Positions 1 through 64,000 of a stretch of 64,000 nucleotides of DNA are shown piece after piece (the first letter of the stretch is position 1; the number at the start of each line of letters is the position of its first letter). The translations under genes were made by a program, and so were the position numbers. The DNA is taken from NCBI GenBank assembly GCA_964402035.1, contig CAYOAM010000003.1:7921-71920 (forward strand), in the 5' to 3' direction. This stretch comes from an uncultured Candidatus Saccharibacteria bacterium. Lineage in GTDB: Bacteria > Patescibacteriota > Minisyncoccia > Phycocordibacterales > UBA918. The notes beneath the pieces are model-generated. The model was not told where the DNA came from. It made no database searches and was given only the letters and a program-made list of their open reading frames with translations.

Positions 1-21
1 TCGTGTATCAATAATTTCTCG

Positions 22-1791
22 TTGTGCTATCTACAGCACCGCATCGTCATGCCCTCCATGAAAAGAATAGACCGGCTATTTCATTTTGTTGAAACACGGC
101 CCGCAAGCGATCGAGCAATCTTGAAGTTCTTGCTCCTGTGTTCATTAGGAACATTACTTTTTGCGTTGATCAGTATGAGTACGCGCGCAACAATCGGTGT
201 ACCAGAACGTGGTGGCATATTGTCAGAAGGTATCGTGGGCACGCCACGCTTCATCAATCCACTCTTAGCTGCAACAAGCGCCGACCGTGATCTTAGCGCA
301 CTTATATACGCAGGACTTATGCGCCTCGGGAGCGACGGATCACTCCATCCCGATATGGCCGAGTCACTCACTGTTTCAGATGATGGCCTCACCTACAACA
401 TCGTGTTGCGCAGCAACAATACTTTTCATGATGACATACCAGTGACCGCAGACGATGTGATTTTTACTATATTGCGCGCGCAAGACCCCATGCTTAAAAG
501 TCCGCTGCGTGCCAACTGGGAAGGAGTGACTATAGAACGTATTGGTGAATATGAATTGAACCTCGTACTCAGTGAACCCTATGCACCGTTTATCGAAAAT
601 CTTACGATGGGTATTTTGCCACGTCATATTTGGGAGTTCGCAGAGATTGATCAAATACCATTTAGTCCGCACAATAGCGAACCTATAGGATCCGGTCCCT
701 ACATGATCAAAAACACCAAGAGGAACAGCTCTGGTATACCTGACGCATATATATTGAGTCCGTTTGATGACTATCATGGTGATATTCCCCGTATCGCAAC
801 ACTCAACGTACAGTTTTTCCAAAACGAAGAAGCGCTACTCGACGCGCTCATTGCAAAAAAAATAGATAGCGCCGCTAGTCTCTCACCACAGGCACTCGAC
901 ACCCTACTTGCAAATCCATCGACCAAAGATTCACACACCCTATACCGCACACCGCTTCCTCGCACATTTGCACTCTTCTTTAATCAAAATGAAGAACCGC
1001 TGTTCAGAGAACCTGCAGTACGTAAGGCGCTCAATACAGCCCTCGACCGCGATCGTATTGTGCAGGAAGTATTGGGTGGCTATGGGCAACCAATCGACGG
1101 TCCACTTCCCCCTGGTTTTACTACACTACCAACGTACAGTGCGACATCAACAACCCCTTCACAAAAAATAGATGCCGCTCGTGATATTCTTCGTGAAGGT
1201 GGTTTCAAAATCAACGAAACAACAGGACTGTGGGAGAAAAAAGTTGGTACCGAGGTGAAAGAATTGAAATTTAGTATTGAGACTGCAAATACCGACACAT
1301 TTGTCGCGACCGCAGAGATATTAAAAACAATCTGGGGAGAAGTTGGTATACCAGTTGATATTAAAAAATTTGAACAGTCGGACCTGACGCAGACGATCAT
1401 ACGTCCACGAAAATATAGCGCGCTACTGTTTGGGACTGCCGTTGGACGCGAACTCGATTTTTATTCATTCTGGCACTCATCCCAACGCAATGACCCTGGT
1501 CTCAATATAGCTCTCTACGCAAATATCACAACCGACGCAGTCCTGACCGAAGCACGCACAAAAACAAATAGGGACGACCGCGCGGAGGCGTACAAACGAT
1601 TTGCAGACGAAATGCGCACCGACCTCCCTGCACTGTTCCTCTTTGTTCCCGAATTTACCTACTTACTGCCAGACCGCATTCACGAGGTAACAGTAGCAGG
1701 ATTAGCAGGACCCAGTGAACGTTTCAGTAGTATCGGCGCTTGGTACACGAACACCGAATCGGTATGGCCATTTTTTAACAACACAAAATAA
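22..1791 (+). CDS. ABC transporter substrate-binding protein, family 5 (peptide/nickel, DppA/OppA-like)
   Basis: 589-aa ORF with an N-terminal signal/anchor. SBP_bac_5-like motifs are present (…IYAGLMRLGSDGSLHPDMAESLTVSDDGLTYNIVLR…). The true start may be the internal Met at ~49/58. Confidence 0.8.
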   Translation: MCYLQHRIVMPSMKRIDRLFHFVETRPASDRAILKFLLLCSLGTLLFALISMSTRATIGVPERGGILSEGIVGTPRFINPLLAATSADRDLSALIYAGLMRLGSDGSLHPDMAESLTVSDDGLTYNIVLRSNNTFHDDIPVTADDVIFTILRAQDPMLKSPLRANWEGVTIERIGEYELNLVLSEPYAPFIENLTMGILPRHIWEFAEIDQIPFSPHNSEPIGSGPYMIKNTKRNSSGIPDAYILSPFDDYHGDIPRIATLNVQFFQNEEALLDALIAKKIDSAASLSPQALDTLLANPSTKDSHTLYRTPLPRTFALFFNQNEEPLFREPAVRKALNTALDRDRIVQEVLGGYGQPIDGPLPPGFTTLPTYSATSTTPSQKIDAARDILREGGFKINETTGLWEKKVGTEVKELKFSIETANTDTFVATAEILKTIWGEVGIPVDIKKFEQSDLTQTIIRPRKYSALLFGTAVGRELDFYSFWHSSQRNDPGLNIALYANITTDAVLTEARTKTNRDDRAEAYKRFADEMRTDLPALFLFVPEFTYLLPDRIHEVTVAGLAGPSERFSSIGAWYTNTESVWPFFNNTK

Positions 1792-1814
1792 CACATCAGT
1801 ACTACTACACCATT

Positions 1815-3875
1815 ATGAACACAACAACACCATCGACCGGAGCAACTCCACAACCATACGGCAATCGTCGTCCGTTTTCTCATGCACGACGCCGCCCTAT
1901 GGGTGGAAGTGGTGGCGCCACTACACGTAGCGCCCATCGACCACTAGCACGTACCGGAACACCATCACACACGAGCGCACACGCACACCGACCACCCGCA
2001 ACGCACACGCGAGCTACACCTTCAGCATCGGGAGATCGTGCGCCCGTTCGCAGCGGCAGCGCTCCACGATCTCGCGACGGCGGAGCAAAGCGTCATGCAC
2101 GCTCTGGTCGCGACCGCGGTCCACGCAATACCGTAGGACAAATCAATCAGCGCATCACAATTGCAGATCCTGCGCGTCCTATTGTGCCGCCACTTACCGA
2201 TGAAGATTCAGTACGCATTATTCCTGTCGGTGGCGTTGAAGAAGTAGGAAAAAACATGATGATTGTGGAGACTAAAGATGACATCATCATTTTTGATGCT
2301 GGTTTCCAGTTTGTGTCAGACGAAAACGATGCGCCGGGTATCAACTATATTTTGCCTAACACGCAATACCTAGAGGACAACAAACACAAGATCCGCGCAC
2401 TCGTGATCACACACGGCCACCTCGACCATATTGGCGGTATTCCGTTTCTTATTGATCGTATTGGCAATCCACCAATCTACACGCGCTACCTCACATCCCT
2501 CATGATTTTGAAGCGGCAAGAAGAATTCCCCCATTTGCCAAAAGTGGTGATGCACGTCATCGAACCATGGCAGCGCATAAAACTCGGCAACACCTACATC
2601 AAGACGTTCCCCGTCACCCACTCAATCCCCGACTCAATGGGTATCTCTGTTGAAACCAAACACGGCAATGTCGTGATTTCTGGAGACCTTAAACTAGAAC
2701 ACGAAGACGGGATTGCATCTGATATCGAACAAGATACGTGGGGACGCATTGGAAAAGAAAAAAATATTCTGTTTATCGGCGACTCAACCAATGCTGAGAA
2801 AGACGGATTTTCAATCCCTGAGATTAAGGTGCACAACAATATTGAAGAGATCATTCGCACCGTAACTGGTCGCCTGATCATCGGTACGTTTGCATCACAG
2901 TTTGCTCGCATGACACATATCATCATGGCCTGTGAGCGTCTTGGAAAGAAAGTGGTAACCGAAGGTAGAAGTATCAAAAACAATATTGAGATTGCTCAAA
3001 AAGCAAACCTTCTCACCATTCAAAAAGGTACTATTATTCCCGTACAAGAGATCGATAGCTATCCTTCAGATCGCGTCGTCGTCATCTGCACCGGAGCGCA
3101 AGGTGAAGAATTTGCAGCACTCATGCGTATCGCAACCAAGAAACATAAGTTCGTAACTCTCGGCGAGCGCGATACGGTCATGCTCTCTTCGTCGGTTATT
3201 CCTGGCAATGAACTTTCGGTACAAAAACTGAAGGATAATATTTATCGCCGCGGCGCACACATCATCCACTACCGTGCTTCTGATGTGCACTCAACAGGAC
3301 ACGGAAATTCAGGAGAACTTGTATGGATTCGTGAGCAGGTAAACCCTACGTTCTTTATGCCTGCATATGGCTATCACTCAATGTTACGCTGCCATGCCTA
3401 CGCCAACATCGAAGCTGGTTTTCCAAAAGACAATGTCATCCTACCCGACAACGGCTCGGTCATTAATATTAAAAATGGCTCCGTGCTCACCGTCGACAAA
3501 CTCAAAATACCTTCTGAAAACATGATGGTAGACGGCTTCTCGGTTGGCACACGCCAAGAGGTCGTGATACGTGATAGACAATCACTGGCAAACGACGGAA
3601 TGTTTGTGGTTATTGCAACTATCAATCCAAAGACCGGCACACTAAGAAAGTCCCCCGACATTATTTCGCGTGGTTTTGTGTATCTTCGTGAATCGCAACA
3701 ATTGCTCCAAGAAGCACGCATTCTCATAAAGACGACCGTGGAGAAAGAAACCGAAAACATGAACCCGCTCAACCTTGACTATGTAAAGGAGGCACTTGCA
3801 GAAACACTGAGCGCATTCTTGCTCCAGAAAACGAATAAGACACCAATGGTTATACCTGTCCTTATCGGCTTGTAA
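1815..3875 (+). CDS. rnj: Ribonuclease J (metallo-beta-lactamase/beta-CASP RNase) with a ~120-aa Arg/Ser/Thr/His-rich N-terminal extension
   Basis: The core starts at VRIIPVGGVEEVGKNM and carries the HGHLDHIGG metallo-beta-lactamase motif and a beta-CASP region. A GC-rich basic low-complexity region lies upstream. No internal Met occurs between residue 29 and the core. Confidence 0.85.
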   Translation: MNTTTPSTGATPQPYGNRRPFSHARRRPMGGSGGATTRSAHRPLARTGTPSHTSAHAHRPPATHTRATPSASGDRAPVRSGSAPRSRDGGAKRHARSGRDRGPRNTVGQINQRITIADPARPIVPPLTDEDSVRIIPVGGVEEVGKNMMIVETKDDIIIFDAGFQFVSDENDAPGINYILPNTQYLEDNKHKIRALVITHGHLDHIGGIPFLIDRIGNPPIYTRYLTSLMILKRQEEFPHLPKVVMHVIEPWQRIKLGNTYIKTFPVTHSIPDSMGISVETKHGNVVISGDLKLEHEDGIASDIEQDTWGRIGKEKNILFIGDSTNAEKDGFSIPEIKVHNNIEEIIRTVTGRLIIGTFASQFARMTHIIMACERLGKKVVTEGRSIKNNIEIAQKANLLTIQKGTIIPVQEIDSYPSDRVVVICTGAQGEEFAALMRIATKKHKFVTLGERDTVMLSSSVIPGNELSVQKLKDNIYRRGAHIIHYRASDVHSTGHGNSGELVWIREQVNPTFFMPAYGYHSMLRCHAYANIEAGFPKDNVILPDNGSVINIKNGSVLTVDKLKIPSENMMVDGFSVGTRQEVVIRDRQSLANDGMFVVIATINPKTGTLRKSPDIISRGFVYLRESQQLLQEARILIKTTVEKETENMNPLNLDYVKEALAETLSAFLLQKTNKTPMVIPVLIGL

Positions 3876-3905
3876 AGAGTACGATTAAAAAAGCCAACCA
3901 ACTTT

Positions 3906-5105
3906 GTGATCAAACATCTAGCGGGAGAATCGAAACGACATCTGAAAGCAACGAAGTCGTTTGCGGTCGTATATCTTGCCATGCTGGTCCTTTCGCTCCA
4001 CTGGGCGACAGTGCTCTATGTCAATTCAACATTTCTCGAACAGTTTGTCAGTAGCGAGGCTGTCGGTACACTCTTTATAATTGGATCGGCGCTCACTATT
4101 TTTGCCTTCCTCTTTATATCGAGTGTATTGCGCATACTCGGCAATTACAAACTCACGCTCGTGCTGACGGCGATAGAATTCTGCGTACTTATTGGTCTTG
4201 CATTTGCTGAAAGTATGCGCGTTGCCGTACCACTCTTTATCATCCACCAAGCAGTCGTACCGCTCATCCTTTTTAACCTCGATGTCTTTGTCGAAAGTCT
4301 AACAAAAAACGAATCCGAAACGGGCGGAAAGCGTGGCATCATGCTCACGACCATGAGTTTTGCGAGCGCACTTGCACCATTGGGAACAGGCTTGCTTCTC
4401 GGATCCGATACACCACACTTCAGTATCGCGTATATGGTGAGCGCAGCGCTACTCATACCGTTTGTCTATATCGTATGGAAAAACTTTAAGACATTTTCTG
4501 ATTCTCCCTACCCACACATTGAGGTACTACAAAGCATCCGCTCATTTTGGATAGATCGCAATCTGCGGTATGTCTTTATGGCACACTTTCTCTTGCAGCT
4601 CTTCTTTGCGTGGATGGTGATTTATGTCCCACTCTATCTCGCAACCAAAATTGGTCTCCACTGGGATGCTATTGGCGTTATTTTGTTTGTTGGTCTGTTG
4701 GCCTATGTATTTTTGGAATACCCTATAGGAAGAGTCGCGGATCTCTACATCGGAGAAAAGGAAATGATGGCAACAGGATTTTTTATTCTTGCCATGGCAA
4801 CGTGCTGGATCTCTTTTATCACGACCCCCGTTATTATTCCGTGGATCGTGACAATGTTTCTAACGCGGGTCGGAGCAAGCCTCGTTGAGACCACCACGGA
4901 GACGTACTTTTTTAAACACACCAGCGGCAAAGATGCACATATCATTAGTTTTTTTCGCATCACCCGACCGCTCGGCATTGTTATAGGAGCGCTTTTGGGC
5001 AGTCTTGCGCTGCTCTATATGCCGTTTCAATTTATCTTTGTTGCACTTGGTGGCGTCATGCTCTTGGGTATCATCTGCAGTGTTCTACTGGTCGACACGC
5101 GCTAG
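3906..5105 (+). CDS. Multi-pass membrane transporter (MFS-like)
   Basis: 399 aa with about 10-12 predicted TM helices. No diagnostic motif was recognised with certainty. Confidence 0.5.
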   Translation: MIKHLAGESKRHLKATKSFAVVYLAMLVLSLHWATVLYVNSTFLEQFVSSEAVGTLFIIGSALTIFAFLFISSVLRILGNYKLTLVLTAIEFCVLIGLAFAESMRVAVPLFIIHQAVVPLILFNLDVFVESLTKNESETGGKRGIMLTTMSFASALAPLGTGLLLGSDTPHFSIAYMVSAALLIPFVYIVWKNFKTFSDSPYPHIEVLQSIRSFWIDRNLRYVFMAHFLLQLFFAWMVIYVPLYLATKIGLHWDAIGVILFVGLLAYVFLEYPIGRVADLYIGEKEMMATGFFILAMATCWISFITTPVIIPWIVTMFLTRVGASLVETTTETYFFKHTSGKDAHIISFFRITRPLGIVIGALLGSLALLYMPFQFIFVALGGVMLLGIICSVLLVDTR

Positions 5106-5106
5106 C

Positions 5107-5925
5107 CTACGGCAGTCTCCACTTCCCCACTCGATACACAACCAAGCCTTCTTTTGAGAGTGTGCTCGCGTATCGCACCAAGGACGGCTGTTTAAGACCT
5201 ACCTTCTTTGCAAGTTCAGCAGTCGTGTACGCAGTATCGCGGAGCGCACGCACTATTGACCCGCGTATTTGGCGCGATGATCCCTCAAATGTGCTCTGTC
5301 TCGTATAGCTTTTCGCACGTTTATTTTGATTGCCATGTGTACGTTTTATCCAGGACCCATAATCCATAAGTGCGGCATACCAGAGGCGCGGATTTTTACG
5401 ATCAAGTGTTTCGGTGATACGCGCCACTAGCTCCGTATCAGAAACATCGTTCTTCTTTGGAAAAAAATGGTACAAAAAAACAGTACGAATATTGGTTTCG
5501 ATTATTGGTACTGGCATGTTGTATGCAAAGGCAAGCACTGCTCCTGCAGTATAGGGACCGACACCGGGTAATGCTCGTAGCCCTTCAAAAGAATCTGGGA
5601 ACACGCCACTATGTTTCTTCATGATTTCTTTCGCGGCTTCATGGAGCATGCGAGCACGACGATTGTATCCAAGTCCACTCCACAGACGAAGCACGTCTCC
5701 CAACGTTGCCTGAGCAAGGATGGCACACGTTGGGAACGCAGTCATGAAGACTTGATACTTTGGCACCACACGATCTACTTGTGTCTGCTGCAGCATTATT
5801 TCAGACACAAGAATACTGTAAGGATCAGTGGTCTGCCGCCATGGAAATGATCGTCCGTCCTCTTTGTAATGTGTCCTGACGATTTTCTGAAATACGCGTA
5901 TGTCTTGTGCCGTGAGTCCGCGCAT
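5107..5925 (-). CDS. HhH-GPD superfamily DNA glycosylase (MutY/Nth-like) with a C-terminal winged-helix-like tail, lacking the 4Fe-4S Cys motif
   Basis: The HhH-GPD core is present (…LPGVGPYTAGAVLAFAYN…, ILVSEIMLQQTQV). No C-x6-C-x2-C-x5-C motif is present. The C-terminus resembles an HTH (…ELAKKVGLKQPSLVRYASTLSKEGLV). Confidence 0.7.
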   Translation of the reverse strand: MRGLTAQDIRVFQKIVRTHYKEDGRSFPWRQTTDPYSILVSEIMLQQTQVDRVVPKYQVFMTAFPTCAILAQATLGDVLRLWSGLGYNRRARMLHEAAKEIMKKHSGVFPDSFEGLRALPGVGPYTAGAVLAFAYNMPVPIIETNIRTVFLYHFFPKKNDVSDTELVARITETLDRKNPRLWYAALMDYGSWIKRTHGNQNKRAKSYTRQSTFEGSSRQIRGSIVRALRDTAYTTAELAKKVGLKQPSLVRYASTLSKEGLVVYRVGKWRLP

Positions 5926-5928
5926 AGT

Positions 5929-6795
5929 CTACGAAGTGAACTGAAGGAAGATAACGTGCTCGAGATCCCATTCTGCCTTGGTGAGAATACGTTCGTTATA
6001 CATACCTGCTTCTGGCCAGTTTGCTTCTGAGATGGATAGCGTGCCATCGGGAAATACCGCTTCAACATAGCCAAGATGCCCCATCTCTTCTGGCACATCA
6101 ACACGATCGGTAAACTCAATGACTGTTCCAACGGCAGGCGTCGCTATTTTTCGAACTGTTGGAACGGTAGCCAGAATGTCACTCCACATACCTGGTTTAC
6201 GCGGTCGTACCGGTGGCCACTTCACCGTTACACCACGACGGATTAAACGATAGAGCACGTATTCTTCGGACTGGAGCGGCATACCTGCTTCGCCTGCCCC
6301 AAATTCATCATTGATAATAGCGCGTACGCGTATCGTGGTCGGATCATCAGCATCATTTGGCGCTCCAATCACAAACGATGGATACACATGCGCTGCCCGG
6401 TCTTCCAAATCATCAACGTACACCCATCCACGATACGATCCACTCGCAACTTCTGCCCACAAATCTTGATCCTGCAGTACCATCACCATGGATCCATACG
6501 GCAGCACGGTGTACACAGTATCTCCATACGCACCGGCAGCACTACGCAACGGCGTTGCGATCGAAGATGTGTACATCACCGTATTTTTCTGTATCTTTTT
6601 TCGCTCTGACACCTCTTTATGTGTACGCAAGTCATCGTCATTGGTCGTCGAAAGCCCTGCAGTTATCTGTGTATATGTTTTTGGGGGCGGTAATGCAGAT
6701 ACGGTGGTGATTTTATTGGCAGGATGAAAAAAATGCTCGGTGAAATCAACAACGAAATCTACGAGGTCTTTGGCTACCGCAAAGATAAGCTGCAT
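5929..6795 (-). CDS. Hypothetical protein with a bacterial SH3-like domain
   Basis: SH3b-like segment (GSMVMVLQDQDLWAEVASGSYRGWVYVDDLE). The C-terminal domain is of unknown function, and the real start is possibly an internal Met. Confidence 0.45.
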   Translation of the reverse strand: MQLIFAVAKDLVDFVVDFTEHFFHPANKITTVSALPPPKTYTQITAGLSTTNDDDLRTHKEVSERKKIQKNTVMYTSSIATPLRSAAGAYGDTVYTVLPYGSMVMVLQDQDLWAEVASGSYRGWVYVDDLEDRAAHVYPSFVIGAPNDADDPTTIRVRAIINDEFGAGEAGMPLQSEEYVLYRLIRRGVTVKWPPVRPRKPGMWSDILATVPTVRKIATPAVGTVIEFTDRVDVPEEMGHLGYVEAVFPDGTLSISEANWPEAGMYNERILTKAEWDLEHVIFLQFTS

Positions 6796-6863
6796 ATCGA
6801 CGGCACTATAGCACTGTGGGGTTTTCTTGGAAAGCGGACATTTTTAAGCCTTTGGTAGAGCCG

Positions 6864-7532
6864 CTAGTGGGCCCGCGGCCAGCACTGATTGGAAGCAGGA
6901 TAGATCTTGGTAAGTGGATGCCCGACACAGTCATGCTTCCGCGCAGGGCATATATCACGTCCATAGTGCACCAGCCGATGGTTAAACTGCCACCAGTCCT
7001 TTTGTGGCATGATGCTCATAAGGTCTTTTTCTATGCGCACAGGATCCTTAAAATCTGACAGATCAAAACGAATAGCAAAACGGCGGACATGCGTATCAAC
7101 AGCAATACCCGCAGACGTTTGATAGAGATTAGAGAGCACCACATTTGCTGTCTTTCGTGCAACCCCCGGCAACTGCAACAAGTCCTCCATCGTGTGCGGT
7201 ATCACTCCACCAAATCGCTCCTGCAGCATGCGAGCCGCGCCAATAATATTCCGCGCTTTATTTCGGTAAAATCCGCATGAAAAAATGTCACGCTCAAAAA
7301 CGCTTTGCTGCGCATGCACATAATCTTCCAAGCGAGGATACTTTTTAAAGAGTGTTGCCGTGACTTTGTTGACCCGCTCGTCGGTACATTGTGCTGAAAG
7401 CTGTACCGCGACCAAAAGCTCCCATGGCGTTGTATAGTGAAGTGCTATGTGCGCCTTAGGATAAAGGCGCCTCAGCGTGCGATTCATGCGCATGACGCGT
7501 GCCGTCCGTTCATTTTTTTGCGTCACGTTCAT
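6864..7532 (-). CDS. nth: Endonuclease III (Nth) family DNA glycosylase/AP lyase
   Basis: Typical Nth sequence (ELLVAVQLSAQCTDERVNKVT…LPGVARKTANVVL…). The C-terminal cluster motif is degenerate (C-x6-C-x2-H, no 4th Cys). Confidence 0.85.
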   Translation of the reverse strand: MNVTQKNERTARVMRMNRTLRRLYPKAHIALHYTTPWELLVAVQLSAQCTDERVNKVTATLFKKYPRLEDYVHAQQSVFERDIFSCGFYRNKARNIIGAARMLQERFGGVIPHTMEDLLQLPGVARKTANVVLSNLYQTSAGIAVDTHVRRFAIRFDLSDFKDPVRIEKDLMSIMPQKDWWQFNHRLVHYGRDICPARKHDCVGHPLTKIYPASNQCWPRAH

Positions 7533-7543
7533 GCGGCTTGATG

Positions 7544-7936
7544 CTACCCGATACTCTTCAGTCGCTCAGCGATTACCAAAACTCGCTCAACAAATGACTC
7601 AATAGTCTGCTGATCTTCTTTCGTTGTACACGTCTTACAAAATGAGAGATACTCTGCTACTTTTTTCTCTTTTCTCTTTAGTATGTACTGTGCAAGATAC
7701 CGAGTCCCAAAAAGCAACCGCCTCATGCGCATAGTGTACCGCTCAAAATGAGAAACTCGTCCCATGTCCCCACGCACACCTGACTTGCGCGCCCAGAAAT
7801 CAAATTGCGCACGCAATGTTTCTGCAAGATCACTCAAGATAGACTTGAGTATGGGATCCGTCTCGCGATCAGCAAGATCCGCGTACAGTGTATAGGCTTC
7901 AAGGGTTGTGCGTGCAAAAAAAGACTCGTCTTTCAT
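7544..7936 (-). CDS. Hypothetical helical protein
   Basis: The ORF is trimmed to the internal Met (MKDESFF…), 5 nt after the upstream stop. No recognisable domain was found. Confidence 0.4.
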   Translation of the reverse strand: MKDESFFARTTLEAYTLYADLADRETDPILKSILSDLAETLRAQFDFWARKSGVRGDMGRVSHFERYTMRMRRLLFGTRYLAQYILKRKEKKVAEYLSFCKTCTTKEDQQTIESFVERVLVIAERLKSIG

Positions 7937-7940
7937 GAAG

Positions 7941-9068
7941 TTACGCACGCATTCGCGTATACCCATAATGCAATAGCATACCAAGCACCACAAAAAATAC
8001 TGCAGCACATATCAATACTCCGACATATGGCACTTGCAGCACCGCTTGGGTTAGGGCAACACCAGCAACCGTCCACATCCAATTTATGCGATATTCATGC
8101 ACAATGATTTTTGCCAATGCAGCACCGACAAATACTTGTGACAAAATAAGTGCCGCAAGGACAAGCGCGAGATACACGATCCATAAAAATATACCTACCG
8201 GTACCCCAATGACACTGATGAGCAATACGCTTGCTGCAATAGGCATCATAAGAAATGCCGCAAACCCTATAAAACCTGATAGTCCCAGCGCTGAAGATGA
8301 TGTGCGCACCACACCATAGACATAATCACGAAAGAGTAACACCGCAACGAGTGCTGAAAAGAGCGCCATAAATGCGACGTACAAGAACGCCCCCATGTCG
8401 CGCTGTGGATCCGCAGCAGCTTCACGCTGTGTGATTTTTCCTTCTACTACAGCATTTGGCGACCGAGAAATCTCGCGTGAACTTTCGTACAGAATGTCTT
8501 TGCCAATGTGCGCACTTTCGCCAAGCTGTATCGCCCCCGAAAGCGTTGCATCAACTGACCCAACACTACTGTTGATGACCAGCGATTCGGCCTGTACATG
8601 CAGCATGCCCACGACTTCCCCATCGACGTCCAATTGCCCGCCATAAAAATATAGATCTTCATCGATCGTCGCAGTCGACAACACCGTAGCAAAACCACCA
8701 ATGACAATCACATCACCTTTCACTGCTTCTGCGAGCTCAACACTTCCGCTCACGACTCGGACATCATCCTCCACATTGCCGTGAATCTGCACCGACCCAC
8801 CTATAGCAACCACGTCACCCATCACGGTCCCATTTATGGTAATGCTCTGCCCCACTGCGTAGAGATCTCCTTCAATCACCCCTGAAATATTGACGCTCTT
8901 CCCACCCAATGCATAAAAATCACCCGGCACAACCGCATCTTTTGGTACCGAGACGATATCTCCTGTTCGCATGACAGCAGCCTCTACTCTGACCGGGAAG
9001 ACCACGGTGATCAAAAAGAGACTAGTGAAAAATGTGGCTAGAAATAGGGACGAAATGACTTTCTTCAT
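7941..9068 (-). CDS. Bactofilin-like (polymer-forming beta-helix repeat) protein with a C-terminal 4-TM anchor
   Basis: A signal peptide is followed by repeated GDV/GNV beta-helix turns (…ISGVIEGDLYAVGQSITINGTVMGDVVAIGGSVQIHGNVEDDVRV…). Four hydrophobic helices lie at the C-terminus. Confidence 0.6.
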   Translation of the reverse strand: MKKVISSLFLATFFTSLFLITVVFPVRVEAAVMRTGDIVSVPKDAVVPGDFYALGGKSVNISGVIEGDLYAVGQSITINGTVMGDVVAIGGSVQIHGNVEDDVRVVSGSVELAEAVKGDVIVIGGFATVLSTATIDEDLYFYGGQLDVDGEVVGMLHVQAESLVINSSVGSVDATLSGAIQLGESAHIGKDILYESSREISRSPNAVVEGKITQREAAADPQRDMGAFLYVAFMALFSALVAVLLFRDYVYGVVRTSSSALGLSGFIGFAAFLMMPIAASVLLISVIGVPVGIFLWIVYLALVLAALILSQVFVGAALAKIIVHEYRINWMWTVAGVALTQAVLQVPYVGVLICAAVFFVVLGMLLHYGYTRMRA

Positions 9069-9157
9069 ATCAATATAGATTATCTAGACCCTTACTATAC
9101 TACAGAGACCACTCTCGAAGCTAGCGACCAAAACATGGTGGAGCGCGGTGTGCAAAC

Positions 9158-9565
9158 CTACTGCTGCATGCACGGCAAAACACGAACAACTTCCACGGGT
9201 CCTGGTTTACTGCCTGCAATGATCTCTTCCACCCTACCCTCACCGAGAGTTTTATAAGCGCATGCGATCATTGCGGGCGTCACCGTTACTTTCTCTGCAT
9301 CAATACCTAATGTAGACAACAGTGCCTTTTGCGAATCAGACAGTGACGCAGTATCAATCACAACTGGTGCAGTAATATTTTTTTCACCTGACGTTGTTGC
9401 GGTTTGAGGAACCCCGTCGAGAGCTGCGGTTGAAGTCGCTAGGTGGGGCACTGTCGTATCAGTAGTTTGTGGCGCTCCCGATTGCAGACTAGTAAACGAG
9501 TGCACATAATAGCCAACATAAAACCCGCATCCAAAAATGACCATCCAGATTATTATTTTCATCAT
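9158..9565 (-). CDS. Small secreted/anchored protein, family with a conserved C-terminal Cys pair (paralog of 44459-44839)
   Basis: N-terminal TM/signal and a Thr-rich linker. The conserved C-terminal block is QKALLSTLGID..KVTVTPAMIACA..LG.GRVEE…C. Confidence 0.6.
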   Translation of the reverse strand: MMKIIIWMVIFGCGFYVGYYVHSFTSLQSGAPQTTDTTVPHLATSTAALDGVPQTATTSGEKNITAPVVIDTASLSDSQKALLSTLGIDAEKVTVTPAMIACAYKTLGEGRVEEIIAGSKPGPVEVVRVLPCMQQ

Positions 9566-9738
9566 GCTGGTGCAGCATACTCCACCGGTGCATTAAGCAC
9601 AATGATGATCACTGTCCCAATACCAAACAACACAAGAAATCCGACAAATAACCAGATGCGTGTGCGCGATAGTTCACGCTCGCCGGTATACCAGTTGCGC
9701 GCAAAGAGAAATGGTGCAATAAATTTTAGGATTCGCAT
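9562..9738 (-). CDS. Small membrane protein (58 aa), possibly translationally coupled to the downstream gene
   Basis: ATG..TGA ORF below the 60-aa track threshold. It has one strongly hydrophobic helix, and its stop overlaps the start of 9158-9565 as ATGA. Confidence 0.35.
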   Translation of the reverse strand: MRILKFIAPFLFARNWYTGERELSRTRIWLFVGFLVLFGIGTVIIIVLNAPVEYAAPA

Positions 9739-9783
9739 AGTGGACTGTAATCTAGTATATCGTGAGATTGCGTCATGCGTTAT

Positions 9784-10791
9784 TTATTTTCCGGTTTCAT
9801 ACAATGTCTTTGCTCTATCCCACATATGCGCCTCTCCCTTAAGTTTGAGCCAGTACCACCACTCGGCTCCCCACAAAAACTGTGTGTCATAGCGCGTCTT
9901 CTCTGCATACATTAGTATTTCCTCAAATTTTTCTACATCCATGCGTTCATATTGAATATCGAGCGGTACATCAGTGATTGGTTCGAGTAACCACGGCTCA
10001 GCAGAAAGTTCTATGAGAAATGTTTTCTTGTCGCCATAGAAAAGTTTGAGCACGTTTTCTTTGATTCGATAAAATGCCGGCGGTAGTACTGTTTTAAACT
10101 GTCCAAGATCTGGATTCCAAAAATACACATACACACTAGTACCAAACGCATCCCCGGCAGTATACGCTCCCTTCCATGTACCAAGATTTCCACTATCGGT
10201 GACCAGGATAGGTCGTGTGCCATCGAGCGATCGCACGATCGCAATCTCTTCTTTGAGAAACTCTTCATCCAAATCACCACAGTGCTCTTTGGCGAACACA
10301 CCCAAAAATGGTTCATTTTCTACCTGCCAATAGGTAATATTTGGGGAATCTTTATAACGCTCAACAACCGCTTTAATGTACGCACGTAACTCATCTTTTT
10401 GCTCATCCCAGGAGAGATCTTTCGCCCACGATGGCACATGGCATTCAGGCCAGCGTGGCAGACGTCTTCCAACAGCAAACACCACATCAGCGCCGCGCTT
10501 CCCGGCCTCACTCACTTGATAGTCAAGCGCCGTAAAGTCATATCGATCTCGCTCAGGCTCCACCATCGTCCAATGTGCCGCGAGTCGCAAATGGCGCACC
10601 TTGAGCTCGTCCAATATTGCAATATAAGTTTCTTTCCAAGGTAATCCCAACTCCTGTGCGTACATCGTGTTGAAAGAAACGCCATACGTAATACGTTCTG
10701 GTACCGCTTTGCGAGACAAGAAAAAAATCACGGTCTCTAGAATGAGACACAGAATCAAAATCCAAAAAAGTATTTTTTTAAACATGCTCAC
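9784..10791 (-). CDS. Glycoside hydrolase, clan GH-A (GH5/GH42-like), N-terminally anchored
   Basis: N-terminal TM. The WQVENEP catalytic acid/base motif is characteristic of clan GH-A. Confidence 0.6.
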   Translation of the reverse strand: MSMFKKILFWILILCLILETVIFFLSRKAVPERITYGVSFNTMYAQELGLPWKETYIAILDELKVRHLRLAAHWTMVEPERDRYDFTALDYQVSEAGKRGADVVFAVGRRLPRWPECHVPSWAKDLSWDEQKDELRAYIKAVVERYKDSPNITYWQVENEPFLGVFAKEHCGDLDEEFLKEEIAIVRSLDGTRPILVTDSGNLGTWKGAYTAGDAFGTSVYVYFWNPDLGQFKTVLPPAFYRIKENVLKLFYGDKKTFLIELSAEPWLLEPITDVPLDIQYERMDVEKFEEILMYAEKTRYDTQFLWGAEWWYWLKLKGEAHMWDRAKTLYETGK

Positions 10792-11732
10792 ACAAAGAGA
10801 ACAAAAAATCCAATAGTAATGATTGCAGTCGAAATCGCTTTGTGATAGATATCTTCATTGCAGGTATGATTTTCTCCGCATTCAGGCGATGTAATGCGTC
10901 CCGTAAGCATTATGCTAAAGATCAAGATAAACACAAACTGCAAGCCAGCAAGCGCTTGCACAATAGCGACATTCCCAAGCGACGTTGCTTTGAGTATCAA
11001 TATGGACCCAATACCTGCAAGTAGTTTATTGCCGATCACCAACAGTCCTCCTCGAGCACTCGTTGCCTTTGTCTGTCCGCGTATTTTTTCAAAGTAACCG
11101 GGTATGAGTAGCATGGAGAGCGCTACGACAAAAAAAGCAGCTCGTGACCAAAAGAAACCGTTATCAAATGATGACGCATTAAAGAGCCCTTTGATAGCAA
11201 TATAGTGAATCGCAAAAAATATGCCCGCATGAACAGAGGAGAGGGCAATCGCAAGACGAAATCGTAGATGCGACACTACAAATGTACCCACCGATAAGAG
11301 CAATAAGCCCCACACAAAATTTGGTGTCAGCCGTGTACCAAGGAAAAGATAACTCAGTATAAACGAGACGATGGCGGAAATTGCACCGACAACCGGTATC
11401 ACGTCCGATGCATCTGCTTCGCGGAGTGCGGTATAGAGCGAGACGAGTGCCACAAAAAAAGTGTACCCGGAGAGCAGTGCGAGCGCTGCCATATTGAGCG
11501 AGGGCATTTCAACCTTCGCAAACGTTGGTGCACCCAGTGCTTGTAAAAAAGGGATTGGTAACAGTCCCACAAGAAAAACCAAGACCCACATGCCAGCGAG
11601 AATGCAGGTATAAAATGCATACACCAAGGGCCGCGGCATAGCCTTGGAGCTCGTCACAATATATTTATCTCCCATGGCGACCAACGCCAAAAAAAATTCA
11701 GCAATTGCCGCGAGTACTATCCACGAAAACAT
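10788..11732 (-). CDS. Polytopic membrane protein (DMT/EamA-like)
   Basis: About 10 TM helices. Its stop overlaps the downstream gene, suggesting an operon with the glycosidases. Confidence 0.45.
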   Translation of the reverse strand: MFSWIVLAAIAEFFLALVAMGDKYIVTSSKAMPRPLVYAFYTCILAGMWVLVFLVGLLPIPFLQALGAPTFAKVEMPSLNMAALALLSGYTFFVALVSLYTALREADASDVIPVVGAISAIVSFILSYLFLGTRLTPNFVWGLLLLSVGTFVVSHLRFRLAIALSSVHAGIFFAIHYIAIKGLFNASSFDNGFFWSRAAFFVVALSMLLIPGYFEKIRGQTKATSARGGLLVIGNKLLAGIGSILILKATSLGNVAIVQALAGLQFVFILIFSIMLTGRITSPECGENHTCNEDIYHKAISTAIITIGFFVLFV

Positions 11733-11739
11733 AACGACC

Positions 11740-12969
11740 TTATTCTATCGTGATTGCGTTTGCTTCGATGATTTCTTTATACACATAGGCTGAGGGCCGT
11801 ACGGTGCGTTCGAGTGTTTCGTAGTTGATGCCTATGAGCCCAAACCGCTTTTCAAAACCCAGTGCCCATTCGTAGTTATCAAGCAATGACCAGTAGAAAT
11901 GTCCACGCACATCGGCCCCACCGTCCATAGCACACGCGATCGCTACAACTTGTTTTTTGATGTAGTCCGCACGTCGCGTATCTTGAGCATCCGCAATTCC
12001 AGCTTCAGAAACAAAGAGTGGCTTTTTGTACCGCGCGAGCATCAGGAGCGCATCACACACACCTTCCGGATAGATGTTCCAATCCATATCCGATTTTACA
12101 TACGTTGCGGTATCACCAAATTTCTTATGGATGTAGTAGTTGAGTCCAATTGAGTCACATTTTTGGTGTACTCGCTTCATAAAACGATGTGTCCACCACC
12201 AATTCATGAATCGTGCTTTTAGTCGATTAAGCGGATTCTTGTTCGCTTGGAAAAGCACAATATGCTTTACGATACTCACCTCAGCCTGTGGCGCAATACG
12301 TTTTATGGCATCGTATGCAGCATTGTGTGATCGCCAGAGATTTTTAACAACACGAAAGTACAAAAAGAGCGGACTGATGCCTTTTTGATAGTGCGCTTCG
12401 TGTTGACGACCTGAATTGGTGATCTGTAGCATGTCGGTCAATGCAAAACGTTTAAACGGAGGCCAGCTTCCACGGAGCCAACCATCGGTTGCAAAAACTA
12501 TCGGCTCATTGATTGTCGAAAAATCGTTGCAGAGATCCTTGAGTCTTAAGACGACAAACTCACAATATCGTGCAAAAATTTCAGGTGCATCTTTTCGTTC
12601 AAAGCCCCCTTTCTCTGAAAACCACAAAGGCAATGTAAAGTGCCAGAGGGTTATAAACGGCGTCATGCCCCGTGCATGGAGCGTACGCAATACTGCTCGA
12701 TAGTGCTCTATAGCCACCTCGTCAAATTTCCCTTCTACAGGTTCTATACGCGCCCACTCAACAGAAAACCGATGCGCGTTGTGCCCTAACGATTTTGCAA
12801 TATCAAAATCTGCGGCGTAGCGCTCATAGTGTCCACACGCGCGACCGCACACTGGCACGCGTCCTTCGCGTGCAGCTTTCGCCCAATCGGTATTTTCAAT
12901 ACCTCCCTCGACTTGGTAGGAAGCGGATGCTGCACCCCAGTAAAACCCATCAGGAAATTTCTTTTGCAT
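11740..12969 (-). CDS. GH1 beta-glucosidase/beta-galactosidase
   Basis: The N-terminus FPDGFYWGAASASYQVEGG and the motif TLWHFTLPLW are characteristic of GH1. The C-terminus is YWSLLDNYEW…GLIGINYE. Confidence 0.85.
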   Translation of the reverse strand: MQKKFPDGFYWGAASASYQVEGGIENTDWAKAAREGRVPVCGRACGHYERYAADFDIAKSLGHNAHRFSVEWARIEPVEGKFDEVAIEHYRAVLRTLHARGMTPFITLWHFTLPLWFSEKGGFERKDAPEIFARYCEFVVLRLKDLCNDFSTINEPIVFATDGWLRGSWPPFKRFALTDMLQITNSGRQHEAHYQKGISPLFLYFRVVKNLWRSHNAAYDAIKRIAPQAEVSIVKHIVLFQANKNPLNRLKARFMNWWWTHRFMKRVHQKCDSIGLNYYIHKKFGDTATYVKSDMDWNIYPEGVCDALLMLARYKKPLFVSEAGIADAQDTRRADYIKKQVVAIACAMDGGADVRGHFYWSLLDNYEWALGFEKRFGLIGINYETLERTVRPSAYVYKEIIEANAITIE

Positions 12970-13028
12970 GTGTAGAGTATACCGTGATCGCAGACTACGT
13001 ACAGATCTTCAAAGGGACAAAAATCCGT

Positions 13029-13045
13029 CCAAGGCCGGACCTTGG
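13029..13045. repeat. 17-bp palindromic repeat copy A (CCAAGGCCGGACCTTGG), inverted relative to copies B and C
   Basis: Read directly from the sequence. It is the reverse complement of the copies at 13093 and 13787. Confidence 0.9.
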
Positions 13046-13092
13046 TATGGATATTAAGAGATATCGTCATGTATATAAAATAGAGTGAACAT

Positions 13093-13109
13093 CCAAGGTC
13101 CGGCCTTGG
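13093..13109. repeat. 17-bp palindromic repeat copy B (CCAAGGTCCGGCCTTGG)
   Basis: Read directly from the sequence. Confidence 0.9.
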
Positions 13110-13189
13110 ACAAGATTGTTATATTTTTACTACCAAGGGCAGCCCTTAGTAGAAGAGGCCTGTATAAAAACAACAAATGCCCCAGTATC

Positions 13190-13660
13190 AAATGATAGCG
13201 GGGACAGGCTCCGAAAAAATTAATTCAAATAAAGAACTAGGTGAAGTGGGTCTGCAGTGTCCCGGGGGACACTGCAGACCTCACCCATTCTCCGCGAGTC
13301 AACATCTGACTAGACTCGTCGCGGAGTACTCATCCGGGCAGGTTGGGTTGAGATACCCGGATGTCTTCTCTGACCACGGCGAGATATGCTATCCCGCCAC
13401 TAGGTCAGCGATCGCCGCGCCCGTTGTTCAGGCCGCGGTCGAGGTCGAGCCGCCAGAGTTGGCGCCGCCACCGAGGTTGAGGTTGCCGATCAAAAACAAA
13501 AGCTCCATTTCACGGCCGGTGGTACTTCGAAACACTTTCGCCATGGAATTCCCCATGAGTTTGGAATGCTGTGCGTGCAGCTATTCCACCGAAAAGACCC
13601 CGTCAGTCACCGTCGCTTCTGCGGCGGTAACCCTGGATCTGTGAAGTATCATAGCACACT
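13190..13660. ncRNA. Candidate structured non-coding RNA or structured element (GC-rich, multiple stable hairpins), identity unknown
   Basis: The only ORF here (13177-13644) is low-complexity and non-protein-like. Consecutive perfect or near-perfect hairpins are present. These include ggtctgcagtgtccc/gggacactgcagacc at 13249-13280 and ctccgcga…tcgcggag and catccggg…cccggatg at ~13288-13362. GC content is far above the flanking DNA. Confidence 0.3.
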
Positions 13661-13786
13661 CCATTTTTTTGTCAAGTATTTTGCAAGAACTTTTAGTAGT
13701 TGCAACATAAAACCTATATTTTGAGCCATATTATATAAAAACCTAAGAGGCTTACTATGCTATGACCATGGCTGCCCTATAGTAAT

Positions 13787-13803
13787 CCAAGGTCCGGCCT
13801 TGG
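13787..13803. repeat. 17-bp palindromic repeat copy C (CCAAGGTCCGGCCTTGG, extended palindrome aatCCAAGG…CCTTGGatt)
   Basis: Read directly from the sequence. It is a direct repeat of copy B, and B and C bracket about 690 bp of GC-rich non-coding DNA. Confidence 0.9.
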
Positions 13804-13837
13804 ATTAGATGTCTACATAAAAATTATTTTCTTCTTC

Positions 13838-14566
13838 TTAATATTCTCTGCGTACAGATCGTGGAGCAAGGTGCTTTACCCACTTTTCATAAAGTTCGGT
13901 CGTTGCGACCACATCGCGAACATTGTAGCGCGCGATATCAAGATACTTTTTTTCTGCAAACAGTTGCGCAACATCATCCCCTGTCACACCTTCCGCCTTG
14001 GGACTCTCTATACCAAACGCTCGGCAATACATGTGCAGTGATGATTTTCGAAACATGGCACCATAGAACGAAAGTTGATCTTGGAGATCTACATGCTTCG
14101 CATTCTTTTGCTGATAGAGATACCGCCCTTCCATCAAATCGCGCGATGGAGTGATGTCATGCGCAACCGACCGATGAACCAAAAACGGCACATCAAACCC
14201 ACGACCATTAAACGTCACGAACGTATCAAATTTCTTGGCTATGTCCCAGAATTCCTGCAGCATTTCTTTTTCACCACGAGGTTTCAGTATGTATCCATGC
14301 TCTTCACCCTCTTCTTTGGTCTCACCCTTATTGTCATAGAGAACCGCACCGCGCTTGCGCTCAAGGTCATAGATGCCGATGGCTACCACGTAACCCGTGA
14401 GTGGCGAAAATCCAAGTCCGTTTTTCAGATCATCAATCTCTGCCTCACGTTCCTCTTCTGTCTTTGAAGTTTTATCTATCCACCGCGTAAGTACTTCACG
14501 CGAAGTTTCATCGATATCTTCCCATTTCTCCCCCACGGTTTCTATATCAAAAATAAGTGTGGACAT
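13838..14566 (-). CDS. 3'-5' exonuclease, RNase H-like fold (PolB-exonuclease-like, DEDD)
   Basis: The N-terminus IFDIETVG (Exo I motif) is followed by motifs with conserved acidic residues (FNGRGFDVPFL, YNVRDVVAT). Confidence 0.65.
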   Translation of the reverse strand: MSTLIFDIETVGEKWEDIDETSREVLTRWIDKTSKTEEEREAEIDDLKNGLGFSPLTGYVVAIGIYDLERKRGAVLYDNKGETKEEGEEHGYILKPRGEKEMLQEFWDIAKKFDTFVTFNGRGFDVPFLVHRSVAHDITPSRDLMEGRYLYQQKNAKHVDLQDQLSFYGAMFRKSSLHMYCRAFGIESPKAEGVTGDDVAQLFAEKKYLDIARYNVRDVVATTELYEKWVKHLAPRSVRREY

Positions 14567-14614
14567 GTGTCTATTCTATCATCTCGAAAAGATCATCATA
14601 ATACAGCGCGGTAA

Positions 14615-14778
14615 GGTGACCTTGGTATGGCAAAATGCCCTCGCACAGGAAAACGATTTGTTTTGTATAATGCTTTTCACAAAACAAATCGTTTTTCGAG
14701 CGGAGTGGCCAAGCACTTCCTTTTCTCATAGAAAAGGAAGTGCTTGGAACACGTGGCTTTTGCCATACCAAGATCACC
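14615..14778. repeat. Nested palindromic element (about 165 bp): an outer 21-bp inverted repeat encloses two perfect internal hairpins
   Basis: The outer arms are ggtgaccttggtatggcaaaa and ttttgccataccaagatcacc. The inner palindromes are ggaaaacgatttgttttg…caaaacaaatcgtttttc (14648-14697) and ccaagcacttccttttctc…gaaaaggaagtgcttgg (14709-14747). Confidence 0.85.
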
Positions 14779-14800
14779 GAAACTTCATAGGCAGTTCTTT

Positions 14801-15970
14801 TTATAGGGAACCGCCCCGGATATCGACTAGGGTTTGCGAATAGGCGGACAAGCAGTGCTGGGTAAAATCAATACGCTGTGTGAGATCTGCTATATCTGAT
14901 CCCGTAAGAAAACCACCGATCGCCTTTTTTGGTTCAGCGAGCTTTAAGAATCGCCCACCTTTTGTATCAATCACGTATCGATAGAGGTTATTGCTCCCAA
15001 TCTGGAGCCACGACACTTGGGCGATCATGCTATCAATCGTCCCAAGCACAAGTGGTTTTAAAACTTGAGTTTCGTGATTTTCCAAAACACTATACGCACT
15101 TGCGAGTCCCTCTATATAGGGGCAGCGATTGCGCGTCGAGGCTGCATACCGCTTGTTATCAAGGAGTCGCCATGCTGTGTAACGGTCAACATACGAAACG
15201 TAGGCTGGCTGCGGTCGTGTCCTTTCCAAATCTTTGATCGCAGCCATGACCCAAAGATACAGTGGTGCATCAAAAAGCGTGTCGTTATTTAAATACGAGA
15301 ATGTTGTATCAACCATAGTTTTCACTTCAGTGCTCGGTGCATATTGGTCATACCGCACCAATGCTAAAAATGCTTCACCATTTGAAAACGAAGACTCGTC
15401 ATCCTTTTGTTTTTTGCGAGAAGGATAATAGTAGTACCTAAAACCGACATCATCCTTTTTCATTGTCATAATGTACGCCATATAGTCTAAGAGAAGTGGC
15501 TCGTACTTTTTTTTGAGATCGGGATATTCGGTCAAGGTGTTTATGACGCCAATAGCAGCAAGCGCCGTCGCACCTAACTTGCACGAAAAATCCTTCCCCT
15601 CTTTGATACAGCGAAACTCTTGACCAGCATACGAACCTGGGGCAGAAAGTGTTTCGAAGTATCCGATAGACCGCACCAGTTCTTTTTTAAAGTTATACGT
15701 ATTTCCACGATCAAGACGTTCAATTTCTGAAAGTTCAAACAGTGCTCCTGTCTGACGTACGATATTGTCATCATCGCGGTACACGCCTTCGTACGGCAGA
15801 TATTCATAGCGAAAATGCCCATTTTTCTCTTGTGAAGCGGCAAGCCAGAGTGCGCCACCTTTAACACTCTCTCTAAGTGCAGTATCAGAAAGCTTGGCCT
15901 CTGCATGCACCCCAAGCGGTGAAAAAATAAATATTGCTACCAGCAATAATGTGAGGGATTTGTACATCAA
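14801..15970 (-). CDS. Secreted hypothetical protein (possible alpha/alpha-toroid fold)
   Basis: Signal peptide present. One QxxNGxF-type motif reminiscent of prenyltransferase/cyclase repeats was seen. The fold assignment is not secure. Confidence 0.45.
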   Translation of the reverse strand: MMYKSLTLLLVAIFIFSPLGVHAEAKLSDTALRESVKGGALWLAASQEKNGHFRYEYLPYEGVYRDDDNIVRQTGALFELSEIERLDRGNTYNFKKELVRSIGYFETLSAPGSYAGQEFRCIKEGKDFSCKLGATALAAIGVINTLTEYPDLKKKYEPLLLDYMAYIMTMKKDDVGFRYYYYPSRKKQKDDESSFSNGEAFLALVRYDQYAPSTEVKTMVDTTFSYLNNDTLFDAPLYLWVMAAIKDLERTRPQPAYVSYVDRYTAWRLLDNKRYAASTRNRCPYIEGLASAYSVLENHETQVLKPLVLGTIDSMIAQVSWLQIGSNNLYRYVIDTKGGRFLKLAEPKKAIGGFLTGSDIADLTQRIDFTQHCLSAYSQTLVDIRGGSL

Positions 15971-15984
15971 GAGAGTATAGCAAA

Positions 15985-16749
15985 CTATACCTTGAGCGCA
16001 TCACCATGCCCCCTACTCCACGCATGAAAAGCTACTGCCGCCGATACCGATACGTTGAGTGATTCACAGCGTGGATGCATCGGAATAGAGAGAAGCACAT
16101 CGCACACCTCACGAGTTTTTTCTCGAAGTCCATCGCCTTCATTGCCCACGATAAATACCGTAGGGCGATCAAATACCTCGGTATCAATCGAACCCGTGGC
16201 TTCTCCCGCAAGACCATATATCCAAAAATCTTTTTCCTTGAGCTTGCGTGCAGTCGTGTTCACATTGCCCACCGACACCAATGGTATCTTGAATGCCATA
16301 CCTGCAGATACTTTGATCACCGCAGCAGTTACCTGTGCTTGATTGTGTTCAGGAATAAGTACTCCTGCGAGACCAAATCCGGCTGCCGACCGAATAATTG
16401 CACCCACATTGTGCGGATCTTGAATCTCACCAAGTAGGACGAGGCACGTATTTTCATTCACTTCGAGAGTCGATATAAATTGGTCATACGAAAGCACCAG
16501 TTTTGAGATGTCGAGCACACCAACCACACCCTGATGTACATTGTCTTCATCTATTTCGCCACGCAACTTTGAGGGCACGAGTTCTGAAACACGTATCTTT
16601 GCACCACTTAAAATATCGCGAAGTTCTGTGTCCTTTCTTGAAGATGCTAGAAAAACCTCTTTGAGCATCTTTTGTGGTGCAGCAAGTGCCTCGAGGACTG
16701 CATGCTTTCCATATATATAAATAAATGGGTTATCCATAGTTGCGAGCAT
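15985..16749 (-). CDS. rlmB: 23S rRNA (Gm2251) 2'-O-methyltransferase, SpoU/TrmH family (RlmB-like)
   Basis: N-terminal KH/L30e-like region (IYGKHAVLEAL) and SpoU motifs (GEIQDPHNVGAIIRSAAGFG…IVGNEGDGL…IPMHPRCESLNVSVS). The start was taken at the internal Met to avoid an overlap with the divergent gene. Confidence 0.8.
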   Translation of the reverse strand: MLATMDNPFIYIYGKHAVLEALAAPQKMLKEVFLASSRKDTELRDILSGAKIRVSELVPSKLRGEIDEDNVHQGVVGVLDISKLVLSYDQFISTLEVNENTCLVLLGEIQDPHNVGAIIRSAAGFGLAGVLIPEHNQAQVTAAVIKVSAGMAFKIPLVSVGNVNTTARKLKEKDFWIYGLAGEATGSIDTEVFDRPTVFIVGNEGDGLREKTREVCDVLLSIPMHPRCESLNVSVSAAVAFHAWSRGHGDALKV

Positions 16750-16792
16750 ACCACGATCACGATATTTGTCACATATCAAAGCGTGTGCTCTA

Positions 16793-17509
16793 ATGAGCAA
16801 TCACATGAAGCAGAAGCGCAACAAATCAGGTGTCCTCTTCTGGGAGACAGAATATAAAACAGGTAACCACCTAGCACTTTCGACGAACCCGAGCGAAGAT
16901 TTTCTCAAGTTTTTGCGATGGCTCGAGCGCGAGAGCGGACGCAAGGACCTCAACCCCACAATGTCTGCAATTGACCTCGGGTGTGGAAATGGCCGCAACC
17001 TTATGTACCTTGGTCAAACCTACAGCATGCGCGGTATTGGTATCGATATTTCAACCCAAGCGATAGCACAAGCAACAAAAGCAAGCTCTGGTATGCAACT
17101 TAAGTTCCAAGTGGGATCAATCGCTGACGCACTCCCCGTAGCAGATGAATCGCAGATACTTGCTATCGATGCAATGTCGTCACACGTCCTATCTCACGCC
17201 GAGCGCAAGCATCTCTTTGGCGAAGTAGCGCGCGTACTGCGCCCAGGCGGATGGTACTTTTTTAAAACTTTCCTCCTTGACGAAGACACCCATGCCAAGC
17301 GACTATTACGAGACAATCCTGGCTCTGAGGAAGGATCATACATTCACCCGGTTATTGGTGTTGCCGAATACGTATTTGGTGAAGATGAAATTATTTCACT
17401 TGTTGAAGAGTATTTCAGTGTCCACAAAACGCTAAAGTCCCACGGCCACCTCCGCAAAGGTACTGCAGCCAAACGCCGTAGCATCTCGATCTACGCTCAG
17501 AAGCACTGA
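16793..17509 (+). CDS. Class I SAM-dependent methyltransferase
   Basis: Motif I IDLGCGNGRNL and post-I acidic residue. The start was taken at the ATG at 16793. Confidence 0.7.
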   Translation: MSNHMKQKRNKSGVLFWETEYKTGNHLALSTNPSEDFLKFLRWLERESGRKDLNPTMSAIDLGCGNGRNLMYLGQTYSMRGIGIDISTQAIAQATKASSGMQLKFQVGSIADALPVADESQILAIDAMSSHVLSHAERKHLFGEVARVLRPGGWYFFKTFLLDEDTHAKRLLRDNPGSEEGSYIHPVIGVAEYVFGEDEIISLVEEYFSVHKTLKSHGHLRKGTAAKRRSISIYAQKH

Positions 17510-17519
17510 AGGCAAAAAT

Positions 17520-17548
17520 TTGACAAACTGTAAATAATATGCTTAATT
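17520..17548 (+). promoter_or_regulatory. Candidate sigma70-type promoter upstream of the RND efflux operon (TTGACA-17-TTAATT)
   Basis: TTGACA at 17520-17525, a 17-nt spacer and TTAATT at 17543-17548, about 40 nt upstream of the MFP start. Confidence 0.3.
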
Positions 17549-17589
17549 TAAGCACACATTTTTAGTGCGTTATATTACTTAAAGCCTCT

Positions 17590-19125
17590 ATGGAAACACT
17601 TATGACCTGGTATCGCCGCTTGGAATCGTGGTACGGACGACGCGTCATCATAGGCGTTGTCTTGGCTACCCTACTGCTCGTAACTCTCGGCTTCTATCTT
17701 GGAACACGTGCAAGTGTCGCTGTAGATACACCGGAAACAAAAGCAAAGGAAGTTCGCGTTGCTAGGGCAGGATCGCTACTTAATAATGCGGCAGTCCTTC
17801 GTACTGTGGGAACCGTGCGCGCTGTTTCTGAAGCACGACTCGAAACTGAAAGTGCGGGTCGAGTGACTGCCGTAAACGTTAAAATTAACGATTTTGTACA
17901 GGCAGGTACTATCCTGGCGTCCATCGAAAACGCGAGCGAACGCGCCTCCCTGCTCCAAGCGCAAGGTGCCTATGAATCAATGCTTGCATCAAATGCGCAA
18001 TCAACAATCGGCCTTACTGAAGCAACGGCTGGAGCAGAGAACACTTACCGCACCGCATTTACGACCGCCGATGATGTCGTTCGCAATCTTACCGACGAAC
18101 TTTTTTCAAATGCAAACGAAAGTAATACTGGTCTTAAGATTGATGGCAACGGAGCCGCCCCCCGCCTCAATGCTGAGCGGGCTCTGATCGGGTCCATCCT
18201 ATCTGCGTGGAATACAAAGGTGCAAGACATCCATGCAAATGATCGCGCGGATCTCCTTTCAGAAGCAGGGCGTGATCTCACTCGCATCAGTACATTTGTC
18301 TCTGATCTTGCGTTCTTGGTCGCAGACGAAAAACCAAATGCCGCCTTTTCTGAAGACACACTCGCAAGCTACAAGGCACGACTGGGTGCCGCACGAACAC
18401 GACTCGACGGAACGCTTCAATCAATCACCAGCGCGCAGAACGCACTCAAGAGTGCTCGTCAGTCAGTTGAAGGAGGTGCTGTCGGTTCAGAATCAGAAGC
18501 CCGATTAAAGCAATCACTTGGTGCTCTTCGTGCCGCACAAGCATCATATGAAAAAACAATAGTACGTTCTCCTATCAGCGGAACCGTTAACGCGATCTAT
18601 CTCACTGCAAATACATTTGTGGGAAATGGTGCACCTGCCGCAGTTGTTGCGAACAATAATGCACTTGAAATCACCACCTCAGTTGGTGAAAATGAGCGAG
18701 CGTTTGTTGCTATCGGAAGTACGGTCCGTATCAACGACACATGGGATGGTACGATCACCCGGATTGCACCCGCTATCGATCCACAAACTGGCAAAATTGA
18801 AATAAAGGTTAGTGTAAACGCAAAAAGTGACGAGGCAAAACTTGCAAATGGCACCACGGTATCACTTGCCCTTGCAGCCGAGAGCAGTGCAGACACTGCA
18901 AACGACCTTCGTATTCCGATCAAAGCTTTGAAAATAACACCGCAAGGCACGGTGGTGTTTAGCGTGTCCGACACACAAACACTTATAGCAATACCCATAC
19001 TCATCGACACCATCATTGGCGACAGTGTGCGTATCAAAAGTGGTATCACGAGCGAATCAGTTATCGTCGATGATGCCCGTGGACTCAAAGAGAACGACAC
19101 GGTTACGATCGTTACTGGATCATAA
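17590..19125 (+). CDS. Efflux RND transporter periplasmic adaptor (membrane fusion protein, HlyD family)
   Basis: N-terminal TM. Biotin-lipoyl-like region (VKINDFVQAGTILASIEN), a long coiled coil and C-terminal beta-barrel domains. Confidence 0.8.
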   Translation: METLMTWYRRLESWYGRRVIIGVVLATLLLVTLGFYLGTRASVAVDTPETKAKEVRVARAGSLLNNAAVLRTVGTVRAVSEARLETESAGRVTAVNVKINDFVQAGTILASIENASERASLLQAQGAYESMLASNAQSTIGLTEATAGAENTYRTAFTTADDVVRNLTDELFSNANESNTGLKIDGNGAAPRLNAERALIGSILSAWNTKVQDIHANDRADLLSEAGRDLTRISTFVSDLAFLVADEKPNAAFSEDTLASYKARLGAARTRLDGTLQSITSAQNALKSARQSVEGGAVGSESEARLKQSLGALRAAQASYEKTIVRSPISGTVNAIYLTANTFVGNGAPAAVVANNNALEITTSVGENERAFVAIGSTVRINDTWDGTITRIAPAIDPQTGKIEIKVSVNAKSDEAKLANGTTVSLALAAESSADTANDLRIPIKALKITPQGTVVFSVSDTQTLIAIPILIDTIIGDSVRIKSGITSESVIVDDARGLKENDTVTIVTGS

Positions 19126-19131
19126 ATATCT

Positions 19132-22100
19132 ATGCACTGGCTCTGGAATTTCTTTCTTGATAAGCGTCAATTTAGTGTGCTCTTTATCGTAGCGCTTATT
19201 GCTATCGGTACCTACGCTGCATTTGTGATTCCAAAAGAATCTGCACCAGAAGTCATTGTACCAATCGGCATTGTTGCAACGGTATTTCCCGGTACGTCTG
19301 CATCTGATATTGAGCAACTGATCACCAATAAACTGGAAAAAAAGATTGGCGACGTTGATAACATCGACACGCTTACGTCAGTATCGCGTGATGGTGTTTC
19401 TATTATAACCGCTGAGTTCGATGCTTCTGCAGATATTAATATTTCAATTCAGGAACTCAAAGACGCCGTTGACGCAGGAAAAGGCGAGCTACCACAAGAT
19501 GCGCAAGATCCTGTCGTCACAAAAGTAAATTTTTCAAATGACCCTATTTTAATCGTCGCCGTGTCTGCTGATCTTGCTCCAACTGAATTTACGCGTCTTG
19601 GTGAACAAGTTGCGACCGAACTTGAAGCTGTTGCCGGTGTCTCCCAAGTAACAATCTCGGGTACACAAAAAAGAGAAGTACAGATCGTGGTACGTCCCGA
19701 TGCACTTCGTGCATACAACCTCACCCTGGGTGATATTTCACAAGCCTTGCGCGGAGCGAACATTGAAGTTCCGGTCGGTATAGTAAAGAACGACGGTATT
19801 GAATATGCCATCCGTTTTGAAGGTAGTATTGAAAACCCAACAGCGATTGGTGATATTCCACTTGCAAGTAAGGGAGGTCAATCTATATTCATGCGCGATG
19901 TGGCCCTCGTCATAAATGGTGTCGAGCAAGCAACGACTCTTTCACGCGTTTCAGTAGACGGAGCACCTGCAGAAAATGCGATGACGCTTTCAATATTCAA
20001 AAGTGCCGGCAGTGACGTCACCGCCATGGCACCGGCTGTACGAGCCAAGATTGATGCACTGACGCAGCCCGATGCACTACTTGCAGATTCACAAGTACTT
20101 ATCGTCTTCGATCAGGGGGCAAACGTAAAGAAAGATCTTACGGACCTCACTACTACCGGTTTTGAAACGGTACTTCTGGTTGTTGCTTGCCTCCTACTCA
20201 CGATTGGCTGGCGTGAATCTTTGGTTGCAGCACTTTCAATCCCCCTTTCTTTTGTGATCGCATTCATTGGTCTCTACGCATCAGGGAACACGATCAATTT
20301 CGTCTCGCTTTTTGCGCTCATCCTTGCGATTGGAATTCTCGTTGACTCCGGTATTGTGGTCACCGAAGCGATTCATACACGCATGCGGACGTTGGGAGAT
20401 GCCGACAAAGCAGCACGTGAAGCAATCCGCGAATACGCATGGCCACTTATTGGCGGCACCATGACGACCGTTGCAGTATTTGCACCACTCTTTTTCTTGT
20501 CAGGTATTACGGGAGAATTTATCGCATCTATACCCTACACGATTATTTTTGTTCTCGTTGCATCCATTCTGGTTGCGCTCGGTATGGTGCCATTGATCGC
20601 GATTTACCTCACGAAGCACGGGCAATCAAATCGCTTGGAGGAGATGCAGGAAGTCTATACGCACAAAGCACAAGCGTGGTACCGAGAAAAGCTCATTGCA
20701 TTCCTACAGAATATTCGTGCGCAGCGCATCTTCTTATGGACACTTGCTCTTGCATTTTTTATGACGCTTACACTTCCGGTGCTTGGACTTGTTAATGTTG
20801 TTTTCTTCCCACCTGAAAACGTCGACAATGTGTATATCGAGGTAGAAACAAAACAAGGAACAACACTTGCTGAGACGGATCTATCGCTCCGTGCCGCAGA
20901 AGAAATCCTCTATGAGCTGCCATATGTTGAATCGTTTACATCGACAGCGGGTGCAGGTTCAGTCTTTACCCAGAGCGGAAATGCTGGCGGCAAGTTTGGA
21001 AACATCAGCGTCACACTCTCAGAGACGAGAGAACTTCGAAGTCAAGAAGTAGCAATACTACTTCGTGAAGAGCTGCGCAAGATAACGACCGCTGACTTTA
21101 AAATAACCGAGCAGTCCAATGGTCCTCCGAGTGGAGCGCCGATTGTACTCAAGTTTATTGGTGGCAATCTTGAAGACCTTGCACTCGCGGCAGACAATGC
21201 CGAGAGACTACTCGCTTCGATTCCTGGTACGCGCGATATTGAGGCAAGCACCAAAAATAGCGCAACCGAAATTGTGCTCTCGATCGATCATGCAAAAGCA
21301 AATGCGGCTGGTGTCTCACCCTTTGCTGTTGGCGAAACATTGCGTTCAGCGGTATTTGGTATCACCGCAACCACAATCACTGAGAATGGTGACGATGTTG
21401 ATATTGTCGTAAAGCTCGATGTTGGGCCAAAAACGGTGGATGCGGGAGCAAATCCTGAAATCACCCTTACGGATCTCAAAAATGTTTCTATAAACACAGG
21501 AAATGGCTCTGTTCTTGTTGGCTCAATCATCAATGAAGATCTAGCTTCAGCACGAGCAGCCATTGTTCACGAAGACGAAGAACGGCTGGAAACTGTGTCC
21601 GCGTTTACCACACCAGAGGTTACCACGCTTGAAGTAACGAATGCCTTTAAGGCACGCGAATCGGAACTTAAACTTCCCGCAAACGTGCGTATTTCATATG
21701 GCGGAGAAACTGAGGACATAAACCGATCGTTTACAGAAATGTTCGTCGCTTTGATTGCAGGACTCGTGCTCATGTTGACCATCCTCGTGCTCTCATTCAA
21801 CTCAATCCGTTATTCCTTGTACTTACTCTTGGCCGTACCCTACTCACTCATTGGCGTCTTTATTGGACTTGCGATTACGCGCCAACCACTTTCGTTTACT
21901 TCGCTTCTTGGTGTTATTGCACTTGCCGGCGTCATTATCAACCACGCCATCATTCTGATGGATTCGCTCATTGTGCGTCGCGACATGCGTGCGGATGACG
22001 ACCTTATGCTAATAGTAGCGGATGGTTCCGTCTCTCGTCTGCGACCAATCTTCCTTACGACCATCACCACAATCGTTGGTATGGTACCACTCTCTACCAT

Positions 22101-22257
22101 TTCAGATTTCTGGAGCCCGCTTGCCTACACCATCATGTTCGGACTGGCCTTTGCGATGATTCTCACCTTGCTCCTTGTACCTACACTCTTCTATAGACAT
22201 GAGAAAAAAGTTCGCCAGAAAGCAACAAAAGCGATAACAGCATCGGGCAAGGCTTAA
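19132..22257 (+). CDS. RND efflux pump permease (AcrB/AcrD/AcrF family)
   Basis: 1041 aa with 12-TM topology and two large periplasmic loops. It lies 6 nt after the MFP gene. Confidence 0.9.
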   Translation: MHWLWNFFLDKRQFSVLFIVALIAIGTYAAFVIPKESAPEVIVPIGIVATVFPGTSASDIEQLITNKLEKKIGDVDNIDTLTSVSRDGVSIITAEFDASADINISIQELKDAVDAGKGELPQDAQDPVVTKVNFSNDPILIVAVSADLAPTEFTRLGEQVATELEAVAGVSQVTISGTQKREVQIVVRPDALRAYNLTLGDISQALRGANIEVPVGIVKNDGIEYAIRFEGSIENPTAIGDIPLASKGGQSIFMRDVALVINGVEQATTLSRVSVDGAPAENAMTLSIFKSAGSDVTAMAPAVRAKIDALTQPDALLADSQVLIVFDQGANVKKDLTDLTTTGFETVLLVVACLLLTIGWRESLVAALSIPLSFVIAFIGLYASGNTINFVSLFALILAIGILVDSGIVVTEAIHTRMRTLGDADKAAREAIREYAWPLIGGTMTTVAVFAPLFFLSGITGEFIASIPYTIIFVLVASILVALGMVPLIAIYLTKHGQSNRLEEMQEVYTHKAQAWYREKLIAFLQNIRAQRIFLWTLALAFFMTLTLPVLGLVNVVFFPPENVDNVYIEVETKQGTTLAETDLSLRAAEEILYELPYVESFTSTAGAGSVFTQSGNAGGKFGNISVTLSETRELRSQEVAILLREELRKITTADFKITEQSNGPPSGAPIVLKFIGGNLEDLALAADNAERLLASIPGTRDIEASTKNSATEIVLSIDHAKANAAGVSPFAVGETLRSAVFGITATTITENGDDVDIVVKLDVGPKTVDAGANPEITLTDLKNVSINTGNGSVLVGSIINEDLASARAAIVHEDEERLETVSAFTTPEVTTLEVTNAFKARESELKLPANVRISYGGETEDINRSFTEMFVALIAGLVLMLTILVLSFNSIRYSLYLLLAVPYSLIGVFIGLAITRQPLSFTSLLGVIALAGVIINHAIILMDSLIVRRDMRADDDLMLIVADGSVSRLRPIFLTTITTIVGMVPLSTISDFWSPLAYTIMFGLAFAMILTLLLVPTLFYRHEKKVRQKATKAITASGKA

Positions 22258-22457
22258 ATCAATCCCTCAAGACCTACACTATATGAACTCAGGAACGCAG
22301 GGATTGCAAACACTAATCCAATGAGTGGCAACACAACCACAATGACCGTGATCCAAAGCACTGCGAGAAAATATTTCCGACTCTTCTCTACTGATTGCCA
22401 AATAGCATCCAACTTTTGATCCTGCTCCTTTAAACGTTGATCTAATTCAGTATCCAT
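22254..22457 (-). CDS. Small membrane protein
   Basis: Trimmed to the internal Met (MDTELDQRLKEQ…). It has a single TM. Confidence 0.35.
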   Translation of the reverse strand: MDTELDQRLKEQDQKLDAIWQSVEKSRKYFLAVLWITVIVVVLPLIGLVFAIPAFLSSYSVGLEGLI

Positions 22458-22614
22458 ATACCAAAGTATAGCAACTTTGTGCCTATGGAACTCAGTACGC
22501 TGTCCACCCACCACGCTGATGATTTCACCAGCCGCTACTTGACAAAATACGGTACCTATGTATAATGCGGCATCAGCATTTTTTGGACAAAGCGCTATTT
22601 TCGGAGATATATCT

Positions 22615-23025
22615 ATGACACCCATACACTACATTTGTTCGCTTGTACTCCTAAGCATGCTCTATACAATGCCTGCCTTTGCAATATCGACACCCGAGAC
22701 ATTTTTTCTTGAAACAACAACTGCCCCGTCTGCAGTTTCAACACGCTTTGATAACACAAACTGGTTCACCTCTCTGCATCCAAAAGTAGCCACTTTTACC
22801 ATCTTCCCTGATGGTAGCGCAGAAGGTATGACGGTTAATGGCATCATATTCACGCAATACAACGTACCCAATAGTGCAGGGATTCGAGTGCAACGTTTTG
22901 AAATACAAGATCACTATCACTATATTGTTGAAGGAGATATCGTCGATAGTTTCGAAGAGTTCTCTGCAAGACTCGCTCTTGCATACCACGCACAAAAAGA
23001 AATGTCCGCAAAAACCAATACGTAG
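22615..23025 (+). CDS. Secreted hypothetical protein
   Basis: Internal Met start that gives a clear signal peptide (MTPIHYICSLVLLSMLYTMPAFA). Confidence 0.45.
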   Translation: MTPIHYICSLVLLSMLYTMPAFAISTPETFFLETTTAPSAVSTRFDNTNWFTSLHPKVATFTIFPDGSAEGMTVNGIIFTQYNVPNSAGIRVQRFEIQDHYHYIVEGDIVDSFEEFSARLALAYHAQKEMSAKTNT

Positions 23026-23038
23026 TATACTCAGATAT

Positions 23039-23461
23039 ATGGAACAGTACGAAGAAAAGACCCCCTATATCCCCCACTATTACGGAAACACCATCCGGCT
23101 ATTATTTTTAGGGTCGGCGTTGATATTACTGTTATCGGCGATGGTTGATAAAGAGCTTTTTGCTTTTTACCTTTTTATTGGGATATTTGTGGTCTTGGGT
23201 ATTGTTATATTGGCTGGCCTCACCAGTCCCAATACACGATTTTCAATAATTTCTGATACCGGTATTTCCGCAGTCTTATTTATATTTTTTGAATATTCAG
23301 CACTTATGACGAGCCCTGCAGTTAACGGTGGCGCATTTGATGCCGTGTTCCTGCTCCGCCAATTACTCGCTCTCATTTTTCTGCTTGCTCTCTATTTTAG
23401 TGTCAAAACCTGGCGCGGCATGAGCATAGAGAAACCCAAGGACGACACGCGACAGCTATAA
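23039..23461 (+). CDS. Hypothetical 4-TM membrane protein
   Basis: Trimmed to MEQYEEK to remove the overlap with the upstream ORF. Four hydrophobic helices. Confidence 0.45.
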   Translation: MEQYEEKTPYIPHYYGNTIRLLFLGSALILLLSAMVDKELFAFYLFIGIFVVLGIVILAGLTSPNTRFSIISDTGISAVLFIFFEYSALMTSPAVNGGAFDAVFLLRQLLALIFLLALYFSVKTWRGMSIEKPKDDTRQL

Positions 23462-23492
23462 GAAAACCGCATCCCTCGATGCGGTTTTCTTA
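23462..23492. terminator. Bidirectional Rho-independent terminator
   Basis: aaaaccgcatc-cctcg-gatgcggtttt, flanked by A-runs and T-runs between convergent genes. Confidence 0.7.
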
Positions 23493-23501
23493 TTACTATC
23501 A

Positions 23502-25244
23502 TTATTTGTTTACGACATCTGAAATATCAGCAATCTCTTTCATGAGACCTGTCTCAATCTGTGCAACACTTTCTTTAAGTCTTTTCAACAATTTGACTTC
23601 TTCGCGGGTTAACTTTCTTTTGGCGCTCGTCTTTTCTAGCATCTTGATATCGTCTTCAATATCAGATTGCATAAAGGCAAACGATTTTCGTACCAACGCT
23701 TGTGCCTCTGACACTTCTCCACGAATACGTTTTTTAAGATGCACACTACTTCTCCATCCATATACAAGTAGTAGCACAAGCATAAGAAGGAGTGCAAGGA
23801 GTGGTATCACAATCGAGAGTATGGTGATCATCATTGAATCGGTTCGCATGAGTACAGGCGCTACGACCGTAACATGTTTTGTTGCGCTCGGTAGACTCAT
23901 CGCACCACGAGCATCCTGTACGAAGACTGTGTATGAAAAGACACCAACATCGAGCTTTTGTTCAAGAGTAAAATATCCATCAACACCACTTTGACCTGAA
24001 AGGGGAATTGTGTCTCCTTTCTCCGACACCATATTCATCGTAACGGTACTATTTGGATATGTGGTACCTGAAACACGAAAGCGTTCACCTGCAACAATGG
24101 TTTCCGGAACGTCCGTTAGTACCGGTGTATCAATCGGATCAACAGTAAATTCAGCAGCAGCGGTACGATAGTTTCCTGTACGGTCGTACACTTTTGCAAT
24201 CACAATATGCTTCCCAAGAGGGACTACCGGTGTTCGATACTGCGTTTCGTCAGCACCATCAATCGTAACAACGTCTCCGGTATCAATTTGAAGTTCATAT
24301 GATGCAATACCTGAACCACCATCTGTGGCACTCAGTATAAAACCAGCCGTAGGATCAGTATGATCCTCTCGCGTAATAGGACTCAAATCAAAGCTCTCTG
24401 GCTTTCTCGTATCGATATGGAGTGGAAAATGGCTGACTGCACCCCACCCTTCACTGTTTCGCGCTTGCACATGAAAATATGAAATGCCGTCAGTAAGGTC
24501 AGTAATCTCTCGCTCCACAATGGGATTCTGGTAGACCACCGTTGGTATGCTTTCCGCTTTTGCATCAACGAGCGTACGAACACTGGTAACATCATTTTCT
24601 AGAGTCCACGCTAAGCGTGCGGTCGTATCTCGATACCAGGCTTTTGTATCTCCATGCGTTGTCGAGGTCACTTTTGGAGCAGCGGGAGTACCTGCATTAC
24701 TCGGTTCATTGGGAGCAATCTCCTCCTCTACCGCTTTCTCAATAAGCACAAACTGTGCCGTGCCTTTTTTTGAAAGTATGTCGGTACCCTCTCCGTCATT
24801 TGCAAGAGCAGCGGCATCTACAAAACTGAGTGAAGCGCTCCCTGCTTTTTTTACACGAAAATTAATCGTTACAATTTTCCCACTAGCACCGGTAAAACCG
24901 GGATTCAGTACTACTCCTTCAAACGACACCGTACCTGCAGTATTTACAAATACCGGCTCTTCTACCCACAATGAAATAATAGATTGGTTTTTTGAAATCG
25001 AGGTAACTTCCAATGTATCGGGTGGAAACGATACGACTCCTGAAAGCGCATTCACGGCACGATCGCTACTTGCTACATATACTGACACTGCAATGGGATC
25101 TCCAACAGTATACGTACCAGACGCTGGGACAAGTGAAAGATTCGCCGCTGATACAGATAGAGGCGCACAAAAGCAGAGAGCTACGATAATCAGACGGCTG
25201 ATCGACGTCGCCTTCGCAACATAAAAAGACAAAAGATCGCGCAC
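23502..25244 (-). CDS. Cell-surface protein with an N-terminal cohesin-like domain, Ig-like domains, and a C-terminal TM plus coiled-coil tail
   Basis: Signal peptide. Cohesin-like block (ANLSLVPASGTYTVGDPIAVSVYVASSDRAVNALSGVVSFPPDTLEV…SFEGVVLNPGF). The C-terminus has a TM (ITILSIVIPLLALLLMLVLLLVY) and a charged helical segment. Confidence 0.5.
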   Translation of the reverse strand: MRDLLSFYVAKATSISRLIIVALCFCAPLSVSAANLSLVPASGTYTVGDPIAVSVYVASSDRAVNALSGVVSFPPDTLEVTSISKNQSIISLWVEEPVFVNTAGTVSFEGVVLNPGFTGASGKIVTINFRVKKAGSASLSFVDAAALANDGEGTDILSKKGTAQFVLIEKAVEEEIAPNEPSNAGTPAAPKVTSTTHGDTKAWYRDTTARLAWTLENDVTSVRTLVDAKAESIPTVVYQNPIVEREITDLTDGISYFHVQARNSEGWGAVSHFPLHIDTRKPESFDLSPITREDHTDPTAGFILSATDGGSGIASYELQIDTGDVVTIDGADETQYRTPVVPLGKHIVIAKVYDRTGNYRTAAAEFTVDPIDTPVLTDVPETIVAGERFRVSGTTYPNSTVTMNMVSEKGDTIPLSGQSGVDGYFTLEQKLDVGVFSYTVFVQDARGAMSLPSATKHVTVVAPVLMRTDSMMITILSIVIPLLALLLMLVLLLVYGWRSSVHLKKRIRGEVSEAQALVRKSFAFMQSDIEDDIKMLEKTSAKRKLTREEVKLLKRLKESVAQIETGLMKEIADISDVVNK

Positions 25245-26056
25245 ACTATTAGTATACCGACAATTGTGTATTTCGTGATCTCAAATGTCTGTGGATGCAG
25301 TGGATAGACAATAGCGTTTCGCGTGTTACCCACTCGATCAATAGCACGCACATAAATCGTAGAACTAAGTTTTTGATTCTTCAATACATAAGGGCTTTCT
25401 GCCTCTCGCCACCAGCCAAAAACACCCTCCTTTACTTCGTAGTGATCAATACCTGAGCTTTTATCCTCTGTTGAAAAGACGAGAAAGTATGCCCCGTCAA
25501 ATACATCAGCGTCGCGCACTACTTCAGGTCGAAATGCTTCCGGGTCTTCATCGTCCATGACGACACCAGCTGCTGTGTGTGATGGTATACCTGCTCCAAT
25601 TACAATCGGACTTATCACCGGTGAAAAAGGAATCAGGGTTCCTAGACCATCGTTCTTGAGCAATTGCACCGCATCGAGTGTCACTGCTCCTTTACCCAAC
25701 GACTGCGCCTTAAAATAGAGTGTGACGACATCAACCTTCCCCATGAAACCACCGGGCGTAATACCAGAAAAATGTATACCTGCGGCGGTTGCTTCAGGTT
25801 TTGATACCCAAAAATTTAGTACGGACGCACTATCATCAAACCCTTCATACTGCAGCAAGGTTGCTGGATAGGTCATCACAGCCTCAAAAGCGTTTGCAGA
25901 AACATCCGTATCTATACTCAGCGTAACGGCAATGGTTTCTCCTACTGCCCCCTCCATAGGCAGAACAGTTATTTCGCTCGTTGCCGCAAACGATGGCTCA
26001 TATACAGCAAACCCGCCAATCACCAACATCGCAACATATGTGTAAAGTAAATACAT
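25190..26056 (-). CDS. Cohesin-like domain protein, C-terminally TM-anchored
   Basis: SEITVLPMEGAVGETIAVTLSIDTDVSANAFEAVMTYPATLLQYEGF…GIHFSGITPGGF, with a C-terminal TM plus RRRRR stop-transfer sequence. Confidence 0.5.
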   Translation of the reverse strand: MYLLYTYVAMLVIGGFAVYEPSFAATSEITVLPMEGAVGETIAVTLSIDTDVSANAFEAVMTYPATLLQYEGFDDSASVLNFWVSKPEATAAGIHFSGITPGGFMGKVDVVTLYFKAQSLGKGAVTLDAVQLLKNDGLGTLIPFSPVISPIVIGAGIPSHTAAGVVMDDEDPEAFRPEVVRDADVFDGAYFLVFSTEDKSSGIDHYEVKEGVFGWWREAESPYVLKNQKLSSTIYVRAIDRVGNTRNAIVYPLHPQTFEITKYTIVGILIVCAIFCLFMLRRRRRSAV

Positions 26057-26060
26057 ACAG

Positions 26061-27092
26061 CTATCCAGTCCAATAAAAGGCCATGATACTAAAGTCGATA
26101 ATATTTATGACACCATCACCATTGAGTTGTGCAGCCTCTCGAACGGAAAACGACTCACTAAGAGTACGCCGATACCAAAATGCAGCAATTGAAAAGTCGA
26201 TCAAGTTTACCGTGCAATCACCGTTTAGGTCTGCTTTCTTGACGCAGGCATTTGTGCCCACAGTCGCAACATTTTTAGACCCAACCTTAAAGGGTACCTC
26301 AATACTAAACGGGCTTATCTCACTACTGGTCGCCGAACGTGATTTTGTATGGTGATCCCCGAGCACCAACACTGCAGTATCAAAATTGTGCAGATAGGTA
26401 CCACGTACATCTGCAGGAGTCTGCACAAAAAACTGTTGCGGAGATTGTACTTCGAGTGTCACGGTCGAAGCTGGTACACTTTGTCCAAAAAAAGTGATGG
26501 GGTCACCACGACGCACTTCGCTTTTATCAGCGGAAAGTGTCGGCGCTATAAAAACTCCATCGATTTTTGTGAGTACATTGCGCGTGAGTGTAACATCATA
26601 CGGTAACGTTGCCGATCGTTGGTGATGTATGTCTTCGCTAAATAGTACAAAATGGTAACTACCTGACGAAAGTCCACTGATGGTTACCTGAAAATTTGCG
26701 AGTGAACTCGCCACGGTTTTTGCTACCCGTTGTCCATCTTTGAGGATCGTAATCGTGCTACCGGGGTAGGCTCTTCCTTCAAACACTATCGTGGCATTTC
26801 CATTTCCCCCGCTCGACCCGCCGCCACCTCCTCCACCGCCACCTCCTCCTGCTACGCAACTACTGGTATCAAGTTCGCACGCAGCTGTACAAGATAGCGA
26901 CCCCGAAGAAAATCCTTGAGATACACACGTCTTGCCGTCAAAATCCGAACCATCGCATGCTTCACCGACCTCAGCTATTCCATCACCACATCCTGGAACA
27001 ATAGCGACTATATCTACATCTTCCCCGTGGAGGGATATGGGTGCAATTAAGAAACATACTACAGAGAAACTGAGTAGAAAAAGATGACGCAT
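26061..27092 (-). CDS. Secreted dockerin-containing protein with a Myxococcus-type Cys-rich repeat and a poly-Gly linker
   Basis: Cys-rich repeat CGDGIAEVGEACDGSDFDGKTCVSQ…C. Linker of G11-SSGGNG. Two dockerin Ca-binding repeats at the C-terminus (DLNGDCTVNLIDFSIAAF… and LNGDGVINIIDFSIMAF). The start was taken at the internal Met that gives a signal peptide. Confidence 0.6.
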   Translation of the reverse strand: MRHLFLLSFSVVCFLIAPISLHGEDVDIVAIVPGCGDGIAEVGEACDGSDFDGKTCVSQGFSSGSLSCTAACELDTSSCVAGGGGGGGGGGGSSGGNGNATIVFEGRAYPGSTITILKDGQRVAKTVASSLANFQVTISGLSSGSYHFVLFSEDIHHQRSATLPYDVTLTRNVLTKIDGVFIAPTLSADKSEVRRGDPITFFGQSVPASTVTLEVQSPQQFFVQTPADVRGTYLHNFDTAVLVLGDHHTKSRSATSSEISPFSIEVPFKVGSKNVATVGTNACVKKADLNGDCTVNLIDFSIAAFWYRRTLSESFSVREAAQLNGDGVINIIDFSIMAFYWTG

Positions 27093-27102
27093 GAATACAA
27101 CG

Positions 27103-28053
27103 CTAGCGCGAAGCAACACTTCGCGCAATAATCCATTGATTATACTTACGAAGACTGAACCGACCTGCACCCAGCAACAAGATCACAATACTGAGTAATT
27201 GCCAAGGAATGATAAAGAAATGATAGCTATTTTGATTTTTGGTATCAGTAGTCCCCCACGACAAATCAAGCACGGCCGTGTACCAACCAAAATGAAAATC
27301 ACTCAATTGTCGCTTGGCTATAGCAAAAAAACCTTCAGCTTTTGGTTCCAATATTTTCCACGTTGATTCAAAGCGTCGAGCACTATTGGGCAAAACACTC
27401 CCTTCGCTCTCATTTGCTGAAAATGTAGTAACGGTACTTCTAAAACTATTTTTTACACCCACTGTTCCTCGCGGCACAATACGATCACCACCGGTGTTGT
27501 TTATGCGATACGAAAATGCAATAGGTAGCTGAGAAAAAAACCTGCCTCCCGGAGCATTAAACTCAAGAACACCACCCCCTTCTTCGATGTCTCCCGCAAC
27601 GCGCAAAAAGACCAAGACGCCAAGCCTTCCACCAATAGAAACTTCACCACCCTCTTGCGTTTTTGGATCTTGTCCACCAAAAAATACAGCAGCAAAATAA
27701 CCGCCCGGTTCAGTTTCTTTTGGTATCGTTATCGAAAGAGGAATCTTAATGCGCTCAAGTGGAGCAAGCGAGACACGACCTCCTGCTTGCATCCAGGTTG
27801 CGAGGCCGTCCTTCGCTCCGACAAAATACGGAGATCCAGTATCGCCGCTCGGTTCAAAATTTTCGTACGAGGGGTAAAATTCTTTTGGCTCGTTTTGTTC
27901 ATTGAGGAGTTCAATGTCAGTGTAGAGTGTCTGTCCTGGGTTCCCAGTTATTTCGATCTTTACGGGAGACAGTGTAAGCGCCTCGACGTGTGGCGCGTGT
28001 AAAATCACCGCACACACCACAAGACCAAAAAATATTCTAAAATTGTATTTCAT
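27103..28053 (-). CDS. Secreted beta-rich protein with a C-terminal TM anchor (accessory protein of the surface locus)
   Basis: Signal peptide, Gly-rich beta-strand pattern, C-terminal TM (HFFIIPWQLLSIVILLLGAG) and a basic tail. Confidence 0.45.
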   Translation of the reverse strand: MKYNFRIFFGLVVCAVILHAPHVEALTLSPVKIEITGNPGQTLYTDIELLNEQNEPKEFYPSYENFEPSGDTGSPYFVGAKDGLATWMQAGGRVSLAPLERIKIPLSITIPKETEPGGYFAAVFFGGQDPKTQEGGEVSIGGRLGVLVFLRVAGDIEEGGGVLEFNAPGGRFFSQLPIAFSYRINNTGGDRIVPRGTVGVKNSFRSTVTTFSANESEGSVLPNSARRFESTWKILEPKAEGFFAIAKRQLSDFHFGWYTAVLDLSWGTTDTKNQNSYHFFIIPWQLLSIVILLLGAGRFSLRKYNQWIIARSVASR

Positions 28054-28098
28054 GGAGTTTTCTCCATACTATAAGTATCGAGCAGAGAATGCAACCGA

Positions 28099-29172
28099 CT
28101 AATAATTGGCCGTTGCCGTGTATGTGAGGGTCGCGCTATAACTTCCTGCCTCTGTGTTTGAGCCAATGTTCGCAAGGTAGCGAGCTGAATAGGTAGTATT
28201 TGCGGTCGCTACCGTTGATGTAGCTACCGTATCAGGAAAAGCGCCAGAATCAAATGCAAAGCCCGAGGCCGCATACGGCGCATTGACCGCACCATTACCA
28301 CCTGCCGCTGTCAAACGCAGTCCGAACTGCTCAGTACCAACAGATGAGGCTGAGTTTGAGGCGCCAATTGCAGTAATCGTGTTCCCACCAGAGGTTAGGG
28401 TATTTCCGTTCAACGTGAGCGAATATCCATTACTTGCATTTGTGCCAACAATCAAATTGTGTGCCTCGACTTCTGATGTGTCACCCGACGCCGTACCCGA
28501 TGCGTATCGTGCAGCGCCAGAGGTCAATGTACCAAAACTGATGCTATTGTCTGAAATACTGAAGGTAATGGACTGAGCGACGGTAGCCGAAATAGCCACC
28601 TGGTCATCGTTCACAATACTGACGGTGATATCTCCAGAGTCAAAACCGTTACCACTTATGGCGATTCCGTATGACGTTGCCACGCTTGGATTGGTCGAAC
28701 TGGCGGCAGTAAAAGAGAAGATCAGTACATCATTGGGGTCGACAGCAGCTGCACCAATTCCATCGGTAGGTGCTGTGAAAGTCCACACACGGCCCTGTGT
28801 TCCTGTTGTAGCTACAGCCCAGCGTGATCCATCAGCAACACCATGCAACGTTTCTGTCGTCTCAAGACCAGTGGAAGGGCCATGGGTAAATGTCACCGAT
28901 GTAGTCGCCTTTCCCGTAAAGTTAAAATCCGATGGGAACGTAATAACAATGGTGTCGGTATTGTCGCTCGCACCTGTTGGGCTCGTGAATTTGATCGAGT
29001 GAGTCGATGTTGCAGGGCTAATCTTGGACGAGGACATTGTATCCGATGCGCTCGTTATTGATGCGGCATGAACGGTGACTCGTGGAAATACCCACGCTAC
29101 GAGCATAGCAATCACCAAGAGAGCACTCAAAGCAGCCCGACGAGAAAAAATATGGGTTACATTCATATGCAT
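28099..29172 (-). CDS. Secreted two-domain protein with a C-terminal TasA/camelysin-like domain (putative fibre/pilin-like subunit)
   Basis: The C-terminal 170 aa are homologous to the C-terminus of the giant protein. The motif ITFSISDNSISFGTL resembles the FFSDKEVSNNTFAAGTLDL motif of TasA/CalY. Confidence 0.5.
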   Translation of the reverse strand: MHMNVTHIFSRRAALSALLVIAMLVAWVFPRVTVHAASITSASDTMSSSKISPATSTHSIKFTSPTGASDNTDTIVITFPSDFNFTGKATTSVTFTHGPSTGLETTETLHGVADGSRWAVATTGTQGRVWTFTAPTDGIGAAAVDPNDVLIFSFTAASSTNPSVATSYGIAISGNGFDSGDITVSIVNDDQVAISATVAQSITFSISDNSISFGTLTSGAARYASGTASGDTSEVEAHNLIVGTNASNGYSLTLNGNTLTSGGNTITAIGASNSASSVGTEQFGLRLTAAGGNGAVNAPYAASGFAFDSGAFPDTVATSTVATANTTYSARYLANIGSNTEAGSYSATLTYTATANY

Positions 29173-29242
29173 AATATTATACGTATGATTATATGCTACT
29201 TACGCGATAAATTATGACAGCACGTTGGGATAACTGTTAATA

Positions 29243-32200
29243 CTAAAAAGTGGCAGTGACTGTGTAGGTAATCACCGAAGTATAATTCCCCGCCTCCGTC
29301 ATACTCTCTATATTCCCAAGATAATATGCATCATAGATCGTGGCTGTTCCATCACCATCACCGGTCCCAATCTCATCGGGGAACGAAGACGTCGCAAAAG
29401 CAAAGGTAGCTGCACTGTATGGTGGTGTCGAGAGCCCTGTCCCAGAAATGACATTGAGCCGCACGCCAAATTGCTCCGTCCCAGGGCTTGATATGGTGGC
29501 TGTTTCGCCAATAGGATTTATGGTAGCTATATCGTAGGTCAAGGTACTGCCATTTATTGACATGCGGTACCCACCCAGTGCATTGGTGACCACAGAAATG
29601 CTATGCGCTGGCTCACTCGGAGACGTTGTGCCAAGGATATCCCCCGTTGCGTAGCGTGCTTCGAGCGCTGAAAGAGTGCCAAAACCGACGGTATTATCGG
29701 ATATGCTCATAGTTATGTAGTTTTCAGGTTCTTTCTCAATCCACCGCACACTAACCATCGCAAAATCCCAGTCACGTCCCACTCCCCCAACCACGTTCGT
29801 TGAGACTGAGGTACGCAAACGCAAGTTCATCAAGTTGTTTTGGGTATCCACAAAGTCGTCTGCTGATTCTTGCTGCTCTGCGACACGCCACGTATCAAAC
29901 CAGCTGTACGATGTTGCGGCATTGGTATCGGTGCCCGGTGTGTTGATCCAGCCTGAACCAACCTCTTCACCTCCAAGACCTGAGTTGCCGGCATAGTCTT
30001 TCATCTGTACGTCATTGGTGAGTGACGCAATATTGGATCGATGCTTCACCGCATAGTGAATACCGGTAATAGAAGTCGAGGACGCCACCGTCATGGGAAA
30101 AGAGAGATTTTGCGAGAACGCATACTCGGCATTCACCGTATCGTCGTCATTGTCTTGTGGGTAGTGGTCGACGGGATATTCGATCGCTGTCGTTGCATTC
30201 CACGTTGAGGTCAACGTGGTGCCCGTGATCGCTTCAGCGGTACTGCGAGTTCTTGTACACTCAGATGCAGTACCACTTCCCCATGATATTTCGCAGAGTG
30301 CTGAATCAGTATTGACGGAACCCACCATCATATAGATGCGATCAAACTGAAGGTTCGCGAGTGCCGCAGGACCGTTGGTGGTAAAGCCCACGCGGACTTC
30401 ACCGGTTGGTGAGATGTAGTCATCAAAGACAAAGCCGGGTATCAAGGTGTCGTTGAAACTGAACGCAAGTTCGATATCAGTGGTACACGCTGAGGCGAAG
30501 ACCGTCGATGACGCTGCTGTCCACACACTGTTTTGAAAATCCCAAAGCGAAATGGAGAAACTTAATCCCGTATTGTTTTTGCACACCTCGGGCTGCACCA
30601 AAAAGGTGTTCATACCCGCAAGCGTCTTCACGTTGGTGAATGAGAAGTAGAAACTGATGGGGGTTGAGGTCGCAGCCATATACACAGTGAATTTGTTGCC
30701 ATCAGATCCAGTGAGTGTCGTACCGATAGCGCCCACGAGGTCTGAGATGAAGTTTGAACTTGTTGCGGCGGTCGTCGTCGCGAAGCCTGATGGTTCATAT
30801 ATGGGATCAATGGCAACTTCGAGCTGCGCAAAATCGGTTTGATGTGCAGTGACCGAATTCACGGTTGAGTAGGTGCGCACAATGACGCGCTTGCTTGATG
30901 TGGTTGAAGCGAAGTTTGAGAGTGGTGTACTAATGACCGTACCGGGAGTCACGGTGCGGGTGGAAAAATAGCCATTGTATATTTCATACGTGCGCTGGGT
31001 ATCGGAGGTGTTGGTGTGATTCGTGCGTCGTGGTTGGAGTGTGCGCCACCCACCACCGGTACATTCACTATCAGCAGCATTATCAACGCCGGTGCTTGAG
31101 ACCCAATCACAGATCTGATGGGTGTATGCATCACCGGTCGTAATGTTGGTGTCTTCAAGTGTGATGAGCATTTTGTTTGCGCCATAGAGGTTGACGCTAT
31201 CAAAATAGATTTGCTTGTCCAAGCCTGAGGTGGTGCGAGTTGCCGTCCAATAGTTGCCGTCGTTCCCCAAGGTCGCTCGCCACGAGTCGAGGTGGTTTAA
31301 GTTGGTCGAGGTCGCAACACCGACGATGAGGGCGCCACCGGTGGGGGCGTATTGGGAAGTCTCGGTTACACGGCGTGGTTCATCAATCCACCGCACACTA
31401 ACCATCGCAAAATCCCAGTCACGTCCCACTCCCCCAACCACGTTCGTTGAGACTGAGGTACGCAAACGCAAGTTCATCAAGTTGTTTTGGGTATCCACAA
31501 AGTCGTCTGCTGATTCTTGCTGCTCTGCGACACGCCACGTATCAAACCAGCTGTACGATGTTGCGGCATTGGTATCGGTGCCCGGTGTGTTGATCCAGCC
31601 TGAACCAACCTCTTCACCTCCAAGACCTGAGTTGCCGGCATAGTCTTTCATCTGTACGTCATTGGTGAGTGACGCAATATTGGATCGATGCTTCACCGCA
31701 TAGTGAATACCGGTAATAGAAGTCGAGGACGCCACCGTCATGGGAAAAGAGAGATTTTGCGAGAACGCATACTCGGCATTCACCGTATCGTCGTCATTGT
31801 CTTGTGGGTAGTGGTCGACGGGATATTCGATCGCTGTCGTTGCATTCCACGTTGAGGTCAACGTGGTGCCCGTGATCGCTTCAGCGGTACTGCGAGTTCT
31901 TGTACACTCAGATGCAGTACCACTTCCCCATGATATTTCGCAGAGTGCTGAATCAGTATTGACGGAACCCACCATCATATAGATGCGATCAAACTGAAGG
32001 TTCGCGAGTGCCGCAGGACCGTTGGTGGTAAAGCCCACGCGGACTTCACCGGTTGGTGAGATGTAGTCATCAAAGACAAAGCCGGGTATCAAGGTGTCGT
32101 TGAAACTGAACGCAAGTTCGATATCAGTGGTACACGCTGAGGCGAAGACCGTCGATGACGCTGCTGTCCACACACTGTTTTGAAAATCCCAAAGCGAAAT

Positions 32201-33178
32201 GGAGAAACTTAATCCCGTATTGTTTTTGCACACCTCGGGCTGCACCAAAAAGGTGTTCATACCCGCAAGCGTCTTCACGTTGGTGAATGAGAAGTAGAAA
32301 CTGATGGGGGTTGAGGTCGCAGCCATATACACAGTGAATTTGTTGCCATCAGATCCAGTGAGTGTCGTACCGATAGCGCCCACGAGGTCTGAGATGAAGT
32401 TTGAACTTGTTGCGGCGGTCGTCGTCGCGAAGCCTGATGGTTCATATATGGGATCAATGGCAACTTCGAGCTGCGCAAAATCGGTTTGATGTGCAGTGAC
32501 CGAATTCACGGTTGAGTAGGTGCGCACAATGACGCGCTTGCTTGATGTGGTTGAAGCGAAGTTTGAGAGTGGTGTACTAATGACCGTACCGGGAGTCACG
32601 GTGCGGGTGGAAAAATAGCCATTGTATATTTCATACGTGCGCTGGGTATCGGAGGTGTTGGTGTGATTCGTGCGTCGTGGTTGGAGTGTGCGCCACCCAC
32701 CACCGGTACATTCACTATCAGCAGCATTATCAACGCCGGTGCTTGAGACCCAATCACAGATCTGATGGGTGTATGCATCACCGGTCGTAATGTTGGTGTC
32801 TTCAAGTGTGATGAGCATTTTGTTTGCGCCATAGAGGTTGACGCTATCAAAATAGATTTGCTTGTCCAAGCCTGAGGTGGTGCGAGTTGCCGTCCAATAG
32901 TTGCCGTCGTTCCCCAAGGTCGCTCGCCACGAGTCGAGGTGGTTTAAGTTGGTCGAGGTCGCAACACCGACGATGAGGGCGCCACCGGTGGGGGCGTATT
33001 GGGATACCGCAAGCGCTTTCTTGCCCACCGTCTCCTCAAGCAGAACATGTTGTACTTCCTTCCCATTCATAATCCAACGATGGAGATACCCAGTCTCAGA
33101 GAGTGACGAAAACAAAGCAAGTATGGCTACCATACCCACCACCATGCCCACTTTTTTGATACACAGATGCGCTACCAT
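29243..33178 (-). CDS. Giant secreted repeat protein (1311 aa): 2 x 549-aa identical repeats plus a C-terminal TasA/camelysin-like domain
   Basis: N-terminal signal-anchor. Two identical 549-aa repeats (SQYAPTGGALIVG…DWDFAMVSVRWI). The C-terminus (ITMSISDNTVGFGTL…EAGNYTSVITYTVTATF) is homologous to 28099-29172. Confidence 0.7.
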   Translation of the reverse strand: MVAHLCIKKVGMVVGMVAILALFSSLSETGYLHRWIMNGKEVQHVLLEETVGKKALAVSQYAPTGGALIVGVATSTNLNHLDSWRATLGNDGNYWTATRTTSGLDKQIYFDSVNLYGANKMLITLEDTNITTGDAYTHQICDWVSSTGVDNAADSECTGGGWRTLQPRRTNHTNTSDTQRTYEIYNGYFSTRTVTPGTVISTPLSNFASTTSSKRVIVRTYSTVNSVTAHQTDFAQLEVAIDPIYEPSGFATTTAATSSNFISDLVGAIGTTLTGSDGNKFTVYMAATSTPISFYFSFTNVKTLAGMNTFLVQPEVCKNNTGLSFSISLWDFQNSVWTAASSTVFASACTTDIELAFSFNDTLIPGFVFDDYISPTGEVRVGFTTNGPAALANLQFDRIYMMVGSVNTDSALCEISWGSGTASECTRTRSTAEAITGTTLTSTWNATTAIEYPVDHYPQDNDDDTVNAEYAFSQNLSFPMTVASSTSITGIHYAVKHRSNIASLTNDVQMKDYAGNSGLGGEEVGSGWINTPGTDTNAATSYSWFDTWRVAEQQESADDFVDTQNNLMNLRLRTSVSTNVVGGVGRDWDFAMVSVRWIDEPRRVTETSQYAPTGGALIVGVATSTNLNHLDSWRATLGNDGNYWTATRTTSGLDKQIYFDSVNLYGANKMLITLEDTNITTGDAYTHQICDWVSSTGVDNAADSECTGGGWRTLQPRRTNHTNTSDTQRTYEIYNGYFSTRTVTPGTVISTPLSNFASTTSSKRVIVRTYSTVNSVTAHQTDFAQLEVAIDPIYEPSGFATTTAATSSNFISDLVGAIGTTLTGSDGNKFTVYMAATSTPISFYFSFTNVKTLAGMNTFLVQPEVCKNNTGLSFSISLWDFQNSVWTAASSTVFASACTTDIELAFSFNDTLIPGFVFDDYISPTGEVRVGFTTNGPAALANLQFDRIYMMVGSVNTDSALCEISWGSGTASECTRTRSTAEAITGTTLTSTWNATTAIEYPVDHYPQDNDDDTVNAEYAFSQNLSFPMTVASSTSITGIHYAVKHRSNIASLTNDVQMKDYAGNSGLGGEEVGSGWINTPGTDTNAATSYSWFDTWRVAEQQESADDFVDTQNNLMNLRLRTSVSTNVVGGVGRDWDFAMVSVRWIEKEPENYITMSISDNTVGFGTLSALEARYATGDILGTTSPSEPAHSISVVTNALGGYRMSINGSTLTYDIATINPIGETATISSPGTEQFGVRLNVISGTGLSTPPYSAATFAFATSSFPDEIGTGDGDGTATIYDAYYLGNIESMTEAGNYTSVITYTVTATF
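29746..33003. repeat. Perfect tandem direct repeat, unit 1647 bp, about 2 copies, in-frame within the giant gene
   Basis: Identical embedded ORFs lie exactly 1647 bp apart (30628-30831 = 32275-32478; 30949-31203 = 32596-32850). The sequence blocks are identical by eye (e.g. 29746… = 31393…). Confidence 0.9.
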
Positions 33179-33179
33179 A

Positions 33180-34748
33180 TTATTTCTCTACAATCGGATC
33201 AGACTCAATAACAAATGAAATGTCGTCAGGTTCTAGCGATACGTCATATGTTTCTTGCTCAAGTTGCAACTGTGTATCCCCACGAATTTCACGGGTCTGA
33301 GAAAACATTGTCCGCGCATTAGTATCAAAACCGACAAATGCACCCCCTTCTGCGGATGCCCAGATCACTTTCCCTTCTACATACTCAAACGGTGAATCAA
33401 GCAACATGGTTGTGTTGTCGGCGAGTTTTAAGAAACCAATCGCACTTCCGAGCGCATGCTCCTTGAGCCACGCTTCGGTACCACCTTCTCTTGTACGTAT
33501 AAAATAGAGCGTTTTCCCTTGATCTAATGGCTGTATTTGCGTTACAAATCCTCCCACGAAAAATAATCTTTCATGTACCACCATACGTTCTGCAGTATCA
33601 GTTTGAAAACGAAGCATGTGGGGACCTGGATCTACTAATGCTTGCAGCGTCACCGCATACGTATCTTCATCAATGCCGACCACGGTATGAGGGACAAGCA
33701 CTCCATCCACATACACCGTTGTTGATGCTTGTGGAGCAGGCGGAGTCGAAGCACTGGTGGTTGCGTTTGAAGAACTTGTAGCAGTTGTCTCAACGGTGTC
33801 AGGCTCATCATGAAGCACCTCTATATCTACTACCTCGTCACTGTTGGTCTGCACTGTTGTCTGATCGACCTCCTCGTGCTCAGTTTCAATCTGATCCACA
33901 GCATGCTCGACGTCACTATCACTTAGGTTCTGAATCGCAGGATCAGCTTCACTTTGTTCTATAGTCGAGACGGATTCCAGTGTGCCTACATCTACTGAAA
34001 CCTCGGCAGGCAACTCTTGAGGAATCTCCGCTAAAGCCGGCGAAGAATCTTCAGTGACTTCTTCTGGCGCTATATCTATGATCAAACTAAACAACGTCTC
34101 AACCGTTGGTTGCATAAACTCAATGACGGTCTGCGCAGCGTCAGAGACCATGTCTACTATGGTCTCTGCAGCGTCAGCAACCTGCGTAACAGTGTCTGAA
34201 ATGGTGCCTTGTATGGCAGCAAAGAATCCTTCTTTTGTGGTACTTCCTTGGTTAAAAATAAAAGTAGGCAGTGTACTCATCTCAAAAAACGCCGCATTCG
34301 CAATCTCGGCCTCAGAGTATAGTGTTGTGGTCGCAGATGTCGTTGCAATAGGCTGGGGTAACACCGCAATATCTTGTACGACGTCAGGCACTACCGGCAA
34401 CACCGGTTCCGATAGCACCGGCACAAGTTCCGCATCTTCAAAACCAACCTCCACATCACTATTGATTGGCAGATCAACATCATCTGGCGCGGAAGAGACT
34501 ATAAATTCACTCGGTTGCGATGGAGGATCAGCTATCGTTTCGGTGCCTTGTCCAATATCTTCCGCAACTGGAGGTATTTCATTCTCGGGTGCAATATCGA
34601 TGGGTGTCGTCTCTAGAGCAGGCGATGTCGCACCAACCTCTTCTATCTCTTCTGCATAAGTAAAAGAAACATAAAAAAAGTTGTACGCGAGTACCAGTAT
34701 CACGCATAACCACAGAAAAAAATTCTCCTTTCCTCGAAAGAAATTCAC
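33180..34748 (-). CDS. Extremely acidic secreted protein (Asp/Glu/Pro/Val-rich) with a folded C-terminal domain
   Basis: N-terminal TM/signal and about 350 aa of acidic low-complexity sequence. The C-terminal 170 aa form a non-repetitive domain. Its stop abuts the giant gene's start, suggesting an operon. Confidence 0.55.
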   Translation of the reverse strand: MNFFRGKENFFLWLCVILVLAYNFFYVSFTYAEEIEEVGATSPALETTPIDIAPENEIPPVAEDIGQGTETIADPPSQPSEFIVSSAPDDVDLPINSDVEVGFEDAELVPVLSEPVLPVVPDVVQDIAVLPQPIATTSATTTLYSEAEIANAAFFEMSTLPTFIFNQGSTTKEGFFAAIQGTISDTVTQVADAAETIVDMVSDAAQTVIEFMQPTVETLFSLIIDIAPEEVTEDSSPALAEIPQELPAEVSVDVGTLESVSTIEQSEADPAIQNLSDSDVEHAVDQIETEHEEVDQTTVQTNSDEVVDIEVLHDEPDTVETTATSSSNATTSASTPPAPQASTTVYVDGVLVPHTVVGIDEDTYAVTLQALVDPGPHMLRFQTDTAERMVVHERLFFVGGFVTQIQPLDQGKTLYFIRTREGGTEAWLKEHALGSAIGFLKLADNTTMLLDSPFEYVEGKVIWASAEGGAFVGFDTNARTMFSQTREIRGDTQLQLEQETYDVSLEPDDISFVIESDPIVEK

Positions 34749-34803
34749 CCACTAATCATAACAGCTGATGGTGGGTGGACGCTGTGTTATCAACGCACAA
34801 TAG

Positions 34804-35340
34804 CTAGTGTTCCTGCTGTCTACGAATAAATAACATTAAAACCGCAATCATCGCAAAGAGCGATACGGCCATCAAGGGAAATGTGATGTACCCAAACTCA
34901 AACACAATGCGTTCTGCACACTCGACCCCAGGAGCTGCGGTAGGACACACAATAAACGGCGAGCCGCCCATCTGCAAATAATGGTGATAGAGAGCGATCA
35001 CGCCTCCCACAAAAGACAGACCGAGAATATAATCTGCAATATTTTTATCATGCTTCCATAGTGCCATGCCTGAGAGGAGTGCTATGGGATAGAGTGCGAT
35101 ACGCTCAAACCAACACAAGCCACAGGGTGTAAAACCAAATACTTCTGAATACACCAAAGTCAGTATAATACCCGCGATCGATAGCAAAAATACTTTAAGA
35201 AGCGCAAATCTCCCCACAAAATTGCGAAGCTCGGTAAAATCAGCTTTTTTAAGTACGATAAAAAGCGCTACTGCACCGACCTGGAGACCAATGGTACCGA
35301 CCGCCAGTAGATAATTTATATCCGCTATGTAGTCAAGCAT
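34804..35340 (-). CDS. dsbB: Disulfide bond formation protein B (DsbB/BdbC family)
   Basis: 4 TM. First loop Cys pair CGLCWFERIALYP (compare E. coli DsbB C-x-x-C…YER). Second Cys pair CPTAAPGVEC. Confidence 0.7.
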   Translation of the reverse strand: MLDYIADINYLLAVGTIGLQVGAVALFIVLKKADFTELRNFVGRFALLKVFLLSIAGIILTLVYSEVFGFTPCGLCWFERIALYPIALLSGMALWKHDKNIADYILGLSFVGGVIALYHHYLQMGGSPFIVCPTAAPGVECAERIVFEFGYITFPLMAVSLFAMIAVLMLFIRRQQEH

Positions 35341-35345
35341 AGATA

Positions 35346-35720
35346 TTATTTCGGAAGCTCACAGCTTGTCGTTTCTGCAAGCTCTTTGAGTGTCAGCTCG
35401 CCACTCTTCCTCGTGCCATCCTTAAATATCCAGAGCGGATACCCTTCTACCTTTGCATCAATACACACTTGTGTCTGGTTCTTACGATCCGGGGTTGAAC
35501 ACTCAATATAGGGAAGTTTTTTTTGTGAGTTACCAAAGATTGCCTTTTGTGATTGGCAATGTGGACACCAAAATGCGCCATAGAACTTTGCTCCAGCATC
35601 AGTGAGACACTGCGCAAACCCATCAAGTTTTCCCGGCAATGTCTTCGTCCAAACGATGGTGCCAATAAAAAGGACAACCAATAGTATAAGCCCCACAAAC
35701 CATCCATATTTTTTGACCAT
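35346..35720 (-). CDS. Membrane-anchored thioredoxin-fold thiol-disulfide oxidoreductase (DsbA/BdbD-like)
   Basis: N-terminal TM. CxxC active site FWCPHCQSQ in a thioredoxin-fold context. Lies 6 nt upstream of the DsbB gene. Confidence 0.75.
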   Translation of the reverse strand: MVKKYGWFVGLILLVVLFIGTIVWTKTLPGKLDGFAQCLTDAGAKFYGAFWCPHCQSQKAIFGNSQKKLPYIECSTPDRKNQTQVCIDAKVEGYPLWIFKDGTRKSGELTLKELAETTSCELPK

Positions 35721-35763
35721 ATAGGAACTATACTACCCTAATAAACCCTCCCTTGTCCAAAAA

Positions 35764-36198
35764 CTACAAAAAGTAAAAGCCTATTACTGCGGCACCAATC
35801 CACCCCATCGTTGAAAGCGATCCGCTTAACAACAATGACAGACGTTCACGCGGCGCAAGGTCTGAAAACGGACGCTCGGTGGCTATAGGGGTCAAGCGAC
35901 CAATAAAAACACCATTCACGATAAGTACGAGCACAAAGCCCATTTTGATCAGAAAGGAAGGTTCGCTAATATAATATTCCCACGCAGGGAGTGCAAGTTT
36001 TAAGCCCGACGCAATCATAATGAGAAGTCCCGCCCACACCACGTAGTGCAGCAGCTCCATTTTTCTCTTATCGAGTAGCTGTTTTTTGCCTCGAAAATAC
36101 GAAAATGCCTCATGATCCGAGTAGAGTATGACGAGTGCCGTTATACCCAAAGTCCACAGATGTATAGTGACGGGATTCATAAATGCAGATACTACCAT
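35764..36198 (-). CDS. 4-TM membrane protein, first gene of the DsbB/Trx operon
   Basis: Hydrophobic profile only. Confidence 0.4.
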   Translation of the reverse strand: MVVSAFMNPVTIHLWTLGITALVILYSDHEAFSYFRGKKQLLDKRKMELLHYVVWAGLLIMIASGLKLALPAWEYYISEPSFLIKMGFVLVLIVNGVFIGRLTPIATERPFSDLAPRERLSLLLSGSLSTMGWIGAAVIGFYFL

Positions 36199-36301
36199 AT
36201 TAAAACGTTCACTTCATATTTTCACATATGAAGCTTTTCCTCCCCTTACAGCGTTTATACAATAATGAAATAAAGAATATATTGTATACGTATTAGAACA
36301 T

Positions 36302-37525
36302 ATGCAAAACGATAAACTATCCGTGCGGTATATCATCGTGAGTAGCGCACTTTCAGTGGTCATAACGTTATATATCCTTTGGCTGCTCACCATATATGTA
36401 CCGGAGAAGATCGCGAACATTCTTCACATTCCCACCACAACAGAGACACTTTCTGCTACCGAGTCTCATACGCAAGCAGCGATACCTGATATCGTTGAGC
36501 GCGCAGCACCAGCAGTCGTATCAGTGGTCATCTCTGCAAACGTCCCAGTCGTAGAACGCTACTTTGAAAACTATGATCCATTTAAGGATTTCTTCGGTGG
36601 AGGTTTTGGATTCCAAATCCCACAGCAGCGACAGATCGGGACAGAGAAACGAGAAATTGGCGGGGGGACCGGATTCTTTGTATCAAAAGATGGATACATA
36701 ATCACCAATCGTCACGTCGTCGATACAGAGAAAGCGGACTATTCAGTTGTCACCAACGAAGGGAAAACATACGATGTCGAGGTTATAGCAAAAGATCCAT
36801 CGCTCGATATTGCCGTACTCAAAGTAAAAAAGGCAGATCAAGAATTTCCCTTCCTCAGTTTTGGTGATAGTAGCGCATTGCGTCTTGGTTCGTCCGTCAT
36901 TGCTATCGGTAATGCGCTTGCAGAATTCCCGAATACGATATCCGTTGGCGTGATCTCTGGGCTCTCGCGACACATCACCGCAGGCGACCGTGGGGGAAAA
37001 ACTGAAAACCTTGACGGACTTATCCAGACTGATGCCGCAATAAACCAAGGGAACTCCGGTGGACCACTCCTTGATATGCAGGGTACGGTCATCGGTGTCA
37101 ATGTCGCCGTTGCTGGAAATTCAGAAAATATAGGATTCGCACTTCCCGTAGACATGGTCAAAAATGTGTACGCAAGTGTTGAGCAATTTGGCGAGATCAT
37201 CCGACCGTACATCGGCGTACGGTATGTAGACATAAACGAGGCTCTCAAAAAAGCAAACAATTTGTCAGTTGATTATGGAATACTCGTTATCCGTGGAGAA
37301 AACCGTACCGACCTTGCCGTCATACCCGGCTCCCCCGCTGACAAAGCAGGTATCGAAGAAAATGACATAATTCTTGAGATGGATGGAAAAAAACTTAACG
37401 GAAAGGAAAATTTTGCACAAATCATCCGCGATCATAACGTAGGTGATACCGTAACGCTCAAACTCCTCCATGATGGAAAGGAACGTGAGATCGAAGTGAC
37501 GCTCGAAAAAATGCCGAATGGGTAG
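36302..37525 (+). CDS. htrA: Serine protease HtrA/DegP family (trypsin-like + PDZ)
   Basis: N-terminal TM. Catalytic triad context (…TNRHVV…D…GNSGGPLLD) and a C-terminal PDZ. Confidence 0.9.
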   Translation: MQNDKLSVRYIIVSSALSVVITLYILWLLTIYVPEKIANILHIPTTTETLSATESHTQAAIPDIVERAAPAVVSVVISANVPVVERYFENYDPFKDFFGGGFGFQIPQQRQIGTEKREIGGGTGFFVSKDGYIITNRHVVDTEKADYSVVTNEGKTYDVEVIAKDPSLDIAVLKVKKADQEFPFLSFGDSSALRLGSSVIAIGNALAEFPNTISVGVISGLSRHITAGDRGGKTENLDGLIQTDAAINQGNSGGPLLDMQGTVIGVNVAVAGNSENIGFALPVDMVKNVYASVEQFGEIIRPYIGVRYVDINEALKKANNLSVDYGILVIRGENRTDLAVIPGSPADKAGIEENDIILEMDGKKLNGKENFAQIIRDHNVGDTVTLKLLHDGKEREIEVTLEKMPNG

Positions 37526-37553
37526 CATACAGCCTGTTGGTCTCGCTCGACGT

Positions 37554-37597
37554 AACAAGCACAAAAAAATCGCCTCTGGGCGATTTTTTTGTGCTTG
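37554..37597. terminator. Bidirectional Rho-independent terminator between htrA and hsp20
   Basis: Extended palindrome caagcacaaaaaaatcgcc-tctg-ggcgatttttttgtgcttg. Confidence 0.75.
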
Positions 37598-38020
37598 TTA
37601 CTTTTTAACAGTTATCTTTATTCGTTTCTCTTCCTTCTCTGCCTGCTTTGGCATCGTAACCTTTAGTACACCACCTTCATAGACCGCTTGCACCCCATCT
37701 TGATTGACCGTACTAGGTAACGATATGACGCGCTCAAAAGTGCCACGTCTAATCTCCTTGGCATAATGATTTTTTTCTTTTTTCTCCTGCACCTCTTCCC
37801 GCTTTCCAGATACACGCAGATGCGTCTCCTCGACTTCGATATCAATGTCATCAGGAGACATACCTGGAATATTCATCTCTGCAACAATGTTATTTCCATC
37901 TTCGTAGACATCTGCCGCAAGATCAAAACTCATGTTTTGCATCCGCAACGTTGGCAACCCAGACACATCTCTAAAAATGCGATCAAATTCCTCGAACGGT
38001 TCCCATTTAATAAGTGACAT
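37598..38020 (-). CDS. Small heat-shock protein, Hsp20/alpha-crystallin family
   Basis: Alpha-crystallin domain (…DIDIEVEETHLRVSGKREEV…YAKEIRRGTFERVISLP…AVYEGGVLKVTMPK). Confidence 0.9.
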   Translation of the reverse strand: MSLIKWEPFEEFDRIFRDVSGLPTLRMQNMSFDLAADVYEDGNNIVAEMNIPGMSPDDIDIEVEETHLRVSGKREEVQEKKEKNHYAKEIRRGTFERVISLPSTVNQDGVQAVYEGGVLKVTMPKQAEKEEKRIKITVKK

Positions 38021-38065
38021 ATGTAATTGTATTATGATTACACCTTATAAAATTGACCTTTTACA

Positions 38066-38098
38066 TAGACAATTATACCACGATTATATTTTTGTCAA
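38066..38098 (-). promoter_or_regulatory. Candidate sigma70-type promoter for hsp20 (minus strand TTGACA-15-TATAAT)
   Basis: Reverse complement of 38093-38098 = TTGACA. Reverse complement of 38072-38077 = TATAAT. The 15-nt spacer is shorter than the ideal. Confidence 0.3.
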
Positions 38099-38119
38099 GT
38101 ACACCAAGATGCATGGGCT

Positions 38120-38545
38120 TTACTTTGCAAGATCGCCCATCTTATATTTTTCCAAAATCCGCGCAGGTTTATTTGCGTCACCGTGAGCATTTTGAAATGC
38201 AGAAGATCCGTCAGTACCACACAATGAGAGAATTGCACGTTCCCCACCAGGATGTTTTGGAATATAGAGCGTCAAATCATATACGGACCCATCAATAAGA
38301 CTCCAGCATGATTGAGCCGTATGGTGCTTAGCAACTTCGCTTTTGGTAATTCCTGTTGCCACAACTTCCGTTGGTGTTGGTGTAGGAGCAGGAGTGGGAA
38401 TCACAACTGCCGGCATCGTGGCAGGAACGTCTACCGTTTTTTTAGAAACAGTCGCATCTGGAACAATATGCGGTGACGCCAAGGACTCAACAAGATTTGG
38501 CATTGTTTGCGATGTAGTAGCAATACTTTTGTCCGTTTCTTGCAA
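38120..38545 (-). CDS. Cytochrome b5-like heme-binding domain protein with a Pro/Thr-rich linker
   Basis: …SCWSLIDGSVYDLTLYIPKHPGGERAILSLCGTDGSSAFQNAHGD matches cyt-b5 HPGG and the second His. The upstream linker is PTPAPTPTPT. Confidence 0.7.
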   Translation of the reverse strand: MQETDKSIATTSQTMPNLVESLASPHIVPDATVSKKTVDVPATMPAVVIPTPAPTPTPTEVVATGITKSEVAKHHTAQSCWSLIDGSVYDLTLYIPKHPGGERAILSLCGTDGSSAFQNAHGDANKPARILEKYKMGDLAK

Positions 38546-38684
38546 CCGGCGGTATTGCGGGTGGCGTCTCTACACGGTGCACTTCATAGACGATATGCGA
38601 ACTAACCAGACGCGCATACGCATAATAGCCACCTACGAGTATAACGACGAGTACAAGAACTACAAAAAGAAATTTTCTTACCAT
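38487..38684 (-). CDS. Small TM protein (possibly the N-terminal anchor of the cyt-b5 protein separated by a frameshift)
   Basis: The TM helix MVRKFLFVVLVLVVILVGG is followed by a Pro-rich tail. It overlaps the cyt-b5 ORF by 58 nt in another frame. Confidence 0.3.
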   Translation of the reverse strand: MVRKFLFVVLVLVVILVGGYYAYARLVSSHIVYEVHRVETPPAIPPVARNGQKYCYYIANNAKSC

Positions 38685-38747
38685 AGATACACGATTGTTA
38701 CGTGTGTACAAATACGTTACCACTCGCATATACTTCGAACAACATCA

Positions 38748-39188
38748 CTAATCCAACATGAGCGGTTTTACTGGTGTCAGTATCGCTTCGGGATCAATGT
38801 TCCATCGGTCGGATACATCGGCATAGAGTTCGAGCTCATTACCATCAGGATCAAGTACATATATGGAGTGCGTTATAGTGTGATCCGCTGTACCCACAAT
38901 CGTCACTCCTTTTGCTATCAATTCCTTATAGGTGCGCACAATATCTTCATGCGTATTCCCAACCTTAAGTCCAATATGATAGAGTCCCGGTGTAGGATAC
39001 GGGCGCTCTGGCACGACGCCATCAATCTCAATAAGCAGCAATTCATGATGCGTACGTCCCGATGAGAAAAGAGCCATACCGGACCTTCGTGCAATTTCCC
39101 TGAATCCAAGTGTGTCACGATAAAAATCTGCAGCACGTACAAGATTGGTAACATATAGGACCACGTGACCCAACTCTTTTATTTCCAT
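38748..39188 (-). CDS. VOC family protein (glyoxalase/bleomycin-resistance/extradiol dioxygenase fold)
   Basis: MEIKELGHVVLYVTNLVRAADFYRDTLGF…HHELLLIE…LYHIGLKV. Two beta-alpha-beta-beta-beta modules are present. Confidence 0.8.
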   Translation of the reverse strand: MEIKELGHVVLYVTNLVRAADFYRDTLGFREIARRSGMALFSSGRTHHELLLIEIDGVVPERPYPTPGLYHIGLKVGNTHEDIVRTYKELIAKGVTIVGTADHTITHSIYVLDPDGNELELYADVSDRWNIDPEAILTPVKPLMLD

Positions 39189-39248
39189 TCACTGATCGTA
39201 TCAGATAATCAGTAGCGGCACGACTTGTTTTGCGCTACAGTACGATAT

Positions 39249-39836
39249 ATGAAGAAAGACACGCAGAAAGCTCCTGCTCTCTACACCATCCACGTACGGT
39301 CAGGTGTTGTGATCTTAGCACCCTCTGTGAATCGAATAGATACCATCACGTACGGCTTCTACGTATCACCGTTTGGCAGATGTGCTATAGGTGTAACAAA
39401 ATTCGGCATATGCATGCTCACGTTTTCAAAGTCACTTTCTGGTTCAAAAATCAAACAGCAGCTTCGTGCAACTTGGGGGGACGTAACAATGACTCACGAT
39501 GACAAAAGGATTATGCATATCGGACGATCCATATTCAACTCTCATCCACCTCAAAAACCGGTAGCGCTCCTTGTACACGGCACACCATTTCAAGTACAAG
39601 TATGGAGCGCACTATGTGGTGTACTTCTAGGATCAACAACAAGCTACATTGCTATCGCAAAAGCGATAAGGAACGGACGTGCATACCGCGCAGTCGGCAG
39701 TGCGTGTGGAAAAAATCGTATCGGCTTTCTCATTCCCTGCCACCGTGTACTCGCTTCCGACGGATCATTGGGAGGATTTGGTTGGGGACTCCCGCTTAAG
39801 AAAAAGATGCTCAATTGGGAGCAAGCGAACACCTAA
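39249..39836 (+). CDS. ogt: Methylated-DNA--protein-cysteine methyltransferase (Ogt/MGMT)
   Basis: PCHRV active-site motif (…IPCHRVLASDGSLGGFGWGL…). N-terminal Ada-like domain. Confidence 0.85.
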   Translation: MKKDTQKAPALYTIHVRSGVVILAPSVNRIDTITYGFYVSPFGRCAIGVTKFGICMLTFSKSLSGSKIKQQLRATWGDVTMTHDDKRIMHIGRSIFNSHPPQKPVALLVHGTPFQVQVWSALCGVLLGSTTSYIAIAKAIRNGRAYRAVGSACGKNRIGFLIPCHRVLASDGSLGGFGWGLPLKKKMLNWEQANT

Positions 39837-39845
39837 ACAGGAACG

Positions 39846-39887
39846 AAAAAGCCGAGCACCTCTTTTTGAGGTGCTCGGCTTTTTTTT
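39846..39887. terminator. Bidirectional Rho-independent terminator
   Basis: aaaaagccgagcacctc-tttttg-aggtgctcggcttttttt. Confidence 0.8.
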
Positions 39888-39893
39888 GCGCCA

Positions 39894-40427
39894 CTAGATT
39901 GCCATTGATCCGGCTTCATCACCACCAAGTTTTTCATCAGCTGGAAGCGACTCTTTGCAACTCGTCTTTACGGTATTCTTGAATGTATCCCATGCAGACT
40001 TTCGAGCGTCCTTGAAGACTTTAAAACCGTCACGATGGGTCTTCTTCCATGTTTCCCATGCACTTCGTATTGCCTTCCCCCGATCAGTACTGGAGCTCAT
40101 ACCCCATGCGGTATTGAGCGCTGTCTTTCGTGCAGCAAGCCCAGCGTCGATGTCATCATGAAAATCGCCGAATGCTGTACCGAGTGCGGTCTCTCGAACC
40201 TCAACAGCAGCCTGCATACATGAAGCATTAACATTTTTTGCACCCTTCCGTTTATTAAACTTACGTATTTCTGCAGTAGTACTGCTGTGTCCTCTACGAA
40301 TCTCTGATGTACTACTTGCAGTAGAACCGCGCGATTCACTGCGCGCAAACGCTGGCAACGCAACAGCAAAAACAAAACACAACACTGCAAACACCACTAA
40401 ACCTTGGACATGTATTCTCTGTACCAT
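39894..40427 (-). CDS. Secreted helical hypothetical protein
   Basis: Signal peptide. Repeated W…K helical segments (AWETWKKTHRDGFKVFKDARKSAWDTFKNT). Confidence 0.5.
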   Translation of the reverse strand: MVQRIHVQGLVVFAVLCFVFAVALPAFARSESRGSTASSTSEIRRGHSSTTAEIRKFNKRKGAKNVNASCMQAAVEVRETALGTAFGDFHDDIDAGLAARKTALNTAWGMSSSTDRGKAIRSAWETWKKTHRDGFKVFKDARKSAWDTFKNTVKTSCKESLPADEKLGGDEAGSMAI

Positions 40428-40536
40428 ACTCGTATAAATGTTAACCTAATCTACTACTATAGGATAACTGTATCACAGCAAGGGCTTTGTTCCAGAACTA
40501 ACTAACACCAATTGCGATCATCAGCACATCATTTGT

Positions 40537-41433
40537 TTATGGTGCTGCAAAATAGTTGAACAACGCCGTAACGCCCGCAAGATTCTTTTCCCATTCGATG
40601 GTTTCATGGGTCTTGAGTTCAACGGTGATCGCGGGGATACCGATCGACGCAAGCCATCCTTCTGCGTCCCCGGTGATTGGATAGGCATCAAAGGTATCTA
40701 CAGACGGATACCCAGCAGCATCCGCATATGCGTTCATGATATCGAGCGTTTGTGGCAAGATACCGTTTTCACACTCCGATGCATATACGGCATTTGCTTG
40801 GCTATGCCAAAAGACCACTGCGACCGCGTTCTGTTTGAGCACAACATCACGCAAAGCCGCAGACTCGGGCTCTGAAAATGCAGCCGTACCCGCACTAACT
40901 TCGGTACCACGCCACATACTTTTTGGCTGCCACTTACAATCAAAATTCCGATTGAGATCTACCCCGTGTGCATTAAATCGACCAGGTGCCGCAGTAGCGC
41001 CTTTGGGTACATCAACAAGTGCAAATCGCCCCTCTTTCCCAACCACTTTAAATACACCATCAGGATTTATCGAGGGAATCACAGTAACACTGAGCGTACT
41101 CTGTATAACGTCAGGATTTTCAGTCAGATAATCCATAAACTGATACGCGAGGAGGACACTATTCCATTCGTACCCCCCGTGCATACCACCAACAAAGAGC
41201 AGGCGCTTTTCTCCCGTGCCATAGGTATAGGATTCGATCGATCGACCTTCAACCGAAGTACCAATCACTGTTCGTTCTGGAACATCGACCACAGGTGGTG
41301 CTTGTATCACTACCTCATCTGAAACAGGGTTAGGGACGCGTTCGGTTTGTGAACGATAGATGAAGACGCCAACAGCCGCCAATAGTACAAAGAGTACTGT
41401 CCCAACAATAATCTGCTTTTTGTAGAAACTCAT
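40537..41433 (-). CDS. M14-family zinc carboxypeptidase (gamma-D-Glu-Dap / succinylglutamate-desuccinylase-like), membrane-anchored
   Basis: Motifs LLFVGGMHGGYEWNS (HxxE zinc ligands), …INPDG…, …DLNRNF…. N-terminal TM. Confidence 0.75.
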   Translation of the reverse strand: MSFYKKQIIVGTVLFVLLAAVGVFIYRSQTERVPNPVSDEVVIQAPPVVDVPERTVIGTSVEGRSIESYTYGTGEKRLLFVGGMHGGYEWNSVLLAYQFMDYLTENPDVIQSTLSVTVIPSINPDGVFKVVGKEGRFALVDVPKGATAAPGRFNAHGVDLNRNFDCKWQPKSMWRGTEVSAGTAAFSEPESAALRDVVLKQNAVAVVFWHSQANAVYASECENGILPQTLDIMNAYADAAGYPSVDTFDAYPITGDAEGWLASIGIPAITVELKTHETIEWEKNLAGVTALFNYFAAP

Positions 41434-42350
41434 TAGTTTGCGTAGTGCGCAAGTAGTGCATCAATACCCGCCTTGTTCTTTTCCCATTCAGTATCAGTAT
41501 GATTGGTTAGCAACACGCTTATAGCAGGAATCTTTTTCTTTGCGAGCCAATTGACCATATCTCCGGTAATCTCGTATGCATCAAACTCTCTATGCGCTGA
41601 ATATTTGGACGCACTCGCAAATGTATTCATGATCGTCGTCGTTTCGGCCAAGATTCCATCCGTGCACTTTGATGCATACACACCACCTGCGGCACTAAAC
41701 CATACGACAGCAGCAGCGGGCGTATGTGCTTCAACATAACCCTTCAATGCCTGACTTTCTGGCTCAGAAAATACTGCACTTCCTCCACTCACCGTCTTAT
41801 TTTGCCACGTACCCGTTGACTTCCAATCACAATCGAAGTTGCGGTTGATATCAACCATGTGCGCGTTGAAGCGACCAGCTGTTGCCTTTTCTGCAGACGT
41901 TGAAACATCCGCTTTTGTAAACCGATCCGATGCATCGACTACCTTATTGAGACCGTCAGGATTTAATACCGGAATAACGGTTACACGCACATCCTTTGGT
42001 ACGGCATCAGGTTTTCCCTTAAGATAATCCATTAGTTCGTACGCAACCAATGTCGTGTTCCAGCTGTAGCCTCCATGCACACCACCGATGAACAACACTT
42101 CAGTATCGCCCGCTCCGTAGTGATATGCTGTAATATCCTTTCCTTCCACTGACTTTCCTATAACCGTTTTTGTTTTATCAGTAACAGGCGTTACTAGTGG
42201 TGGATTTTTTGTCGTCGTTGCGACCGGAGTCGCTGGCACTACCGGCGTCGGACTTGGCGTATCAACAGTTGTTGATGAACCCTGCATCAAGAAATACGCA
42301 CCGGCACCGACAATAATAAGGGCGACGAGTACAATGATTGATGTTTTCAT
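41433..42350 (-). CDS. M14-family zinc carboxypeptidase, tandem paralog
   Basis: VLFIGGVHGGYSWNT, LNPDG, DINRNF. N-terminal TM plus a Thr/Pro linker. Its stop overlaps the start of the downstream paralog. Confidence 0.75.
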   Translation of the reverse strand: MKTSIIVLVALIIVGAGAYFLMQGSSTTVDTPSPTPVVPATPVATTTKNPPLVTPVTDKTKTVIGKSVEGKDITAYHYGAGDTEVLFIGGVHGGYSWNTTLVAYELMDYLKGKPDAVPKDVRVTVIPVLNPDGLNKVVDASDRFTKADVSTSAEKATAGRFNAHMVDINRNFDCDWKSTGTWQNKTVSGGSAVFSEPESQALKGYVEAHTPAAAVVWFSAAGGVYASKCTDGILAETTTIMNTFASASKYSAHREFDAYEITGDMVNWLAKKKIPAISVLLTNHTDTEWEKNKAGIDALLAHYAN

Positions 42351-42417
42351 ATAGTGTATTTTACCACAAAAAATAATATCCGATATCTATGCTCTATAAC
42401 GGTACATGCTGACAAGT

Positions 42418-42963
42418 CTACAGGCCATTGAGCCCCTTTGGATAATGGCGTTGCATGTACAACACCCGCAACTTTTCGAGGCCCCGATGCGCTTGAACGG
42501 TAACTGCATTTTTTGTCTGCCCAGTGAGTTGTGAAATCTCCTTGAGCGACAATCCCTGCACATACCGCATCCGTAGCACCTTTTGATATAACACCGGGAG
42601 TTCCAATATCAACGCCATAACCTGTTCTCCATCTATTATGTTTATCTGACGATCTCCGTCTTCGTTACTTTTCACTTCAAAACCTTTTTCAAAAAGTGTA
42701 TCGAGCGATACAATCTTTGGCTTTCGGTACCCATCAACGATGAGTGCCTTGAGGATATGAAAGAGAAATGCCTTCATAAGATGAACCTTTCCCCCCTTCA
42801 GCATGTATGTCCATGTCTTGAGAAAAGTATTCTGCATTAAATCATTTGCAACCTCACTATCATGAGTTTTCCGTGTTGCGTAGCTCTTCAAGCTCTCACT
42901 AAACTCCTCATATCCTGTAGAGAGGATGACGCGTTGCCGATTCTGCTGTTTGAGGTTGATCAT
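42418..42963 (-). CDS. RNA polymerase sigma-70 factor, ECF subfamily
   Basis: Region 2 (…VANDLMQNTFLKTWTYM…) and region 4 HTH (…LSLKEISQLTGQTKNAVTVQAHRGLEKLR). The start was taken at the internal Met MINLKQQ. Confidence 0.75.
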   Translation of the reverse strand: MINLKQQNRQRVILSTGYEEFSESLKSYATRKTHDSEVANDLMQNTFLKTWTYMLKGGKVHLMKAFLFHILKALIVDGYRKPKIVSLDTLFEKGFEVKSNEDGDRQINIIDGEQVMALILELPVLYQKVLRMRYVQGLSLKEISQLTGQTKNAVTVQAHRGLEKLRVLYMQRHYPKGLNGL

Positions 42964-43242
42964 ACAATGATGTCGTTTGCCCTGCAGTATTATTACAGGC
43001 ACATTACCCAACCTTTGCTAGTGCTATAGTTTAAGCCAAAAAATGTATGGTGGGGTCCACCATAATCTTACGCTCATATTACAATCCACAAGCTATTTCT
43101 GATTAGTATTATATCACAATTTGAACATTTTTTGAAGATATCACGCCAAAAACAAAGGCAGGAAAACAACGGACTTGTGTAATCGTTGACGACCCTGTAC
43201 GGCTTATAGAGGACACACAACTTTGTCAGTAACTAATACTAT

Positions 43243-43494
43243 ATGGGAATCATACTGTGGATCGTTTTTGGAGCAATTGTTGGTTGGATAGCGTCGATCA
43301 TCATGAAGACAGACTCCCAACAGGGCGCGGTACTTAATATAGCCGTTGGTATCGTTGGCGCTATGCTCGGAGGATGGCTCATGAGCTTCTTTGGGCAAAA
43401 TGGTGTCACTGGTTTCAACGTGTATAGTTTCATCGTTGCGCTCGTTGGAGCAGTCGTACTGATCTCACTACTCAAATTTGTCCGAAGAGCGTAG
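43243..43494 (+). CDS. GlsB/YeaQ/YmgE family stress-response membrane protein (transglycosylase-associated protein family)
   Basis: MGIILWIVFGAIVGWIASIIMK…NIAVGIVGAMLGGWLMSFFG. Confidence 0.8.
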   Translation: MGIILWIVFGAIVGWIASIIMKTDSQQGAVLNIAVGIVGAMLGGWLMSFFGQNGVTGFNVYSFIVALVGAVVLISLLKFVRRA

Positions 43495-43535
43495 GACCAC
43501 CGAAAATCTTTTTTTGATTACCAATTGATAACGTA

Positions 43536-43751
43536 TTGATTATGACCACTATCATCAACGGACCGGGAGAGCGATCGAGTGACGAAGGTATGGGAATTGG
43601 ACTTATCCTGGGCATTCTTATGACAGCTCTCTTTGCGACCTTATTCTTTTTCTATGGCTTACCGATGCTTCGGAACACAAACGCGACACCACAGTCACCA
43701 CAAACCATCGAAATCAAGATTCCAACACCTACCCCTTCGCCACAAAACTAG
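43536..43751 (+). CDS. Small membrane protein
   Basis: One TM (GIGLILGILMTALFATLFFFYGL) and a Pro/Thr tail. Confidence 0.4.
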   Translation: MIMTTIINGPGERSSDEGMGIGLILGILMTALFATLFFFYGLPMLRNTNATPQSPQTIEIKIPTPTPSPQN

Positions 43752-43884
43752 CACATACAACAAAGACCTATCTTGACCGTGTTGTGAAGTCTCCTTTGGC
43801 CGTTCGAAATGCATACGATAGCGTTCAGACGACACAAGCTTCGATGTATAGACGTATGCACAGGATCAATCGCAATCACCATCT

Positions 43885-44448
43885 GTGAAAAAAAATCAAA
43901 AACAAAAAACAGAAAAAGCACCGATTGATGCGGATTTTTTTGGAAAATTGTGGGATCAGAGCTGGATATATATTAGAACCGTGGTAGATGTGGTGCGTGA
44001 ACCGGTACTCATACTCGACAAGAATTTCTGTGTACTTGCAGCCAACGATCCGTTCTACCGAACATTTCAAGTAGACAAAAAGGATACCGAGGGGACCATG
44101 GTTTACAAACTTGGAAACGGGCAGTGGGACATCCCCGCCTTACGAGAACTGCTCGAAGAAATACTACCCCATAATACATTTTTCAACGGATTTGAAGTCA
44201 CGCACGTATTTCCTTCGATTGGAAGAAAAGTGATGATGCTCAATGCTCGTCAGATACACTATGACAAAGACCAAAAAGCTCAACATCTCCCTCCCATCAT
44301 CCTCCTTGCGATAGAAGATGTGACCGAAATGGTGAGCGTGGCTACTTCACTAGCGCACCAAGTCAACCAATTTGAAAAAATGTTTGACGAGCGAACTCAA
44401 AAATTGGAAGTGCAGGTCGCGATGCTTCAAAAGCAACTAAAAAAATAA
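43885..44448 (+). CDS. PAS-like sensor domain protein with a C-terminal coiled coil
   Basis: PAS-like core (…REPVLILDKNFCVLAANDPFYRTFQV…) and a coiled-coil tail. No output domain. Confidence 0.5.
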   Translation: MKKNQKQKTEKAPIDADFFGKLWDQSWIYIRTVVDVVREPVLILDKNFCVLAANDPFYRTFQVDKKDTEGTMVYKLGNGQWDIPALRELLEEILPHNTFFNGFEVTHVFPSIGRKVMMLNARQIHYDKDQKAQHLPPIILLAIEDVTEMVSVATSLAHQVNQFEKMFDERTQKLEVQVAMLQKQLKK

Positions 44449-44458
44449 AACAGCTTTC

Positions 44459-44839
44459 ATGAAAACACATCATGTACTTCTCGGCTTACTTATTGTCGCT
44501 GTGTTCGCTGTCGGTCTGGCAGTCGGGCAATCACGAATAGTCCGCACCACTATCGTTGAGACTGCCAAACCTGCAGCATCAAGCGAAACGACTTCCGTGG
44601 TTTCAAACGAAACCTCCACCACTTCAAAATCGGAAGACAAAGCAGCAGAGGTCACCGCAGGTATGACTCCCGAACAAAAGAGCATGTTACAAGGGTTAGG
44701 TATTGATATCAGTAAGATCACTCCCACGATGATTGCCTGCGCTGAAACTAGTCTTGGGGCCGCTCGTGTCGCAGAAGTAAAAAACGGCGCTTCTCTGTCT
44801 CTCACTGAAAAAGTGAAGCTTGTCGCCTGCTACAAGTAG
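44459..44839 (+). CDS. Small secreted/anchored protein, paralog of 9158-9565
   Basis: N-terminal TM and a Ser/Thr-rich linker. Conserved C-terminal block QKSMLQGLGIDISKITPTMIACAETSLGAARVAEV…C. Confidence 0.6.
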   Translation: MKTHHVLLGLLIVAVFAVGLAVGQSRIVRTTIVETAKPAASSETTSVVSNETSTTSKSEDKAAEVTAGMTPEQKSMLQGLGIDISKITPTMIACAETSLGAARVAEVKNGASLSLTEKVKLVACYK

Positions 44840-44863
44840 TACAGCTCGTACCGCAAGGTACTG

Positions 44864-45304
44864 TTATGTTTTTCTAAAAATGGGATGTGACGGTATATAT
44901 TTTTTTGGTTTCTTGAGATAGCGCATATAGTTTTCAGGAATTTTATTGATTGATTGCCCGGCAACACTGATAAAATCCACTGCACCCATTAGTTTTGCTC
45001 GACGCACTTTATTTTCTTCAAAAAAGTTCGTGAGCACGATGATCGGAATATCGCGCGTGCGTGGATCCAACTTGAGCGCATCGATGGCATCAAAACCATC
45101 ACGCTCGGTCGCCGAGCTATTGATCCCCATCATCAGATCCATCGAAATGATCTGAGGCTTTAGATCGCATACTTCTTCTACAAAAAAACCGTCAGCGTTG
45201 TTAAGCAACGCAACGTCAAAACCTGCCTGCTCAAAAGCAGTGCGGTACAGCACATGATTTTGCATATCGTCTTCGACAATCAGTATTTTTGGTTTCCGCT
45301 TCAT
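44864..45304 (-). CDS. Stand-alone response-regulator receiver (CheY-like)
   Basis: KILIVEDD…ISMDLMM (phospho-acceptor Asp)…IIVLTN…K. No output domain. Confidence 0.8.
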   Translation of the reverse strand: MKRKPKILIVEDDMQNHVLYRTAFEQAGFDVALLNNADGFFVEEVCDLKPQIISMDLMMGINSSATERDGFDAIDALKLDPRTRDIPIIVLTNFFEENKVRRAKLMGAVDFISVAGQSINKIPENYMRYLKKPKKYIPSHPIFRKT

Positions 45305-45393
45305 AGATACATGGTACTCTTACCACCAAGAACCGCAACCGATCCTACCTTTGACCATACATCGGAAATGATGAAGCGACATAACCGTGCTTC

Positions 45394-46299
45394 TTACCCT
45401 GCCTCGTACGCAGCTTTAAGTGTAGCCATATCAAACTTCTTCATCTTAAGAAATGCTTGTGTGACCCGCGCGATCTTTGCTGTATCGCCACTTGTCATCA
45501 TGTCGGTCATAATACTGGGAACAATCTGCCATGATACTCCGTACTGATCTTTGAGCCAGCCACACTGCTCTGCTTCTGGTACCGCAGACAATTTCTCCCA
45601 GTAGTAGTCGATCTCTTCTTGGGTGTCACAGTTGACAACAAATGACACCGCCTCATTGAAGTCAAAATCATGCTTCCCTCCGCCATCCATCGCGGCAAAC
45701 CACCTATCGTACAATCTAAAATCGGTGAACATGACGTCGCCTTCCTTATTTGGTTCCATGCCTGCGGGATATTTGGCAATCAGACCACGCTTTGAATCTT
45801 TGAATACGGAGAGATAAAAGTCAGATGCTGCTTCCGCCTTGCCGCACTTGTCGCCCACAAAAAGTAACGCTGGGATGATCGGGGGGCGTTCTTCACCCTC
45901 GGGTTTCGTGTATATAAGTTGCCATGAAAGTCCGTACTTGTCTTCTATCCATCCATAGCGCTCACTAAAAGGATAGGAGTCGAGAGGCATCAAAACCTTG
46001 CCTCCATCTAGAAGTTTCTCCCACACCTCATCAATCCTTTTCCGCGCATCGCTATCATGTGACGGGTCAAAATTGACCATAAACGAGGCCGACGGATTGA
46101 ATCTAAAATATGGTCCGGCACTGATCGCCATAAACGACACACCCATGAGCTCAAACGAAACCAGGTCGCAGTCACCAGATGGCGTATCAGTAATAGTGGT
46201 GCTATGAGTCACTTTCGAATTTGGAAAGAGGGATGTGTAAAAAGCGGTGGCTTCTTTTGCTTCCATATCGAACCAAAGATGTGGAATTATTTTTTGCAT
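45394..46299 (-). CDS. Tandem VOC / PhnB-like (3-demethylubiquinone-9 3-methyltransferase-like) domain protein
   Basis: Two copies of the PhnB-like module (MQKIIPHLWFDMEAKEATAFYTSLFPNS… and …EDKYGLSWQL… / …KDQYGVSWQI…). Confidence 0.7.
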   Translation of the reverse strand: MQKIIPHLWFDMEAKEATAFYTSLFPNSKVTHSTTITDTPSGDCDLVSFELMGVSFMAISAGPYFRFNPSASFMVNFDPSHDSDARKRIDEVWEKLLDGGKVLMPLDSYPFSERYGWIEDKYGLSWQLIYTKPEGEERPPIIPALLFVGDKCGKAEAASDFYLSVFKDSKRGLIAKYPAGMEPNKEGDVMFTDFRLYDRWFAAMDGGGKHDFDFNEAVSFVVNCDTQEEIDYYWEKLSAVPEAEQCGWLKDQYGVSWQIVPSIMTDMMTSGDTAKIARVTQAFLKMKKFDMATLKAAYEAG

Positions 46300-46313
46300 A
46301 TACCAAAGATTGA

Positions 46314-46682
46314 TTACTTTCCGTCGACTTCAGTCACAAACCCACCGTACGCAAATCGCTTCATATCAAATGGCATCGGCATATCTACCTTCCCATACTT
46401 TTCGCTAAAGAATTTCATCACGTTTTTATTGACTTTGTTACGATCGGCCTTTGATTTATACACAATAAAAGAAAACCATGTCTCCTCCCCTTCTTTTGTC
46501 TTTGCCATTTTAGGAAATATGAACGAGACTTTATCTGGGGATACGTCATCAATGCGGCACTCTTTGTAGTCAAGCGCGCCATGTGACATCCAGACCTTTG
46601 ATGCTTCACGTGCAAGTTTTTTATATTCACCTCGTTTCTCTTTTGGTACTGACAGTACAAAACCGTCTACGTATGTCGCCAT
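46314..46682 (-). CDS. DUF1428-like small protein
   Basis: The N-terminus MATYVDGFVLSVPKEKRGEYKKLAREASKVW is typical of this family. Recognised from memory. Confidence 0.55.
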   Translation of the reverse strand: MATYVDGFVLSVPKEKRGEYKKLAREASKVWMSHGALDYKECRIDDVSPDKVSFIFPKMAKTKEGEETWFSFIVYKSKADRNKVNKNVMKFFSEKYGKVDMPMPFDMKRFAYGGFVTEVDGK

Positions 46683-46785
46683 AATGTTTATATTATTTTT
46701 TTATAGGGATAAGTATATCAAAAAAGTTCGGAGGCACGTCGGTATTAGATTCCTGCCTGAAGTATCGATCGTCCCTCATCATTCA

Positions 46786-47184
46786 TTACTTTAATCTTTT
46801 CAGCACTCCTTTTCTTTTGACAATATTTTTGTAGTCCCACTGCACATATACAGACTCCTTGAGCCAACGTCGAACTTTCACTGCATTTACTTTCTTGACG
46901 TTAGTGTACGTCACCGATGCGTCCTTAAACTTGCCCGAACCAGGCACGAGGCCAGCACTCGAGAAACTAGCACCACTCCAAAACATAAGGCGGACGCCGG
47001 CCTTGAGTTTGCTGTAACCAACGATAGGGTTCCCATCGATGAACCACACGGGATGCCTATGCCAGACCTTGCTCTCAGCCTCCGGTAGTTGACGAGAAAT
47101 TACTTGTGCAAGCATGTTGCATATGTCCCCGTCGTCTTTTGAAAGTGCCGCGTGATACGACTGAATATCTTTATGCATATCCAA
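46786..47184 (-). CDS. DUF1801 (YdhG-like) domain protein
   Basis: Family-level resemblance only. Confidence 0.5.
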   Translation of the reverse strand: MDMHKDIQSYHAALSKDDGDICNMLAQVISRQLPEAESKVWHRHPVWFIDGNPIVGYSKLKAGVRLMFWSGASFSSAGLVPGSGKFKDASVTYTNVKKVNAVKVRRWLKESVYVQWDYKNIVKRKGVLKRLK

Positions 47185-47314
47185 AGTATATCAAGTAGCA
47201 CGACGGGGGGTCACAACACACTGGCACATCACCACCGGGATTTTCCACGCCATATCCCACAGTCGGCTCACAAGCTCCCTACATGTACGAGCCGGGATAG
47301 ACAGAAAATCTGTT

Positions 47315-48085
47315 TTAATCAACAAATGCAAGTTGTTTGACTTCAACACCACGCTCCGTCATCTGACCGTACACATGAACTTTTGTTGCCTCTATAAATT
47401 GGTCTGGATTACATACTGCTTTTACATTACCTGCGGACTCACACATACTTTCTGCATCAAAAAAAAGTGGCGCGGAATGCCCAGCTTCGTTATTCTCCGA
47501 AAAAACGATATGCCAATACTGTGGATCAAGTGGTGGAGGGACATTGTTCTTGAGCAAATACCCCTCCATGTCAAAACTAAACTCTCGTGGCGGCGTGGAC
47601 TCGCCCAGAGAACATGCTATGTCATCAATATACCAGCCATCATTGTGTCGCAAGAGCATAATGATAGCCTGCTCCGTTACTCTCGTATCTTTCGCAGTAA
47701 CAAGTACTTGTGTTTTATCAGCAGCTTTAAATACTATCCTGCCCACAATATGCTCGGGCGCCGTCATTTGACACAATACCGGATCAAGACCTCCTACCCC
47801 ATGCCCCGCTGTCTCCGTGAGACGCACGCGGAGTGCCTCACTGAGTATTGGTTGTGCCGTCAATCCTGACTGATATGGATCAGTGCTCGTAGACTTAGCC
47901 ACATCTAGCCATTTTTCATAGAAGTCCAAGACTATGTCCATGGGATCATCGGTTGATACTTCTTGATTGATAGTCACTTGCTCTACGTTTGGTGCTCGGT
48001 AAAATTTCTGAAAAATGAATCCTGCAATAGCAACAAGCACAATGAGTCCTAATATCCCCGCGATGATATATCTTTTATTTTCCAT
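47315..48085 (-). CDS. Membrane-anchored hypothetical protein
   Basis: N-terminal TM. No recognisable domain. Confidence 0.5.
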   Translation of the reverse strand: MENKRYIIAGILGLIVLVAIAGFIFQKFYRAPNVEQVTINQEVSTDDPMDIVLDFYEKWLDVAKSTSTDPYQSGLTAQPILSEALRVRLTETAGHGVGGLDPVLCQMTAPEHIVGRIVFKAADKTQVLVTAKDTRVTEQAIIMLLRHNDGWYIDDIACSLGESTPPREFSFDMEGYLLKNNVPPPLDPQYWHIVFSENNEAGHSAPLFFDAESMCESAGNVKAVCNPDQFIEATKVHVYGQMTERGVEVKQLAFVD

Positions 48086-48411
48086 GTGTATGTGACGGTT
48101 ACATCGTGCTCAGTTGGAGACCACTCATCTACATGAGATCACTTAACAACACAATGCGAAGCGCTACTATAGCCGTGTAGTATAGCACTTTTGTTACAAG
48201 GGGTCCTGGGACACGTCCTGAGTATATGTGTTACTAGAGGTCTGGCGTTATGTCCGACCGCTACGGTTCATCTTTCTGCCTTATGTCTTATGTAGTGGTT
48301 TGTGAGATTGAGGAAATTGAGGAAACTCTCTTTTCCCTGTAATTTCTTTGAGACTACAACGGCTTTGAGATACAGGTCGGTGTGTGTATTCATCTGTAAA
48401 CCCCAAACAAT

Positions 48412-48582
48412 ATGACCGATATAAAATCAAAGGACCTAGAAGCTGAAAAAGCCGACACCGTTGCAGAAAGTACTGAAGATGCCGCCGCAGATGTTCATCA
48501 AAAAGCAGCTGAGGCGCATGTTTCCGCTGCAGAAGAGCATGTCGAGATTGCAAAAGAGCATCATGAAAACAAGGTCGCGTAA
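48412..48582 (+). CDS. Small acidic His/Glu-rich protein (56 aa)
   Basis: ATG..TAA ORF below the track threshold. Sequence MTDIKSKDLEAEKADTVAESTEDAAADVHQKAAEAHVSAAEEHVEIAKEHHENKVA. A weak hairpin follows. The antisense 90-aa ORF is implausible. Confidence 0.4.
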   Translation: MTDIKSKDLEAEKADTVAESTEDAAADVHQKAAEAHVSAAEEHVEIAKEHHENKVA

Positions 48583-48772
48583 TCTACTCTGCGTCTAGAG
48601 CGCAGGGCGTTTTGCGCACACAGCAGAAAAAACGAGTGCCATATCTAGCGCATGAAGTGAAAACAAAAAGAAGCAATGCATTGCTTCTTTTTGTGTATGT
48701 TCGTGACTTCAATACAATCTTGCGTCTTTTATAAAAAAAGTGTGATTTGTCGCATCTACGTTCCGTGCCCCA

Positions 48773-49513
48773 TCATTCGAGACTCAATAGCGCCACCATT
48801 GATGCAACACCCACAACGATTGCAAGCACCTGGACAATACCCCGATCCGTACGATCCTTATGAAGCTCAGGTATTAAATCCGATAGTGCAATATAGATGA
48901 ACCCTCCTGCAGTAAGTGGTAGCAGCCACAGTGCAAACGTTTCTGTAATACCCCCGAATACGAGCGCCACGACAGCGCCGACTACGGCCGTGAGTGCAGA
49001 AAGAAAATTATACCAGAGCGCTTTTCCAGTCGTATATCCTGCATGGATGAGTACGCCAAAATTTCCAATCTCTTGCGGAATCTCATGGAGAATGACGGCA
49101 ATCGTGGTCGCAACGCCGACTTCAATTGATACCATATAACTTGCAGCTACCAACAGTCCATCGATAAAATTGTGGACGCCATCGCCAAACAGCACCATTT
49201 TTCCAACCGGGTGAGCATGTTCTTCTGCATGTTCCAGTGTGTGATGGTGCCAATGGAGGATTTTCTCAAGTATAAAAAAAATGAGTATACCCCCAATAAT
49301 GAGAAAAGAAATACTCGTCGGATTGCTTATGTTCTCATATGTTTCGGGAATGATGTGGATGAACACATCACCCAAGAGTGCTCCCACCGCGAGACTCACC
49401 AGAATAAAAATACTCTTATTGAGTAAATCTCTTTTGAGCACCAGCGCTAAGACACCAACAAACGATATGAGGCTAATTAATGCGACGCTTACGAGTGCAT
49501 ATGCGGTAATCAT
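48773..49513 (-). CDS. zupT: ZIP-family zinc transporter (ZupT-like)
   Basis: HEIPQEIGNFGVL motif and a His-rich loop (HWHHHTLEHAEEHAHP). Confidence 0.85.
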   Translation of the reverse strand: MITAYALVSVALISLISFVGVLALVLKRDLLNKSIFILVSLAVGALLGDVFIHIIPETYENISNPTSISFLIIGGILIFFILEKILHWHHHTLEHAEEHAHPVGKMVLFGDGVHNFIDGLLVAASYMVSIEVGVATTIAVILHEIPQEIGNFGVLIHAGYTTGKALWYNFLSALTAVVGAVVALVFGGITETFALWLLPLTAGGFIYIALSDLIPELHKDRTDRGIVQVLAIVVGVASMVALLSLE

Positions 49514-49526
49514 AAAATGTTGTTAC

Positions 49527-49964
49527 TTACTTTGTGCACGCAGAACAGTGTCCAAAAAATTCAAGATTATGTGAGTAAATACTTTTAAAGTGTTTTGACT
49601 CAAGCGCCAATTTATTTTCCAAGCCACCGAGCGCACAATATGCGAGCTCCTCTACTTTCCCACAATCACTGCAAACTATATGGTGGTGATGCGGTCGGCT
49701 GGGTGTGTATTCAAAATGTGCGATGCCAGTATTTAGGTCCATGCGACGTACAATACCTGCCGCACTAAGATCGGTGAGCGATCGGTACAAGGTGGTGATA
49801 TCAGGCGCATCGCCGTTCCACAACTCTTCTATCTTTTGTATCGACAATGGTGTCCCAGCCTTCTCGAGCAGCAGCAAGAGCTGTATACGAGTCGTTGTAG
49901 CGCGAAAACCCGCATCACGTAACACGTGCGCCGCCTCTTCCATAATCTCCGTCTGTTTCTTCAT
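49527..49964 (-). CDS. zur: Fur-family metalloregulator (Zur-like by context)
   Basis: Winged-helix N-terminus, HHHHIVCSDCGKVEE…C metal sites. Adjacent to and upstream of zupT. Confidence 0.8.
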   Translation of the reverse strand: MKKQTEIMEEAAHVLRDAGFRATTTRIQLLLLLEKAGTPLSIQKIEELWNGDAPDITTLYRSLTDLSAAGIVRRMDLNTGIAHFEYTPSRPHHHHIVCSDCGKVEELAYCALGGLENKLALESKHFKSIYSHNLEFFGHCSACTK

Positions 49965-50037
49965 ACGGTGAGTATATATTAATGCAAATTATTTGCAATA
50001 GCAGCGAATGCCCTAACAAGGTATACTGTACCGACTT

Positions 50038-51210
50038 ATGTTGCTTAAACAAACACTCCTTGCCTTTGTATGCCTTACGGTATTCGCTAGTGCTGGCTTT
50101 GCCTCTGCTCAAGCTCAAATAGTTCCCGACCAGGTTACCTTGATGAAGGGTCGAGTACTTTCTATCGAAAAAGAGGAGGTTCGAGAAATACCCGAAACGG
50201 ACACCAAAACCTCATACCAAACCATCACCGTCGAAATACTGGACGGTGTTGAGAAAGGCAAACGCGTCACGATTGAAAACGACTACCTAAACCTCAAAAA
50301 AGGTGAAGTATTTTATCTCATGCACACGATTGGTGCGTTTGACGGTATGGACTACTACAGTGTCAATGATCCGTATCGACTCCCCCACGTACTGGTCCTC
50401 GTTGGTCTGTTTGTAGTTGCCGTATTTATTTTTGGAGGAAAACAGGGTGTCCGAGGGCTCGCAAGTCTCATCGGGAGCTTTGTACTTATTTTCTTTTTGC
50501 TCTTGCCGGGTATTTTGCAGGGATACTCACCACTGCTCGTCACCATCGGCGTTGCCTCACTTATCATTGTCCTTGGTTCATATATCACGCACGGCTTCAA
50601 TCGGACTACGTCTGCTGCAGTACTCGGCATGATACTCACCGTCGGGATCACTGGTCTCCTCGCATACTGGTCGGTACACTTCACACGTCTCAGTGGCTTT
50701 GGCTCAGAAGAAGCGGTCTATCTCAACTTCAACACCCGTGGCTCTATCGATATCGTAGGTCTGCTTTTAGGCGGCATTATCATCGGACTCCTGGGGGTAC
50801 TGTATGATGCAGCCATCGGACAAGCGGTCTCCGTCGAAGAACTTACTCGTATTGCCCCGCACGTACCAAAAAAGACTATCTACCAGCGAGCGCTCCGTAT
50901 TGGACGTGAACATATTGGCGCACTCGTAAATACATTGGCGATAGCGTACGTCGGTGCGTCTCTACCGCTTCTCCTTCTCTTCTACCAAACATCACAGACG
51001 AGCATCGCGCACATAGCTAACACTGAAATTTTTTCGACCGAGATCGTACGCATTATGATCGGTAGTATTGGCCTCGTGCTTGCTGTCCCAATCACAACAC
51101 TCGTATCGGTACTTATGCTTGTAAAAAAGCCAACGCCTGGTGTAGACGACCAAACGCTTAGAAAAGAGAGCACGGCGCTCGAGTACGCAACACACTCACA
51201 CAAACACTGA
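50038..51210 (+). CDS. YibE/F family membrane protein
   Basis: Signal peptide plus extracytoplasmic domain, then about 7 TM with YibE/F-like glycine-rich helices. Confidence 0.7.
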   Translation: MLLKQTLLAFVCLTVFASAGFASAQAQIVPDQVTLMKGRVLSIEKEEVREIPETDTKTSYQTITVEILDGVEKGKRVTIENDYLNLKKGEVFYLMHTIGAFDGMDYYSVNDPYRLPHVLVLVGLFVVAVFIFGGKQGVRGLASLIGSFVLIFFLLLPGILQGYSPLLVTIGVASLIIVLGSYITHGFNRTTSAAVLGMILTVGITGLLAYWSVHFTRLSGFGSEEAVYLNFNTRGSIDIVGLLLGGIIIGLLGVLYDAAIGQAVSVEELTRIAPHVPKKTIYQRALRIGREHIGALVNTLAIAYVGASLPLLLLFYQTSQTSIAHIANTEIFSTEIVRIMIGSIGLVLAVPITTLVSVLMLVKKPTPGVDDQTLRKESTALEYATHSHKH

Positions 51211-51457
51211 AGATAGTTACCGTATGCACCAGATACACACCGTCTCGATTGCACTGATCCCTTCACAACGTATGGTGGCCATACCCACAGTTTTCCGTCT
51301 TTAACCCTGACCGCTGACGCGGAGAGCGTACATATCAAACCCTACGAACAAATGACGGTGGCACGGCAGCATAACGGTTTATTCATACACAGAGATCCGT
51401 CGAGAAGTCTCTTTCATTACAGGAGCAGTATTGACCCTTTTTTGTCACATGCTTTGC

Positions 51458-52102
51458 TTATGGATAATTTCTTCCATCACCGGTGATCGGTATCGCATCA
51501 CCTAAAAATTTCGGAGTCCTCTGCAATAGTAGATCGAGCACTGCTTTTACATTGGCTAAAAGTTCGCGGAAATAATTTCTTAACCGTAAATTCGGTATAT
51601 CAGCCCGAACCCCGTATGCCTCGATACCAAGTTGTCGCGCAATAAAAACAGCGCGCGGCAAATGAAACGACTGCGTGGAAACAATGATCGATGTGACTCC
51701 AAAGATGTCACGGGCTCGATACATAGAACTGTACGTATCAAAACCTGCGTGGTCGAGGAAAATATCCTGATCCAAAATTCCTTGGTTTATAAGATATACG
51801 CGTGCAGGATTAACTTCATCGTGGCTCAAAGTACTGTTGTCACCCGAAACAAGAATTTTTGATATTTTCTTTGCCTTATATAATTCGATCGCAACCTGTA
51901 CTCGTGCGGTGAATACTGAAGAGAGCCCGCCATCGTCCGTGAGAGCCGCCCCCGGTACGAGTCCCACCTCGACGATTGGTACATCATCAACGGTATCGTA
52001 TAGGTACATCCTTGAGGCAAAAAATATAGTGGCATACACCGAAAAAATAAGAACCAGCACCGATACTATCCCACAGAGCATCAAACGAAACAGTCGCCGC
52101 AT
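51458..52102 (-). CDS. ElyC/SanA/YdcF (DUF218) family protein
   Basis: …ILVSGDNSTLSHDEVNPARVYLINQGI…SSMYRARDIFGVTSIIVSTQSFHLPRAVFIARQLGIEAYG…. The start was taken at the internal Met before the TM. Confidence 0.75.
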   Translation of the reverse strand: MRRLFRLMLCGIVSVLVLIFSVYATIFFASRMYLYDTVDDVPIVEVGLVPGAALTDDGGLSSVFTARVQVAIELYKAKKISKILVSGDNSTLSHDEVNPARVYLINQGILDQDIFLDHAGFDTYSSMYRARDIFGVTSIIVSTQSFHLPRAVFIARQLGIEAYGVRADIPNLRLRNYFRELLANVKAVLDLLLQRTPKFLGDAIPITGDGRNYP

Positions 52103-52259
52103 ATGCTGAGTATACACGTAGATACGAGACCACAACGGGCATACACTCGGGAAGACAGTTCCCCAACTCCGAACGCGGCGGATCACACTAATACTGGCTG
52201 TGAAACAGCAAGTTGGTGACCTACGTATACACTCATACTGCATGGTAAAATCAAACGTA

Positions 52260-52610
52260 ATGGAAAAGCATCGTATCTATACCATGAGCGTCGCACGTGT
52301 GTACCCTTTATATATAGCAAAAGCGGAGAAAAAAGGGCGCACAAAAAAAGAAGTTGACGAAATAATACATTGGCTCACGGGCTACAGCCAGAAAGCTTTG
52401 GAGACGCGACTCAAAAAGAACACAGACTTTGAGACATTCTTTGCAAAAGCTCCGAAACCTAACCCTAAACGCACGCTGATCACAGGAGTAATCTGCGGAG
52501 TCAGAATCGAAGAGATCAAAGAGCCAACCATGCGGGAGATTCGCTATTTAGATAAGTTGATCGACGAGCTTGCAAAAGGAAAAGTGATGGAGAAAATCTT
52601 GCGGAAATAA
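52260..52610 (+). CDS. DUF2200-like small protein
   Basis: Trimmed to MEKHRIY. Family resemblance recalled from memory. Confidence 0.45.
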
Positions 52611-52642
52611 CAAATACACTGTCTCGGACAGGATCTAAAGCG

Positions 52643-52825
52643 CTAACCGGCAAACGAACTGAGAACAAGACCAATATCGTATGGCCACAAAACAAGGGCA
52701 AGTGCACCCTGCCAAAATGGCAGATGCAAAAAACCAATGGTGAAGAGCCAGCCAATAATCCAGATGCCTCCGGTAACACTATGCTGTTCGATGCGAATTT
52801 TCTCACTCATATTTTTTTGTTTCAC
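52643..52825 (-). CDS. Small 2-TM membrane protein
   Basis: Hydrophobic profile. Its stop overlaps the start of the downstream PspC gene. Confidence 0.35.
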   Translation of the reverse strand: MKQKNMSEKIRIEQHSVTGGIWIIGWLFTIGFLHLPFWQGALALVLWPYDIGLVLSSFAG

Positions 52826-53039
52826 TCGTACTTAATGGCATCGTCGTCGTCTTGGGAATAATATAGATGGCAATGATGTAGGTCAGTAGTCCCGGCACAA
52901 TGCCGGTAAACACTACAACAAGTAGCCATACCAAACGTATAAGTACAGGATCAATTTCAAAGTATTCTCCCAAGCCACCACAAATACCGGCAAACACCTT
53001 ATTTGTCTCACTTCGGTACAATCGCTTATTTCTTTCCAT
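52803..53039 (-). CDS. PspC-domain protein
   Basis: LYRSETNKVFAGICGGLGEYFEIDPVLIRLVWLLV is the PspC motif. Confidence 0.7.
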   Translation of the reverse strand: MERNKRLYRSETNKVFAGICGGLGEYFEIDPVLIRLVWLLVVVFTGIVPGLLTYIIAIYIIPKTTTMPLSTSETKKYE

Positions 53040-53106
53040 AGTATGGAGCCGTGCATAACACACATGCGTTACCATGCGCATTTTGACTGTCTACTGTGAC
53101 TCAGAA

Positions 53107-53295
53107 TTATGTGGCGCGCAACCAGATCACGCCAAGATATACGCTCATGAGCAACCCAACCACGAGCAAGATAGTTGCGTAGCGAGCAAATACTTCTGGC
53201 CATGTAGCGCCGATTGCAATACCAATAAACAGGACTGCCCACTTGAGCAAACCGAGTTGCCACCAGGTAAACTGCGTTGATTTAAAAATATTCAT
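53107..53295 (-). CDS. Small 2-TM membrane protein
   Basis: Hydrophobic profile only. Confidence 0.35.
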   Translation of the reverse strand: MNIFKSTQFTWWQLGLLKWAVLFIGIAIGATWPEVFARYATILLVVGLLMSVYLGVIWLRAT

Positions 53296-53382
53296 ACTGT
53301 AAGGATACCATTAGCCAGCCTTACTGAATGAGCACGTTTTAGGGTTTAGATATACAGTCTCTGCTTCTCTTTTGAAGACTCC

Positions 53383-53721
53383 TTAATCGATATTTTTATT
53401 CACTGACATGACTTCGATCGAGCCGCCGGGGATTCCAAAATGTGGATGATTTTCAAACATCGCTGCTGCTGCTTCAAGCGACTCTGCTTCTACAAACGAG
53501 TACATCATGAGATCATTGCGCGCATCCTCTACCCCACCAGCAGTAACACGTTTAGGTTTTCCAACTCCGGCTGTTTCGAGCATGGCTGACTTGTGACTTT
53601 GAAGCCAGGCATTCCACTCTGACTGCATTTGTGTTTCTTGCGCCTTTCGTTCCGCTTCGGGCAATTGCATCCACGCGTCGAGGCCTGTGTGAGGCATTTG
53701 ATATGTGACAAGATATTTCAT
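53383..53721 (-). CDS. Hypothetical small protein (YciI/Dabb-like alpha+beta?)
   Basis: No secure motif. Confidence 0.4.
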   Translation of the reverse strand: MKYLVTYQMPHTGLDAWMQLPEAERKAQETQMQSEWNAWLQSHKSAMLETAGVGKPKRVTAGGVEDARNDLMMYSFVEAESLEAAAAMFENHPHFGIPGGSIEVMSVNKNID

Positions 53722-53891
53722 AGCTTTTTAGTATACTCCAAATGTACTTACTCGACCATGTGCCGCGCGCAACGACGACGATTGCGCTAGGGGACCTCCA
53801 TCTCATGGTGAAATGATGCTTCGCTCCGTAGACGATAGAACTTTTTTTGGTCCACAGTATACTAGAATATGTCTATTCGATAAATAATATT

Positions 53892-54260
53892 ATGGCTATA
53901 TTTACGACCATCCTTCAGGTCCTTTTGTCTCTTTGGCTCATCATAGGCGGAGCGTACATGATGAGCAACTATGCTGGACTCGCAAGCACGTGGGCTCTTA
54001 CCACTCTTCCAAGCATATTTTGGATTATGCTTGCGCTACTACAGATACTGGCGGCTCTTGTATCACTTGCGGCAACAAAAATCGATTCAGTACGCAAATA
54101 CGCACCCCTCTCCGCCACTATCCTTGCGATCATTTCTCTTGCAGGAGTAGTCCTATACAGCGCTTACGCTGGTTTCCCCGGCATGCTCTGGGCACTCATC
54201 CCAGCAGGACTCCTAGCTTTTGTAGCCTATAGGAAGAAAATGGAAACTACTCACATATGA
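53892..54260 (+). CDS. 4-TM membrane protein
   Basis: Trimmed to MAIFTTILQ. Hydrophobic profile. Confidence 0.45.
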   Translation: MAIFTTILQVLLSLWLIIGGAYMMSNYAGLASTWALTTLPSIFWIMLALLQILAALVSLAATKIDSVRKYAPLSATILAIISLAGVVLYSAYAGFPGMLWALIPAGLLAFVAYRKKMETTHI

Positions 54261-54320
54261 GGGAAATGGTGACCGCCACCATTTCCCTCAAATCCACAGC
54301 ACACCAATCGTGATCAATAC

Positions 54321-54986
54321 TTACTTTAATGTTATTGAATACCAAATTTTTACCTGCCCAAGAGATCCGCGATACACATCCACAAACAAATGCTCATCTT
54401 CTGTGCGGGTTTTCCAGCCAACCCAATGTTCCCCTGCGCCTCTACCGTCTGTGTCAGTCCACACTATCGAGCTCTCATTGGTATCTTTTTTTACTACAAA
54501 AATATCACCAAACGATCTCCACGACCGCAATGGATTATTCAACAAACCAGGATCATATCGAGTAGACAGTCTACCAAAAAGATACAATGTCTCGGTGGGC
54601 GAAATTTCAATAGTATCTATAAGGCCTCCTTCCATTTGATACCCCCCGCCGGTGCGAATGCCAAATGACGTAACCGATAAATCAGAAGTAACAATATCAT
54701 TAGATCCAGTTATGAGCACTACTTCCGGAGTATCAGGGTTATCTTCATGAATGCTGTTATTGCCAACCCACTCTAACATTTGTCTTTCCCACTGCTTATC
54801 AAGTCTCAAAAAAATAACATGGGATCTATATTCGACACATGCTAAATTTACAAAATATACTAAGATTACAAGGACTAACACCTCCAACAAAGGGCGAGGT
54901 ACTCGCAAACGATTGGACCTTGTACGATTTGTTTCAACCCGGGTGGGATCATTATCTTTCACACATCTTAGTGTAACATCTCCCAT
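54321..54986 (-). CDS. Hypothetical membrane-anchored or secreted protein
   Basis: The start is uncertain. No recognisable domain. Confidence 0.4.
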   Translation of the reverse strand: MGDVTLRCVKDNDPTRVETNRTRSNRLRVPRPLLEVLVLVILVYFVNLACVEYRSHVIFLRLDKQWERQMLEWVGNNSIHEDNPDTPEVVLITGSNDIVTSDLSVTSFGIRTGGGYQMEGGLIDTIEISPTETLYLFGRLSTRYDPGLLNNPLRSWRSFGDIFVVKKDTNESSIVWTDTDGRGAGEHWVGWKTRTEDEHLFVDVYRGSLGQVKIWYSITLK

Positions 54987-55037
54987 AAAAAGTATGCCGT
55001 GACCGTCTGGTAGGAGGAGGGACCTATTCTCAAGAAG

Positions 55038-55409
55038 CTATTGAGGGAAATGCTGGTAGTCATGATTTTTCCATTTTAATCTACCCAGGAGATAATGAAT
55101 ACTTACCGCAAGAATAGTCCAGTAGAAAATGAGGTAAATGCCAATAAATGGAGGCGGTGGATCTTCTTTCAAAAAATTGATCTGAGGTAGAGCCAAAGGT
55201 CCTATCAAAAAAATTTTGATAGGCAATATAATTGTGGATACGGTACGCTTCCAGGCGATTGGCGAGTCGCTACCGGTCCAAAGGACAAAGTCGGGAGGCT
55301 TCGGAAAGCCTCGAGGACCTGTTGATCCCAAAAATGAGGTAGTGCTAAAAAGAAAAGCAAACCCAAAAATAATAAAGAGAATGACGAATTTTTTTCTTGA
55401 AACAACCAT
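55038..55409 (-). CDS. Membrane protein, hypothetical
   Basis: Hydrophobic helices only. Confidence 0.4.
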   Translation of the reverse strand: MVVSRKKFVILFIIFGFAFLFSTTSFLGSTGPRGFPKPPDFVLWTGSDSPIAWKRTVSTIILPIKIFLIGPLALPQINFLKEDPPPPFIGIYLIFYWTILAVSIHYLLGRLKWKNHDYQHFPQ

Positions 55410-55474
55410 ATAAAGGTATAACGAGGGTACCTAAAGAGAGGATGCGGGCAAAATTGTGGATTTGGCGTCGAACG

Positions 55475-56032
55475 CTAACTCACCACTGCGTACCGAAGCA
55501 CGACCCCGCCATTTTGAAGTGGTCTCGCCTCAAGCAATTTCAGATTTCGCAACCTGGTTGTATCGGTAAACAAATGTCGTCCATACCCTAGGATGGTTGG
55601 TGCAACACATACACGAATTTCATCAAATAACCCTGCATTCATCAGTGACTCCGAAAGTATGGCACTACCAAACACAAACATGGGTCCACCCTCCCCCTCT
55701 TTCAAACGCTTAATTTCACCGACTGCATCACGGACAATAGTCGTATTATTCCATTCCGCTTTATCTAGTGTTTCTGAACAAACAACTTTCGCAATGCTGT
55801 TCATATAGGGCGCCACTGTTGGATCGGTCGCATCCGCTTTTGACCAATACTCCGCCATGCCTTTGTATGTATTCTCGCCAAAGACAAGCATGCTCGCCTC
55901 ACCCAACTGCTCAAGACTCAGCGCTTCAAGTTCCGACCCCCATACGAGTTCATGAAAAGATAGATCCCACGGCTTTTCTCCCTCAAAACGGCCGTCGAGT
56001 GTCACCACATTCCACATGATAAGTTTCCTCAT
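55475..56032 (-). CDS. Dihydrofolate-reductase-like (RibD C-terminal domain) family protein
   Basis: MRKLIMWNVVTLDGRFEG…MFVFGSAILSESLMNAGLFDEIRVCVAPTILG. Confidence 0.75.
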   Translation of the reverse strand: MRKLIMWNVVTLDGRFEGEKPWDLSFHELVWGSELEALSLEQLGEASMLVFGENTYKGMAEYWSKADATDPTVAPYMNSIAKVVCSETLDKAEWNNTTIVRDAVGEIKRLKEGEGGPMFVFGSAILSESLMNAGLFDEIRVCVAPTILGYGRHLFTDTTRLRNLKLLEARPLQNGGVVLRYAVVS

Positions 56033-56075
56033 GTTGTCTATGTTAATTCTATTCTCGAGATTCTAGCGCACATGA

Positions 56076-56930
56076 TCAATGCGATCTCCTCAAATCGACG
56101 CTGTAGGTAGGATCGTATCGGTTGACAGTATCATTATCGATAAAATGCCTTTTCTTGACCTCATCAAACGAAAGATCAGATTGAATTAACTGCATCGTAT
56201 AGAGCACCTCGTCAAAGTATCCGGGGAGGACCGTCTTCCACGTGAGTGGAAAATCTACATCTGATATATCTTCGACACGTCGGGTGATTTCGTTCGTACA
56301 GTTGTGGAGCAGTGTGTTGTACATACGCGGCGTGTTGTAGAGATTGTTGACGTCATCAGCAACCGCCAAAAAAAGCTTCTGTGCTTTTTCGGGAGTTGCC
56401 TTGGTCGGGTAGAGGTAGACACGCTCACCTTCACGGACGTCGGTACGCACCCCGATAATATCCTGCTCAGAACCGACTACATACACAATCTCAAATTGTC
56501 GCAACATACCCAGGAATGGTGAGAATTTTTCGCCAATTTCGCGACGTGTTTCGACGGATACGATGACATGCTCACCATCCCGAAAGCCAAAGCTTAAAAA
56601 GATATGGGCTAGTCCTTCGAAATCAGCAAAGTGCGAGATAAGCACATCAACAGTTTCGAGCGTGTCGAGTGCATATGTGCGGGTTTCATATCGCGATGTT
56701 GTAGTACCTTCTTTCTGCCAATCAAAATTTCTAAAGTTTGTAATGGTGATGTGCCCATTCTGTTCAATGGCAATCTGTGGCAGTGCTTCTTGCCCCTGCT
56801 CCCAGGTACGTTCGTGTGAGGGACGAAACACTATCCATAGAATGAGATACAGTACGCAACATAAGAGAATGACATACAGCAGTCGCCGTTGCACCGTGGG
56901 AAATTGGGACAGGGACAATATTTTTGACAT
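56076..56930 (-). CDS. DUF4105-like membrane-anchored protein
   Basis: N-terminal TM. Family resemblance recalled from memory. Confidence 0.5.
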   Translation of the reverse strand: MSKILSLSQFPTVQRRLLYVILLCCVLYLILWIVFRPSHERTWEQGQEALPQIAIEQNGHITITNFRNFDWQKEGTTTSRYETRTYALDTLETVDVLISHFADFEGLAHIFLSFGFRDGEHVIVSVETRREIGEKFSPFLGMLRQFEIVYVVGSEQDIIGVRTDVREGERVYLYPTKATPEKAQKLFLAVADDVNNLYNTPRMYNTLLHNCTNEITRRVEDISDVDFPLTWKTVLPGYFDEVLYTMQLIQSDLSFDEVKKRHFIDNDTVNRYDPTYSVDLRRSH

Positions 56931-57108
56931 TTTTGTAGTCTAGTTTTTTGCTGCCGCTCAGGGACTCGATTCCATACAGAATCGGTACAGGTTGTCGATA
57001 TTTTAATGCACTTTGTTTTTAAAATATCTGGCAACCTTTTCGAGTCCGCACAACGCTCGCCATGGGCGAGCTGCGCCTGATCGGCAGCTTCCTCATTCCA
57101 TTCGTCAG

Positions 57109-57179
57109 CTGCCGATCAGGGACTCGAACCCCAATATTCACCTCCAGAGGGTGACGTCCTACCATTAGACGAATCGGCA
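57109..57179 (-). tRNA. tRNA-Gln (anticodon CUG)
   Basis: Manual fold of the reverse complement. The acceptor pairs UGCCGAU/AUCGGCA, with U1:A72 as in E. coli tRNA-Gln. D-arm GUCU-AAUGGUA-GGAC. Anticodon arm UCACC-CUCUGGA-GGUGA. T-arm GGGG-UUCGAGU-CCCU. Discriminator G. CCA is not encoded. Confidence 0.75.
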
Positions 57180-57250
57180 ATATATTTTTGTATGTAACAA
57201 AAAGGCGCTTTGAAGCGCATTTCCACTGTATCAAAATTTTTGCATCTTGA

Positions 57251-58906
57251 CTATGCGGTACCCTTTGATTTCGCTGCTTTGATAAATGCGGTAAAGAGTG
57301 GGTGCGGTGACAGTGGCCGCGCGAGGAACTCTGGGTGAAACTGGGTACCGAGGAAAAATGGATGCACCTTGTATGGAAGTTCAGCTATCTCCATGAGTGT
57401 ACCGTCTGGCGAGGTGCCTGAGAACACCATGCCGGCATTTTGTATTGCCTCGATGTATGCAGGATTTACCTCATAGCGATGACGGTGGCGCTCTATGATC
57501 TGCTTTGTGCCGTATGCTTTTTGCGCAATCGTGCCCGCACGCAAATCGCATGCGTAGCTGCCGAGACGCATCGTGCCGCCATAGTCCCCTTTCGCCATCT
57601 TCTCTTTTTGGTCAGGCATGATATCGATCAAAGGATCTTTCGCTTTTGGATTTATTTCTACTGTATTTGCATCTTTGAGTTTTAATACATTGCGTGCATA
57701 TTCGACAACGGCAAGCTGCATACCGTAGCAGAGACCGAAATACGGAATCTTGTGCATACGCGCATATTCAATCACTCGTATTTTTCCTTCGATACCAGTC
57801 TCACCAAAACCTCCAGGTATCAAGATACCGCCATACTTTTTGAGTGTTGCTAGCTTTTTGCGATCTTTCTCAAAGTGCTTTGCGTTCAAAAATTCAATCA
57901 CCGGACGCACTCCCGCAGCGTACGCAGAAAACTTCAAAGCTTCAATAACCGAAATGTATGAATCAGAGAGGACAAAATCCCCTGAATCGAAATATTTTCC
58001 TACAATCGCTATCTTCACTTCTTTTTTTGTATTCTTTGACTTTCGTACAAATGCTTCCCACGGACCAAAGTCAGACTTTTTGCAGTTGAGGCGTAGGGTC
58101 GAGCAGAGTTTTTGACCGAGTTTATCTTTTTCAAAATTGAGCGGTACATCATAGATACTTTTCACATCAGGCGCAGAAATAACATGTTCTGCAGGCACAT
58201 TACAAAAACGGGATATCTTTTCCTTGCGCTTTTCGTCGACCCCTACCGGGCTGCGTGCAATGATAAAATCTGCAAAGACACCCACGGCATTCAGTGAGCG
58301 AACCGCTGTCTGGGTTGGCTTTGTCTTCATCTCACCTATTGAGCCAGGCACCGGCAAATAGCTCACGAGGACGACCGCCACATCCTGTGGGTGCTTGGTC
58401 TTCATCATGCGCGCTGCTTCGAGAAACAGTACGTTTTGGTACTCACCTACCGTCCCACCGATCTCAATAATCGTCACATCCGCATGCGCTTCTTCTGCCG
58501 CGGTTTCAATGCGACGGATGACCTCAAGTGGAATATCAGGCACTACTTCCACATTTTTGCCTTTGTATTCAAGGTTGCGCTCTTTTCGGATCACATCAAG
58601 ATACACACTGCCGGTCGTCATGTAGTTGACCGCTGGCAAGGTGACATCCAAAAAACGTTCATAGTTCCCCATGTCCTGGTCGGTCTCGAGTCCACTTTCA
58701 AGCACAAACACTTCCCCATGCTCCGTTGGATTCATCGTGCCCGCATCGACATTGATATAGGGATCGATTTTGAGCGCGGTCACCATGAGTCCATAGGATC
58801 GTAAAATGCGCCCTATTGACGAGGACGCAATTCCTTTTCCCACCCCTGACATAACTCCGCCGGCCACGAAAATGAATTTTCGTGTTTTTTGTTTTTGTGT
58901 TGCCAT
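57251..58906 (-). CDS. pyrG: CTP synthase
   Basis: The N-terminus KFIFVAGGVMSGVGKGIASSSIG is typical. C-terminal glutamine amidotransferase domain (…GLCYGMQLAVVEYARN…). Confidence 0.95.
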   Translation of the reverse strand: MATQKQKTRKFIFVAGGVMSGVGKGIASSSIGRILRSYGLMVTALKIDPYINVDAGTMNPTEHGEVFVLESGLETDQDMGNYERFLDVTLPAVNYMTTGSVYLDVIRKERNLEYKGKNVEVVPDIPLEVIRRIETAAEEAHADVTIIEIGGTVGEYQNVLFLEAARMMKTKHPQDVAVVLVSYLPVPGSIGEMKTKPTQTAVRSLNAVGVFADFIIARSPVGVDEKRKEKISRFCNVPAEHVISAPDVKSIYDVPLNFEKDKLGQKLCSTLRLNCKKSDFGPWEAFVRKSKNTKKEVKIAIVGKYFDSGDFVLSDSYISVIEALKFSAYAAGVRPVIEFLNAKHFEKDRKKLATLKKYGGILIPGGFGETGIEGKIRVIEYARMHKIPYFGLCYGMQLAVVEYARNVLKLKDANTVEINPKAKDPLIDIMPDQKEKMAKGDYGGTMRLGSYACDLRAGTIAQKAYGTKQIIERHRHRYEVNPAYIEAIQNAGMVFSGTSPDGTLMEIAELPYKVHPFFLGTQFHPEFLARPLSPHPLFTAFIKAAKSKGTA

Positions 58907-58911
58907 AAAAA

Positions 58912-59832
58912 TTATGAGCGCAGATAGCGTGCGATCGCAAGACCGCTTGAGATCATACCCAACAGTATACCGGCACCGATGATGACCAAAAAGATGTGAC
59001 CAAAATTGTTGACGTAGTACTGGAAAATATTGAGTTCAAAGAAGATCTGAGTACCTTTGGCGAGCCATAGTGTGAGTGGGTAGAAGATGAGCAAGGTCAC
59101 AATACCTGCGACAACGCCATACATCATGCCCTGCAAAATAAATGGCCCACGGATAAACATGTTGCCCGCACCGACGAGTCGCATGATGTTGACCTCTTCG
59201 CGTGCTGTATAGATCGCAAGACGTATGGTGTTGAAAGTGATGAGGATCGAAGCCGCAATGAGGATGATGGTTGTGATAAAACTTGCGCGCTGTATAGCAT
59301 CGATGATGGCGGTCAAGCGGTCAATCGCATCTTTGTTTTGGTTGTAGTTTACGCGGTCAATAAACCCACGTTCGGTCGGTGCCAGTTTTTGCTGTTCATC
59401 AAGAAATGCGGCAATACTTTCATACTGCGTGGTCTCCTCGGTGCGGACACGCAGTGCCGCACCGAGAGGATTCTCCCCAAGTTCTTCTAGCGCTTGAATG
59501 ATCTTTTGATCATCATCGTGCTTCTCCTGAAATGCTGCAAGCGCTTCTTCGCGAGATATGTACACCACTTCCTCTACTTCCTTGAGTGCCTCAAGCGAGG
59601 TCTTGAGCGCAAGAACATCGTTTGGCTCCGCGTCCGTTGCAAAATATACATTAATATCTACCTTGTCCTTGATCTGTGCGAGTGATGCATCGAGCAGTTG
59701 TCCGAGGAAAATCACTGAGCCAATCACAAAGAGCGTCACCATCATCACAAAAATGGCCGCAAGCGATACAAAAGCGTTGCGCCAAAAACCCACAAATCCT
59801 GATCGTACTGTTCGTTTAAATGCAATCCACAT
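58912..59832 (-). CDS. ftsX: Cell-division ABC transporter permease FtsX
   Basis: 4-TM topology with a large first periplasmic loop. Immediately downstream of ftsE. Confidence 0.85.
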   Translation of the reverse strand: MWIAFKRTVRSGFVGFWRNAFVSLAAIFVMMVTLFVIGSVIFLGQLLDASLAQIKDKVDINVYFATDAEPNDVLALKTSLEALKEVEEVVYISREEALAAFQEKHDDDQKIIQALEELGENPLGAALRVRTEETTQYESIAAFLDEQQKLAPTERGFIDRVNYNQNKDAIDRLTAIIDAIQRASFITTIILIAASILITFNTIRLAIYTAREEVNIMRLVGAGNMFIRGPFILQGMMYGVVAGIVTLLIFYPLTLWLAKGTQIFFELNIFQYYVNNFGHIFLVIIGAGILLGMISSGLAIARYLRS

Positions 59833-59837
59833 AAATA

Positions 59838-60521
59838 TTATAGGACGTACTTCCCATCTACATCATCGCGCACAAGGCGCCCGCCGTCCATGGTGATAAC
59901 CCTGCGACCCAAGGCATCGATCACCCCCTTGTTGTGCGTGGTCATGATGACCGTCGTCCCCAGATCGTTGATCTTCTTTAAGATCTGTACGACTTCGTAG
60001 GTAGCGATAGGATCAAGGTTGCCTGTTGGTTCATCAGCAATGATGAGATCAGGCTGATTCACAATCGCACGCGCAATGGCAACACGCTGCTTTTCACCGC
60101 CCGAAAGTTCATGCGGGAAATTCCACATTTTGTCACCAAGATCCACAAGCTCAAGTGCCTGCGGTACATTTTCTGCAATCTCGGCATCTGTGCGCCCATT
60201 TGCCTCCATGGCAAAGGCGATGTTTTCATACGCGGTCTTATTCAACAGAAGTTTAAAATCCTGAAATACTGTACCGATCTTCCTGCGGTAGTGCGGCAAT
60301 CGTCCCTTGGGGATCGTATGGACATTCAATGACTCAAAAAAAACCGCTCCGTCGGTCGGTCGGTCTTCAACAATCAGCATTTTAATGAGTGTGGTCTTTC
60401 CTGCTCCTGAATGACCTACGATCGAAAGAAATTCACCCGGCGCTACCTTAAAGGTGACGTCACGAAGAGCAGCAGAGTTGTTGTATATTTTGGAAACTTT
60501 TTCAAAGTAAATCATATACAA
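59838..60521 (-). CDS. ftsE: Cell-division ABC transporter ATP-binding protein FtsE
   Basis: Walker A GHSGAGKTT, signature LSGGEKQRVAIARA and Walker B IIADEPTGNLD. Confidence 0.9.
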   Translation of the reverse strand: MYMIYFEKVSKIYNNSAALRDVTFKVAPGEFLSIVGHSGAGKTTLIKMLIVEDRPTDGAVFFESLNVHTIPKGRLPHYRRKIGTVFQDFKLLLNKTAYENIAFAMEANGRTDAEIAENVPQALELVDLGDKMWNFPHELSGGEKQRVAIARAIVNQPDLIIADEPTGNLDPIATYEVVQILKKINDLGTTVIMTTHNKGVIDALGRRVITMDGGRLVRDDVDGKYVL

Positions 60522-60549
60522 AACGCGCAGAGCGCGTAACCTGTCTATT

Positions 60550-61428
60550 CTACTCCATGTATTTGGAAGCGTCTAGAAATTCTGTTAGATCACCGTCGAG
60601 TACCCGTGAAATATCGCGCACTTCAACGTTTGTTCGGTGATCTTTCACTAGTTGATACGGATGCAACACATAGGAACGGATCTGACTACCCCACTCGATC
60701 TTCATGGTCTTTTCGGTTGAGAGTCCTTTGAGTTCTCGCTTGCGCTGTTCTTCGCGAAACGCGTACAATTTTCCGCTAAGCAATGCGAGTGCACGTTCGC
60801 GATTTTGTTGCTGACTTCGCTCGGTCGACGCAACAACAGAAATATGCGTCGGTACATGAGTAATACGCACCGCAGTCTCGCGCTTATTCACATTTTGTCC
60901 GCCGGCACCACCCGAGCGCGCAAAGGAAACCTCGAGTTCTTCTTCGGGAATTTCCAACTCTTTTGGTGAATCAAATTTTGGTACAACCTCCACAAGCACA
61001 AATGATGTCTGACGCTTGCCCGAAGCATTGAACGGCGACATGCGTACGAGACGGTGAACACCCGATTCATTTTTCAACGTACCATAGGCGCCCTTTCCAC
61101 GGACCTCAAAGGTTATATTGCGGTACCCTCCATGATCATTTCTGTTTTCATCAACAATAGCGGTCTCCCATCCGTGCCGTACCGCACACTGCTGATACAT
61201 CTCAAGCAGCATACGTCCAAAATCCTCGGCGTCATCGCCTCCGGCGCCGGATACGACCGAAATCACTGCGTGATTTCGATCGTACTTTTCTTTCCCTTCC
61301 GCCTCCTCTTTTAGGTCCTGCAGCTCCTTGATCATCGCCTGAGCTTTTTTTGGATCATTCCAAAAATCCGCCTGCTGCATAGCGGCTTCGATTTCTGCGA
61401 TACGTTCTGTCTTCTGACCATCGTGCAT
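60550..61428 (-). CDS. prfB: Peptide chain release factor 2 (SPF motif), apparently without the programmed +1 frameshift
   Basis: SPF tripeptide (…LVRMSPFNASGKRQTSF…) and GGQ (…RSGGAGGQNVNKRETAVRITH…). There is an in-frame TGA 15 nt upstream of the ATG, and no CUU-UGA-C-like site. Confidence 0.85.
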   Translation of the reverse strand: MHDGQKTERIAEIEAAMQQADFWNDPKKAQAMIKELQDLKEEAEGKEKYDRNHAVISVVSGAGGDDAEDFGRMLLEMYQQCAVRHGWETAIVDENRNDHGGYRNITFEVRGKGAYGTLKNESGVHRLVRMSPFNASGKRQTSFVLVEVVPKFDSPKELEIPEEELEVSFARSGGAGGQNVNKRETAVRITHVPTHISVVASTERSQQQNRERALALLSGKLYAFREEQRKRELKGLSTEKTMKIEWGSQIRSYVLHPYQLVKDHRTNVEVRDISRVLDGDLTEFLDASKYME

Positions 61429-61457
61429 AGGCGCAGTATATCAAAAACTGCCCGTAG

Positions 61458-61724
61458 TTACTCGGGCAGTGTCTCCATCTTCAGACGCACCTCGCGCATG
61501 TATGCCTTATGCCTAACAATGTCAGCCATCAGAGCACTGATTAAGTTTTCCCAATCTCTCTTGGGCAATTCCCTCGAAGGAGTGGTGATACTCTCAAAGG
61601 TATCAAGTAAAAATGCATGCAACTTATCGAGTTCTTGCTCCAAGGCAAACAGTAGTCGCAAACCCTCCCCCTTCGTCTCAATATTTTCAAGCGAAAGAGG
61701 GGTGGATTCAAAATCATTTTCCAT
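61458..61724 (-). CDS. Small helical hypothetical protein (88 aa) with a strong Shine-Dalgarno
   Basis: GAGGAAGGAGGAGGT precedes the ATG (MENDFEST…). The ORF track's longer version starts upstream. Confidence 0.5.
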   Translation of the reverse strand: MENDFESTPLSLENIETKGEGLRLLFALEQELDKLHAFLLDTFESITTPSRELPKRDWENLISALMADIVRHKAYMREVRLKMETLPE

Positions 61725-61793
61725 ACCTCCTCCTTCCTCAATTTGAGACACATCTATCTATTTCATATCATGAAGTAACACGAAAAATACTAT

Positions 61794-61821
61794 TGAAAAA
61801 TAGCCGCATGTATGGTATAAT
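61794..61821 (+). promoter_or_regulatory. Near-consensus sigma70 promoter with an extended -10 (TTGAAA-16-TGgTATAAT)
   Basis: TTGAAA at 61794-61799. TGGTATAAT at 61813-61821. About 26 nt upstream of the ATG at 61848. Confidence 0.55.
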
Positions 61822-61847
61822 GACAGTGTTGCCTGAAGGAGGTGACC

Positions 61848-62069
61848 ATGACGCTGTACCGGTTGGACCTTAGGATTTTCGCAAAGAAATTTGTCGGCCC
61901 GCGTCCGTCCCCCGAGAGATTGCTCGGCATGATCGAGATGCTTCGATACATAACAGGGCTCATCGTATCGGCAGGACCGAATGGCGAGGCATTGCACAGA
62001 TTTCTTCTTGAATTAACGACTGAACTTGTGGCTCTGCACGCAGAGTCACTCGACACAAAGGAGGAATAA
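61848..62069 (+). CDS. Small hypothetical protein (74 aa) with consensus promoter, SD and terminator
   Basis: AAGGAGGTGA lies 3-12 nt upstream of the ATG. Sequence MTLYRLDLRIFAKKFVGPRPSPERLLGMIEMLRY…. It is followed by a perfect terminator. Confidence 0.55.
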   Translation: MTLYRLDLRIFAKKFVGPRPSPERLLGMIEMLRYITGLIVSAGPNGEALHRFLLELTTELVALHAESLDTKEE

Positions 62070-62077
62070 GACAGGTG

Positions 62078-62110
62078 AAGCCGGTTGCACAACGTGCAAC
62101 CGGCTTTTTC
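62078..62110. terminator. Bidirectional Rho-independent terminator
   Basis: aagccggttgcac-aac-gtgcaaccggcttttt. Confidence 0.85.
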
Positions 62111-62129
62111 CTTTACCAAAGCTTACCCG

Positions 62130-63734
62130 CTAGCGAGTCTTGAGCGCATCAAGCACCGCTTGAAGACCAATCAAAATATTTGCCAATTGAGAAAGTCGAT
62201 CACTGTGTGTGTCTGCGGCCACTGCGGTTCCTGTATAAATAGCATCCACAAATGCGTACGCTTCTGGATCACCATTTTGCATTTCAGTCTTGCCACCTAT
62301 TTCATTGTTGACCCCAAAGTAAGACTGAGAAAATTCTGCGAAATATTCATCTTGCGTGGTCATGGCATATGTCCCGGGAAATGTATTCCTTGCTTTTGCT
62401 TTTGTAAAGAGAGCGCTCCATTTTGACTTTTCTTGAGGACTAAACCCAAGGTTCATGATCGCATGCCCAAATTCATGATACGTAATGTCTTCATTCCAAA
62501 AGCCGTCGCCGGGCAACTTGAGAAGATTCTCCTCTGATGTAGCGGTGATCGGTTGACCGATCACTCCTCCCCCGCCACGTGTCGAAAATGGAATATACCC
62601 GAGTGTCCTGTCAGCGTATCGTGTGTACTCAGGCAGCACAGATACATAGTCGGTACGAGGAACAATAGCAAGCGCTGCTCCATACCCAACCATGCGGGCG
62701 ACGAGTGCAGGCTGCACGGTTGCCAACATCCTTTCGACTATTGTTTTTGCTACGACGAGAGCCTGCGGATCAACTTTTGCTGCTGCTTTGATCACTATGC
62801 CTTTCGCGAGAACGGTCTGTGTATAATATGCACCAACCGGCACAACAACAGGTGGAGTCGGGGGCGTAGGGGTCACTGGAGGCACGACCACAACAGGTGG
62901 AGTTGCCGGCACTACTGGAGCAGCTACAGGGGTGTTTTGGACAGGGGCTTGCGCTGGAGTTTGTACAACCACAGGCACAACCGGCGACACGACGGGGTTT
63001 GTTGCCACAATCACCCGCGCAGTCTCATCCTGAGACTCTAGTGTATATTTCTTTTTTGTGAGACGGGTATTTTCACCAAAAAGCTCAATCGAGTATACGC
63101 CCGGTGCAAATGGAGTACCAATCTGATGCAACCACTCGCCGTCGACGACCGCAATATTACCGCTCCCATAAACCTTTCCTGCTGCAGTACTAATAGAAAG
63201 TGTGACCACACTCACATTTTTTGCTGTCCCTTCGATACGGGGCTGCGTCAGGAGTGTTTCGAGCGAATTACGATCGATCGAACCCGAGATCTTTTGAGTC
63301 GTGTCTTTCTTGAGACGTGGCGCTACCTGTGTTGTATTTTTTGAGCATGCCTTTGTGATGGCTACACGAGTAAGTGGCCCCACGATCCCCTCGGCGGGTA
63401 TGCCCTGTTCTCGCTGAAACTGCATGACGTACTTTTTAGTCGTATCACCAAAAAAGCCCGTCACGATGTCTGACTGCTTGACTGAGTAACGAGACGCTAG
63501 AAAACGCTGTAGGGTCTCTACAGACACATCCTTCGCCCCCTTCTCTAAAGATTGCGTGAGCGTGGGACACGAAGCACCCGCATTTGCTGTGCCCTGCGTC
63601 TTTTTTTGCAATTCTTTGATTCGCTTTTCTAAAGCTTTAATCTCACGCTCCTGGACTTTTTTGCTCACCGCCAATACTGGAGTACTGTGCAGAAAAAGGA
63701 GCAGAAAGACAACTAACACAATCGAGAATCGCAT
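62130..63734 (-). CDS. Secreted protein with a peptidoglycan-binding (PG_binding_1-like) domain, a Pro/Thr/Val linker and a C-terminal HExxH metallopeptidase-like domain
   Basis: Signal peptide. PGBD-like block (LQRFLASRYSVKQSDIVTGFFGDTTKKYVMQFQREQGIPAEGIVGPLT). The linker includes PVVPVVVQTPAQAPV and VPATPPVVVVPPVTPTPPTPPVVVP. The C-terminus carries ITYHEFGHAIMN…EYFAEF. Confidence 0.6.
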   Translation of the reverse strand: MRFSIVLVVFLLLFLHSTPVLAVSKKVQEREIKALEKRIKELQKKTQGTANAGASCPTLTQSLEKGAKDVSVETLQRFLASRYSVKQSDIVTGFFGDTTKKYVMQFQREQGIPAEGIVGPLTRVAITKACSKNTTQVAPRLKKDTTQKISGSIDRNSLETLLTQPRIEGTAKNVSVVTLSISTAAGKVYGSGNIAVVDGEWLHQIGTPFAPGVYSIELFGENTRLTKKKYTLESQDETARVIVATNPVVSPVVPVVVQTPAQAPVQNTPVAAPVVPATPPVVVVPPVTPTPPTPPVVVPVGAYYTQTVLAKGIVIKAAAKVDPQALVVAKTIVERMLATVQPALVARMVGYGAALAIVPRTDYVSVLPEYTRYADRTLGYIPFSTRGGGGVIGQPITATSEENLLKLPGDGFWNEDITYHEFGHAIMNLGFSPQEKSKWSALFTKAKARNTFPGTYAMTTQDEYFAEFSQSYFGVNNEIGGKTEMQNGDPEAYAFVDAIYTGTAVAADTHSDRLSQLANILIGLQAVLDALKTR

Positions 63735-64000
63735 GCCTAAAAATTAACTAATATAAGGAGAAACTTCCTATAACAGGATAGCATGTCCCACTAACGAAAA
63801 ATGCCCCGATGTGGGCATTTTTCCTTGATGATTTTTTGAGCCATCTTCTTACAGAAGCAGTACACCATTAGGATATATTATTTCATTCCACCTCAGTGCG
63901 AATTCATAATCTATCTCAATAGGTCCACTATGTTCTCCCAGCACATAGTGCCCAGGATTGAACATTGCCTGCTTTTTAGCAGCCTCACAGATTCAGTACA

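What the first reader, a model, noticed from the sequence alone, without database searches (positions are those of the whole stretch)
1815..2190. RNase J carries a ~120-aa arginine-rich, low-complexity N-terminal extension
The canonical RNase J core begins at VRIIPVGG. The core is preceded in-frame by a GC-rich segment encoding a highly basic Arg/Ser/Thr/His/Pro-rich tail (pI well above 11). No Met occurs between residue 29 and the core, so the extension must be translated. Such disordered basic tails are typical of RNA or ribosome tethering modules (compare the RNase E C-terminal region, which RNase J-only organisms lack). It might nucleate a degradosome-like assembly.
Basis: seen in the sequence. 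Interest (0 to 1): 0.55.

Follow-up and report, generated by a model that had tools for sequence, protein, structure and literature searches.

The report
Arginine-rich disordered tail on RNase J
The main RNA-degrading enzyme (RNase J) of this ultra-small "CPR" bacterium really does carry a 132-residue, strongly positive, floppy N-terminal tail; the tail recurs across that whole bacterial group, most likely helps the enzyme grab RNA or partners, and resembles a tail so far described only for Helicobacter RNase J.

Summary
ORF 1815-3875 (+) encodes a 686-aa RNase J. Its catalytic core starts at VRIIPVGG (aa 133, nt 2211). The 132 preceding residues have 16% Arg, 10% hydrophobic residues, pI 12 and net charge +15.

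Better evidence shows the tail is translated:
- The frame is open in every related locus examined.
- The excess GC sits in codon positions 1 and 2.
- Motifs are conserved upstream of the GTG.
- The apparently short homologues are start-calling artefacts.

The tail has four parts: a polar cap, a semi-conserved motif (GNRRPFSHARRRP), about 70 fast-evolving residues predicted disordered, and a conserved segment before the core (R113 invariant) that AlphaFold2 models with moderate to high confidence.

Basic N-terminal tails of 43-200 aa occur on RNase J across Patescibacteria. They are Arg-rich in GC-richer genomes and Lys-rich in AT-rich ones. They occur on half of the nearest RNase J cluster representatives.

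The closest described case is the 132-aa disordered N-terminus of Helicobacter pylori RNase J, which shows no detectable sequence similarity.

The function is inferred, not shown: electrostatic RNA capture, possibly with partner docking. I rate it a new variant of a known kind, of moderate interest.

The parts
1815..3875 (+). rnj gene: 686-aa RNase J including the N-terminal extension (the stop codon is included)
   Evidence: ORF list. Pfam Lactamase_B, RNase_J_b_CASP and RNase_J_C. B. subtilis RNase J1 3zq4 aligns at E 1e-121 over aa 130-684. The 120 listed homologues at 69-86% identity include some named Kaiserbacteria or Paceibacteria.
1815..1859 (+). Start codon and uncharged polar cap (MNTTTPSTGATPQPY, aa 1-15)
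   Evidence: ATG 1815 is the first start codon after the in-frame stop at 1776-1778 and lies 23 nt after the stop of the upstream SBP gene. Homologues begin similarly, with M-[N/E/D]-polar residues.
1860..1898 (+). Semi-conserved short linear motif GNRRPFSHARRRP (aa 16-28): Arg clusters around a single aromatic residue
   Evidence: A basic-aromatic-basic motif occurs in the first 50 aa of 50 of 90 homologues, against 14.7 expected from composition-preserving shuffles. The consensus is roughly RRxxxFS[R/H]xRRRP(EIRVSR). A variant, RRSAPFHADS, occurs in distant Patescibacteria. The motif lies upstream of Met29, which supports the start at 1815.
1899..2114 (+). Variable Arg/Ser/Thr/Pro/Gly/Ala/His-rich disordered region (aa 29-100)
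   Evidence: AlphaFold2 pLDDT is about 30-34 with no secondary structure. Mean pairwise identity is 25% over aa 1-107, against 84% in the core; net charge per residue is 0.20 +/- 0.04 across 90 homologues. There are no tandem repeats, no Pfam family and no PDB hit.
2115..2210 (+). Conserved segment before the core (aa 101-132: RGPRNTVGQINQRITIADPARPIVPPLTDEDS)
   Evidence: R113 is invariant. R104, L/I110, H/Q112, D118, P126, D129 and D131 are kept in 72-90 of 90 sequences. Mean pairwise identity over aa 108-132 is 49%. pLDDT is 44 for aa 101-110, 68 for 111-120 and 91 for 121-130. PDB RNase J alignments begin only at aa 125-131.
2184..2186 (+). In-frame GTG (Val124), the only alternative start candidate near the core
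   Evidence: Found, with no SD-like sequence upstream. It encodes a conserved Val/Ile column (45 V, 42 I of 90) and would cut the conserved segment before the core.
2211..3872 (+). Canonical RNase J core (metallo-beta-lactamase, beta-CASP and C-terminal domains), aa 133-686
   Evidence: Pfam domains. The HxHxDH motif H200-G-H202-L-D204-H205 is invariant. The AlphaFold2 model is confident over most of the core. PDB homologues align across it.
22..1791 (+). Upstream gene for a family-5 solute-binding protein, ending 23 nt before the rnj ATG (syntenic neighbour, not part of the feature)
   Evidence: Pfam SBP_bac_5, E 3e-66. The order SecG, SBP_bac_5, rnj, MFS_1 recurs in relatives. The small gap leaves no room for a long untranslated leader of its own.

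Best explanation
Shown. The rnj gene of this Patescibacteria (CPR; Kaiserbacteria/Paceibacteria-like) genome is translated from ATG 1815. It yields RNase J with a lineage-typical N-terminal appendage. About 100 residues are intrinsically disordered, Arg-rich (net charge about +17) and almost free of hydrophobic residues. This region contains one semi-conserved Arg/aromatic short motif near its N-terminus. A conserved segment of about 30 residues joins it to the catalytic core; only the last ~20 of these (aa 111-132) are modelled with pLDDT of 68 or more. Evolution keeps the presence, length range and positive charge of the tail but not its sequence. Whether Arg or Lys supplies the charge follows genomic GC.

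Inferred. The tail acts as a non-specific electrostatic RNA-capture arm. RNase J forms dimers and tetramers, so each oligomer would carry two to four arms. The arms would raise the local RNA concentration at the enzyme and its affinity for RNA. In a reduced genome where RNase J is one of the few retained RNases, this would support 5'-3' exonucleolytic and endonucleolytic decay and rRNA maturation. This parallels the Arg-rich RNA-binding segments of the RNase E C-terminal region and the H. pylori RNase J N-terminus, whose deletion strongly lowers activity in vitro. The conserved motif may also dock a partner or a specific RNA. Multivalency could allow clustering or condensates.
For: Translation of the tail:
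- Frame 0 is open from an ATG 0-75 nt after the in-frame stop in the 27 related loci plus the window where the core was found, while the other five frames carry stops in most. The chance of an open frame per locus is 0.001-0.4 by shuffling, and 0.025 for the window.
- GC1/GC2/GC3 is 0.68/0.73/0.37 in the tail against 0.53/0.35/0.49 in the core, and the pattern is the same in relatives.
- The N-terminal motif and R113 are conserved upstream of any internal start.
- Two clusters of 'short' homologues were checked and have open, Arg/Gly-rich upstream frames with an ATG.

Disorder: pLDDT is about 32 over aa 1-107.

Conserved bulk properties:
- About 100 of 119 close homologues, as called, carry 62-141-aa tails with pI about 12 and charge +6 to +25.
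- Net charge per residue is 0.20 +/- 0.04 despite 25% identity.

Breadth:
- Of 23 loci scored, 22 carry a tail of at least 40 aa and 20 have net charge of at least +5. They are labelled Kaiserbacteria, Paceibacteria, Parcubacteria, Peregrinibacteria, Peribacteria, Gracilibacteria and Saccharibacteria.
- R/(R+K) correlates with GC, rho 0.74.
- Of 139 nearest 50%-identity cluster representatives, 71 have tails of at least 40 aa, and 63 of these have pI of at least 10.

Literature:
- CPR genomes retain rnj, rnc and pnp in at least 90% of genomes (PMC12641178).
- Deleting the 132-aa N-terminus of H. pylori RNase J strongly lowers activity in vitro (PMC3592473), and the region is predicted disordered (PMC10700544; PMC7492731).
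Against: - No experiment or direct computation here shows RNA binding. The mechanism rests on composition and analogy.
- The positive charge density is moderate: the best 40-aa window has net +9, and other window proteins reach +9 to +10 locally.
- The tail has no detectable similarity to the H. pylori tail, so the analogy is functional only.
- No helicase, PNPase or enolase gene was found among the 23 window ORFs scanned.
- Of 90 homologues, 62 have an internal Met just before the core. Tail-less isoforms might therefore exist in relatives, which would imply the tail is not needed for every function.
- Basic disordered tails can also bind membranes, DNA or polyphosphate.
Confidence: 0.6

Rival explanations
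1. The extension is not translated. The real start is the GTG at 2184 (or similar), and nt 1792-2183 are a GC-rich 5' leader or regulatory RNA of rnj.
For: - GTG 2184 lies 9 codons before the core and would give a canonical 563-aa RNase J.
- No SD-like sequence precedes ATG 1815.
- The RNA 1792-2210 folds somewhat better than shuffles, z = -2.77.
- Gene callers chose internal starts in about 20 of 120 homologues.
Against: - SD-like motifs are rare throughout this genome region (6 of 62 ORFs) and are also absent before GTG 2184.
- Frame 0 is open in all related loci examined, and the other frames are not.
- The codon-position GC pattern is that of coding sequence.
- Peptide motifs are conserved upstream, including invariant R113 and the N-terminal motif.
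- GTG 2184 is a conserved Val/Ile codon position.
- Only 23 nt separate the upstream gene's stop from ATG 1815.
Confidence: 0.04
2. The tail is chiefly a protein-protein scaffold. The conserved Arg/aromatic motif (aa 16-28), and perhaps the segment before the core, dock PNPase, a DEAD-box helicase or the ribosome, forming an RNase J-based degradosome. RNA binding is secondary.
For: - A short conserved motif sits within an otherwise unconstrained disordered region: 50 of 90 homologues against 14.7 expected.
- Arg-rich motifs at the RNase E and RNase J C-termini in cyanobacteria are reported or proposed to bind PNPase (PMC12464536).
- CPR genomes keep both rnj and pnp (PMC12641178).
- H. pylori RNase J forms a degradosome with RhpA on ribosomes (PMC3592473).
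Against: - In H. pylori the N-terminal extension is dispensable for RhpA binding.
- No partner gene is linked to rnj here or in the syntenic relatives.
- The motif is missing or degenerate in about 40% of close homologues.
- No interaction was modelled.
Confidence: 0.2
3. The tail is a localisation device. It would bind the membrane (anionic lipids), the nucleoid or polyphosphate electrostatically, placing RNase J in foci, as with the membrane-associated foci of H. pylori RNase J.
For: - The composition is basic and disordered.
- H. pylori RNase J forms peripheral foci, and its disordered region was proposed to contribute (PMC7492731; PMC10700544).
- Gracilibacteria and Peregrinibacteria homologues carry an amphipathic-looking LxxWLxK motif at the N-terminus.
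Against: - The window protein has no amphipathic or hydrophobic segment in the tail (9.8% hydrophobic residues, no W, one F, one Y).
- There is no localisation data.
Confidence: 0.1
4. The tail is a tolerated, largely neutral low-complexity expansion with no specific function.
For: - Sequence turnover is very fast (25% identity) and length is variable at 62-141 aa.
- The choice of Arg or Lys simply tracks GC.
Against: - The tail persists in nearly all sampled Patescibacteria despite streamlined genomes.
- The net positive charge is narrowly conserved and acidic and hydrophobic residues are depleted.
- Conserved motifs are embedded in it.
- There are no tandem repeats or slippage signature.
Confidence: 0.06

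Closest known systems
Helicobacter pylori RNase J with its 132-aa N-terminal extension (PMC3592473; PMC7492731; PMC10700544; PDB 8CGL and 7PCR)
   Same: - The architecture is the same: an extension of about 130 aa directly in front of the metallo-beta-lactamase domain of RNase J.
- The H. pylori extension is predicted disordered, is not resolved in cryo-EM, and has limited sequence conservation within its own lineage.
- In both lineages RNase J is prominent: it is the major, essential RNase in H. pylori, and rnj is one of three ribonuclease genes kept in at least 90% of CPR genomes.
   Different: - There is no detectable sequence similarity. The phmmer alignment to full-length 8CGL covers only aa 127-643, and the tail alone hits nothing in the PDB at E up to 10.
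- The tail here is Arg/Pro/Thr/Ser/His-rich.
- It contains a conserved N-terminal motif and a conserved segment before the core that are specific to the Patescibacteria clade.
- The literature calls the extension Helicobacter-specific, whereas here it spans a whole superphylum.
- No functional data exist for the CPR version.
C-terminal non-catalytic region of RNase E (degradosome scaffold with Arg-rich RNA-binding segments; BR-body-forming disordered region)
   Same: A basic, disordered appendage on the main decay RNase. It contains short conserved microdomains within fast-evolving sequence. It is proposed to bind RNA and organise decay.
   Different: - It is a different enzyme family (beta-CASP metallo-beta-lactamase, not the RNase E/G fold).
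- The appendage is N-terminal rather than C-terminal and much shorter (about 130 aa against several hundred).
- No amphipathic membrane-targeting helix was found.
- No partner-binding sites have been demonstrated.
Arg-rich C-terminal motif of cyanobacterial RNase E and RNase J that binds, or is proposed to bind, PNPase (PMC12464536)
   Same: A short Arg cluster on an RNase outside the catalytic core; a candidate docking motif for PNPase, which CPR genomes also retain.
   Different: It sits at the C-terminus and has a different sequence (RRRRRRSSA, RRSRKRS). The motif here is N-terminal, includes a conserved aromatic residue, and has no interaction evidence.
Canonical RNase J1/J (B. subtilis 3ZQ4, T. 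thermophilus 3BK1, S. coelicolor 5A0T, M. tuberculosis 7WNT)
   Same: The core at aa 133-686 aligns end to end (E 1e-82 to 1e-121), with all three domains and the HxHxDH motif.
   Different: In those chains the alignment starts at residue 6-25, so at most about 5-24 residues precede the aligned core. None has the 132-aa tail or the conserved segment before the core.

Membership tests
RNase J (beta-CASP metallo-beta-lactamase ribonuclease) | Metallo-beta-lactamase domain with the HxHxDH zinc motif | tested here: met
   Pfam Lactamase_B at aa 145-303, E 1.8e-13. H200-G-H202-L-D204-H205 is invariant in 90 homologues.
RNase J (beta-CASP metallo-beta-lactamase ribonuclease) | RNase J-type beta-CASP domain inserted in the MBL domain | tested here: met
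   PF22505 RNase_J_b_CASP at aa 352-475, E 1.5e-39, 135 bits against a cut-off of 27.
RNase J (beta-CASP metallo-beta-lactamase ribonuclease) | RNase J C-terminal (dimerisation) domain and end-to-end similarity to solved RNase J structures | tested here: met
   PF17770 at aa 584-684, E 7e-24. 3zq4 (RNase J1) aligns at E 1.1e-121 over aa 130-684.
RNase J (beta-CASP metallo-beta-lactamase ribonuclease) | 5'-3' exo- and endoribonuclease activity | not testable with these tools
   Needs an enzyme assay.
Helicobacter-type RNase J N-terminal extension | Extension of about 130 aa immediately N-terminal of the MBL domain | tested here: met
   132 aa lie before VRIIPVGG. The H. pylori extension is 132 aa (PMC3592473).
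Helicobacter-type RNase J N-terminal extension | Predicted intrinsic disorder | tested here: met
   AlphaFold2 pLDDT is below 50 for aa 1-107 with no secondary structure.
Helicobacter-type RNase J N-terminal extension | Sequence homology to the Helicobacter extension (common origin) | tested here: not met
   phmmer aligns full-length H. pylori 8CGL only over query aa 127-643, chain residues 139-651 (the identity of 8CGL comes from PMC10700544). The tail alone finds no PDB sequence at E up to 10. It is therefore an analogue, not a member.
Helicobacter-type RNase J N-terminal extension | Required for full ribonuclease activity in vitro | not testable with these tools
   Shown only for H. pylori.
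RNase E-type degradosome scaffold region | Disordered region with Arg-rich RNA-binding segments | tested here: inconclusive
   Composition and disorder fit. RNA binding was not tested.
RNase E-type degradosome scaffold region | Amphipathic membrane-targeting helix | tested here: not met
   The tail has 9.8% hydrophobic residues, no predicted helix and no W.
RNase E-type degradosome scaffold region | Conserved microdomains that bind helicase, enolase or PNPase | tested here: inconclusive
   One conserved motif (aa 16-28) was found, in 50 of 90 homologues against 14.7 expected. The partner is unknown, and no partner gene was found among the 23 window ORFs scanned.

The most novel reading that the evidence does not exclude
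Across Patescibacteria/CPR, RNase J has taken over the scaffold role that the RNase E C-terminal region plays in Proteobacteria. Its N-terminal basic disordered region binds RNA. Through the conserved RRxxxFS[R/H]xRRRP motif it recruits PNPase, another partner or the ribosome. This would build a minimal RNase J-based degradosome or condensate that organises RNA decay in ultra-small cells. On this reading, N-terminal basic tails are a general and overlooked solution in RNase J-dependent bacteria, not a Helicobacter peculiarity.
Probability: 0.2. Interest if true: 0.65.

Novelty: new variant of a known kind. Interest (0 to 1): 0.42.

Why it matters
RNase J is one of only three ribonuclease genes (rnj, rnc, pnp) retained in at least 90% of CPR genomes (PMC12641178). 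How these minimal, mostly uncultured cells organise RNA decay is unknown.

The literature treats a disordered N-terminal extension on RNase J as a Helicobacter-specific oddity of unclear function. This analysis shows that a non-homologous but architecturally equivalent basic tail is near-universal in Patescibacteria and common among the nearest RNase J clusters. That turns it into a recurrent design principle.

It also gives concrete handles for biochemistry: the conserved N-terminal motif, invariant R113 and the segment before the core.

There is a practical point too. About one in six database homologues are mis-annotated as tail-less, because gene callers start them at an internal Met.

Tried and rejected
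- Alternative start at GTG 2184 or ATG 1899: rejected on frame conservation, the codon-position GC pattern and motifs conserved upstream.
- SD-based start discrimination: uninformative, since only 6 of 62 window ORFs have an SD-like motif.
- Tandem-repeat or slippage origin: no tandem repeats, only short chance-level direct repeats.
- Promoter or terminator between the SBP gene and rnj: nothing above the shuffle expectation.
- Known domain in the tail: Pfam gives only a noise hit (FoP_duplication, E 7.4), and the PDB gives none.
- Genome-wide habit of Arg-rich tails: no other window ORF has one.
- Degradosome partners next to rnj: none among the 23 window ORFs scanned. Neighbours are an SBP, an MFS transporter, an HhH-GPD glycosylase, glycosidases, an RND pump and others.
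- 'Short' homologues as evidence of absence: rejected after reading their DNA.
- dN/dS on the tail: not attempted. The nearest relative is only about 80% identical in the core and under 40% in the tail, so alignment and saturation would make it meaningless.
- Taxon names for distant tailed RNase J clusters: mostly unavailable. Only a Clostridia MAG, Dojkabacteria and 'bacterium' were named.
- Literature search for RNase J together with Patescibacteria: one paper, which is silent on the extension.
Full report
**1. Observation**

The + strand carries an ORF at 1815-3875 encoding 686 aa. ATG 1815 is the first possible start after the in-frame TAA at 1776-1778. It lies 23 nt after the stop of the upstream SBP_bac_5 gene.

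Pfam places Lactamase_B at aa 145-303, the RNase J beta-CASP domain at 352-475 (E 1.5e-39) and the RNase J C-terminal domain at 584-684. Solved RNase J structures align from aa 125-131 to the end; B. subtilis J1 3zq4 gives E 1e-121. The first core strand, VRIIPVGG, starts at aa 133 (nt 2211).

The 132 residues before it are R21 P17 T16 A16 G14 S13 H7, with a single Lys and seven acidic residues. Their pI is 12.0 and their charge +15, against pI 6.7 for the core.

Against 11,148 residues of other proteins encoded in the window:
- Arg is 15.9% against 4.4%, and no other 132-aa window exceeds 10.6%.
- The hydrophobic fraction is 9.8%, below the minimum of 21.2% in 2,204 windows.

GC is 0.60 in the extension against 0.47 for the first 6 kb of the window. 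The true boundary is 2210 rather than 2190.

**2. Is the extension translated?**

That argument is incomplete. An in-frame GTG at 2184 (aa 124) lies 9 codons before the core and would give a canonical-length enzyme. Shine-Dalgarno evidence cannot decide, because only 6 of 62 long ORFs in the window have any SD-like motif upstream.

Four other lines of evidence settle it.
- **Open frame.** In the 27 related loci where the core could be located, plus the window, the frame of the core stays open back to an ATG 0-75 nt after the in-frame stop. The other five frames carry stops in most loci. The chance of such an open frame per locus is 0.001-0.4 by shuffling, and 0.025 for the window.
- **Codon-position GC.** The excess GC sits in codon positions 1 and 2 (0.68 and 0.73), not in position 3 (0.37). 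In relatives, position 3 stays below positions 1 and 2 and rises with genome GC, though it is usually somewhat lower than in the core. This is what selection for Arg, Pro, Ala, Gly and Thr codons predicts.
- **Conserved peptide features upstream of GTG 2184.** R113 is invariant in 90 sequences, and a block runs R104..L/I110-x-H/Q112-R113..D118-P119..P126-L-T-D129-x-D131. A motif is also conserved at aa 16-28, upstream of Met29. GTG 2184 itself encodes a conserved Val/Ile column.
- **No tail-less relatives found.** About 20 of the 120 best homologues are annotated as 573-590 aa. I read the DNA of two such clusters (P0028 at L026, P0010 at L029). Both have an open upstream frame with an ATG and an Arg/Gly-rich translation, so the gene caller had simply picked an internal Met.

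**3. Anatomy**

The extension has four parts.
- **aa 1-15:** an uncharged polar cap (MNTTTPSTGATPQPY), similar at the N-termini of homologues.
- **aa 16-28:** GNRRPFSHARRRP, Arg clusters around the tail's only Phe. A basic-aromatic-basic motif is present in the first 50 residues of 50 of 90 homologues, against 14.7 expected from composition-preserving shuffles. The consensus is roughly RRxxxFS[R/H]xRRRP(EIRVSR). A variant, RRSAPFHADS, recurs in distant Patescibacteria.
- **aa 29-100:** a variable Arg/Ser/Thr/Pro/Gly/Ala/His region.
- **aa 101-132:** a conserved segment before the core.

Over aa 1-107, mean pairwise identity is 25%, against 49% for aa 108-132 and 84% for the core. Net charge per residue stays at 0.20 +/- 0.04.

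AlphaFold2, run with a 90-sequence alignment, gives the following:
- pLDDT of about 32 and no secondary structure for aa 1-107;
- pLDDT of 68 for aa 111-120;
- pLDDT of 91 for aa 121-130.

The last roughly 20 residues are therefore predicted to be ordered and are probably packed against the core. I could not inspect the coordinates, so the packing is an inference.

The tail has no tandem repeats, no Pfam family and no PDB similarity.

**4. Distribution**

The 120 best homologues are 69-86% identical. The few that carry a name are Candidatus Kaiserbacteria, Paceibacteria or Pacebacteria. About 100 of 119, as called, carry tails of 62-141 aa with pI about 12 and charge +6 to +25.

A scan of one genome per GTDB species returned 25 loci, labelled Kaiserbacteria, Paceibacterota, Parcubacteria, Patescibacteria, Saccharibacteria, Peregrinibacteria, Peribacteria and Gracilibacteria. 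Nearly all have a basic tail of 43-128 aa. The single clear exception has 18 aa and comes from a 65% GC genome labelled only 'uncultured bacterium'. In the scored set of 23 (16 of these loci, six loci fetched through homologues and the window itself), 22 have a tail of at least 40 aa and 20 have net charge of at least +5.

Whether the charge is supplied by Arg or Lys follows genomic GC (Spearman 0.74, p 6e-5).

In an exhaustive HMMER search of 1.84 billion cluster representatives, I could locate the core start in 139 of the 150 best RNase J hits. Of these, 71 have an N-terminal extension of at least 40 aa (40 of them at least 100 aa), 63 of the 71 have pI of at least 10, and 41 are canonical with fewer than 15 aa. 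The few with names include a Dojkabacteria MAG (203 aa) and a Clostridia MAG (214 aa).

The feature is therefore a recurrent one, not a peculiarity of this genome.

**5. Context**

The gene order SecG, SBP_bac_5, rnj, MFS_1 (then HhH-GPD) is conserved in relatives. Of the window's roughly 62 long ORFs, 23 (including rnj and its two neighbours) were scanned against Pfam. No helicase, PNPase or enolase turned up. No other window protein has a comparable tail. Genomic context therefore gives no clue to a partner.

**6. Mechanism**

What is shown: a translated, conserved, basic disordered appendage with two conserved elements.

What is inferred: it works as an electrostatic RNA-capture arm. RNase J forms dimers and tetramers in characterised species, so each oligomer would carry several arms. 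These would raise affinity for RNA substrates. The conserved motif possibly docks a partner or a specific RNA.

Support is by analogy:
- Deleting the 132-aa N-terminus of H. pylori RNase J strongly lowers activity in vitro, yet the N-terminus is dispensable for binding the RhpA helicase (PMC3592473).
- That region is predicted disordered, is unresolved in cryo-EM, and has been proposed to contribute to foci (PMC10700544 and PMC7492731).
- Arg-rich motifs on cyanobacterial RNase E and RNase J are linked to PNPase binding (PMC12464536).
- CPR genomes retain rnj, rnc and pnp in at least 90% of genomes (PMC12641178).

Nothing here measures RNA binding. Membrane, nucleoid or ribosome tethering, and pure protein scaffolding, all remain open.

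Of 90 homologues, 62 have a Met within about 38 residues of the core, though the window protein does not. Tail-less isoforms made by internal initiation therefore cannot be excluded in relatives.

**7. Comparison with what is known**

The protein is a bona fide RNase J; all sequence-level defining features were met.

The tail is architecturally the same as the Helicobacter extension and coincidentally the same length. It is not homologous to it. phmmer aligns full-length H. pylori 8CGL only from aa 127 onward, and the tail alone finds nothing in the PDB at E up to 10. It resembles the RNase E C-terminal scaffold in kind: a basic disordered region containing conserved microdomains. It is N-terminal, much shorter, sits on a different fold and lacks an amphipathic membrane helix.

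In the searchable literature the N-terminal extension is described as specific to Helicobacter. The only paper mentioning both RNase J and Patescibacteria does not discuss it.

**8. Verdict**

The feature is real and ordinary in the sense that it is a disordered tail on a known enzyme. It is conserved across a superphylum, is apparently undescribed there, and carries defined conserved elements. I class it as a new variant of a known kind, of moderate interest (0.42). The most novel reading still allowed is a CPR-wide RNase J-based degradosome or condensate scaffold. I give that about 20% probability.

Noticed in passing
window, upstream regions of 62 ORFs of at least 120 aa: Only 6 of 62 ORFs have an SD-like motif within 20 nt of the ATG. 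A TAN[AT][AT]T (-10-like) box starts 9-20 nt before the ATG in 16 of 62, against 9 of 62 in a control window. This is a weak hint of non-SD, possibly partly leaderless, initiation in this genome.
   Followed up: partly
homologues P0010, P0015, P0028, P0035, P0078-P0082 and others; loci L026 and L029: About one in six database homologues (573-590 aa) are annotated without the tail, because gene callers started at an internal Met in the conserved segment before the core. In the two cases read, the upstream frame is open, Arg/Gly-rich and has an ATG. Of 90 homologues, 62 have such a Met and the window protein has none. Internal initiation giving a short isoform is not excluded.
   Followed up: partly
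L018, L019, L023, L024, L025 (first ~25 codons of rnj); also P0151, P0153, P0177, P0230: RNase J tails in loci labelled Gracilibacteria, Peregrinibacteria and Peribacteria are Lys-rich. They begin with a conserved LxxWLxK-like, possibly amphipathic, motif that the window protein lacks. It might be a membrane- or partner-binding helix.
   Followed up: no
P0169 cluster (870-914 aa, 16 members), P0198 (874 aa), P0227 (773 aa, Clostridia MAG): Some RNase J clusters carry much longer N-terminal extensions (214-362 aa), including at least one outside the CPR. Their taxonomy and nature were not resolved.
   Followed up: partly
window 1-6800 and loci L026, L029, L030, L031: The gene order SecG, SBP_bac_5, rnj, MFS_1, HhH-GPD glycosylase is conserved among relatives. 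rnj follows the SBP gene by only 23 nt, which suggests co-transcription.
   Followed up: no
window 1792-2210 (+): The RNA covering the tail-coding region folds somewhat better than dinucleotide shuffles (MFE -134 kcal/mol, z = -2.77, 0 of 100 shuffles as good). This could merely reflect GC-rich coding sequence. No covariation test was done.
   Followed up: no
window 26061-34280 (-): A run of large ORFs has no Pfam hit at E up to 1e-5: 343, 316, 357, 1311 and 366 aa. It is an uncharacterised block, typical of CPR genomes but unexplored here.
   Followed up: no
window 17590-22257 (+): A HlyD-family membrane-fusion protein is followed by a full-length AcrB/RND transporter (E 5e-166). This is an RND efflux pair in a Patescibacteria-like genome.
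   Followed up: no

Follow-up and report, generated by a model that had tools for sequence, protein, structure and literature searches.

The window (the whole stretch of 64 kb that was analysed) contains, between a conserved exonuclease gene and a GH1-EamA-GH42 operon, a GC-rich island with three copies of a 17-bp palindrome. The ~680 bp between the two direct copies, 2 and 3, are very likely a lineage-specific non-coding insert. The palindromes themselves can be assigned with good confidence to the REPs of a CPR RAYT family and are called REP copies 1 to 3 here. By position, the features of the region are the following.

13022-13117, no strand assigned: REPIN/BIME-like inverted doublet in which a 47-nt linker joins copies 1 and 2 (repeat search, folding)
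13027-13045, minus strand: REP copy 1, core 13029-13045 (exact-match and repeat search, folding)
13091-13116, plus strand: REP copy 2, core 13093-13109, the left-hand unit of the 26-nt direct repeat around the insert
13128-13152, plus strand: degenerate fourth REP-like hairpin, CAAGGGCAGCCCTTA at 13134-13148 (repeat search, reading of the sequence)
13177-13644, plus strand: 155-aa ORF, a called gene in the public assembly, judged spurious (homology and family searches)
13215-13641, minus strand: predicted orphan transcript of ~410 nt, start near 13641 and end near 13232 (promoter, terminator, folding)
13244-13286, minus strand: terminator-like 19-bp helix with a perfect 14-bp core at 13249-13280 (repeat search, folding)
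13428-13556, minus strand: Gly-rich micro-ORF of 42 aa, within the predicted transcript and without support as a gene (ORF and family searches)
13648-13675, minus strand: putative sigma-70-type promoter, TTGACA-16-TGcTATGAT, 11/12, extended -10 (consensus scan)
13769-13783, plus strand: right arm of an imperfect inner inverted repeat, GGCTGCCCTATAGTA (reading of the sequence, outer helix of the folds)
13783-13810, plus strand: REP copy 3, core 13787-13803, right member of the 26-nt direct repeat, a singleton

The three copies of the palindrome reported in an earlier note on this DNA were confirmed as exact copies of CCAAGGTCCGGCCTTGG, at 13093-13109 and 13787-13803 on the plus strand and at 13029-13045 on the minus strand. 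The note proposed a search of the genome for further copies; in the 64-kb window, such a search retrieved only the three of the island even with up to 3 mismatches (0.04 expected; 0 of 100 shuffles had as many), and together with the degenerate copy they make up the single REP cluster in the 64 kb. The core of 17 nt has a CAAGG/CCTTG stem and a 5-nt loop, its odd length coming from one extra T/A, and as single-stranded DNA the copies fold into hairpins of -6.7 to -9.0 kcal/mol. All of them are intergenic, with AT, AT (or GT) and TA as the 5' neighbours of CCAAGG. Copies 1 and 2 are located 64 bp apart upstream of GH1, and the third is 694 bp away. The first two have inverted 19-nt arms (13027-13045 and 13093-13111) that are 100% complementary across the 47-nt linker, and the doublet (13022-13117) forms a single long hairpin as single-stranded DNA (-29.3 kcal/mol, z -11). 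Read on the minus strand, CCAAGGTCCGGCCTTGG of copy 1 is followed by ACGGATTTTT, giving a terminator-like hairpin with a T-run ~60 nt before the GH1 start codon. Copies 2 and 3 belong to a direct repeat reaching 26 nt (13091-13116 and 13785-13810, 92%), and copy 3 has a perfect 10-bp stem (TAATCCAAGG/CCTTGGATTA) and lies 30 nt past the exonuclease stop codon. The degenerate hairpin at 13128-13152 doubles as the left arm (TACTAcCAAGGGCAGCC) of the imperfect inner inverted repeat, whose right arm GGCTGCCCTATAGTA abuts REP copy 3 directly; the two arms (13128-13144 and 13769-13783) have 15 matching bases with a 2-nt indel and form the outer helix of the island folds. A 13-nt direct repeat around the whole block (12995 and 13848) was disregarded, since by our estimate ~0.3 would be expected by chance.

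Eight relatives with exonucleases 73-79% identical have a different cargo after this gene in each case, none of them resembling the island. The order exonuclease-[cargo]-GH1 was found in seven of the eight, and the contig of the eighth ends before GH1. The exonuclease...GH1 slot is hypervariable. In one relative (L010) it is occupied by an IS605-type tnpB, and fragments of the GH1 5' end are also found there in a relative. The island was found identical in three further contigs. Two strain variants (L004 and L005, at 99.0-99.3% identity) have their only differences in two recombination patches, both outside the island, and, because there are no substitutions inside it, they neither support nor contradict constraint. 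The idea that the island could be a riboswitch-containing leader of GH1 had to be abandoned: a TATACT -10 box is located ~5-16 nt upstream of the GH1 ATG both here and in four island-free relatives, a hairpin with a T-run lies between the island and this promoter, and all eight relatives lack the island. The palindrome is also missing from the GH1 upstream regions of the relatives.

The island is certainly GC-rich (0.54-0.605 in 200-nt windows of 13200-13600 versus a window mean of 0.466; z ~3.4), but the ~700 bp attributed to it earlier reduce to a rich core of only ~400-450 bp, and inside the palindromes the 110-130 bp on either side of it are AT-rich. Similarly, the several perfect hairpins mentioned in the earlier note include a real one with a 14-bp stem and a 4-nt loop at 13249-13280, but apart from it only REP copy 3 has a perfect stem of 8 bp or more in the island, and the remaining helices are imperfect. 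In folding, the island stands out more than any other part of the 64 kb, on both strands (GC-corrected residual z of -5.9 on the minus strand and -4.65 on the plus strand). The region of the predicted transcript, GC-rich and hairpin-dense, folds at -190.3 kcal/mol on the minus strand (z -6.8, 142 pairs including 17 G-U) and at -172.9 kcal/mol on the plus strand (z -5.2). Both strands fold well, which is expected of DNA-level palindromes too. The neighbouring intergenic region at 14567-14800 is likewise built of nested perfect hairpins.

Promoter matches of at least 11/12 occur only 3 times in the 64 kb, counting both strands, against ~1 in shuffles, and the chance probability of one such promoter-like match in 680 bp is ~0.01, not negligible given the further tests tried. 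About 410 nt downstream of the minus-strand match is the terminator-like helix (13244-13286), followed on this strand by the U-rich tail UAGUUCUUUAUUUGAAUUAAUUUUUU, and the REPs occupy the two spacers outside the unit so delimited, with none within. Promoter, terminator and better folding of the minus strand would make a coherent minus-strand transcription unit. From these signals, the probability that the insert is transcribed as a ~410-nt RNA appears just short of even, and an orphan structured RNA is a plausible candidate product.

Neither of the two ORFs in this region has a Pfam or NCBIfam match, even at E <=10. A homology search with the 155-aa ORF in 5.8 billion proteins and 1.84 billion cluster representatives retrieved only the ORF itself, and this 'gene' of the public assembly is almost certainly spurious. 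The Gly-rich micro-ORF seen previously on the minus strand does exist and lacks a convincing ribosome-binding site, such as the Shine-Dalgarno AAGGAG of a relative, but it is 42 aa long (13428-13556) and not 26 codons.

No RNase P, tmRNA or SRP motif had been recognized by eye, and the Rfam search suggested at the time agrees with this. At gathering score, the only Rfam 15 match in the whole window was a tRNA-Gln at 57109-57179, with none in the island, and at E <=10 only sub-threshold miRNA and IRES noise appeared on the REP doublet; the miRNA-precursor matches are spurious and arise because the doublet (13022-13117) folds as one long hairpin. RNase P, SRP, 6S, OLE, GOLLD, HEARO, ROOL and riboswitches were discarded for want of a covariance-model match in Rfam. 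A tmRNA had been considered from the end of the micro-ORF (...ANSGGSTSTAA-stop), which resembles a tag peptide. However, no tRNA-like domain and no Rfam tmRNA were found, and ARAGORN, run at 100% and 90% of its thresholds, gave neither a tRNA nor a tmRNA in the island, while its output at 70-80% was nonsense. At 694 bp, the spacing between the REPs is close to that of RAYT cassettes elsewhere (717-776 bp), but a decayed RAYT gene was rejected: a profile HMM from 114 RAYT homologues, run at maximum sensitivity against the six-frame translation of the island, found nothing in any frame (best score -2.9 bits). A remnant of the cargo genes of the relatives was rejected as well (tblastn with 138 ORF fragments, noise only), and so was a phage or plasmid origin (no blastn match in 50,697 phage and 72,556 plasmid records). 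Viral contigs contained neither the palindrome nor a relative of the 155-aa ORF. Nothing was confirmed by a fuzzy search of viral and JGI metagenome contigs, for which the 155-aa pseudo-protein was back-translated to degenerate patterns, and an nhmmer comparison of the island with ~190 fetched loci, and with the remainder of the window, gave no match.

REP/BIME (REPIN) elements and RAYT (TnpA-REP) have been described in E. coli and Pseudomonas (PMC3479197, PMC5581495, PMC3116915). Our literature search found no paper describing REPs in CPR/Patescibacteria. The 17-mer was located at 75 GTDB and 96 metagenome loci, mostly in high-GC coding sequence, and because most of them are about as many as chance predicts (an estimated ~70 for GTDB) only low-GC or multi-copy loci were used. 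In low-GC, CPR-like contigs the exact 17-mer recurs as doublets and small clusters, with 2-5 copies per 1-3 kb, and the identical 17-nt hairpin is common to Paceibacteria, Saccharibacteria and Yanofskybacteria. One of these contigs (L104) contains a 235-aa ORF that is preceded closely by the 17-mer (as CGTCACCAAGGTCCGGCCTTGGTGACG), includes an in-frame copy with one mismatch and is followed closely by an apparently nested pair. The same layout was found in L188, where every copy is a one-mismatch version of the core. The L104 ORF matches Pfam Y1_Tnp above the cut-off (31.1 vs 23 bits), the 31 homologues tested all match this family too, and the His-x-His (H87, H89) and the Tyr (Y147) are invariant. 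The only PDB match below E 0.001 of its AlphaFold model (pLDDT 87.6) was 4ER8 (E 9.8e-5, TM 0.65 on target), the E. coli RAYT (TnpA-REP) bound to REP, which ranks ahead of the IS608 and ISDra2 transposases. Since the CPR protein reaches only 33 bits with the NCBIfam REP_Tyr_transpos model (cut-off 80), it can be considered a distant member of the RAYTs. A total of 496 homologues were collected, with source names that correspond to transposases of Paceibacterota, Kaiserbacteria and Patescibacteria; none was found in the 64-kb window.

Other versions of the repeat accompany other versions of the gene. In Kaiserbacteria L189/L190 the variant GGCAAGGCAAGGCCTTGCC, and in L191 the variant ATCAAGGCC(C/G)GGCCTTGA, are found on both sides of the respective RAYT gene and also inside it; the three REP variants co-vary with their own RAYT gene. 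The RAYT-adjacent REP copies are preceded by CGTCA (CGTCA-CCAAGG), unlike the AT/GT/TA-CCAAGG of the window copies. Every RAYT gene examined holds an internal in-frame copy of its own REP. We know of no description of such a copy inside classical RAYT genes, and none was found in the literature search. Furthermore, in other genomes the 17-mer is translated in frame in TopA, MnmA, GatB, GrpE, GH1, a glycosyltransferase and a radical-SAM enzyme, and in the GH1 of L049 the in-frame REP represents a 14-aa insertion compared with four orthologues. In L102/L114 a protein gene is bracketed by an upstream REP doublet and a single downstream REP. The earlier note had contemplated a simple repeat element, dispersed in many copies of the palindrome-flanked segment. 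This is the case for the palindrome alone, only across other CPR genomes, but not for the segment: scans of the window, of the fetched loci and of public collections gave no second copy of the insert interior.

On balance we lean towards mobile REP hairpins flanking a lineage-specific non-coding insert that may express an orphan structured RNA. The REP family is spread through CPR/Patescibacteria and cognate to a RAYT-like Y1 (HUH) ssDNA transposase, with copies 1 and 2 as a REPIN/BIME-like inverted doublet and copy 3 as a singleton just past the exonuclease gene. With its own predicted minus-strand promoter and terminator, the insert would most likely express a ~0.4-kb orphan, highly structured RNA that the REP doublet and the T-run may insulate from GH1. 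It could have arrived, or could move, by recombination at the REPs. We infer such mobilisation indirectly, because there is no RAYT in the window and no second interior copy was found: the two direct REPs share the geometry of IS200/IS605 left-end/right-end hairpins, and an integration into a REP already present would leave such a 26-bp direct repeat. By this analogy, capture or mobility of the insert mediated by REP/RAYT may be proposed, if doubtfully. A wider model is improbable, namely a distinct REP-RAYT system of CPR bacteria whose hairpins would insert in frame into essential genes, sit inside their own transposase gene and also bracket and move non-coding cargo, with the island as a REP-bounded cassette for a new class of ~410-nt structured RNA.

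The island could also be inert debris, decaying foreign or mobile DNA in an insertion hotspot, with hairpins that are DNA palindromes or terminator leftovers and a fortuitous promoter match. The lack of an island homologue by any search would fit, as would the strongly negative folding z on both strands, the nested perfect hairpins nearby (14567-14800) and a slot that gathers unrelated cargo, even GH1 5'-end fragments in a relative. However, promoter, 410-nt body and terminator are in the right order on one strand, the 17 G-U pairs favour the minus strand, the REPs are exactly in the spacers outside the unit and none within, and the island has the same sequence in three further contigs and in both strain variants, which differ at other places; we regard debris as unlikely, if a serious candidate. 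The same promoter, terminator and minus-strand folding would serve an ordinary gene of the chromosome that encodes a new structured ncRNA, around which REPs merely gathered in the flanking spacers as around any gene, and the protein gene of L102/L114 is bracketed alike, by a doublet before it and one REP after it. Such a gene is quite improbable, given that the RNA is missing at the syntenic site in 8/8 of the closest relatives and from every collection searched, that its GC of 0.58-0.60 is foreign to a genome of 0.466, and that the 26-nt direct repeat at both borders resembles an integration scar.

As for an mRNA coding for the Gly-rich peptide of 42 aa (or 38 aa), MGNSMAKVFRSTTGREMELLFLIGNLNLGGGANSGGSTSTAA, its ORF does lie inside the predicted transcript, ~85 nt past the predicted start, and has a 15-nt tandem repeat encoding GGANS/GGSTS. 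It is nevertheless highly improbable: the AAGGAG-type ribosome-binding site of a relative is missing here, nothing matches in Pfam/NCBIfam at E <=10, and the 3' UTR would be ~180 nt of structured RNA. Finally, the 6+5+6 inverted repeat is typical of a dimer site, and with two copies 64 bp apart upstream of GH1 and a third 694 bp away the palindromes might be taken for operators of a dimeric DNA-binding protein (a GH1 operon regulator or a parS-like site) and not for mobile REPs. This is barely credible for a 17-mer that flanks RAYT genes and co-varies with them, occurs in frame within unrelated housekeeping genes, is also seen nested in itself, and is lacking in the GH1 upstream regions of the relatives.

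REP-RAYT systems have been studied mostly in Proteobacteria. The shared 17-nt hairpin, its translation inside genes and its embedding in the cognate transposase genes together suggest a route to small protein insertions and local hypervariability in streamlined genomes, and the findings bear on mobile DNA and on CPR genome evolution. The island has a narrower value, as a candidate orphan RNA, and for annotation the consequence concerns the 155-aa 'gene'.

Compared with large ncRNAs (RNase P RNA, tmRNA, OLE, GOLLD, HEARO, ROOL, raiA), the island is alike in being ~0.4 kb long, GC-rich relative to the genome and densely structured, and differs in having no covariance-model match or homologues and many helices that are near-perfect local hairpins in place of a long-range architecture. 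The MITE-like insertion proposed in the earlier note stands as far as a lineage-specific insert in a hypervariable slot, with palindromes of a mobile REP family, but no second interior copy was found. The island does have an imperfect inner inverted repeat, but what flanks it as a 26-nt direct repeat is the REP, not a short duplication of the typical kind, and unlike a MITE it is single-copy in the window and in the collections searched. Y1 transposases act on a segment bounded by two same-orientation hairpins (PMC3479197). The island resembles IS200/IS605 elements or their non-autonomous derivatives, the palindrome-associated transposable elements (PATEs), in being so bounded (13093 and 13787, both on the plus strand), but it has no tnpA, tnpB or omega-RNA-like match, no further copies were found and, compared with IS200/IS605, no cleavage/guide tetranucleotides are identifiable. 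Rickettsia palindromic elements (RPE), of 100-150 bp and with no known transposase, insert in frame into protein-coding genes as the CPR REP does in the GH1 of L049, but the latter has an evident family of cognate transposases. Cyanobacteria have HIP1 and very small dispersed repeats (SDR); SDR are shorter than 30 nt and insert into copies of themselves, and the apparently nested pair of L104 is similar. E. coli-type REPs have a conserved 5' GTAG tetranucleotide at the hairpin foot (PMC3479197), unlike the window and RAYT-adjacent CPR copies. The CPR core is also shorter than in REP/BIME-RAYT systems, with 17 nt (21-31 nt with variable stem extensions) and, unlike classical high-copy REPs, there are few copies where countable, and copies are found in frame inside housekeeping genes. 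With REP/BIME-RAYT the CPR repeats share the short imperfect stem-loop palindromes, the inverted doublets with a linker, the position on both sides of a Y1/HUH transposase gene (in the other genomes L104, L188, L189/L190 and L191), a transposase fold closest to 4ER8, and a REP sequence that co-varies with the RAYT.

The island, about 680 bp of DNA between the exonuclease gene and GH1, is bounded by two of the three copies of the palindromic 17-mer CCAAGGTCCGGCCTTGG, numbered here as REP (repetitive extragenic palindrome) copies 1, 2 and 3. The three copies that had been reported by eye are indeed found at 13029 (minus strand), 13093 (plus) and 13787 (plus), and no other copy could be detected in the 64-kb window even allowing three mismatches (0.04 expected). 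Copies 1 and 2 form perfect inverted arms of 19 nt, 47 nt apart, and copies 2 and 3 are contained in a direct repeat of 26 nt with a spacing of 694 bp. The locus is arranged as follows:

13022-13117, REP doublet (copy 1, minus strand, and copy 2, plus strand)
13128-13152, degenerate fourth REP-like hairpin, pairing imperfectly with 13769-13783
between this fourth hairpin and REP copy 3, GC-rich core
13783-13810, REP copy 3 (plus strand), 30 nt past the exonuclease stop codon

The high GC content described for the island holds over ~13200-13650 (0.54-0.605 against a window mean of 0.466), so the rich core spans only ~400-450 bp, with AT-rich flanks of 110-130 bp immediately inside each palindrome. 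The 14-bp perfect hairpin at 13249-13280 was also confirmed, and, once GC is corrected for, no other part of the window is as strong a folding outlier as the island on either strand. The second strongest such outlier is the intergenic region 14567-14800, between the gene of a 389-aa protein and the exonuclease gene, which is built of perfect hairpins one within another. A 21-bp stem on the outside (14615-14635 paired with 14758-14778) surrounds one hairpin of 18 bp (14709-14747) and another of ~15 bp. The stems of this region begin with CCAAG/CTTGG and ACCAAGGTCACC, which recall the REP. The window has one other GC peak (0.62, 1815-2150), which is coding and unrelated to the island: there RNase J has an N-terminal extension of ~110 aa, rich in Arg, Pro, Ala and His and probably disordered.

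No frame of the island looks coding. A 155-aa ORF is called as a gene by public pipelines. Among 5.8 billion proteins its only relative was itself, and 1.84 billion cluster representatives gave one further match, apparently of low complexity. Neither the Gly-rich micro-ORF nor the other small ORFs of the island matched any Pfam or NCBIfam family. The earlier note had failed to match RNase P, tmRNA or SRP motifs, and the Rfam check agrees: the sole Rfam 15 match in the window is a tRNA-Gln outside the island, relaxing to E values up to 10 gave in the island region only sub-threshold miRNA/IRES noise falling on the palindrome doublet, and ARAGORN found nothing there (nonsense only at relaxed thresholds).

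The window is part of a 461.7-kb metagenomic contig (ENA ERZ3430527), and the source names of the exonuclease homologues point to CPR/Patescibacteria, in the Paceibacteria-Kaiserbacteria neighbourhood. In eight relatives the exonuclease is 73-79% identical, and in seven of them the exonuclease gene is followed by a variable slot and then by GH1-EamA-GH42-like (the contig of the eighth stops before GH1). The cargo after the exonuclease is different in each of the eight: three unrelated genes, an IS605-type tnpB with repeat arrays, small ORFs, a DUF998 gene, a YdjM-like gene, a dehydrogenase-like gene, or a small gene with duplicated fragments of the GH1 5' end. Nothing similar to the island was found in these slots at the DNA or protein level, which makes it an insert specific to its lineage, placed in an insertion hotspot. 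Two strain variants from sister samples were uninformative on the island, since it is identical to that of the window and all differences lie outside: two substitutions in the EamA-like gene and two dense patches, at 14816-14972 (27 differences) and 16096-16198 (15), that hit the 389-aa protein in its C-terminal part and the SpoU methylase gene and look like recombination tracts.

In one relative, at locus L010 (5715-8086), the tnpB in the slot has three 40-nt repeats on each side, in inverted orientation and spaced 70-73 nt, all inside a large inverted duplication of exonuclease and ClpB-like genes that may be an assembly artefact. In L185 (5328-6100), another relative, the 5' end of GH1 is present in the slot as two truncated duplicates (ATGAAGA...TTTCCTGAAGG...GGGGTG), which points to repeated insertion or recombination exactly where GH1 begins. 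Within the window, 29736-30035 and 31383-31682 (also 30255-30285 with 31902-31932) are 100% identical and 1647 bp apart, which reflects a recent tandem duplication or else faulty assembly. In addition, a 20-nt copy (19/20) of the tRNA-Gln 3' end (57108-57127) lies at 56950-56969, 158 bp downstream of the tRNA gene, in a region that is also a folding outlier; this is a putative signature of an att site or of the remnant of a tRNA-integrated element.

Two features of the minus strand bear on what the insert may encode:

13675..13648, minus strand, putative promoter TTGACA-16-TGcTATGAT
13286..13244, minus strand, 19-bp helix followed by a U-rich tail, ~410 nt downstream of the promoter

Promoter matches of at least 11/12 occur three times in the 64 kb, one of them in the island, and shuffled sequences yield about one per window, hence a chance probability of ~0.01 for a match inside the 680 bp. 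The minus strand is also predicted to fold better (-190.3, z -6.8, against -172.9, z -5.2 for the plus strand), in a structure containing 17 G-U pairs. Promoter, helix with U-rich tail and folding make a coherent predicted unit from which an orphan structured RNA would be transcribed, and the non-coding insert may thus encode an RNA of ~0.4 kb. The new conserved large non-coding RNA that had been hoped for found no support in any comparative evidence. The suggestion of a riboswitch leader for GH1 is excluded, because in the window and four relatives a TATACT -10 box stands only ~5-16 nt upstream of the GH1 ATG; besides, REP copy 1 and a T-run stand between the minus-strand unit and the GH1 promoter.

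We have searched for the exact 17-mer in 185,579 species genomes and found 75 loci, close to our chance estimate for a 17-mer (roughly 70), the majority in high-GC coding sequence. The low-GC loci, however, clustered in CPR MAGs: one Paceibacteria MAG contributed three contigs, and Saccharibacteria, Yanofskybacteria and Paceibacterota were also represented. Moreover, stems extended beyond the core were enriched, six having at least four extra pairs against ~0.3 expected by our chance estimate. JGI metagenomes gave 96 loci, the low-GC contigs showing inverted or tandem doublets and clusters of CCAAGG-N5-CCTTGG, up to five per 300 nt. Many copies of the repeat are also translated in frame within intact housekeeping genes, those of TopA, MnmA, GatB, GrpE, GH1, a glycosyltransferase and a MiaB-like enzyme (loci L095, L129, L120/L072 for TopA; L088/L034/L121 for MnmA; L176, GatB; L020, GrpE; L049, GH1; L142; L152). 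Some of these genes have tandem copies translated in two frames (PKAGPW...SQGRTLG), orthologous TopA genes have inverted hairpin loops (KAGPW vs KVRPW), and a Yanofskybacteria MAG has the repeat within a 14-aa insertion of its GH1 (VPQSLQGPALGTSH), missing from four orthologues, including the GH1 of the window. A Candidatus Thioglobus MAG (L062) carries a repeated intergenic module (1564-1704 and 2811-2990) made of the 17-mer and a second palindrome (GGAAGGCAAGGCCTTCC), the central bases of both being inverted between the module copies.

The locus that proved decisive, contig L104, links the repeat to a transposase. Its 235-aa ORF has CGTCACCAAGGTCCGGCCTTGGTGACG upstream, a one-mismatch copy in frame inside and, downstream, an apparently nested pair with one hairpin in the loop of the other. 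The product matches Pfam Y1_Tnp above the curated cut-off (as do 31/31 homologues tested) and the NCBIfam REP-associated tyrosine transposase (RAYT) family below it. The HUH histidines and a catalytic-type tyrosine are invariant in the family, whose 496 homologues go by the name of transposases in their source records, under Paceibacterota, Kaiserbacteria and Patescibacteria. With the AlphaFold model (pLDDT 87.6) the sole PDB match below E 0.001 was 4ER8, a complex of the E. coli RAYT with a REP hairpin, ranking above the IS608 and ISDra2 transposases. By sequence and model, this ORF is a predicted RAYT. The DNA of three further homologue loci was compared, and each has its own hairpin variant just upstream of the gene, once inside in frame, and at or just past the stop codon:

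L188, CCAAGGTCCGGCCTTG, the 17-mer core of the window with one mismatch at the 3' end
L189/L190 (Kaiserbacteria), GGCAAGGCAAGGCCTTGCC
L191, ATCAAGGCC(C/G)GGCCTTGA

The internal REP is at a conserved position in every RAYT gene examined (L104 and these three), where CAAGG-N5-CCTTG, when translated, simply gives the conserved protein motif QG[PKR]AL, and the loop orientation can flip between copies. Since three variants co-vary across four independent loci, the hairpin family is tied to the RAYT family. By the published criteria, namely stem-loop repeats, inverted doublets and a RAYT gene flanked by repeats (PMC3479197, PMC5581495), hairpin and transposase are a REP-RAYT system.

Y1 transposases bind single-stranded DNA hairpins and cut and rejoin beside them, and an IS200/IS605 element lies between two such hairpins that point the same way (PMC3479197). 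Around the insert, copies 2 and 3 show just this geometry, and REP-bearing DNA integrating at a resident REP would leave a 26-bp direct repeat; for both reasons we propose that the insert could have been captured through its REPs and might be moved through them. Capture or movement through the REPs is a step that we infer, since the 64-kb window has no RAYT gene, the island interior was rejected as a decayed one, and no second copy of the interior was found in the window, the fetched loci or the public collections scanned. The insert may be functional, inert or mobile.

The repeat family reached through the island has properties worth a dedicated study. Compared with classical REP-RAYT systems, the CPR REPs lack the GTAG foot, have a shorter core and a low copy number where this could be counted, and include copies within coding sequence, while the CPR RAYT genes carry an internal REP copy. 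With good confidence, the palindromes of the window represent a new, CPR-specific variant of REP-RAYT.

Follow-up and report, generated by a model that had tools for sequence, protein, structure and literature searches.

The window, that is, the whole stretch of 64,000 nucleotides of DNA that was analysed, comes from a member of the CPR, in line with the small-genome bacterium that had been expected, and carries ten consecutive minus-strand genes, G1-G10, at positions 23502-36198, with junctions between the extremes of a 55-nt overlap and a 70-nt gap (Table 1). The original prediction saw in these genes an undescribed, self-contained cell-surface assembly, in which TasA-like subunits, a giant adhesin and cohesin/dockerin proteins would be served by a dedicated Dsb pair. 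All ten open reading frames were found where they had been predicted, and the descriptions of G1 as a membrane protein, G2 as a membrane thioredoxin, G3 as DsbB and G4 as an extremely acidic protein are borne out by the values in Table 1, as is that of G5 as a giant repeat protein. The absence of sortase, SipW and pilus ATPase also holds: the Pfam and NCBIfam searches gave no match to these families among the ten proteins, and none to an usher or a signal peptidase in the locus. A scan for promoters and terminators found just as many sites as expected from shuffling; the most promoter-like of them, within the G5-G6 gap, is not evidence by itself. The sole Rfam match was one tRNA, far from the locus.

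Table 1. Coordinates of the genes and features of the locus (positions in the window)
Feature	Position	Strand	Description
G1	35764-36198	-	membrane protein of 144 aa with two or more hydrophobic segments
G2	35346-35720	-	thioredoxin with CPHC motif, membrane-anchored at its N-terminus; Pfam Thioredoxin 25.7 bits (cutoff 23.5)
G3	34804-35340	-	DsbB/BdbC-like oxidoreductase; Pfam DsbB 6.9e-14
G4	33180-34748	-	acidic, pI 4.05, 18% Asp+Glu; N-terminal membrane anchor or signal
G5	29243-33178	-	1311 aa; signal peptide, a pair of identical Cys-containing modules of 549 aa each, C-terminal Pam pilin domain
Tandem duplication in G5	29736-33004		29736-31357 = 31383-33004, perfect, 1622 bp, period 1647 bp
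G5 Pam pilin domain	aa 1155-1311, nt 29246-29716	-	NF058581
G6	28099-29172	-	357 aa; signal peptide; N-terminal beta-sandwich aa ~37-190; C-terminal Pam pilin domain aa 200-357
G6 linker/putative donor strand	aa 191-198, nt 28579-28602	-	QVAISATV
G7	27103-28053	-	beta-rich, two Ig-like domains, C-terminal membrane helix
G8	26061-27092	-	signal peptide, N-terminal donor-like strand, Cys-rich module, poly-Gly linker, Ig-like domains, C-terminal dockerin
G8 donor-like strand	aa 26-32, nt 26997-27017	-	VDIVAIV
G8 dockerin	aa 287-337, nt 26082-26234	-	Dockerin_1 25 bits (cutoff 22.9)
G9	25190-26056	-	short membrane-anchored cohesin protein; cohesin aa 34-122 (nt 25691-25957); membrane helix aa 257-283
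G10	23502-25244	-	long membrane-anchored cohesin protein; cohesin aa 44-151 (nt 24792-25115)
G10 distal part	after cohesin		Big_13 Ig-like domains, membrane helix aa 468-503, cytoplasmic tail ~77 aa

Conserved core and flanking genes

Synteny across relatives supports only part of the proposed unit. G5-G10 are co-conserved, the order tip protein-pilin-G7-G8-G9-G10 being kept in about 34 of 43 related loci, whereas nothing corresponding to G1-G4 lies within 10 kb of this core: G1-G3 are missing from all 43 loci, and no G4 homologue was found in any of them. This variant is widespread in Paceibacteria/Parcubacteria-type genomes. The original view of the ten genes as one novel, self-contained system, complete with TasA-like fibre subunits and its own Dsb pair, draws on the common strand and the short junctions throughout, and on the Cys-rich G5 and G8, which could use such a pair. 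It is nevertheless barely credible in view of the absence of G1-G4 from every related locus, of the failure of Peptidase_M73/TasA to match any of 37 pilin orthologues at E<=10, and of a pilin domain that is already catalogued as Pam (see below).

G1-G3 represent general oxidative-folding machinery that adjoins the conserved core without being part of it. Both G5, whose modules together contain 12 Cys, and G8, with 7 invariant Cys, are possible Dsb substrates, and G1-G4 may help to fold these two proteins, yet from outside the conserved system. Whether G4 is a member of the pilus system is uncertain. Some 10 loci have an acidic protein, similar to G4 in size and position, beside a large or giant tip gene; homology of G4 to these acidic proteins upstream of tip genes was ruled out by hmmsearch and hhalign.

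Pilin, putative tip protein and the two-Ig-domain factor

As had been noticed, G6 has the same C-terminal domain as G5 (49% identity over 157 aa), and both copies are recognized by the NCBIfam model NF058581 ("Pam pilus system pilin subunit"), with 80.4 bits for G6 and 56.1 bits for G5 against a cutoff of 55; the model also matches 36 of the 37 pilin orthologues (best 5.8e-46). G6 is the major pilin, and its C-terminal domain and that of G5 belong to the Pam pilin family. The system can thus no longer be called undescribed, since the Pam pilus, represented in NCBIfam by NF058581 and NF058579, is a donor-strand-exchange pilus of CPR bacteria reported with cryo-EM from Candidatus Mycosynbacter amalyticus (Saccharimonadia) in a 2026 preprint (bioRxiv 10.64898/2026.03.03.709456). 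In that pilus the linker strand is the donor strand and the tip pilin lacks a linker; the chaperones PamC and PamD are PapD/FimC-like and membrane-anchored, PamT is the tip subunit and has an acceptor domain, and the terminator, the RbmA-like PamR, inserts its N-terminal strand and bears a C-terminal membrane helix (bioRxiv 10.64898/2026.03.03.709456).

More than 1040 homologues of G6 were found. The mature protein contains no Cys, and its C-terminus (...TYTATANY) carries no sorting signal. A linker motif, V-x-[VI]-[ST]-A-x-V, directly precedes the C-terminal domain in 33-35 of the 37 pilin orthologues. In an AF2 monomer of the pilin the N-terminal domain reaches a pLDDT of ~90, against less than 50 for the linker and C-terminal domain; this fits a fold that is incomplete without a donor strand, and may also be explained by a shallow or redundant alignment. 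Owing to the low confidence of the model in its C-terminal half, the fold search with G6 was uninformative, returning weak generic Ig-like matches only (BslA, Gram-positive pilins), with neither Pam nor TasA among them. Compared with the PDB, G6 as a single sequence gave nothing meaningful, and the pilin profile had no matches, the long WxL chain of 9i25 included.

The linker motif is missing before the C-terminal domain of G5, as it is from all 18 upstream tip proteins of related loci that have a recognizable domain start. The duplicated modules of G5 are represented by a single one in a sister assembly (L046, 99.9% identical), and a module submitted as a single sequence to the PDB found nothing meaningful. 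More generally, the N-terminal parts of tip proteins are hypervariable between genomes (182-2095 aa), making these modular proteins obvious candidates for host-specificity determinants. With respect to the PamT equivalog, whose cutoff is 240, G6 scores 37.8, G5 is unmatched, and no tip protein reaches the cutoff. By analogy, G5 would be a tip adhesin without a donor-strand linker, with a role comparable to that of PamT.

G7 is TM-anchored and beta-rich, as had been predicted. Its fold matches the chaperones CfaA, CsuC, FimC and EcpB, and RbmA, its top Foldseek match (3e-11), equally well. Its most specific likeness is a remote homology to Firmicute WxLIP, which among solved proteins is the closest relationship in both sequence and structure. 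The G7 superfamily comprises thousands of 50%-identity cluster representatives; in NCBIfam no relevant model was found for the family, and a single-sequence search of the PDB gave nothing meaningful. G7 is a membrane-anchored assembly factor, both WxLIP-like and PapD-like, and putatively a chaperone. Since it fits RbmA, and thereby a PamR-like anchor, as well as it fits chaperones, an anchor role is possible, and G7 could be an anchor instead of a chaperone, or both.

The homology to WxLIP also invites a non-filamentous reading, in which G7 would permanently hold G5 and G6 at the surface by strand insertion into their C-terminal domains, with no polymer. The genes here, one for a WxLIP-like protein accompanied by those for a small and a large protein with a common C-terminal domain, correspond to those of the commonest WxL cluster (PMC10599100). 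Such a complex is nonetheless quite improbable here, given that the family of the common C-terminal domain includes members seen as filaments by cryo-EM, that a linker strand is conserved in the pilin and lacking in the tip proteins, and that the Pfam WxL domain (PF13731) is unmatched at E<=10 in the 37 pilin orthologues.

The putative adaptor G8 and its proposed cohesin partners

The dockerin attributed to G8 was confirmed, scoring above the Pfam cutoff; it contains two Ca-binding repeats and is type-I-like. Dockerin_1 is present in 34 of 36 G8 orthologues and Big_6 in all 36, and the family profile matches solved dockerins (2y3n_B at 2.7e-4). The Myxococcus-type Cys-rich repeat (DUF4215) also ascribed to G8 was detected only in orthologues, 15 of the 36. 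At the opposite end of the protein, a linker-like motif forms the mature N-terminus of 36/36 G8 orthologues, dockerin-less ones included; elsewhere it occurs in 0/43 G7, 1/35 G9 and 0/24 G10 proteins. When 1706 ORFs were ranked with an HMM of the pilin linker, the pilin orthologues took ranks 1-37 and 15 of the next 19 matches fell on G8 N-termini, the scores on single G8 sequences being weak (E 0.01-5) and only the enrichment strong. The strand could also be merely the first strand of the Cys-rich domain of G8 itself. These features suggest that G8 is a pilus terminator or adaptor.

As for the cohesin-like character of G9 and G10, their own scores (17.8 and 22.8) lie below the Pfam cutoff of 24.1, so that it is the orthologues that speak for it: Cohesin is found in 15 of 35 G9 orthologues (best 2.1e-9) and in 13 of 24 G10 orthologues (best 7.7e-8), Big_13 is found in 21 of these 24, and the G9 family profile matches solved cellulosomal cohesins (5aoz at 1e-3). 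The cohesin-dockerin tethering that had been suggested is well supported by comparative data, the G8 dockerin and the downstream cohesin genes occurring together in 35 of 35 loci and being jointly missing in 6 of 6. In one relative (L031) the G8 orthologue has a membrane helix and a basic tail in place of the dockerin.

The same genes could instead make up two independent adjacent modules: a Pam-like pilus (G5-G7) anchored by G7 in the manner of PamR or WxLIP, and a cohesin-dockerin display module (G8-G10) with G8 or other dockerin proteins as cargo. In favour of this arrangement are the top Foldseek rank of RbmA for G7, PamR having been reported as an RbmA-like protein whose C-terminus forms a membrane helix, as well as one locus (L043) that has the pilin, G7 and tip protein while missing G8-G10, and another (L035) in which an additional dockerin protein, containing a beta-helix, is found between the G8 and G9 orthologues. 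The position of G8 immediately after G7 in 42 of the 43 loci, the retention of the linker-like strand in every G8 orthologue, even without a dockerin, and its absence from all G7 proteins argue against such independence, which is considered unlikely.

Proposed assembly and relation to known systems

The reading preferred here is that G5-G10 are probably the genes of a Pam-family CPR pilus built by donor-strand exchange without an usher, and in this respect the surface fibre/adhesin assembly originally envisaged is retained. Assembly would proceed in five steps, of which we infer steps 2-5 and with them every protein-protein contact of the model. The first is Sec export of all components, whose sequences show signal peptides. 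In the second, G7, held in the membrane by its C-terminal helix, would cap the incomplete C-terminal Ig-like domain of new subunits. Thirdly, the fibre would begin with G5 as the distal adhesin, since it has an acceptor domain and no donor strand. Fourthly, G6 would polymerize, each linker strand (QVxVSATV) entering the C-terminal domain of the preceding subunit. Lastly, G8 would stop growth, its mature N-terminus filling the last acceptor groove as a mimic of the pilin linker, and its C-terminal dockerin would bind the cohesin of membrane-anchored G9 and/or G10, thus fixing the fibre to the cell. In the predicted order the tip adhesin G5 is followed by the polymer of G6 pilins, by G8 as terminator/adaptor, by the dockerin-cohesin joint and by the membrane anchors G9/G10, with G7 serving as chaperone. 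Tip, pilin, chaperone, adaptor and anchor would together make up a set of roles that is minimal and yet complete.

We propose only tentatively that a cohesin-dockerin joint via G8 fixes a donor-strand-exchange pilus to the cell and that, given the homology between G7 and WxLIP, Pam pili and WxL clusters are branches of one ancient usher-less strand-complementation superfamily for surface assembly in single-membrane bacteria. We know of no pilus for which cohesin-dockerin coupling has been described, and the literature search found no paper connecting cohesin or dockerin with CPR pili; if confirmed, the joint would represent a new biological role for this pair, a naturally modular 'plug' for which a membrane helix substitutes in one relative. 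Much of bacterial diversity belongs to CPR/Patescibacteria, most of which seem to be attached to host cells. The Pam pilus family reaches, in a distinct form, into Paceibacteria-type lineages, and the homology of G7 ties the system to the WxL surface clusters of enterococci, listeria and lactobacilli.

Among known systems, sortase-dependent Gram-positive pili differ in having a sortase and an LPXTG sorting signal, which G6 lacks. TasA/camelysin fibres of Bacillus and archaeal bundling pili are likewise extracellular fibres formed by donor-strand complementation without an usher, but the proteins described here have no Peptidase_M73 homology, no SipW and another domain architecture. With cellulosome-type systems the locus shares a two-Ca-repeat, type-I-like dockerin, cohesin modules and a secreted protein anchored to a cell-bound scaffold; here, however, the cohesin anchors are membrane helices rather than SLH or sortase-linked, and the docked partner is apparently a pilus base. 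A cellulosome was rejected because carbohydrate-active enzymes are missing, the Pfam and NCBIfam searches of the ten proteins having yielded neither GH nor CBM domains.

Chaperone-usher pili (Pap/Fim, CFA/I, Csu) resemble the proposed system in donor-strand complementation and exchange, in the PapD-like two-domain chaperone fold, in a tip adhesin that donates no strand and in a dedicated terminator. They differ in their usher and outer membrane, in a chaperone that is not membrane-anchored and in a donor strand that is an N-terminal extension, rather than an internal linker. The WxL clusters of Firmicutes, whose WxLIP consists of DUF916/PGBD, DUF3324/HBD and a membrane helix (PMC10599100; PDB 9i1y, 9i25), also combine one WxLIP-like protein with small and large secreted proteins that have a common C-terminal domain and a predicted strand insertion; they contain no cohesin or dockerin and are not known to form filaments, and the partner proteins here have no detectable WxL domain.

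The closest relative is the Pam pilus, which likewise belongs to a CPR lineage, has a linker-less tip subunit (the role predicted here for G5) and a two-Ig-domain factor with a C-terminal membrane helix, and involves no usher, sortase or ATPase. Its pilin architecture (N-terminal beta-sandwich, single linker strand, C-terminal domain) is matched by G6, the C-terminal fold of which is not confidently modelled. Pam has PamA/B/E together with PamC and PamD, whereas here there is one pilin and one G7; PamA/B contain 2-3 Cys pairs, while the mature pilin here is cysteine-free; and the tip is giant and modular, unlike that of Pam. The lineage is Paceibacteria-type, unmentioned in the Pam preprint. 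Finally, PamR unites a donor strand and a membrane helix that no protein of the window combines, their place being taken by the dockerin-bearing G8 and two membrane-anchored cohesin proteins. The Pam pilin domain and system are already known; what is different here is the base of the filament, which seems to be joined to the membrane by a cohesin-dockerin pair.

Gene content and conservation of the locus

The ten consecutive minus-strand ORFs of the original prediction (G1 to G10, window 23502-36198) were all recovered in place; neighbouring ORFs overlap by up to 55 nt or are separated by up to 70 nt. An ENA metagenome contig of 461.7 kb has the sequence of the window without a difference. HMM searches of the window proteins bore out the majority of the domain labels, including a thioredoxin fold with a CPHC motif in G2 (Pfam, 25.7 bits; cutoff 23.5) and a DsbB/BdbC-like G3 (6.9e-14), and agreed that sortase, signal peptidase and pilus ATPase families have no match among the ten proteins. 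G4 is strongly acidic (pI 4.05), and a hydrophobic helix is present at the C-terminus of G7, of G9 and of G10.

Conservation was followed by tblastn and ORF-level blastp across 43 loci of species-representative genomes, with 10-kb flanks. Gene order in these loci is strict: a Pam-domain protein, the putative tip (G5 in the window), the pilin (G6), G7, the dockerin protein G8, and the cohesin proteins G9 and G10. The full six-gene set occurs in approximately 34 of the 43 loci, and the pilin-G7 pair in every locus with sequence available, while the upstream proteins that share the Pam C-terminal domain have a variable N-terminus and span 182-2095 aa. G6 has more than 1040 homologues, every one unannotated, and G7 at least 512 at 50-58% identity, those named belonging to Kaiser-, Taylor- or Nomurabacteria, Paceibacterota and Parcubacteria. 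The G7 family is very large, since its profile retrieves 7892 cluster representatives at a threshold of E<=1e-3, of which 978 remain at E<=1e-30. Co-conservation, as predicted, held for the tip, the pilin and G7-G10; it failed for G1 (a membrane protein), G2, G3 and G4, which have no counterpart in the 43 loci and their flanks even at E<=1e-3. The Dsb pair is therefore not the dedicated, co-conserved component that had been proposed. It may nonetheless act on G5 and G8, which are Cys-rich, with six cysteines in each G5 module and seven invariant ones in G8; mature G6, the pilin, lacks cysteine.

One locus, titled Peregrinibacteria (L043), holds solely a pilin, G7 and, on the opposite strand, a 748-aa Pam-domain protein, G8-G10 being absent; this suggests that tip, pilin and G7 form a minimal core. 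L011 contains a hybrid ORF, G8-like in its N-terminal and G7-like in its C-terminal part, positioned between the standard orthologues of G7 and G8. Some 3.5 kb upstream of G7, L035 and 12 other loci encode a conserved secreted protein (approximately 395 aa) that is Gly-rich, tail-fibre-like in sequence and unmatched in Pfam, and that has no counterpart in the window; a 'tail fibre-like protein' is mentioned in pam neighbourhoods (bioRxiv 10.64898/2026.03.03.709456). The window protease diverges from G1, and the transporter lies downstream of the locus.

Coordinates of features in the window and in related loci
Locus	Position	Strand	Feature
Window	19132-22257		RND/AcrB-type transporter
Window	29211-29240	-	Sigma-70-like match
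Window	29736-33004		Tandem duplication in G5
Window	33180-34748	-	G4, acidic protein
Window	36302-38020	+, then -	HtrA/DegP-like protease, then Hsp20
L011	10970-11929		Hybrid ORF
L017	3779-5308		Acidic protein
L031	1056-2123		G8 orthologue with membrane helix
L032	1368-3008		Acidic protein
L035	4229-5416		Conserved secreted protein
L035	11985-14855		Second dockerin protein
L037	3079-4824		Acidic protein
L038	~10958-11668		Short G8-like protein
L040	~4981-5664		Short G8-like protein
L041	~9500-10210		Short G8-like protein
L043	8902-13213		Reduced locus

Pilin domain and putative donor strand

G5 and G6 share a C-terminal domain (49% identity over 157 residues) that NCBIfam NF058581 (CPR_Pam_pilin_C, Pam pilus system pilin subunit) recognizes in G6 (80.4 bits; cutoff 55), in G5 (56.1 bits) and in 36 of 37 G6 orthologues (best E-value 5.8e-46). 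The domain had been called TasA-like, a reading that was rejected: Peptidase_M73 is unmatched in the 37 orthologues even at E<=10, and the domain is that of a Pam pilin instead. A TasA/Dsb system of ten genes, with which the closely spaced ORFs would agree, has both this result and the absence of G1-G4 from the related loci against it, and is considered highly improbable. Nor is the system undescribed, its kind being known from a 2026 preprint (bioRxiv 10.64898/2026.03.03.709456) and from NCBIfam; the locus very probably belongs to the Pam pilus family.

In the Pam system of that preprint, the C-terminal domain of one subunit is completed by its neighbour's linker. The pilins of the operon model are PamA, PamB and PamE; PamT is a tip pilin without linker, PamC and PamD are membrane-anchored, PapD/FimC-like chaperones, and PamR, an RbmA-like protein, is the terminator and has a strand at its N-terminus and a membrane helix at its C-terminus. 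An usher is absent. In G6 orthologues, a conserved strand (consensus DDQVxVSATVxQ) directly precedes the C-terminal domain, and 33-35 of the 37 sequences carry the motif V-x-[VIL]-x-[AGS]-x-V. The AF2 monomer of G6 shows the linker as coil and places all residues beyond it below 50 pLDDT, with the N-terminal domain at approximately 90, a pattern that fits, and does not prove, an incomplete domain awaiting a neighbour's strand. The motif is lacking in all 18 upstream Pam-domain proteins with a recognizable domain start, and in G5, so that tip proteins would be strand acceptors, not donors; accepting without donating a strand defines a tip subunit, and a tip role is thus predicted for these proteins.

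The same motif occupies the mature N-terminus of 36/36 G8 orthologues, directly behind the signal peptide (consensus ITVEITATVPG; VDIVAIV in the window), and is found in 0/43 G7, 1/35 G9 and 0/24 G10 sequences. When all 1706 ORFs from the 43 loci were searched with an HMM of this linker (13 columns), the G6 pilin orthologues ranked first to 37th, and of the next 19 matches, all outside that set, 15 fell on G8 mature N-termini; single scores on G8 are weak, and the enrichment is strong.

G5 carries two modules of 549 aa each, which form a perfect tandem duplication (1622 bp, period 1647 bp). A 99.9%-identical assembly of another sample (L046) has a single module (747 aa), and L032 and L037 have two modules each, with mutual identities of 82% and 73%; the perfect duplication reflects either copy-number variation, a gene conversion of recent date or an effect of assembly. 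In approximately ten loci (three in the table, some seven more), a gene for an acidic protein (pI 4.05-4.5, 410-580 aa, N-terminal membrane anchor) lies a short way upstream of a large or giant tip gene, and in several it adjoins that gene directly. G4 is alike in position, size and charge; neither hmmsearch nor hhalign detects homology between G4 and these proteins. The region's best sigma-70-like match (10/12, extended -10 TG) falls in the interval between G5 and G6, immediately ahead of the pilin gene, overall counts of such sites equalling shuffled expectation.

G7 and the proposed dockerin-cohesin joint

The AF2 model of G7 is confident (mean pLDDT 86.8) and comprises two beta-sandwich domains and, after them, a membrane helix. 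G7 itself has no match in Pfam; WxLIP_PGBD (DUF916) matches 6/43 sequences in the alignment of close relatives and 30/43 in that of divergent relatives (best 2.9e-7), whose profile has EfmWxLIP1 as its sole meaningful PDB match (E=0.002). Judged from these profiles, G7 appears to be distantly homologous to WxLIP, a kinship that the Pam preprint does not mention. In a typical WxL cluster of Firmicutes, a single WxLIP is encoded together with a small and a large protein that have a common C-terminal domain, which a WxLIP strand is predicted to enter (PMC10599100). The gene logic here is alike, which would suit a static WxL-like complex with no filament; the pilin domain, however, has no WxL signal detectable by sequence, and such a complex appears very unlikely.

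G8 contains a dockerin (25 bits; cutoff 22.9), and G9 and G10 score below threshold for Cohesin (17.8 and 22.8 bits; cutoff 24.1). Among orthologues, Dockerin_1 matches 34/36 G8 (best 3.6e-11), and Cohesin 15/35 G9 (best 2.1e-9) and 13/24 G10 (best 7.7e-8); family profiles also matched PDB entries of cohesins and dockerins. The two modules co-vary perfectly: all 35 loci with a dockerin-bearing G8 have cohesin genes downstream, and all six with a dockerin-less G8-like protein, which are not completely independent phylogenetically, have no cohesin gene for at least 8 kb. In L031, which has no cohesin genes, the G8 orthologue carries a membrane helix and a basic tail at its C-terminus in place of the dockerin, the architecture described for PamR; this swap argues that the dockerin-cohesin pair works as a membrane anchor. 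That G7 is the anchor and G8-G10 an independent display module would agree with the G7 fold, which alone is compatible with a role as PamC/D-like chaperone as well as with one as PamR-like anchor; in view of the donor-like strand of G8, this reading is judged unlikely.

Between the G8 and G9 orthologues of L035 lies a second dockerin-bearing protein (956 aa, right-handed beta-helix domain), and the cohesin anchors may also carry other cargo. The short dockerin-less G8-like proteins of L038, L040 and L041 keep the N-terminal donor-like strand, and the next gene, convergent, has a product that combines a dCache_1 sensor domain with two membrane helices.

Proposed assembly and described systems

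Membership of the protein families, gene order, the occurrence of the motif and the pairing of dockerin with cohesin genes are direct results. In the assembly that we propose, and in which we infer each physical contact, G5 would be the distal adhesin and G6 would polymerize via linker-strand exchange, with subunits held and primed at the membrane by G7; the N-terminal strand of G8 would end the fibre, and its dockerin would then bind the cohesins of membrane-anchored G9 and/or G10. Taken as a whole, a Pam-family pilus with an adaptor-anchor mechanism is judged rather probable, and the specific mechanism, with its adaptor and anchors, has about an even chance.

Cohesin, dockerin, Dsb, WxL and Paceibacteria go unmentioned in the preprint and its supplement (bioRxiv 10.64898/2026.03.03.709456), and a literature search found no paper linking cohesin/dockerin with CPR pili. 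In contrast to the described Pam system, this locus encodes one pilin and one G7, adds a dockerin adaptor and two cohesin anchors, has tips of a giant, modular form, and is distributed in Paceibacteria-type lineages; several features of this form are new relative to the preprint, although the kind of system itself is known.
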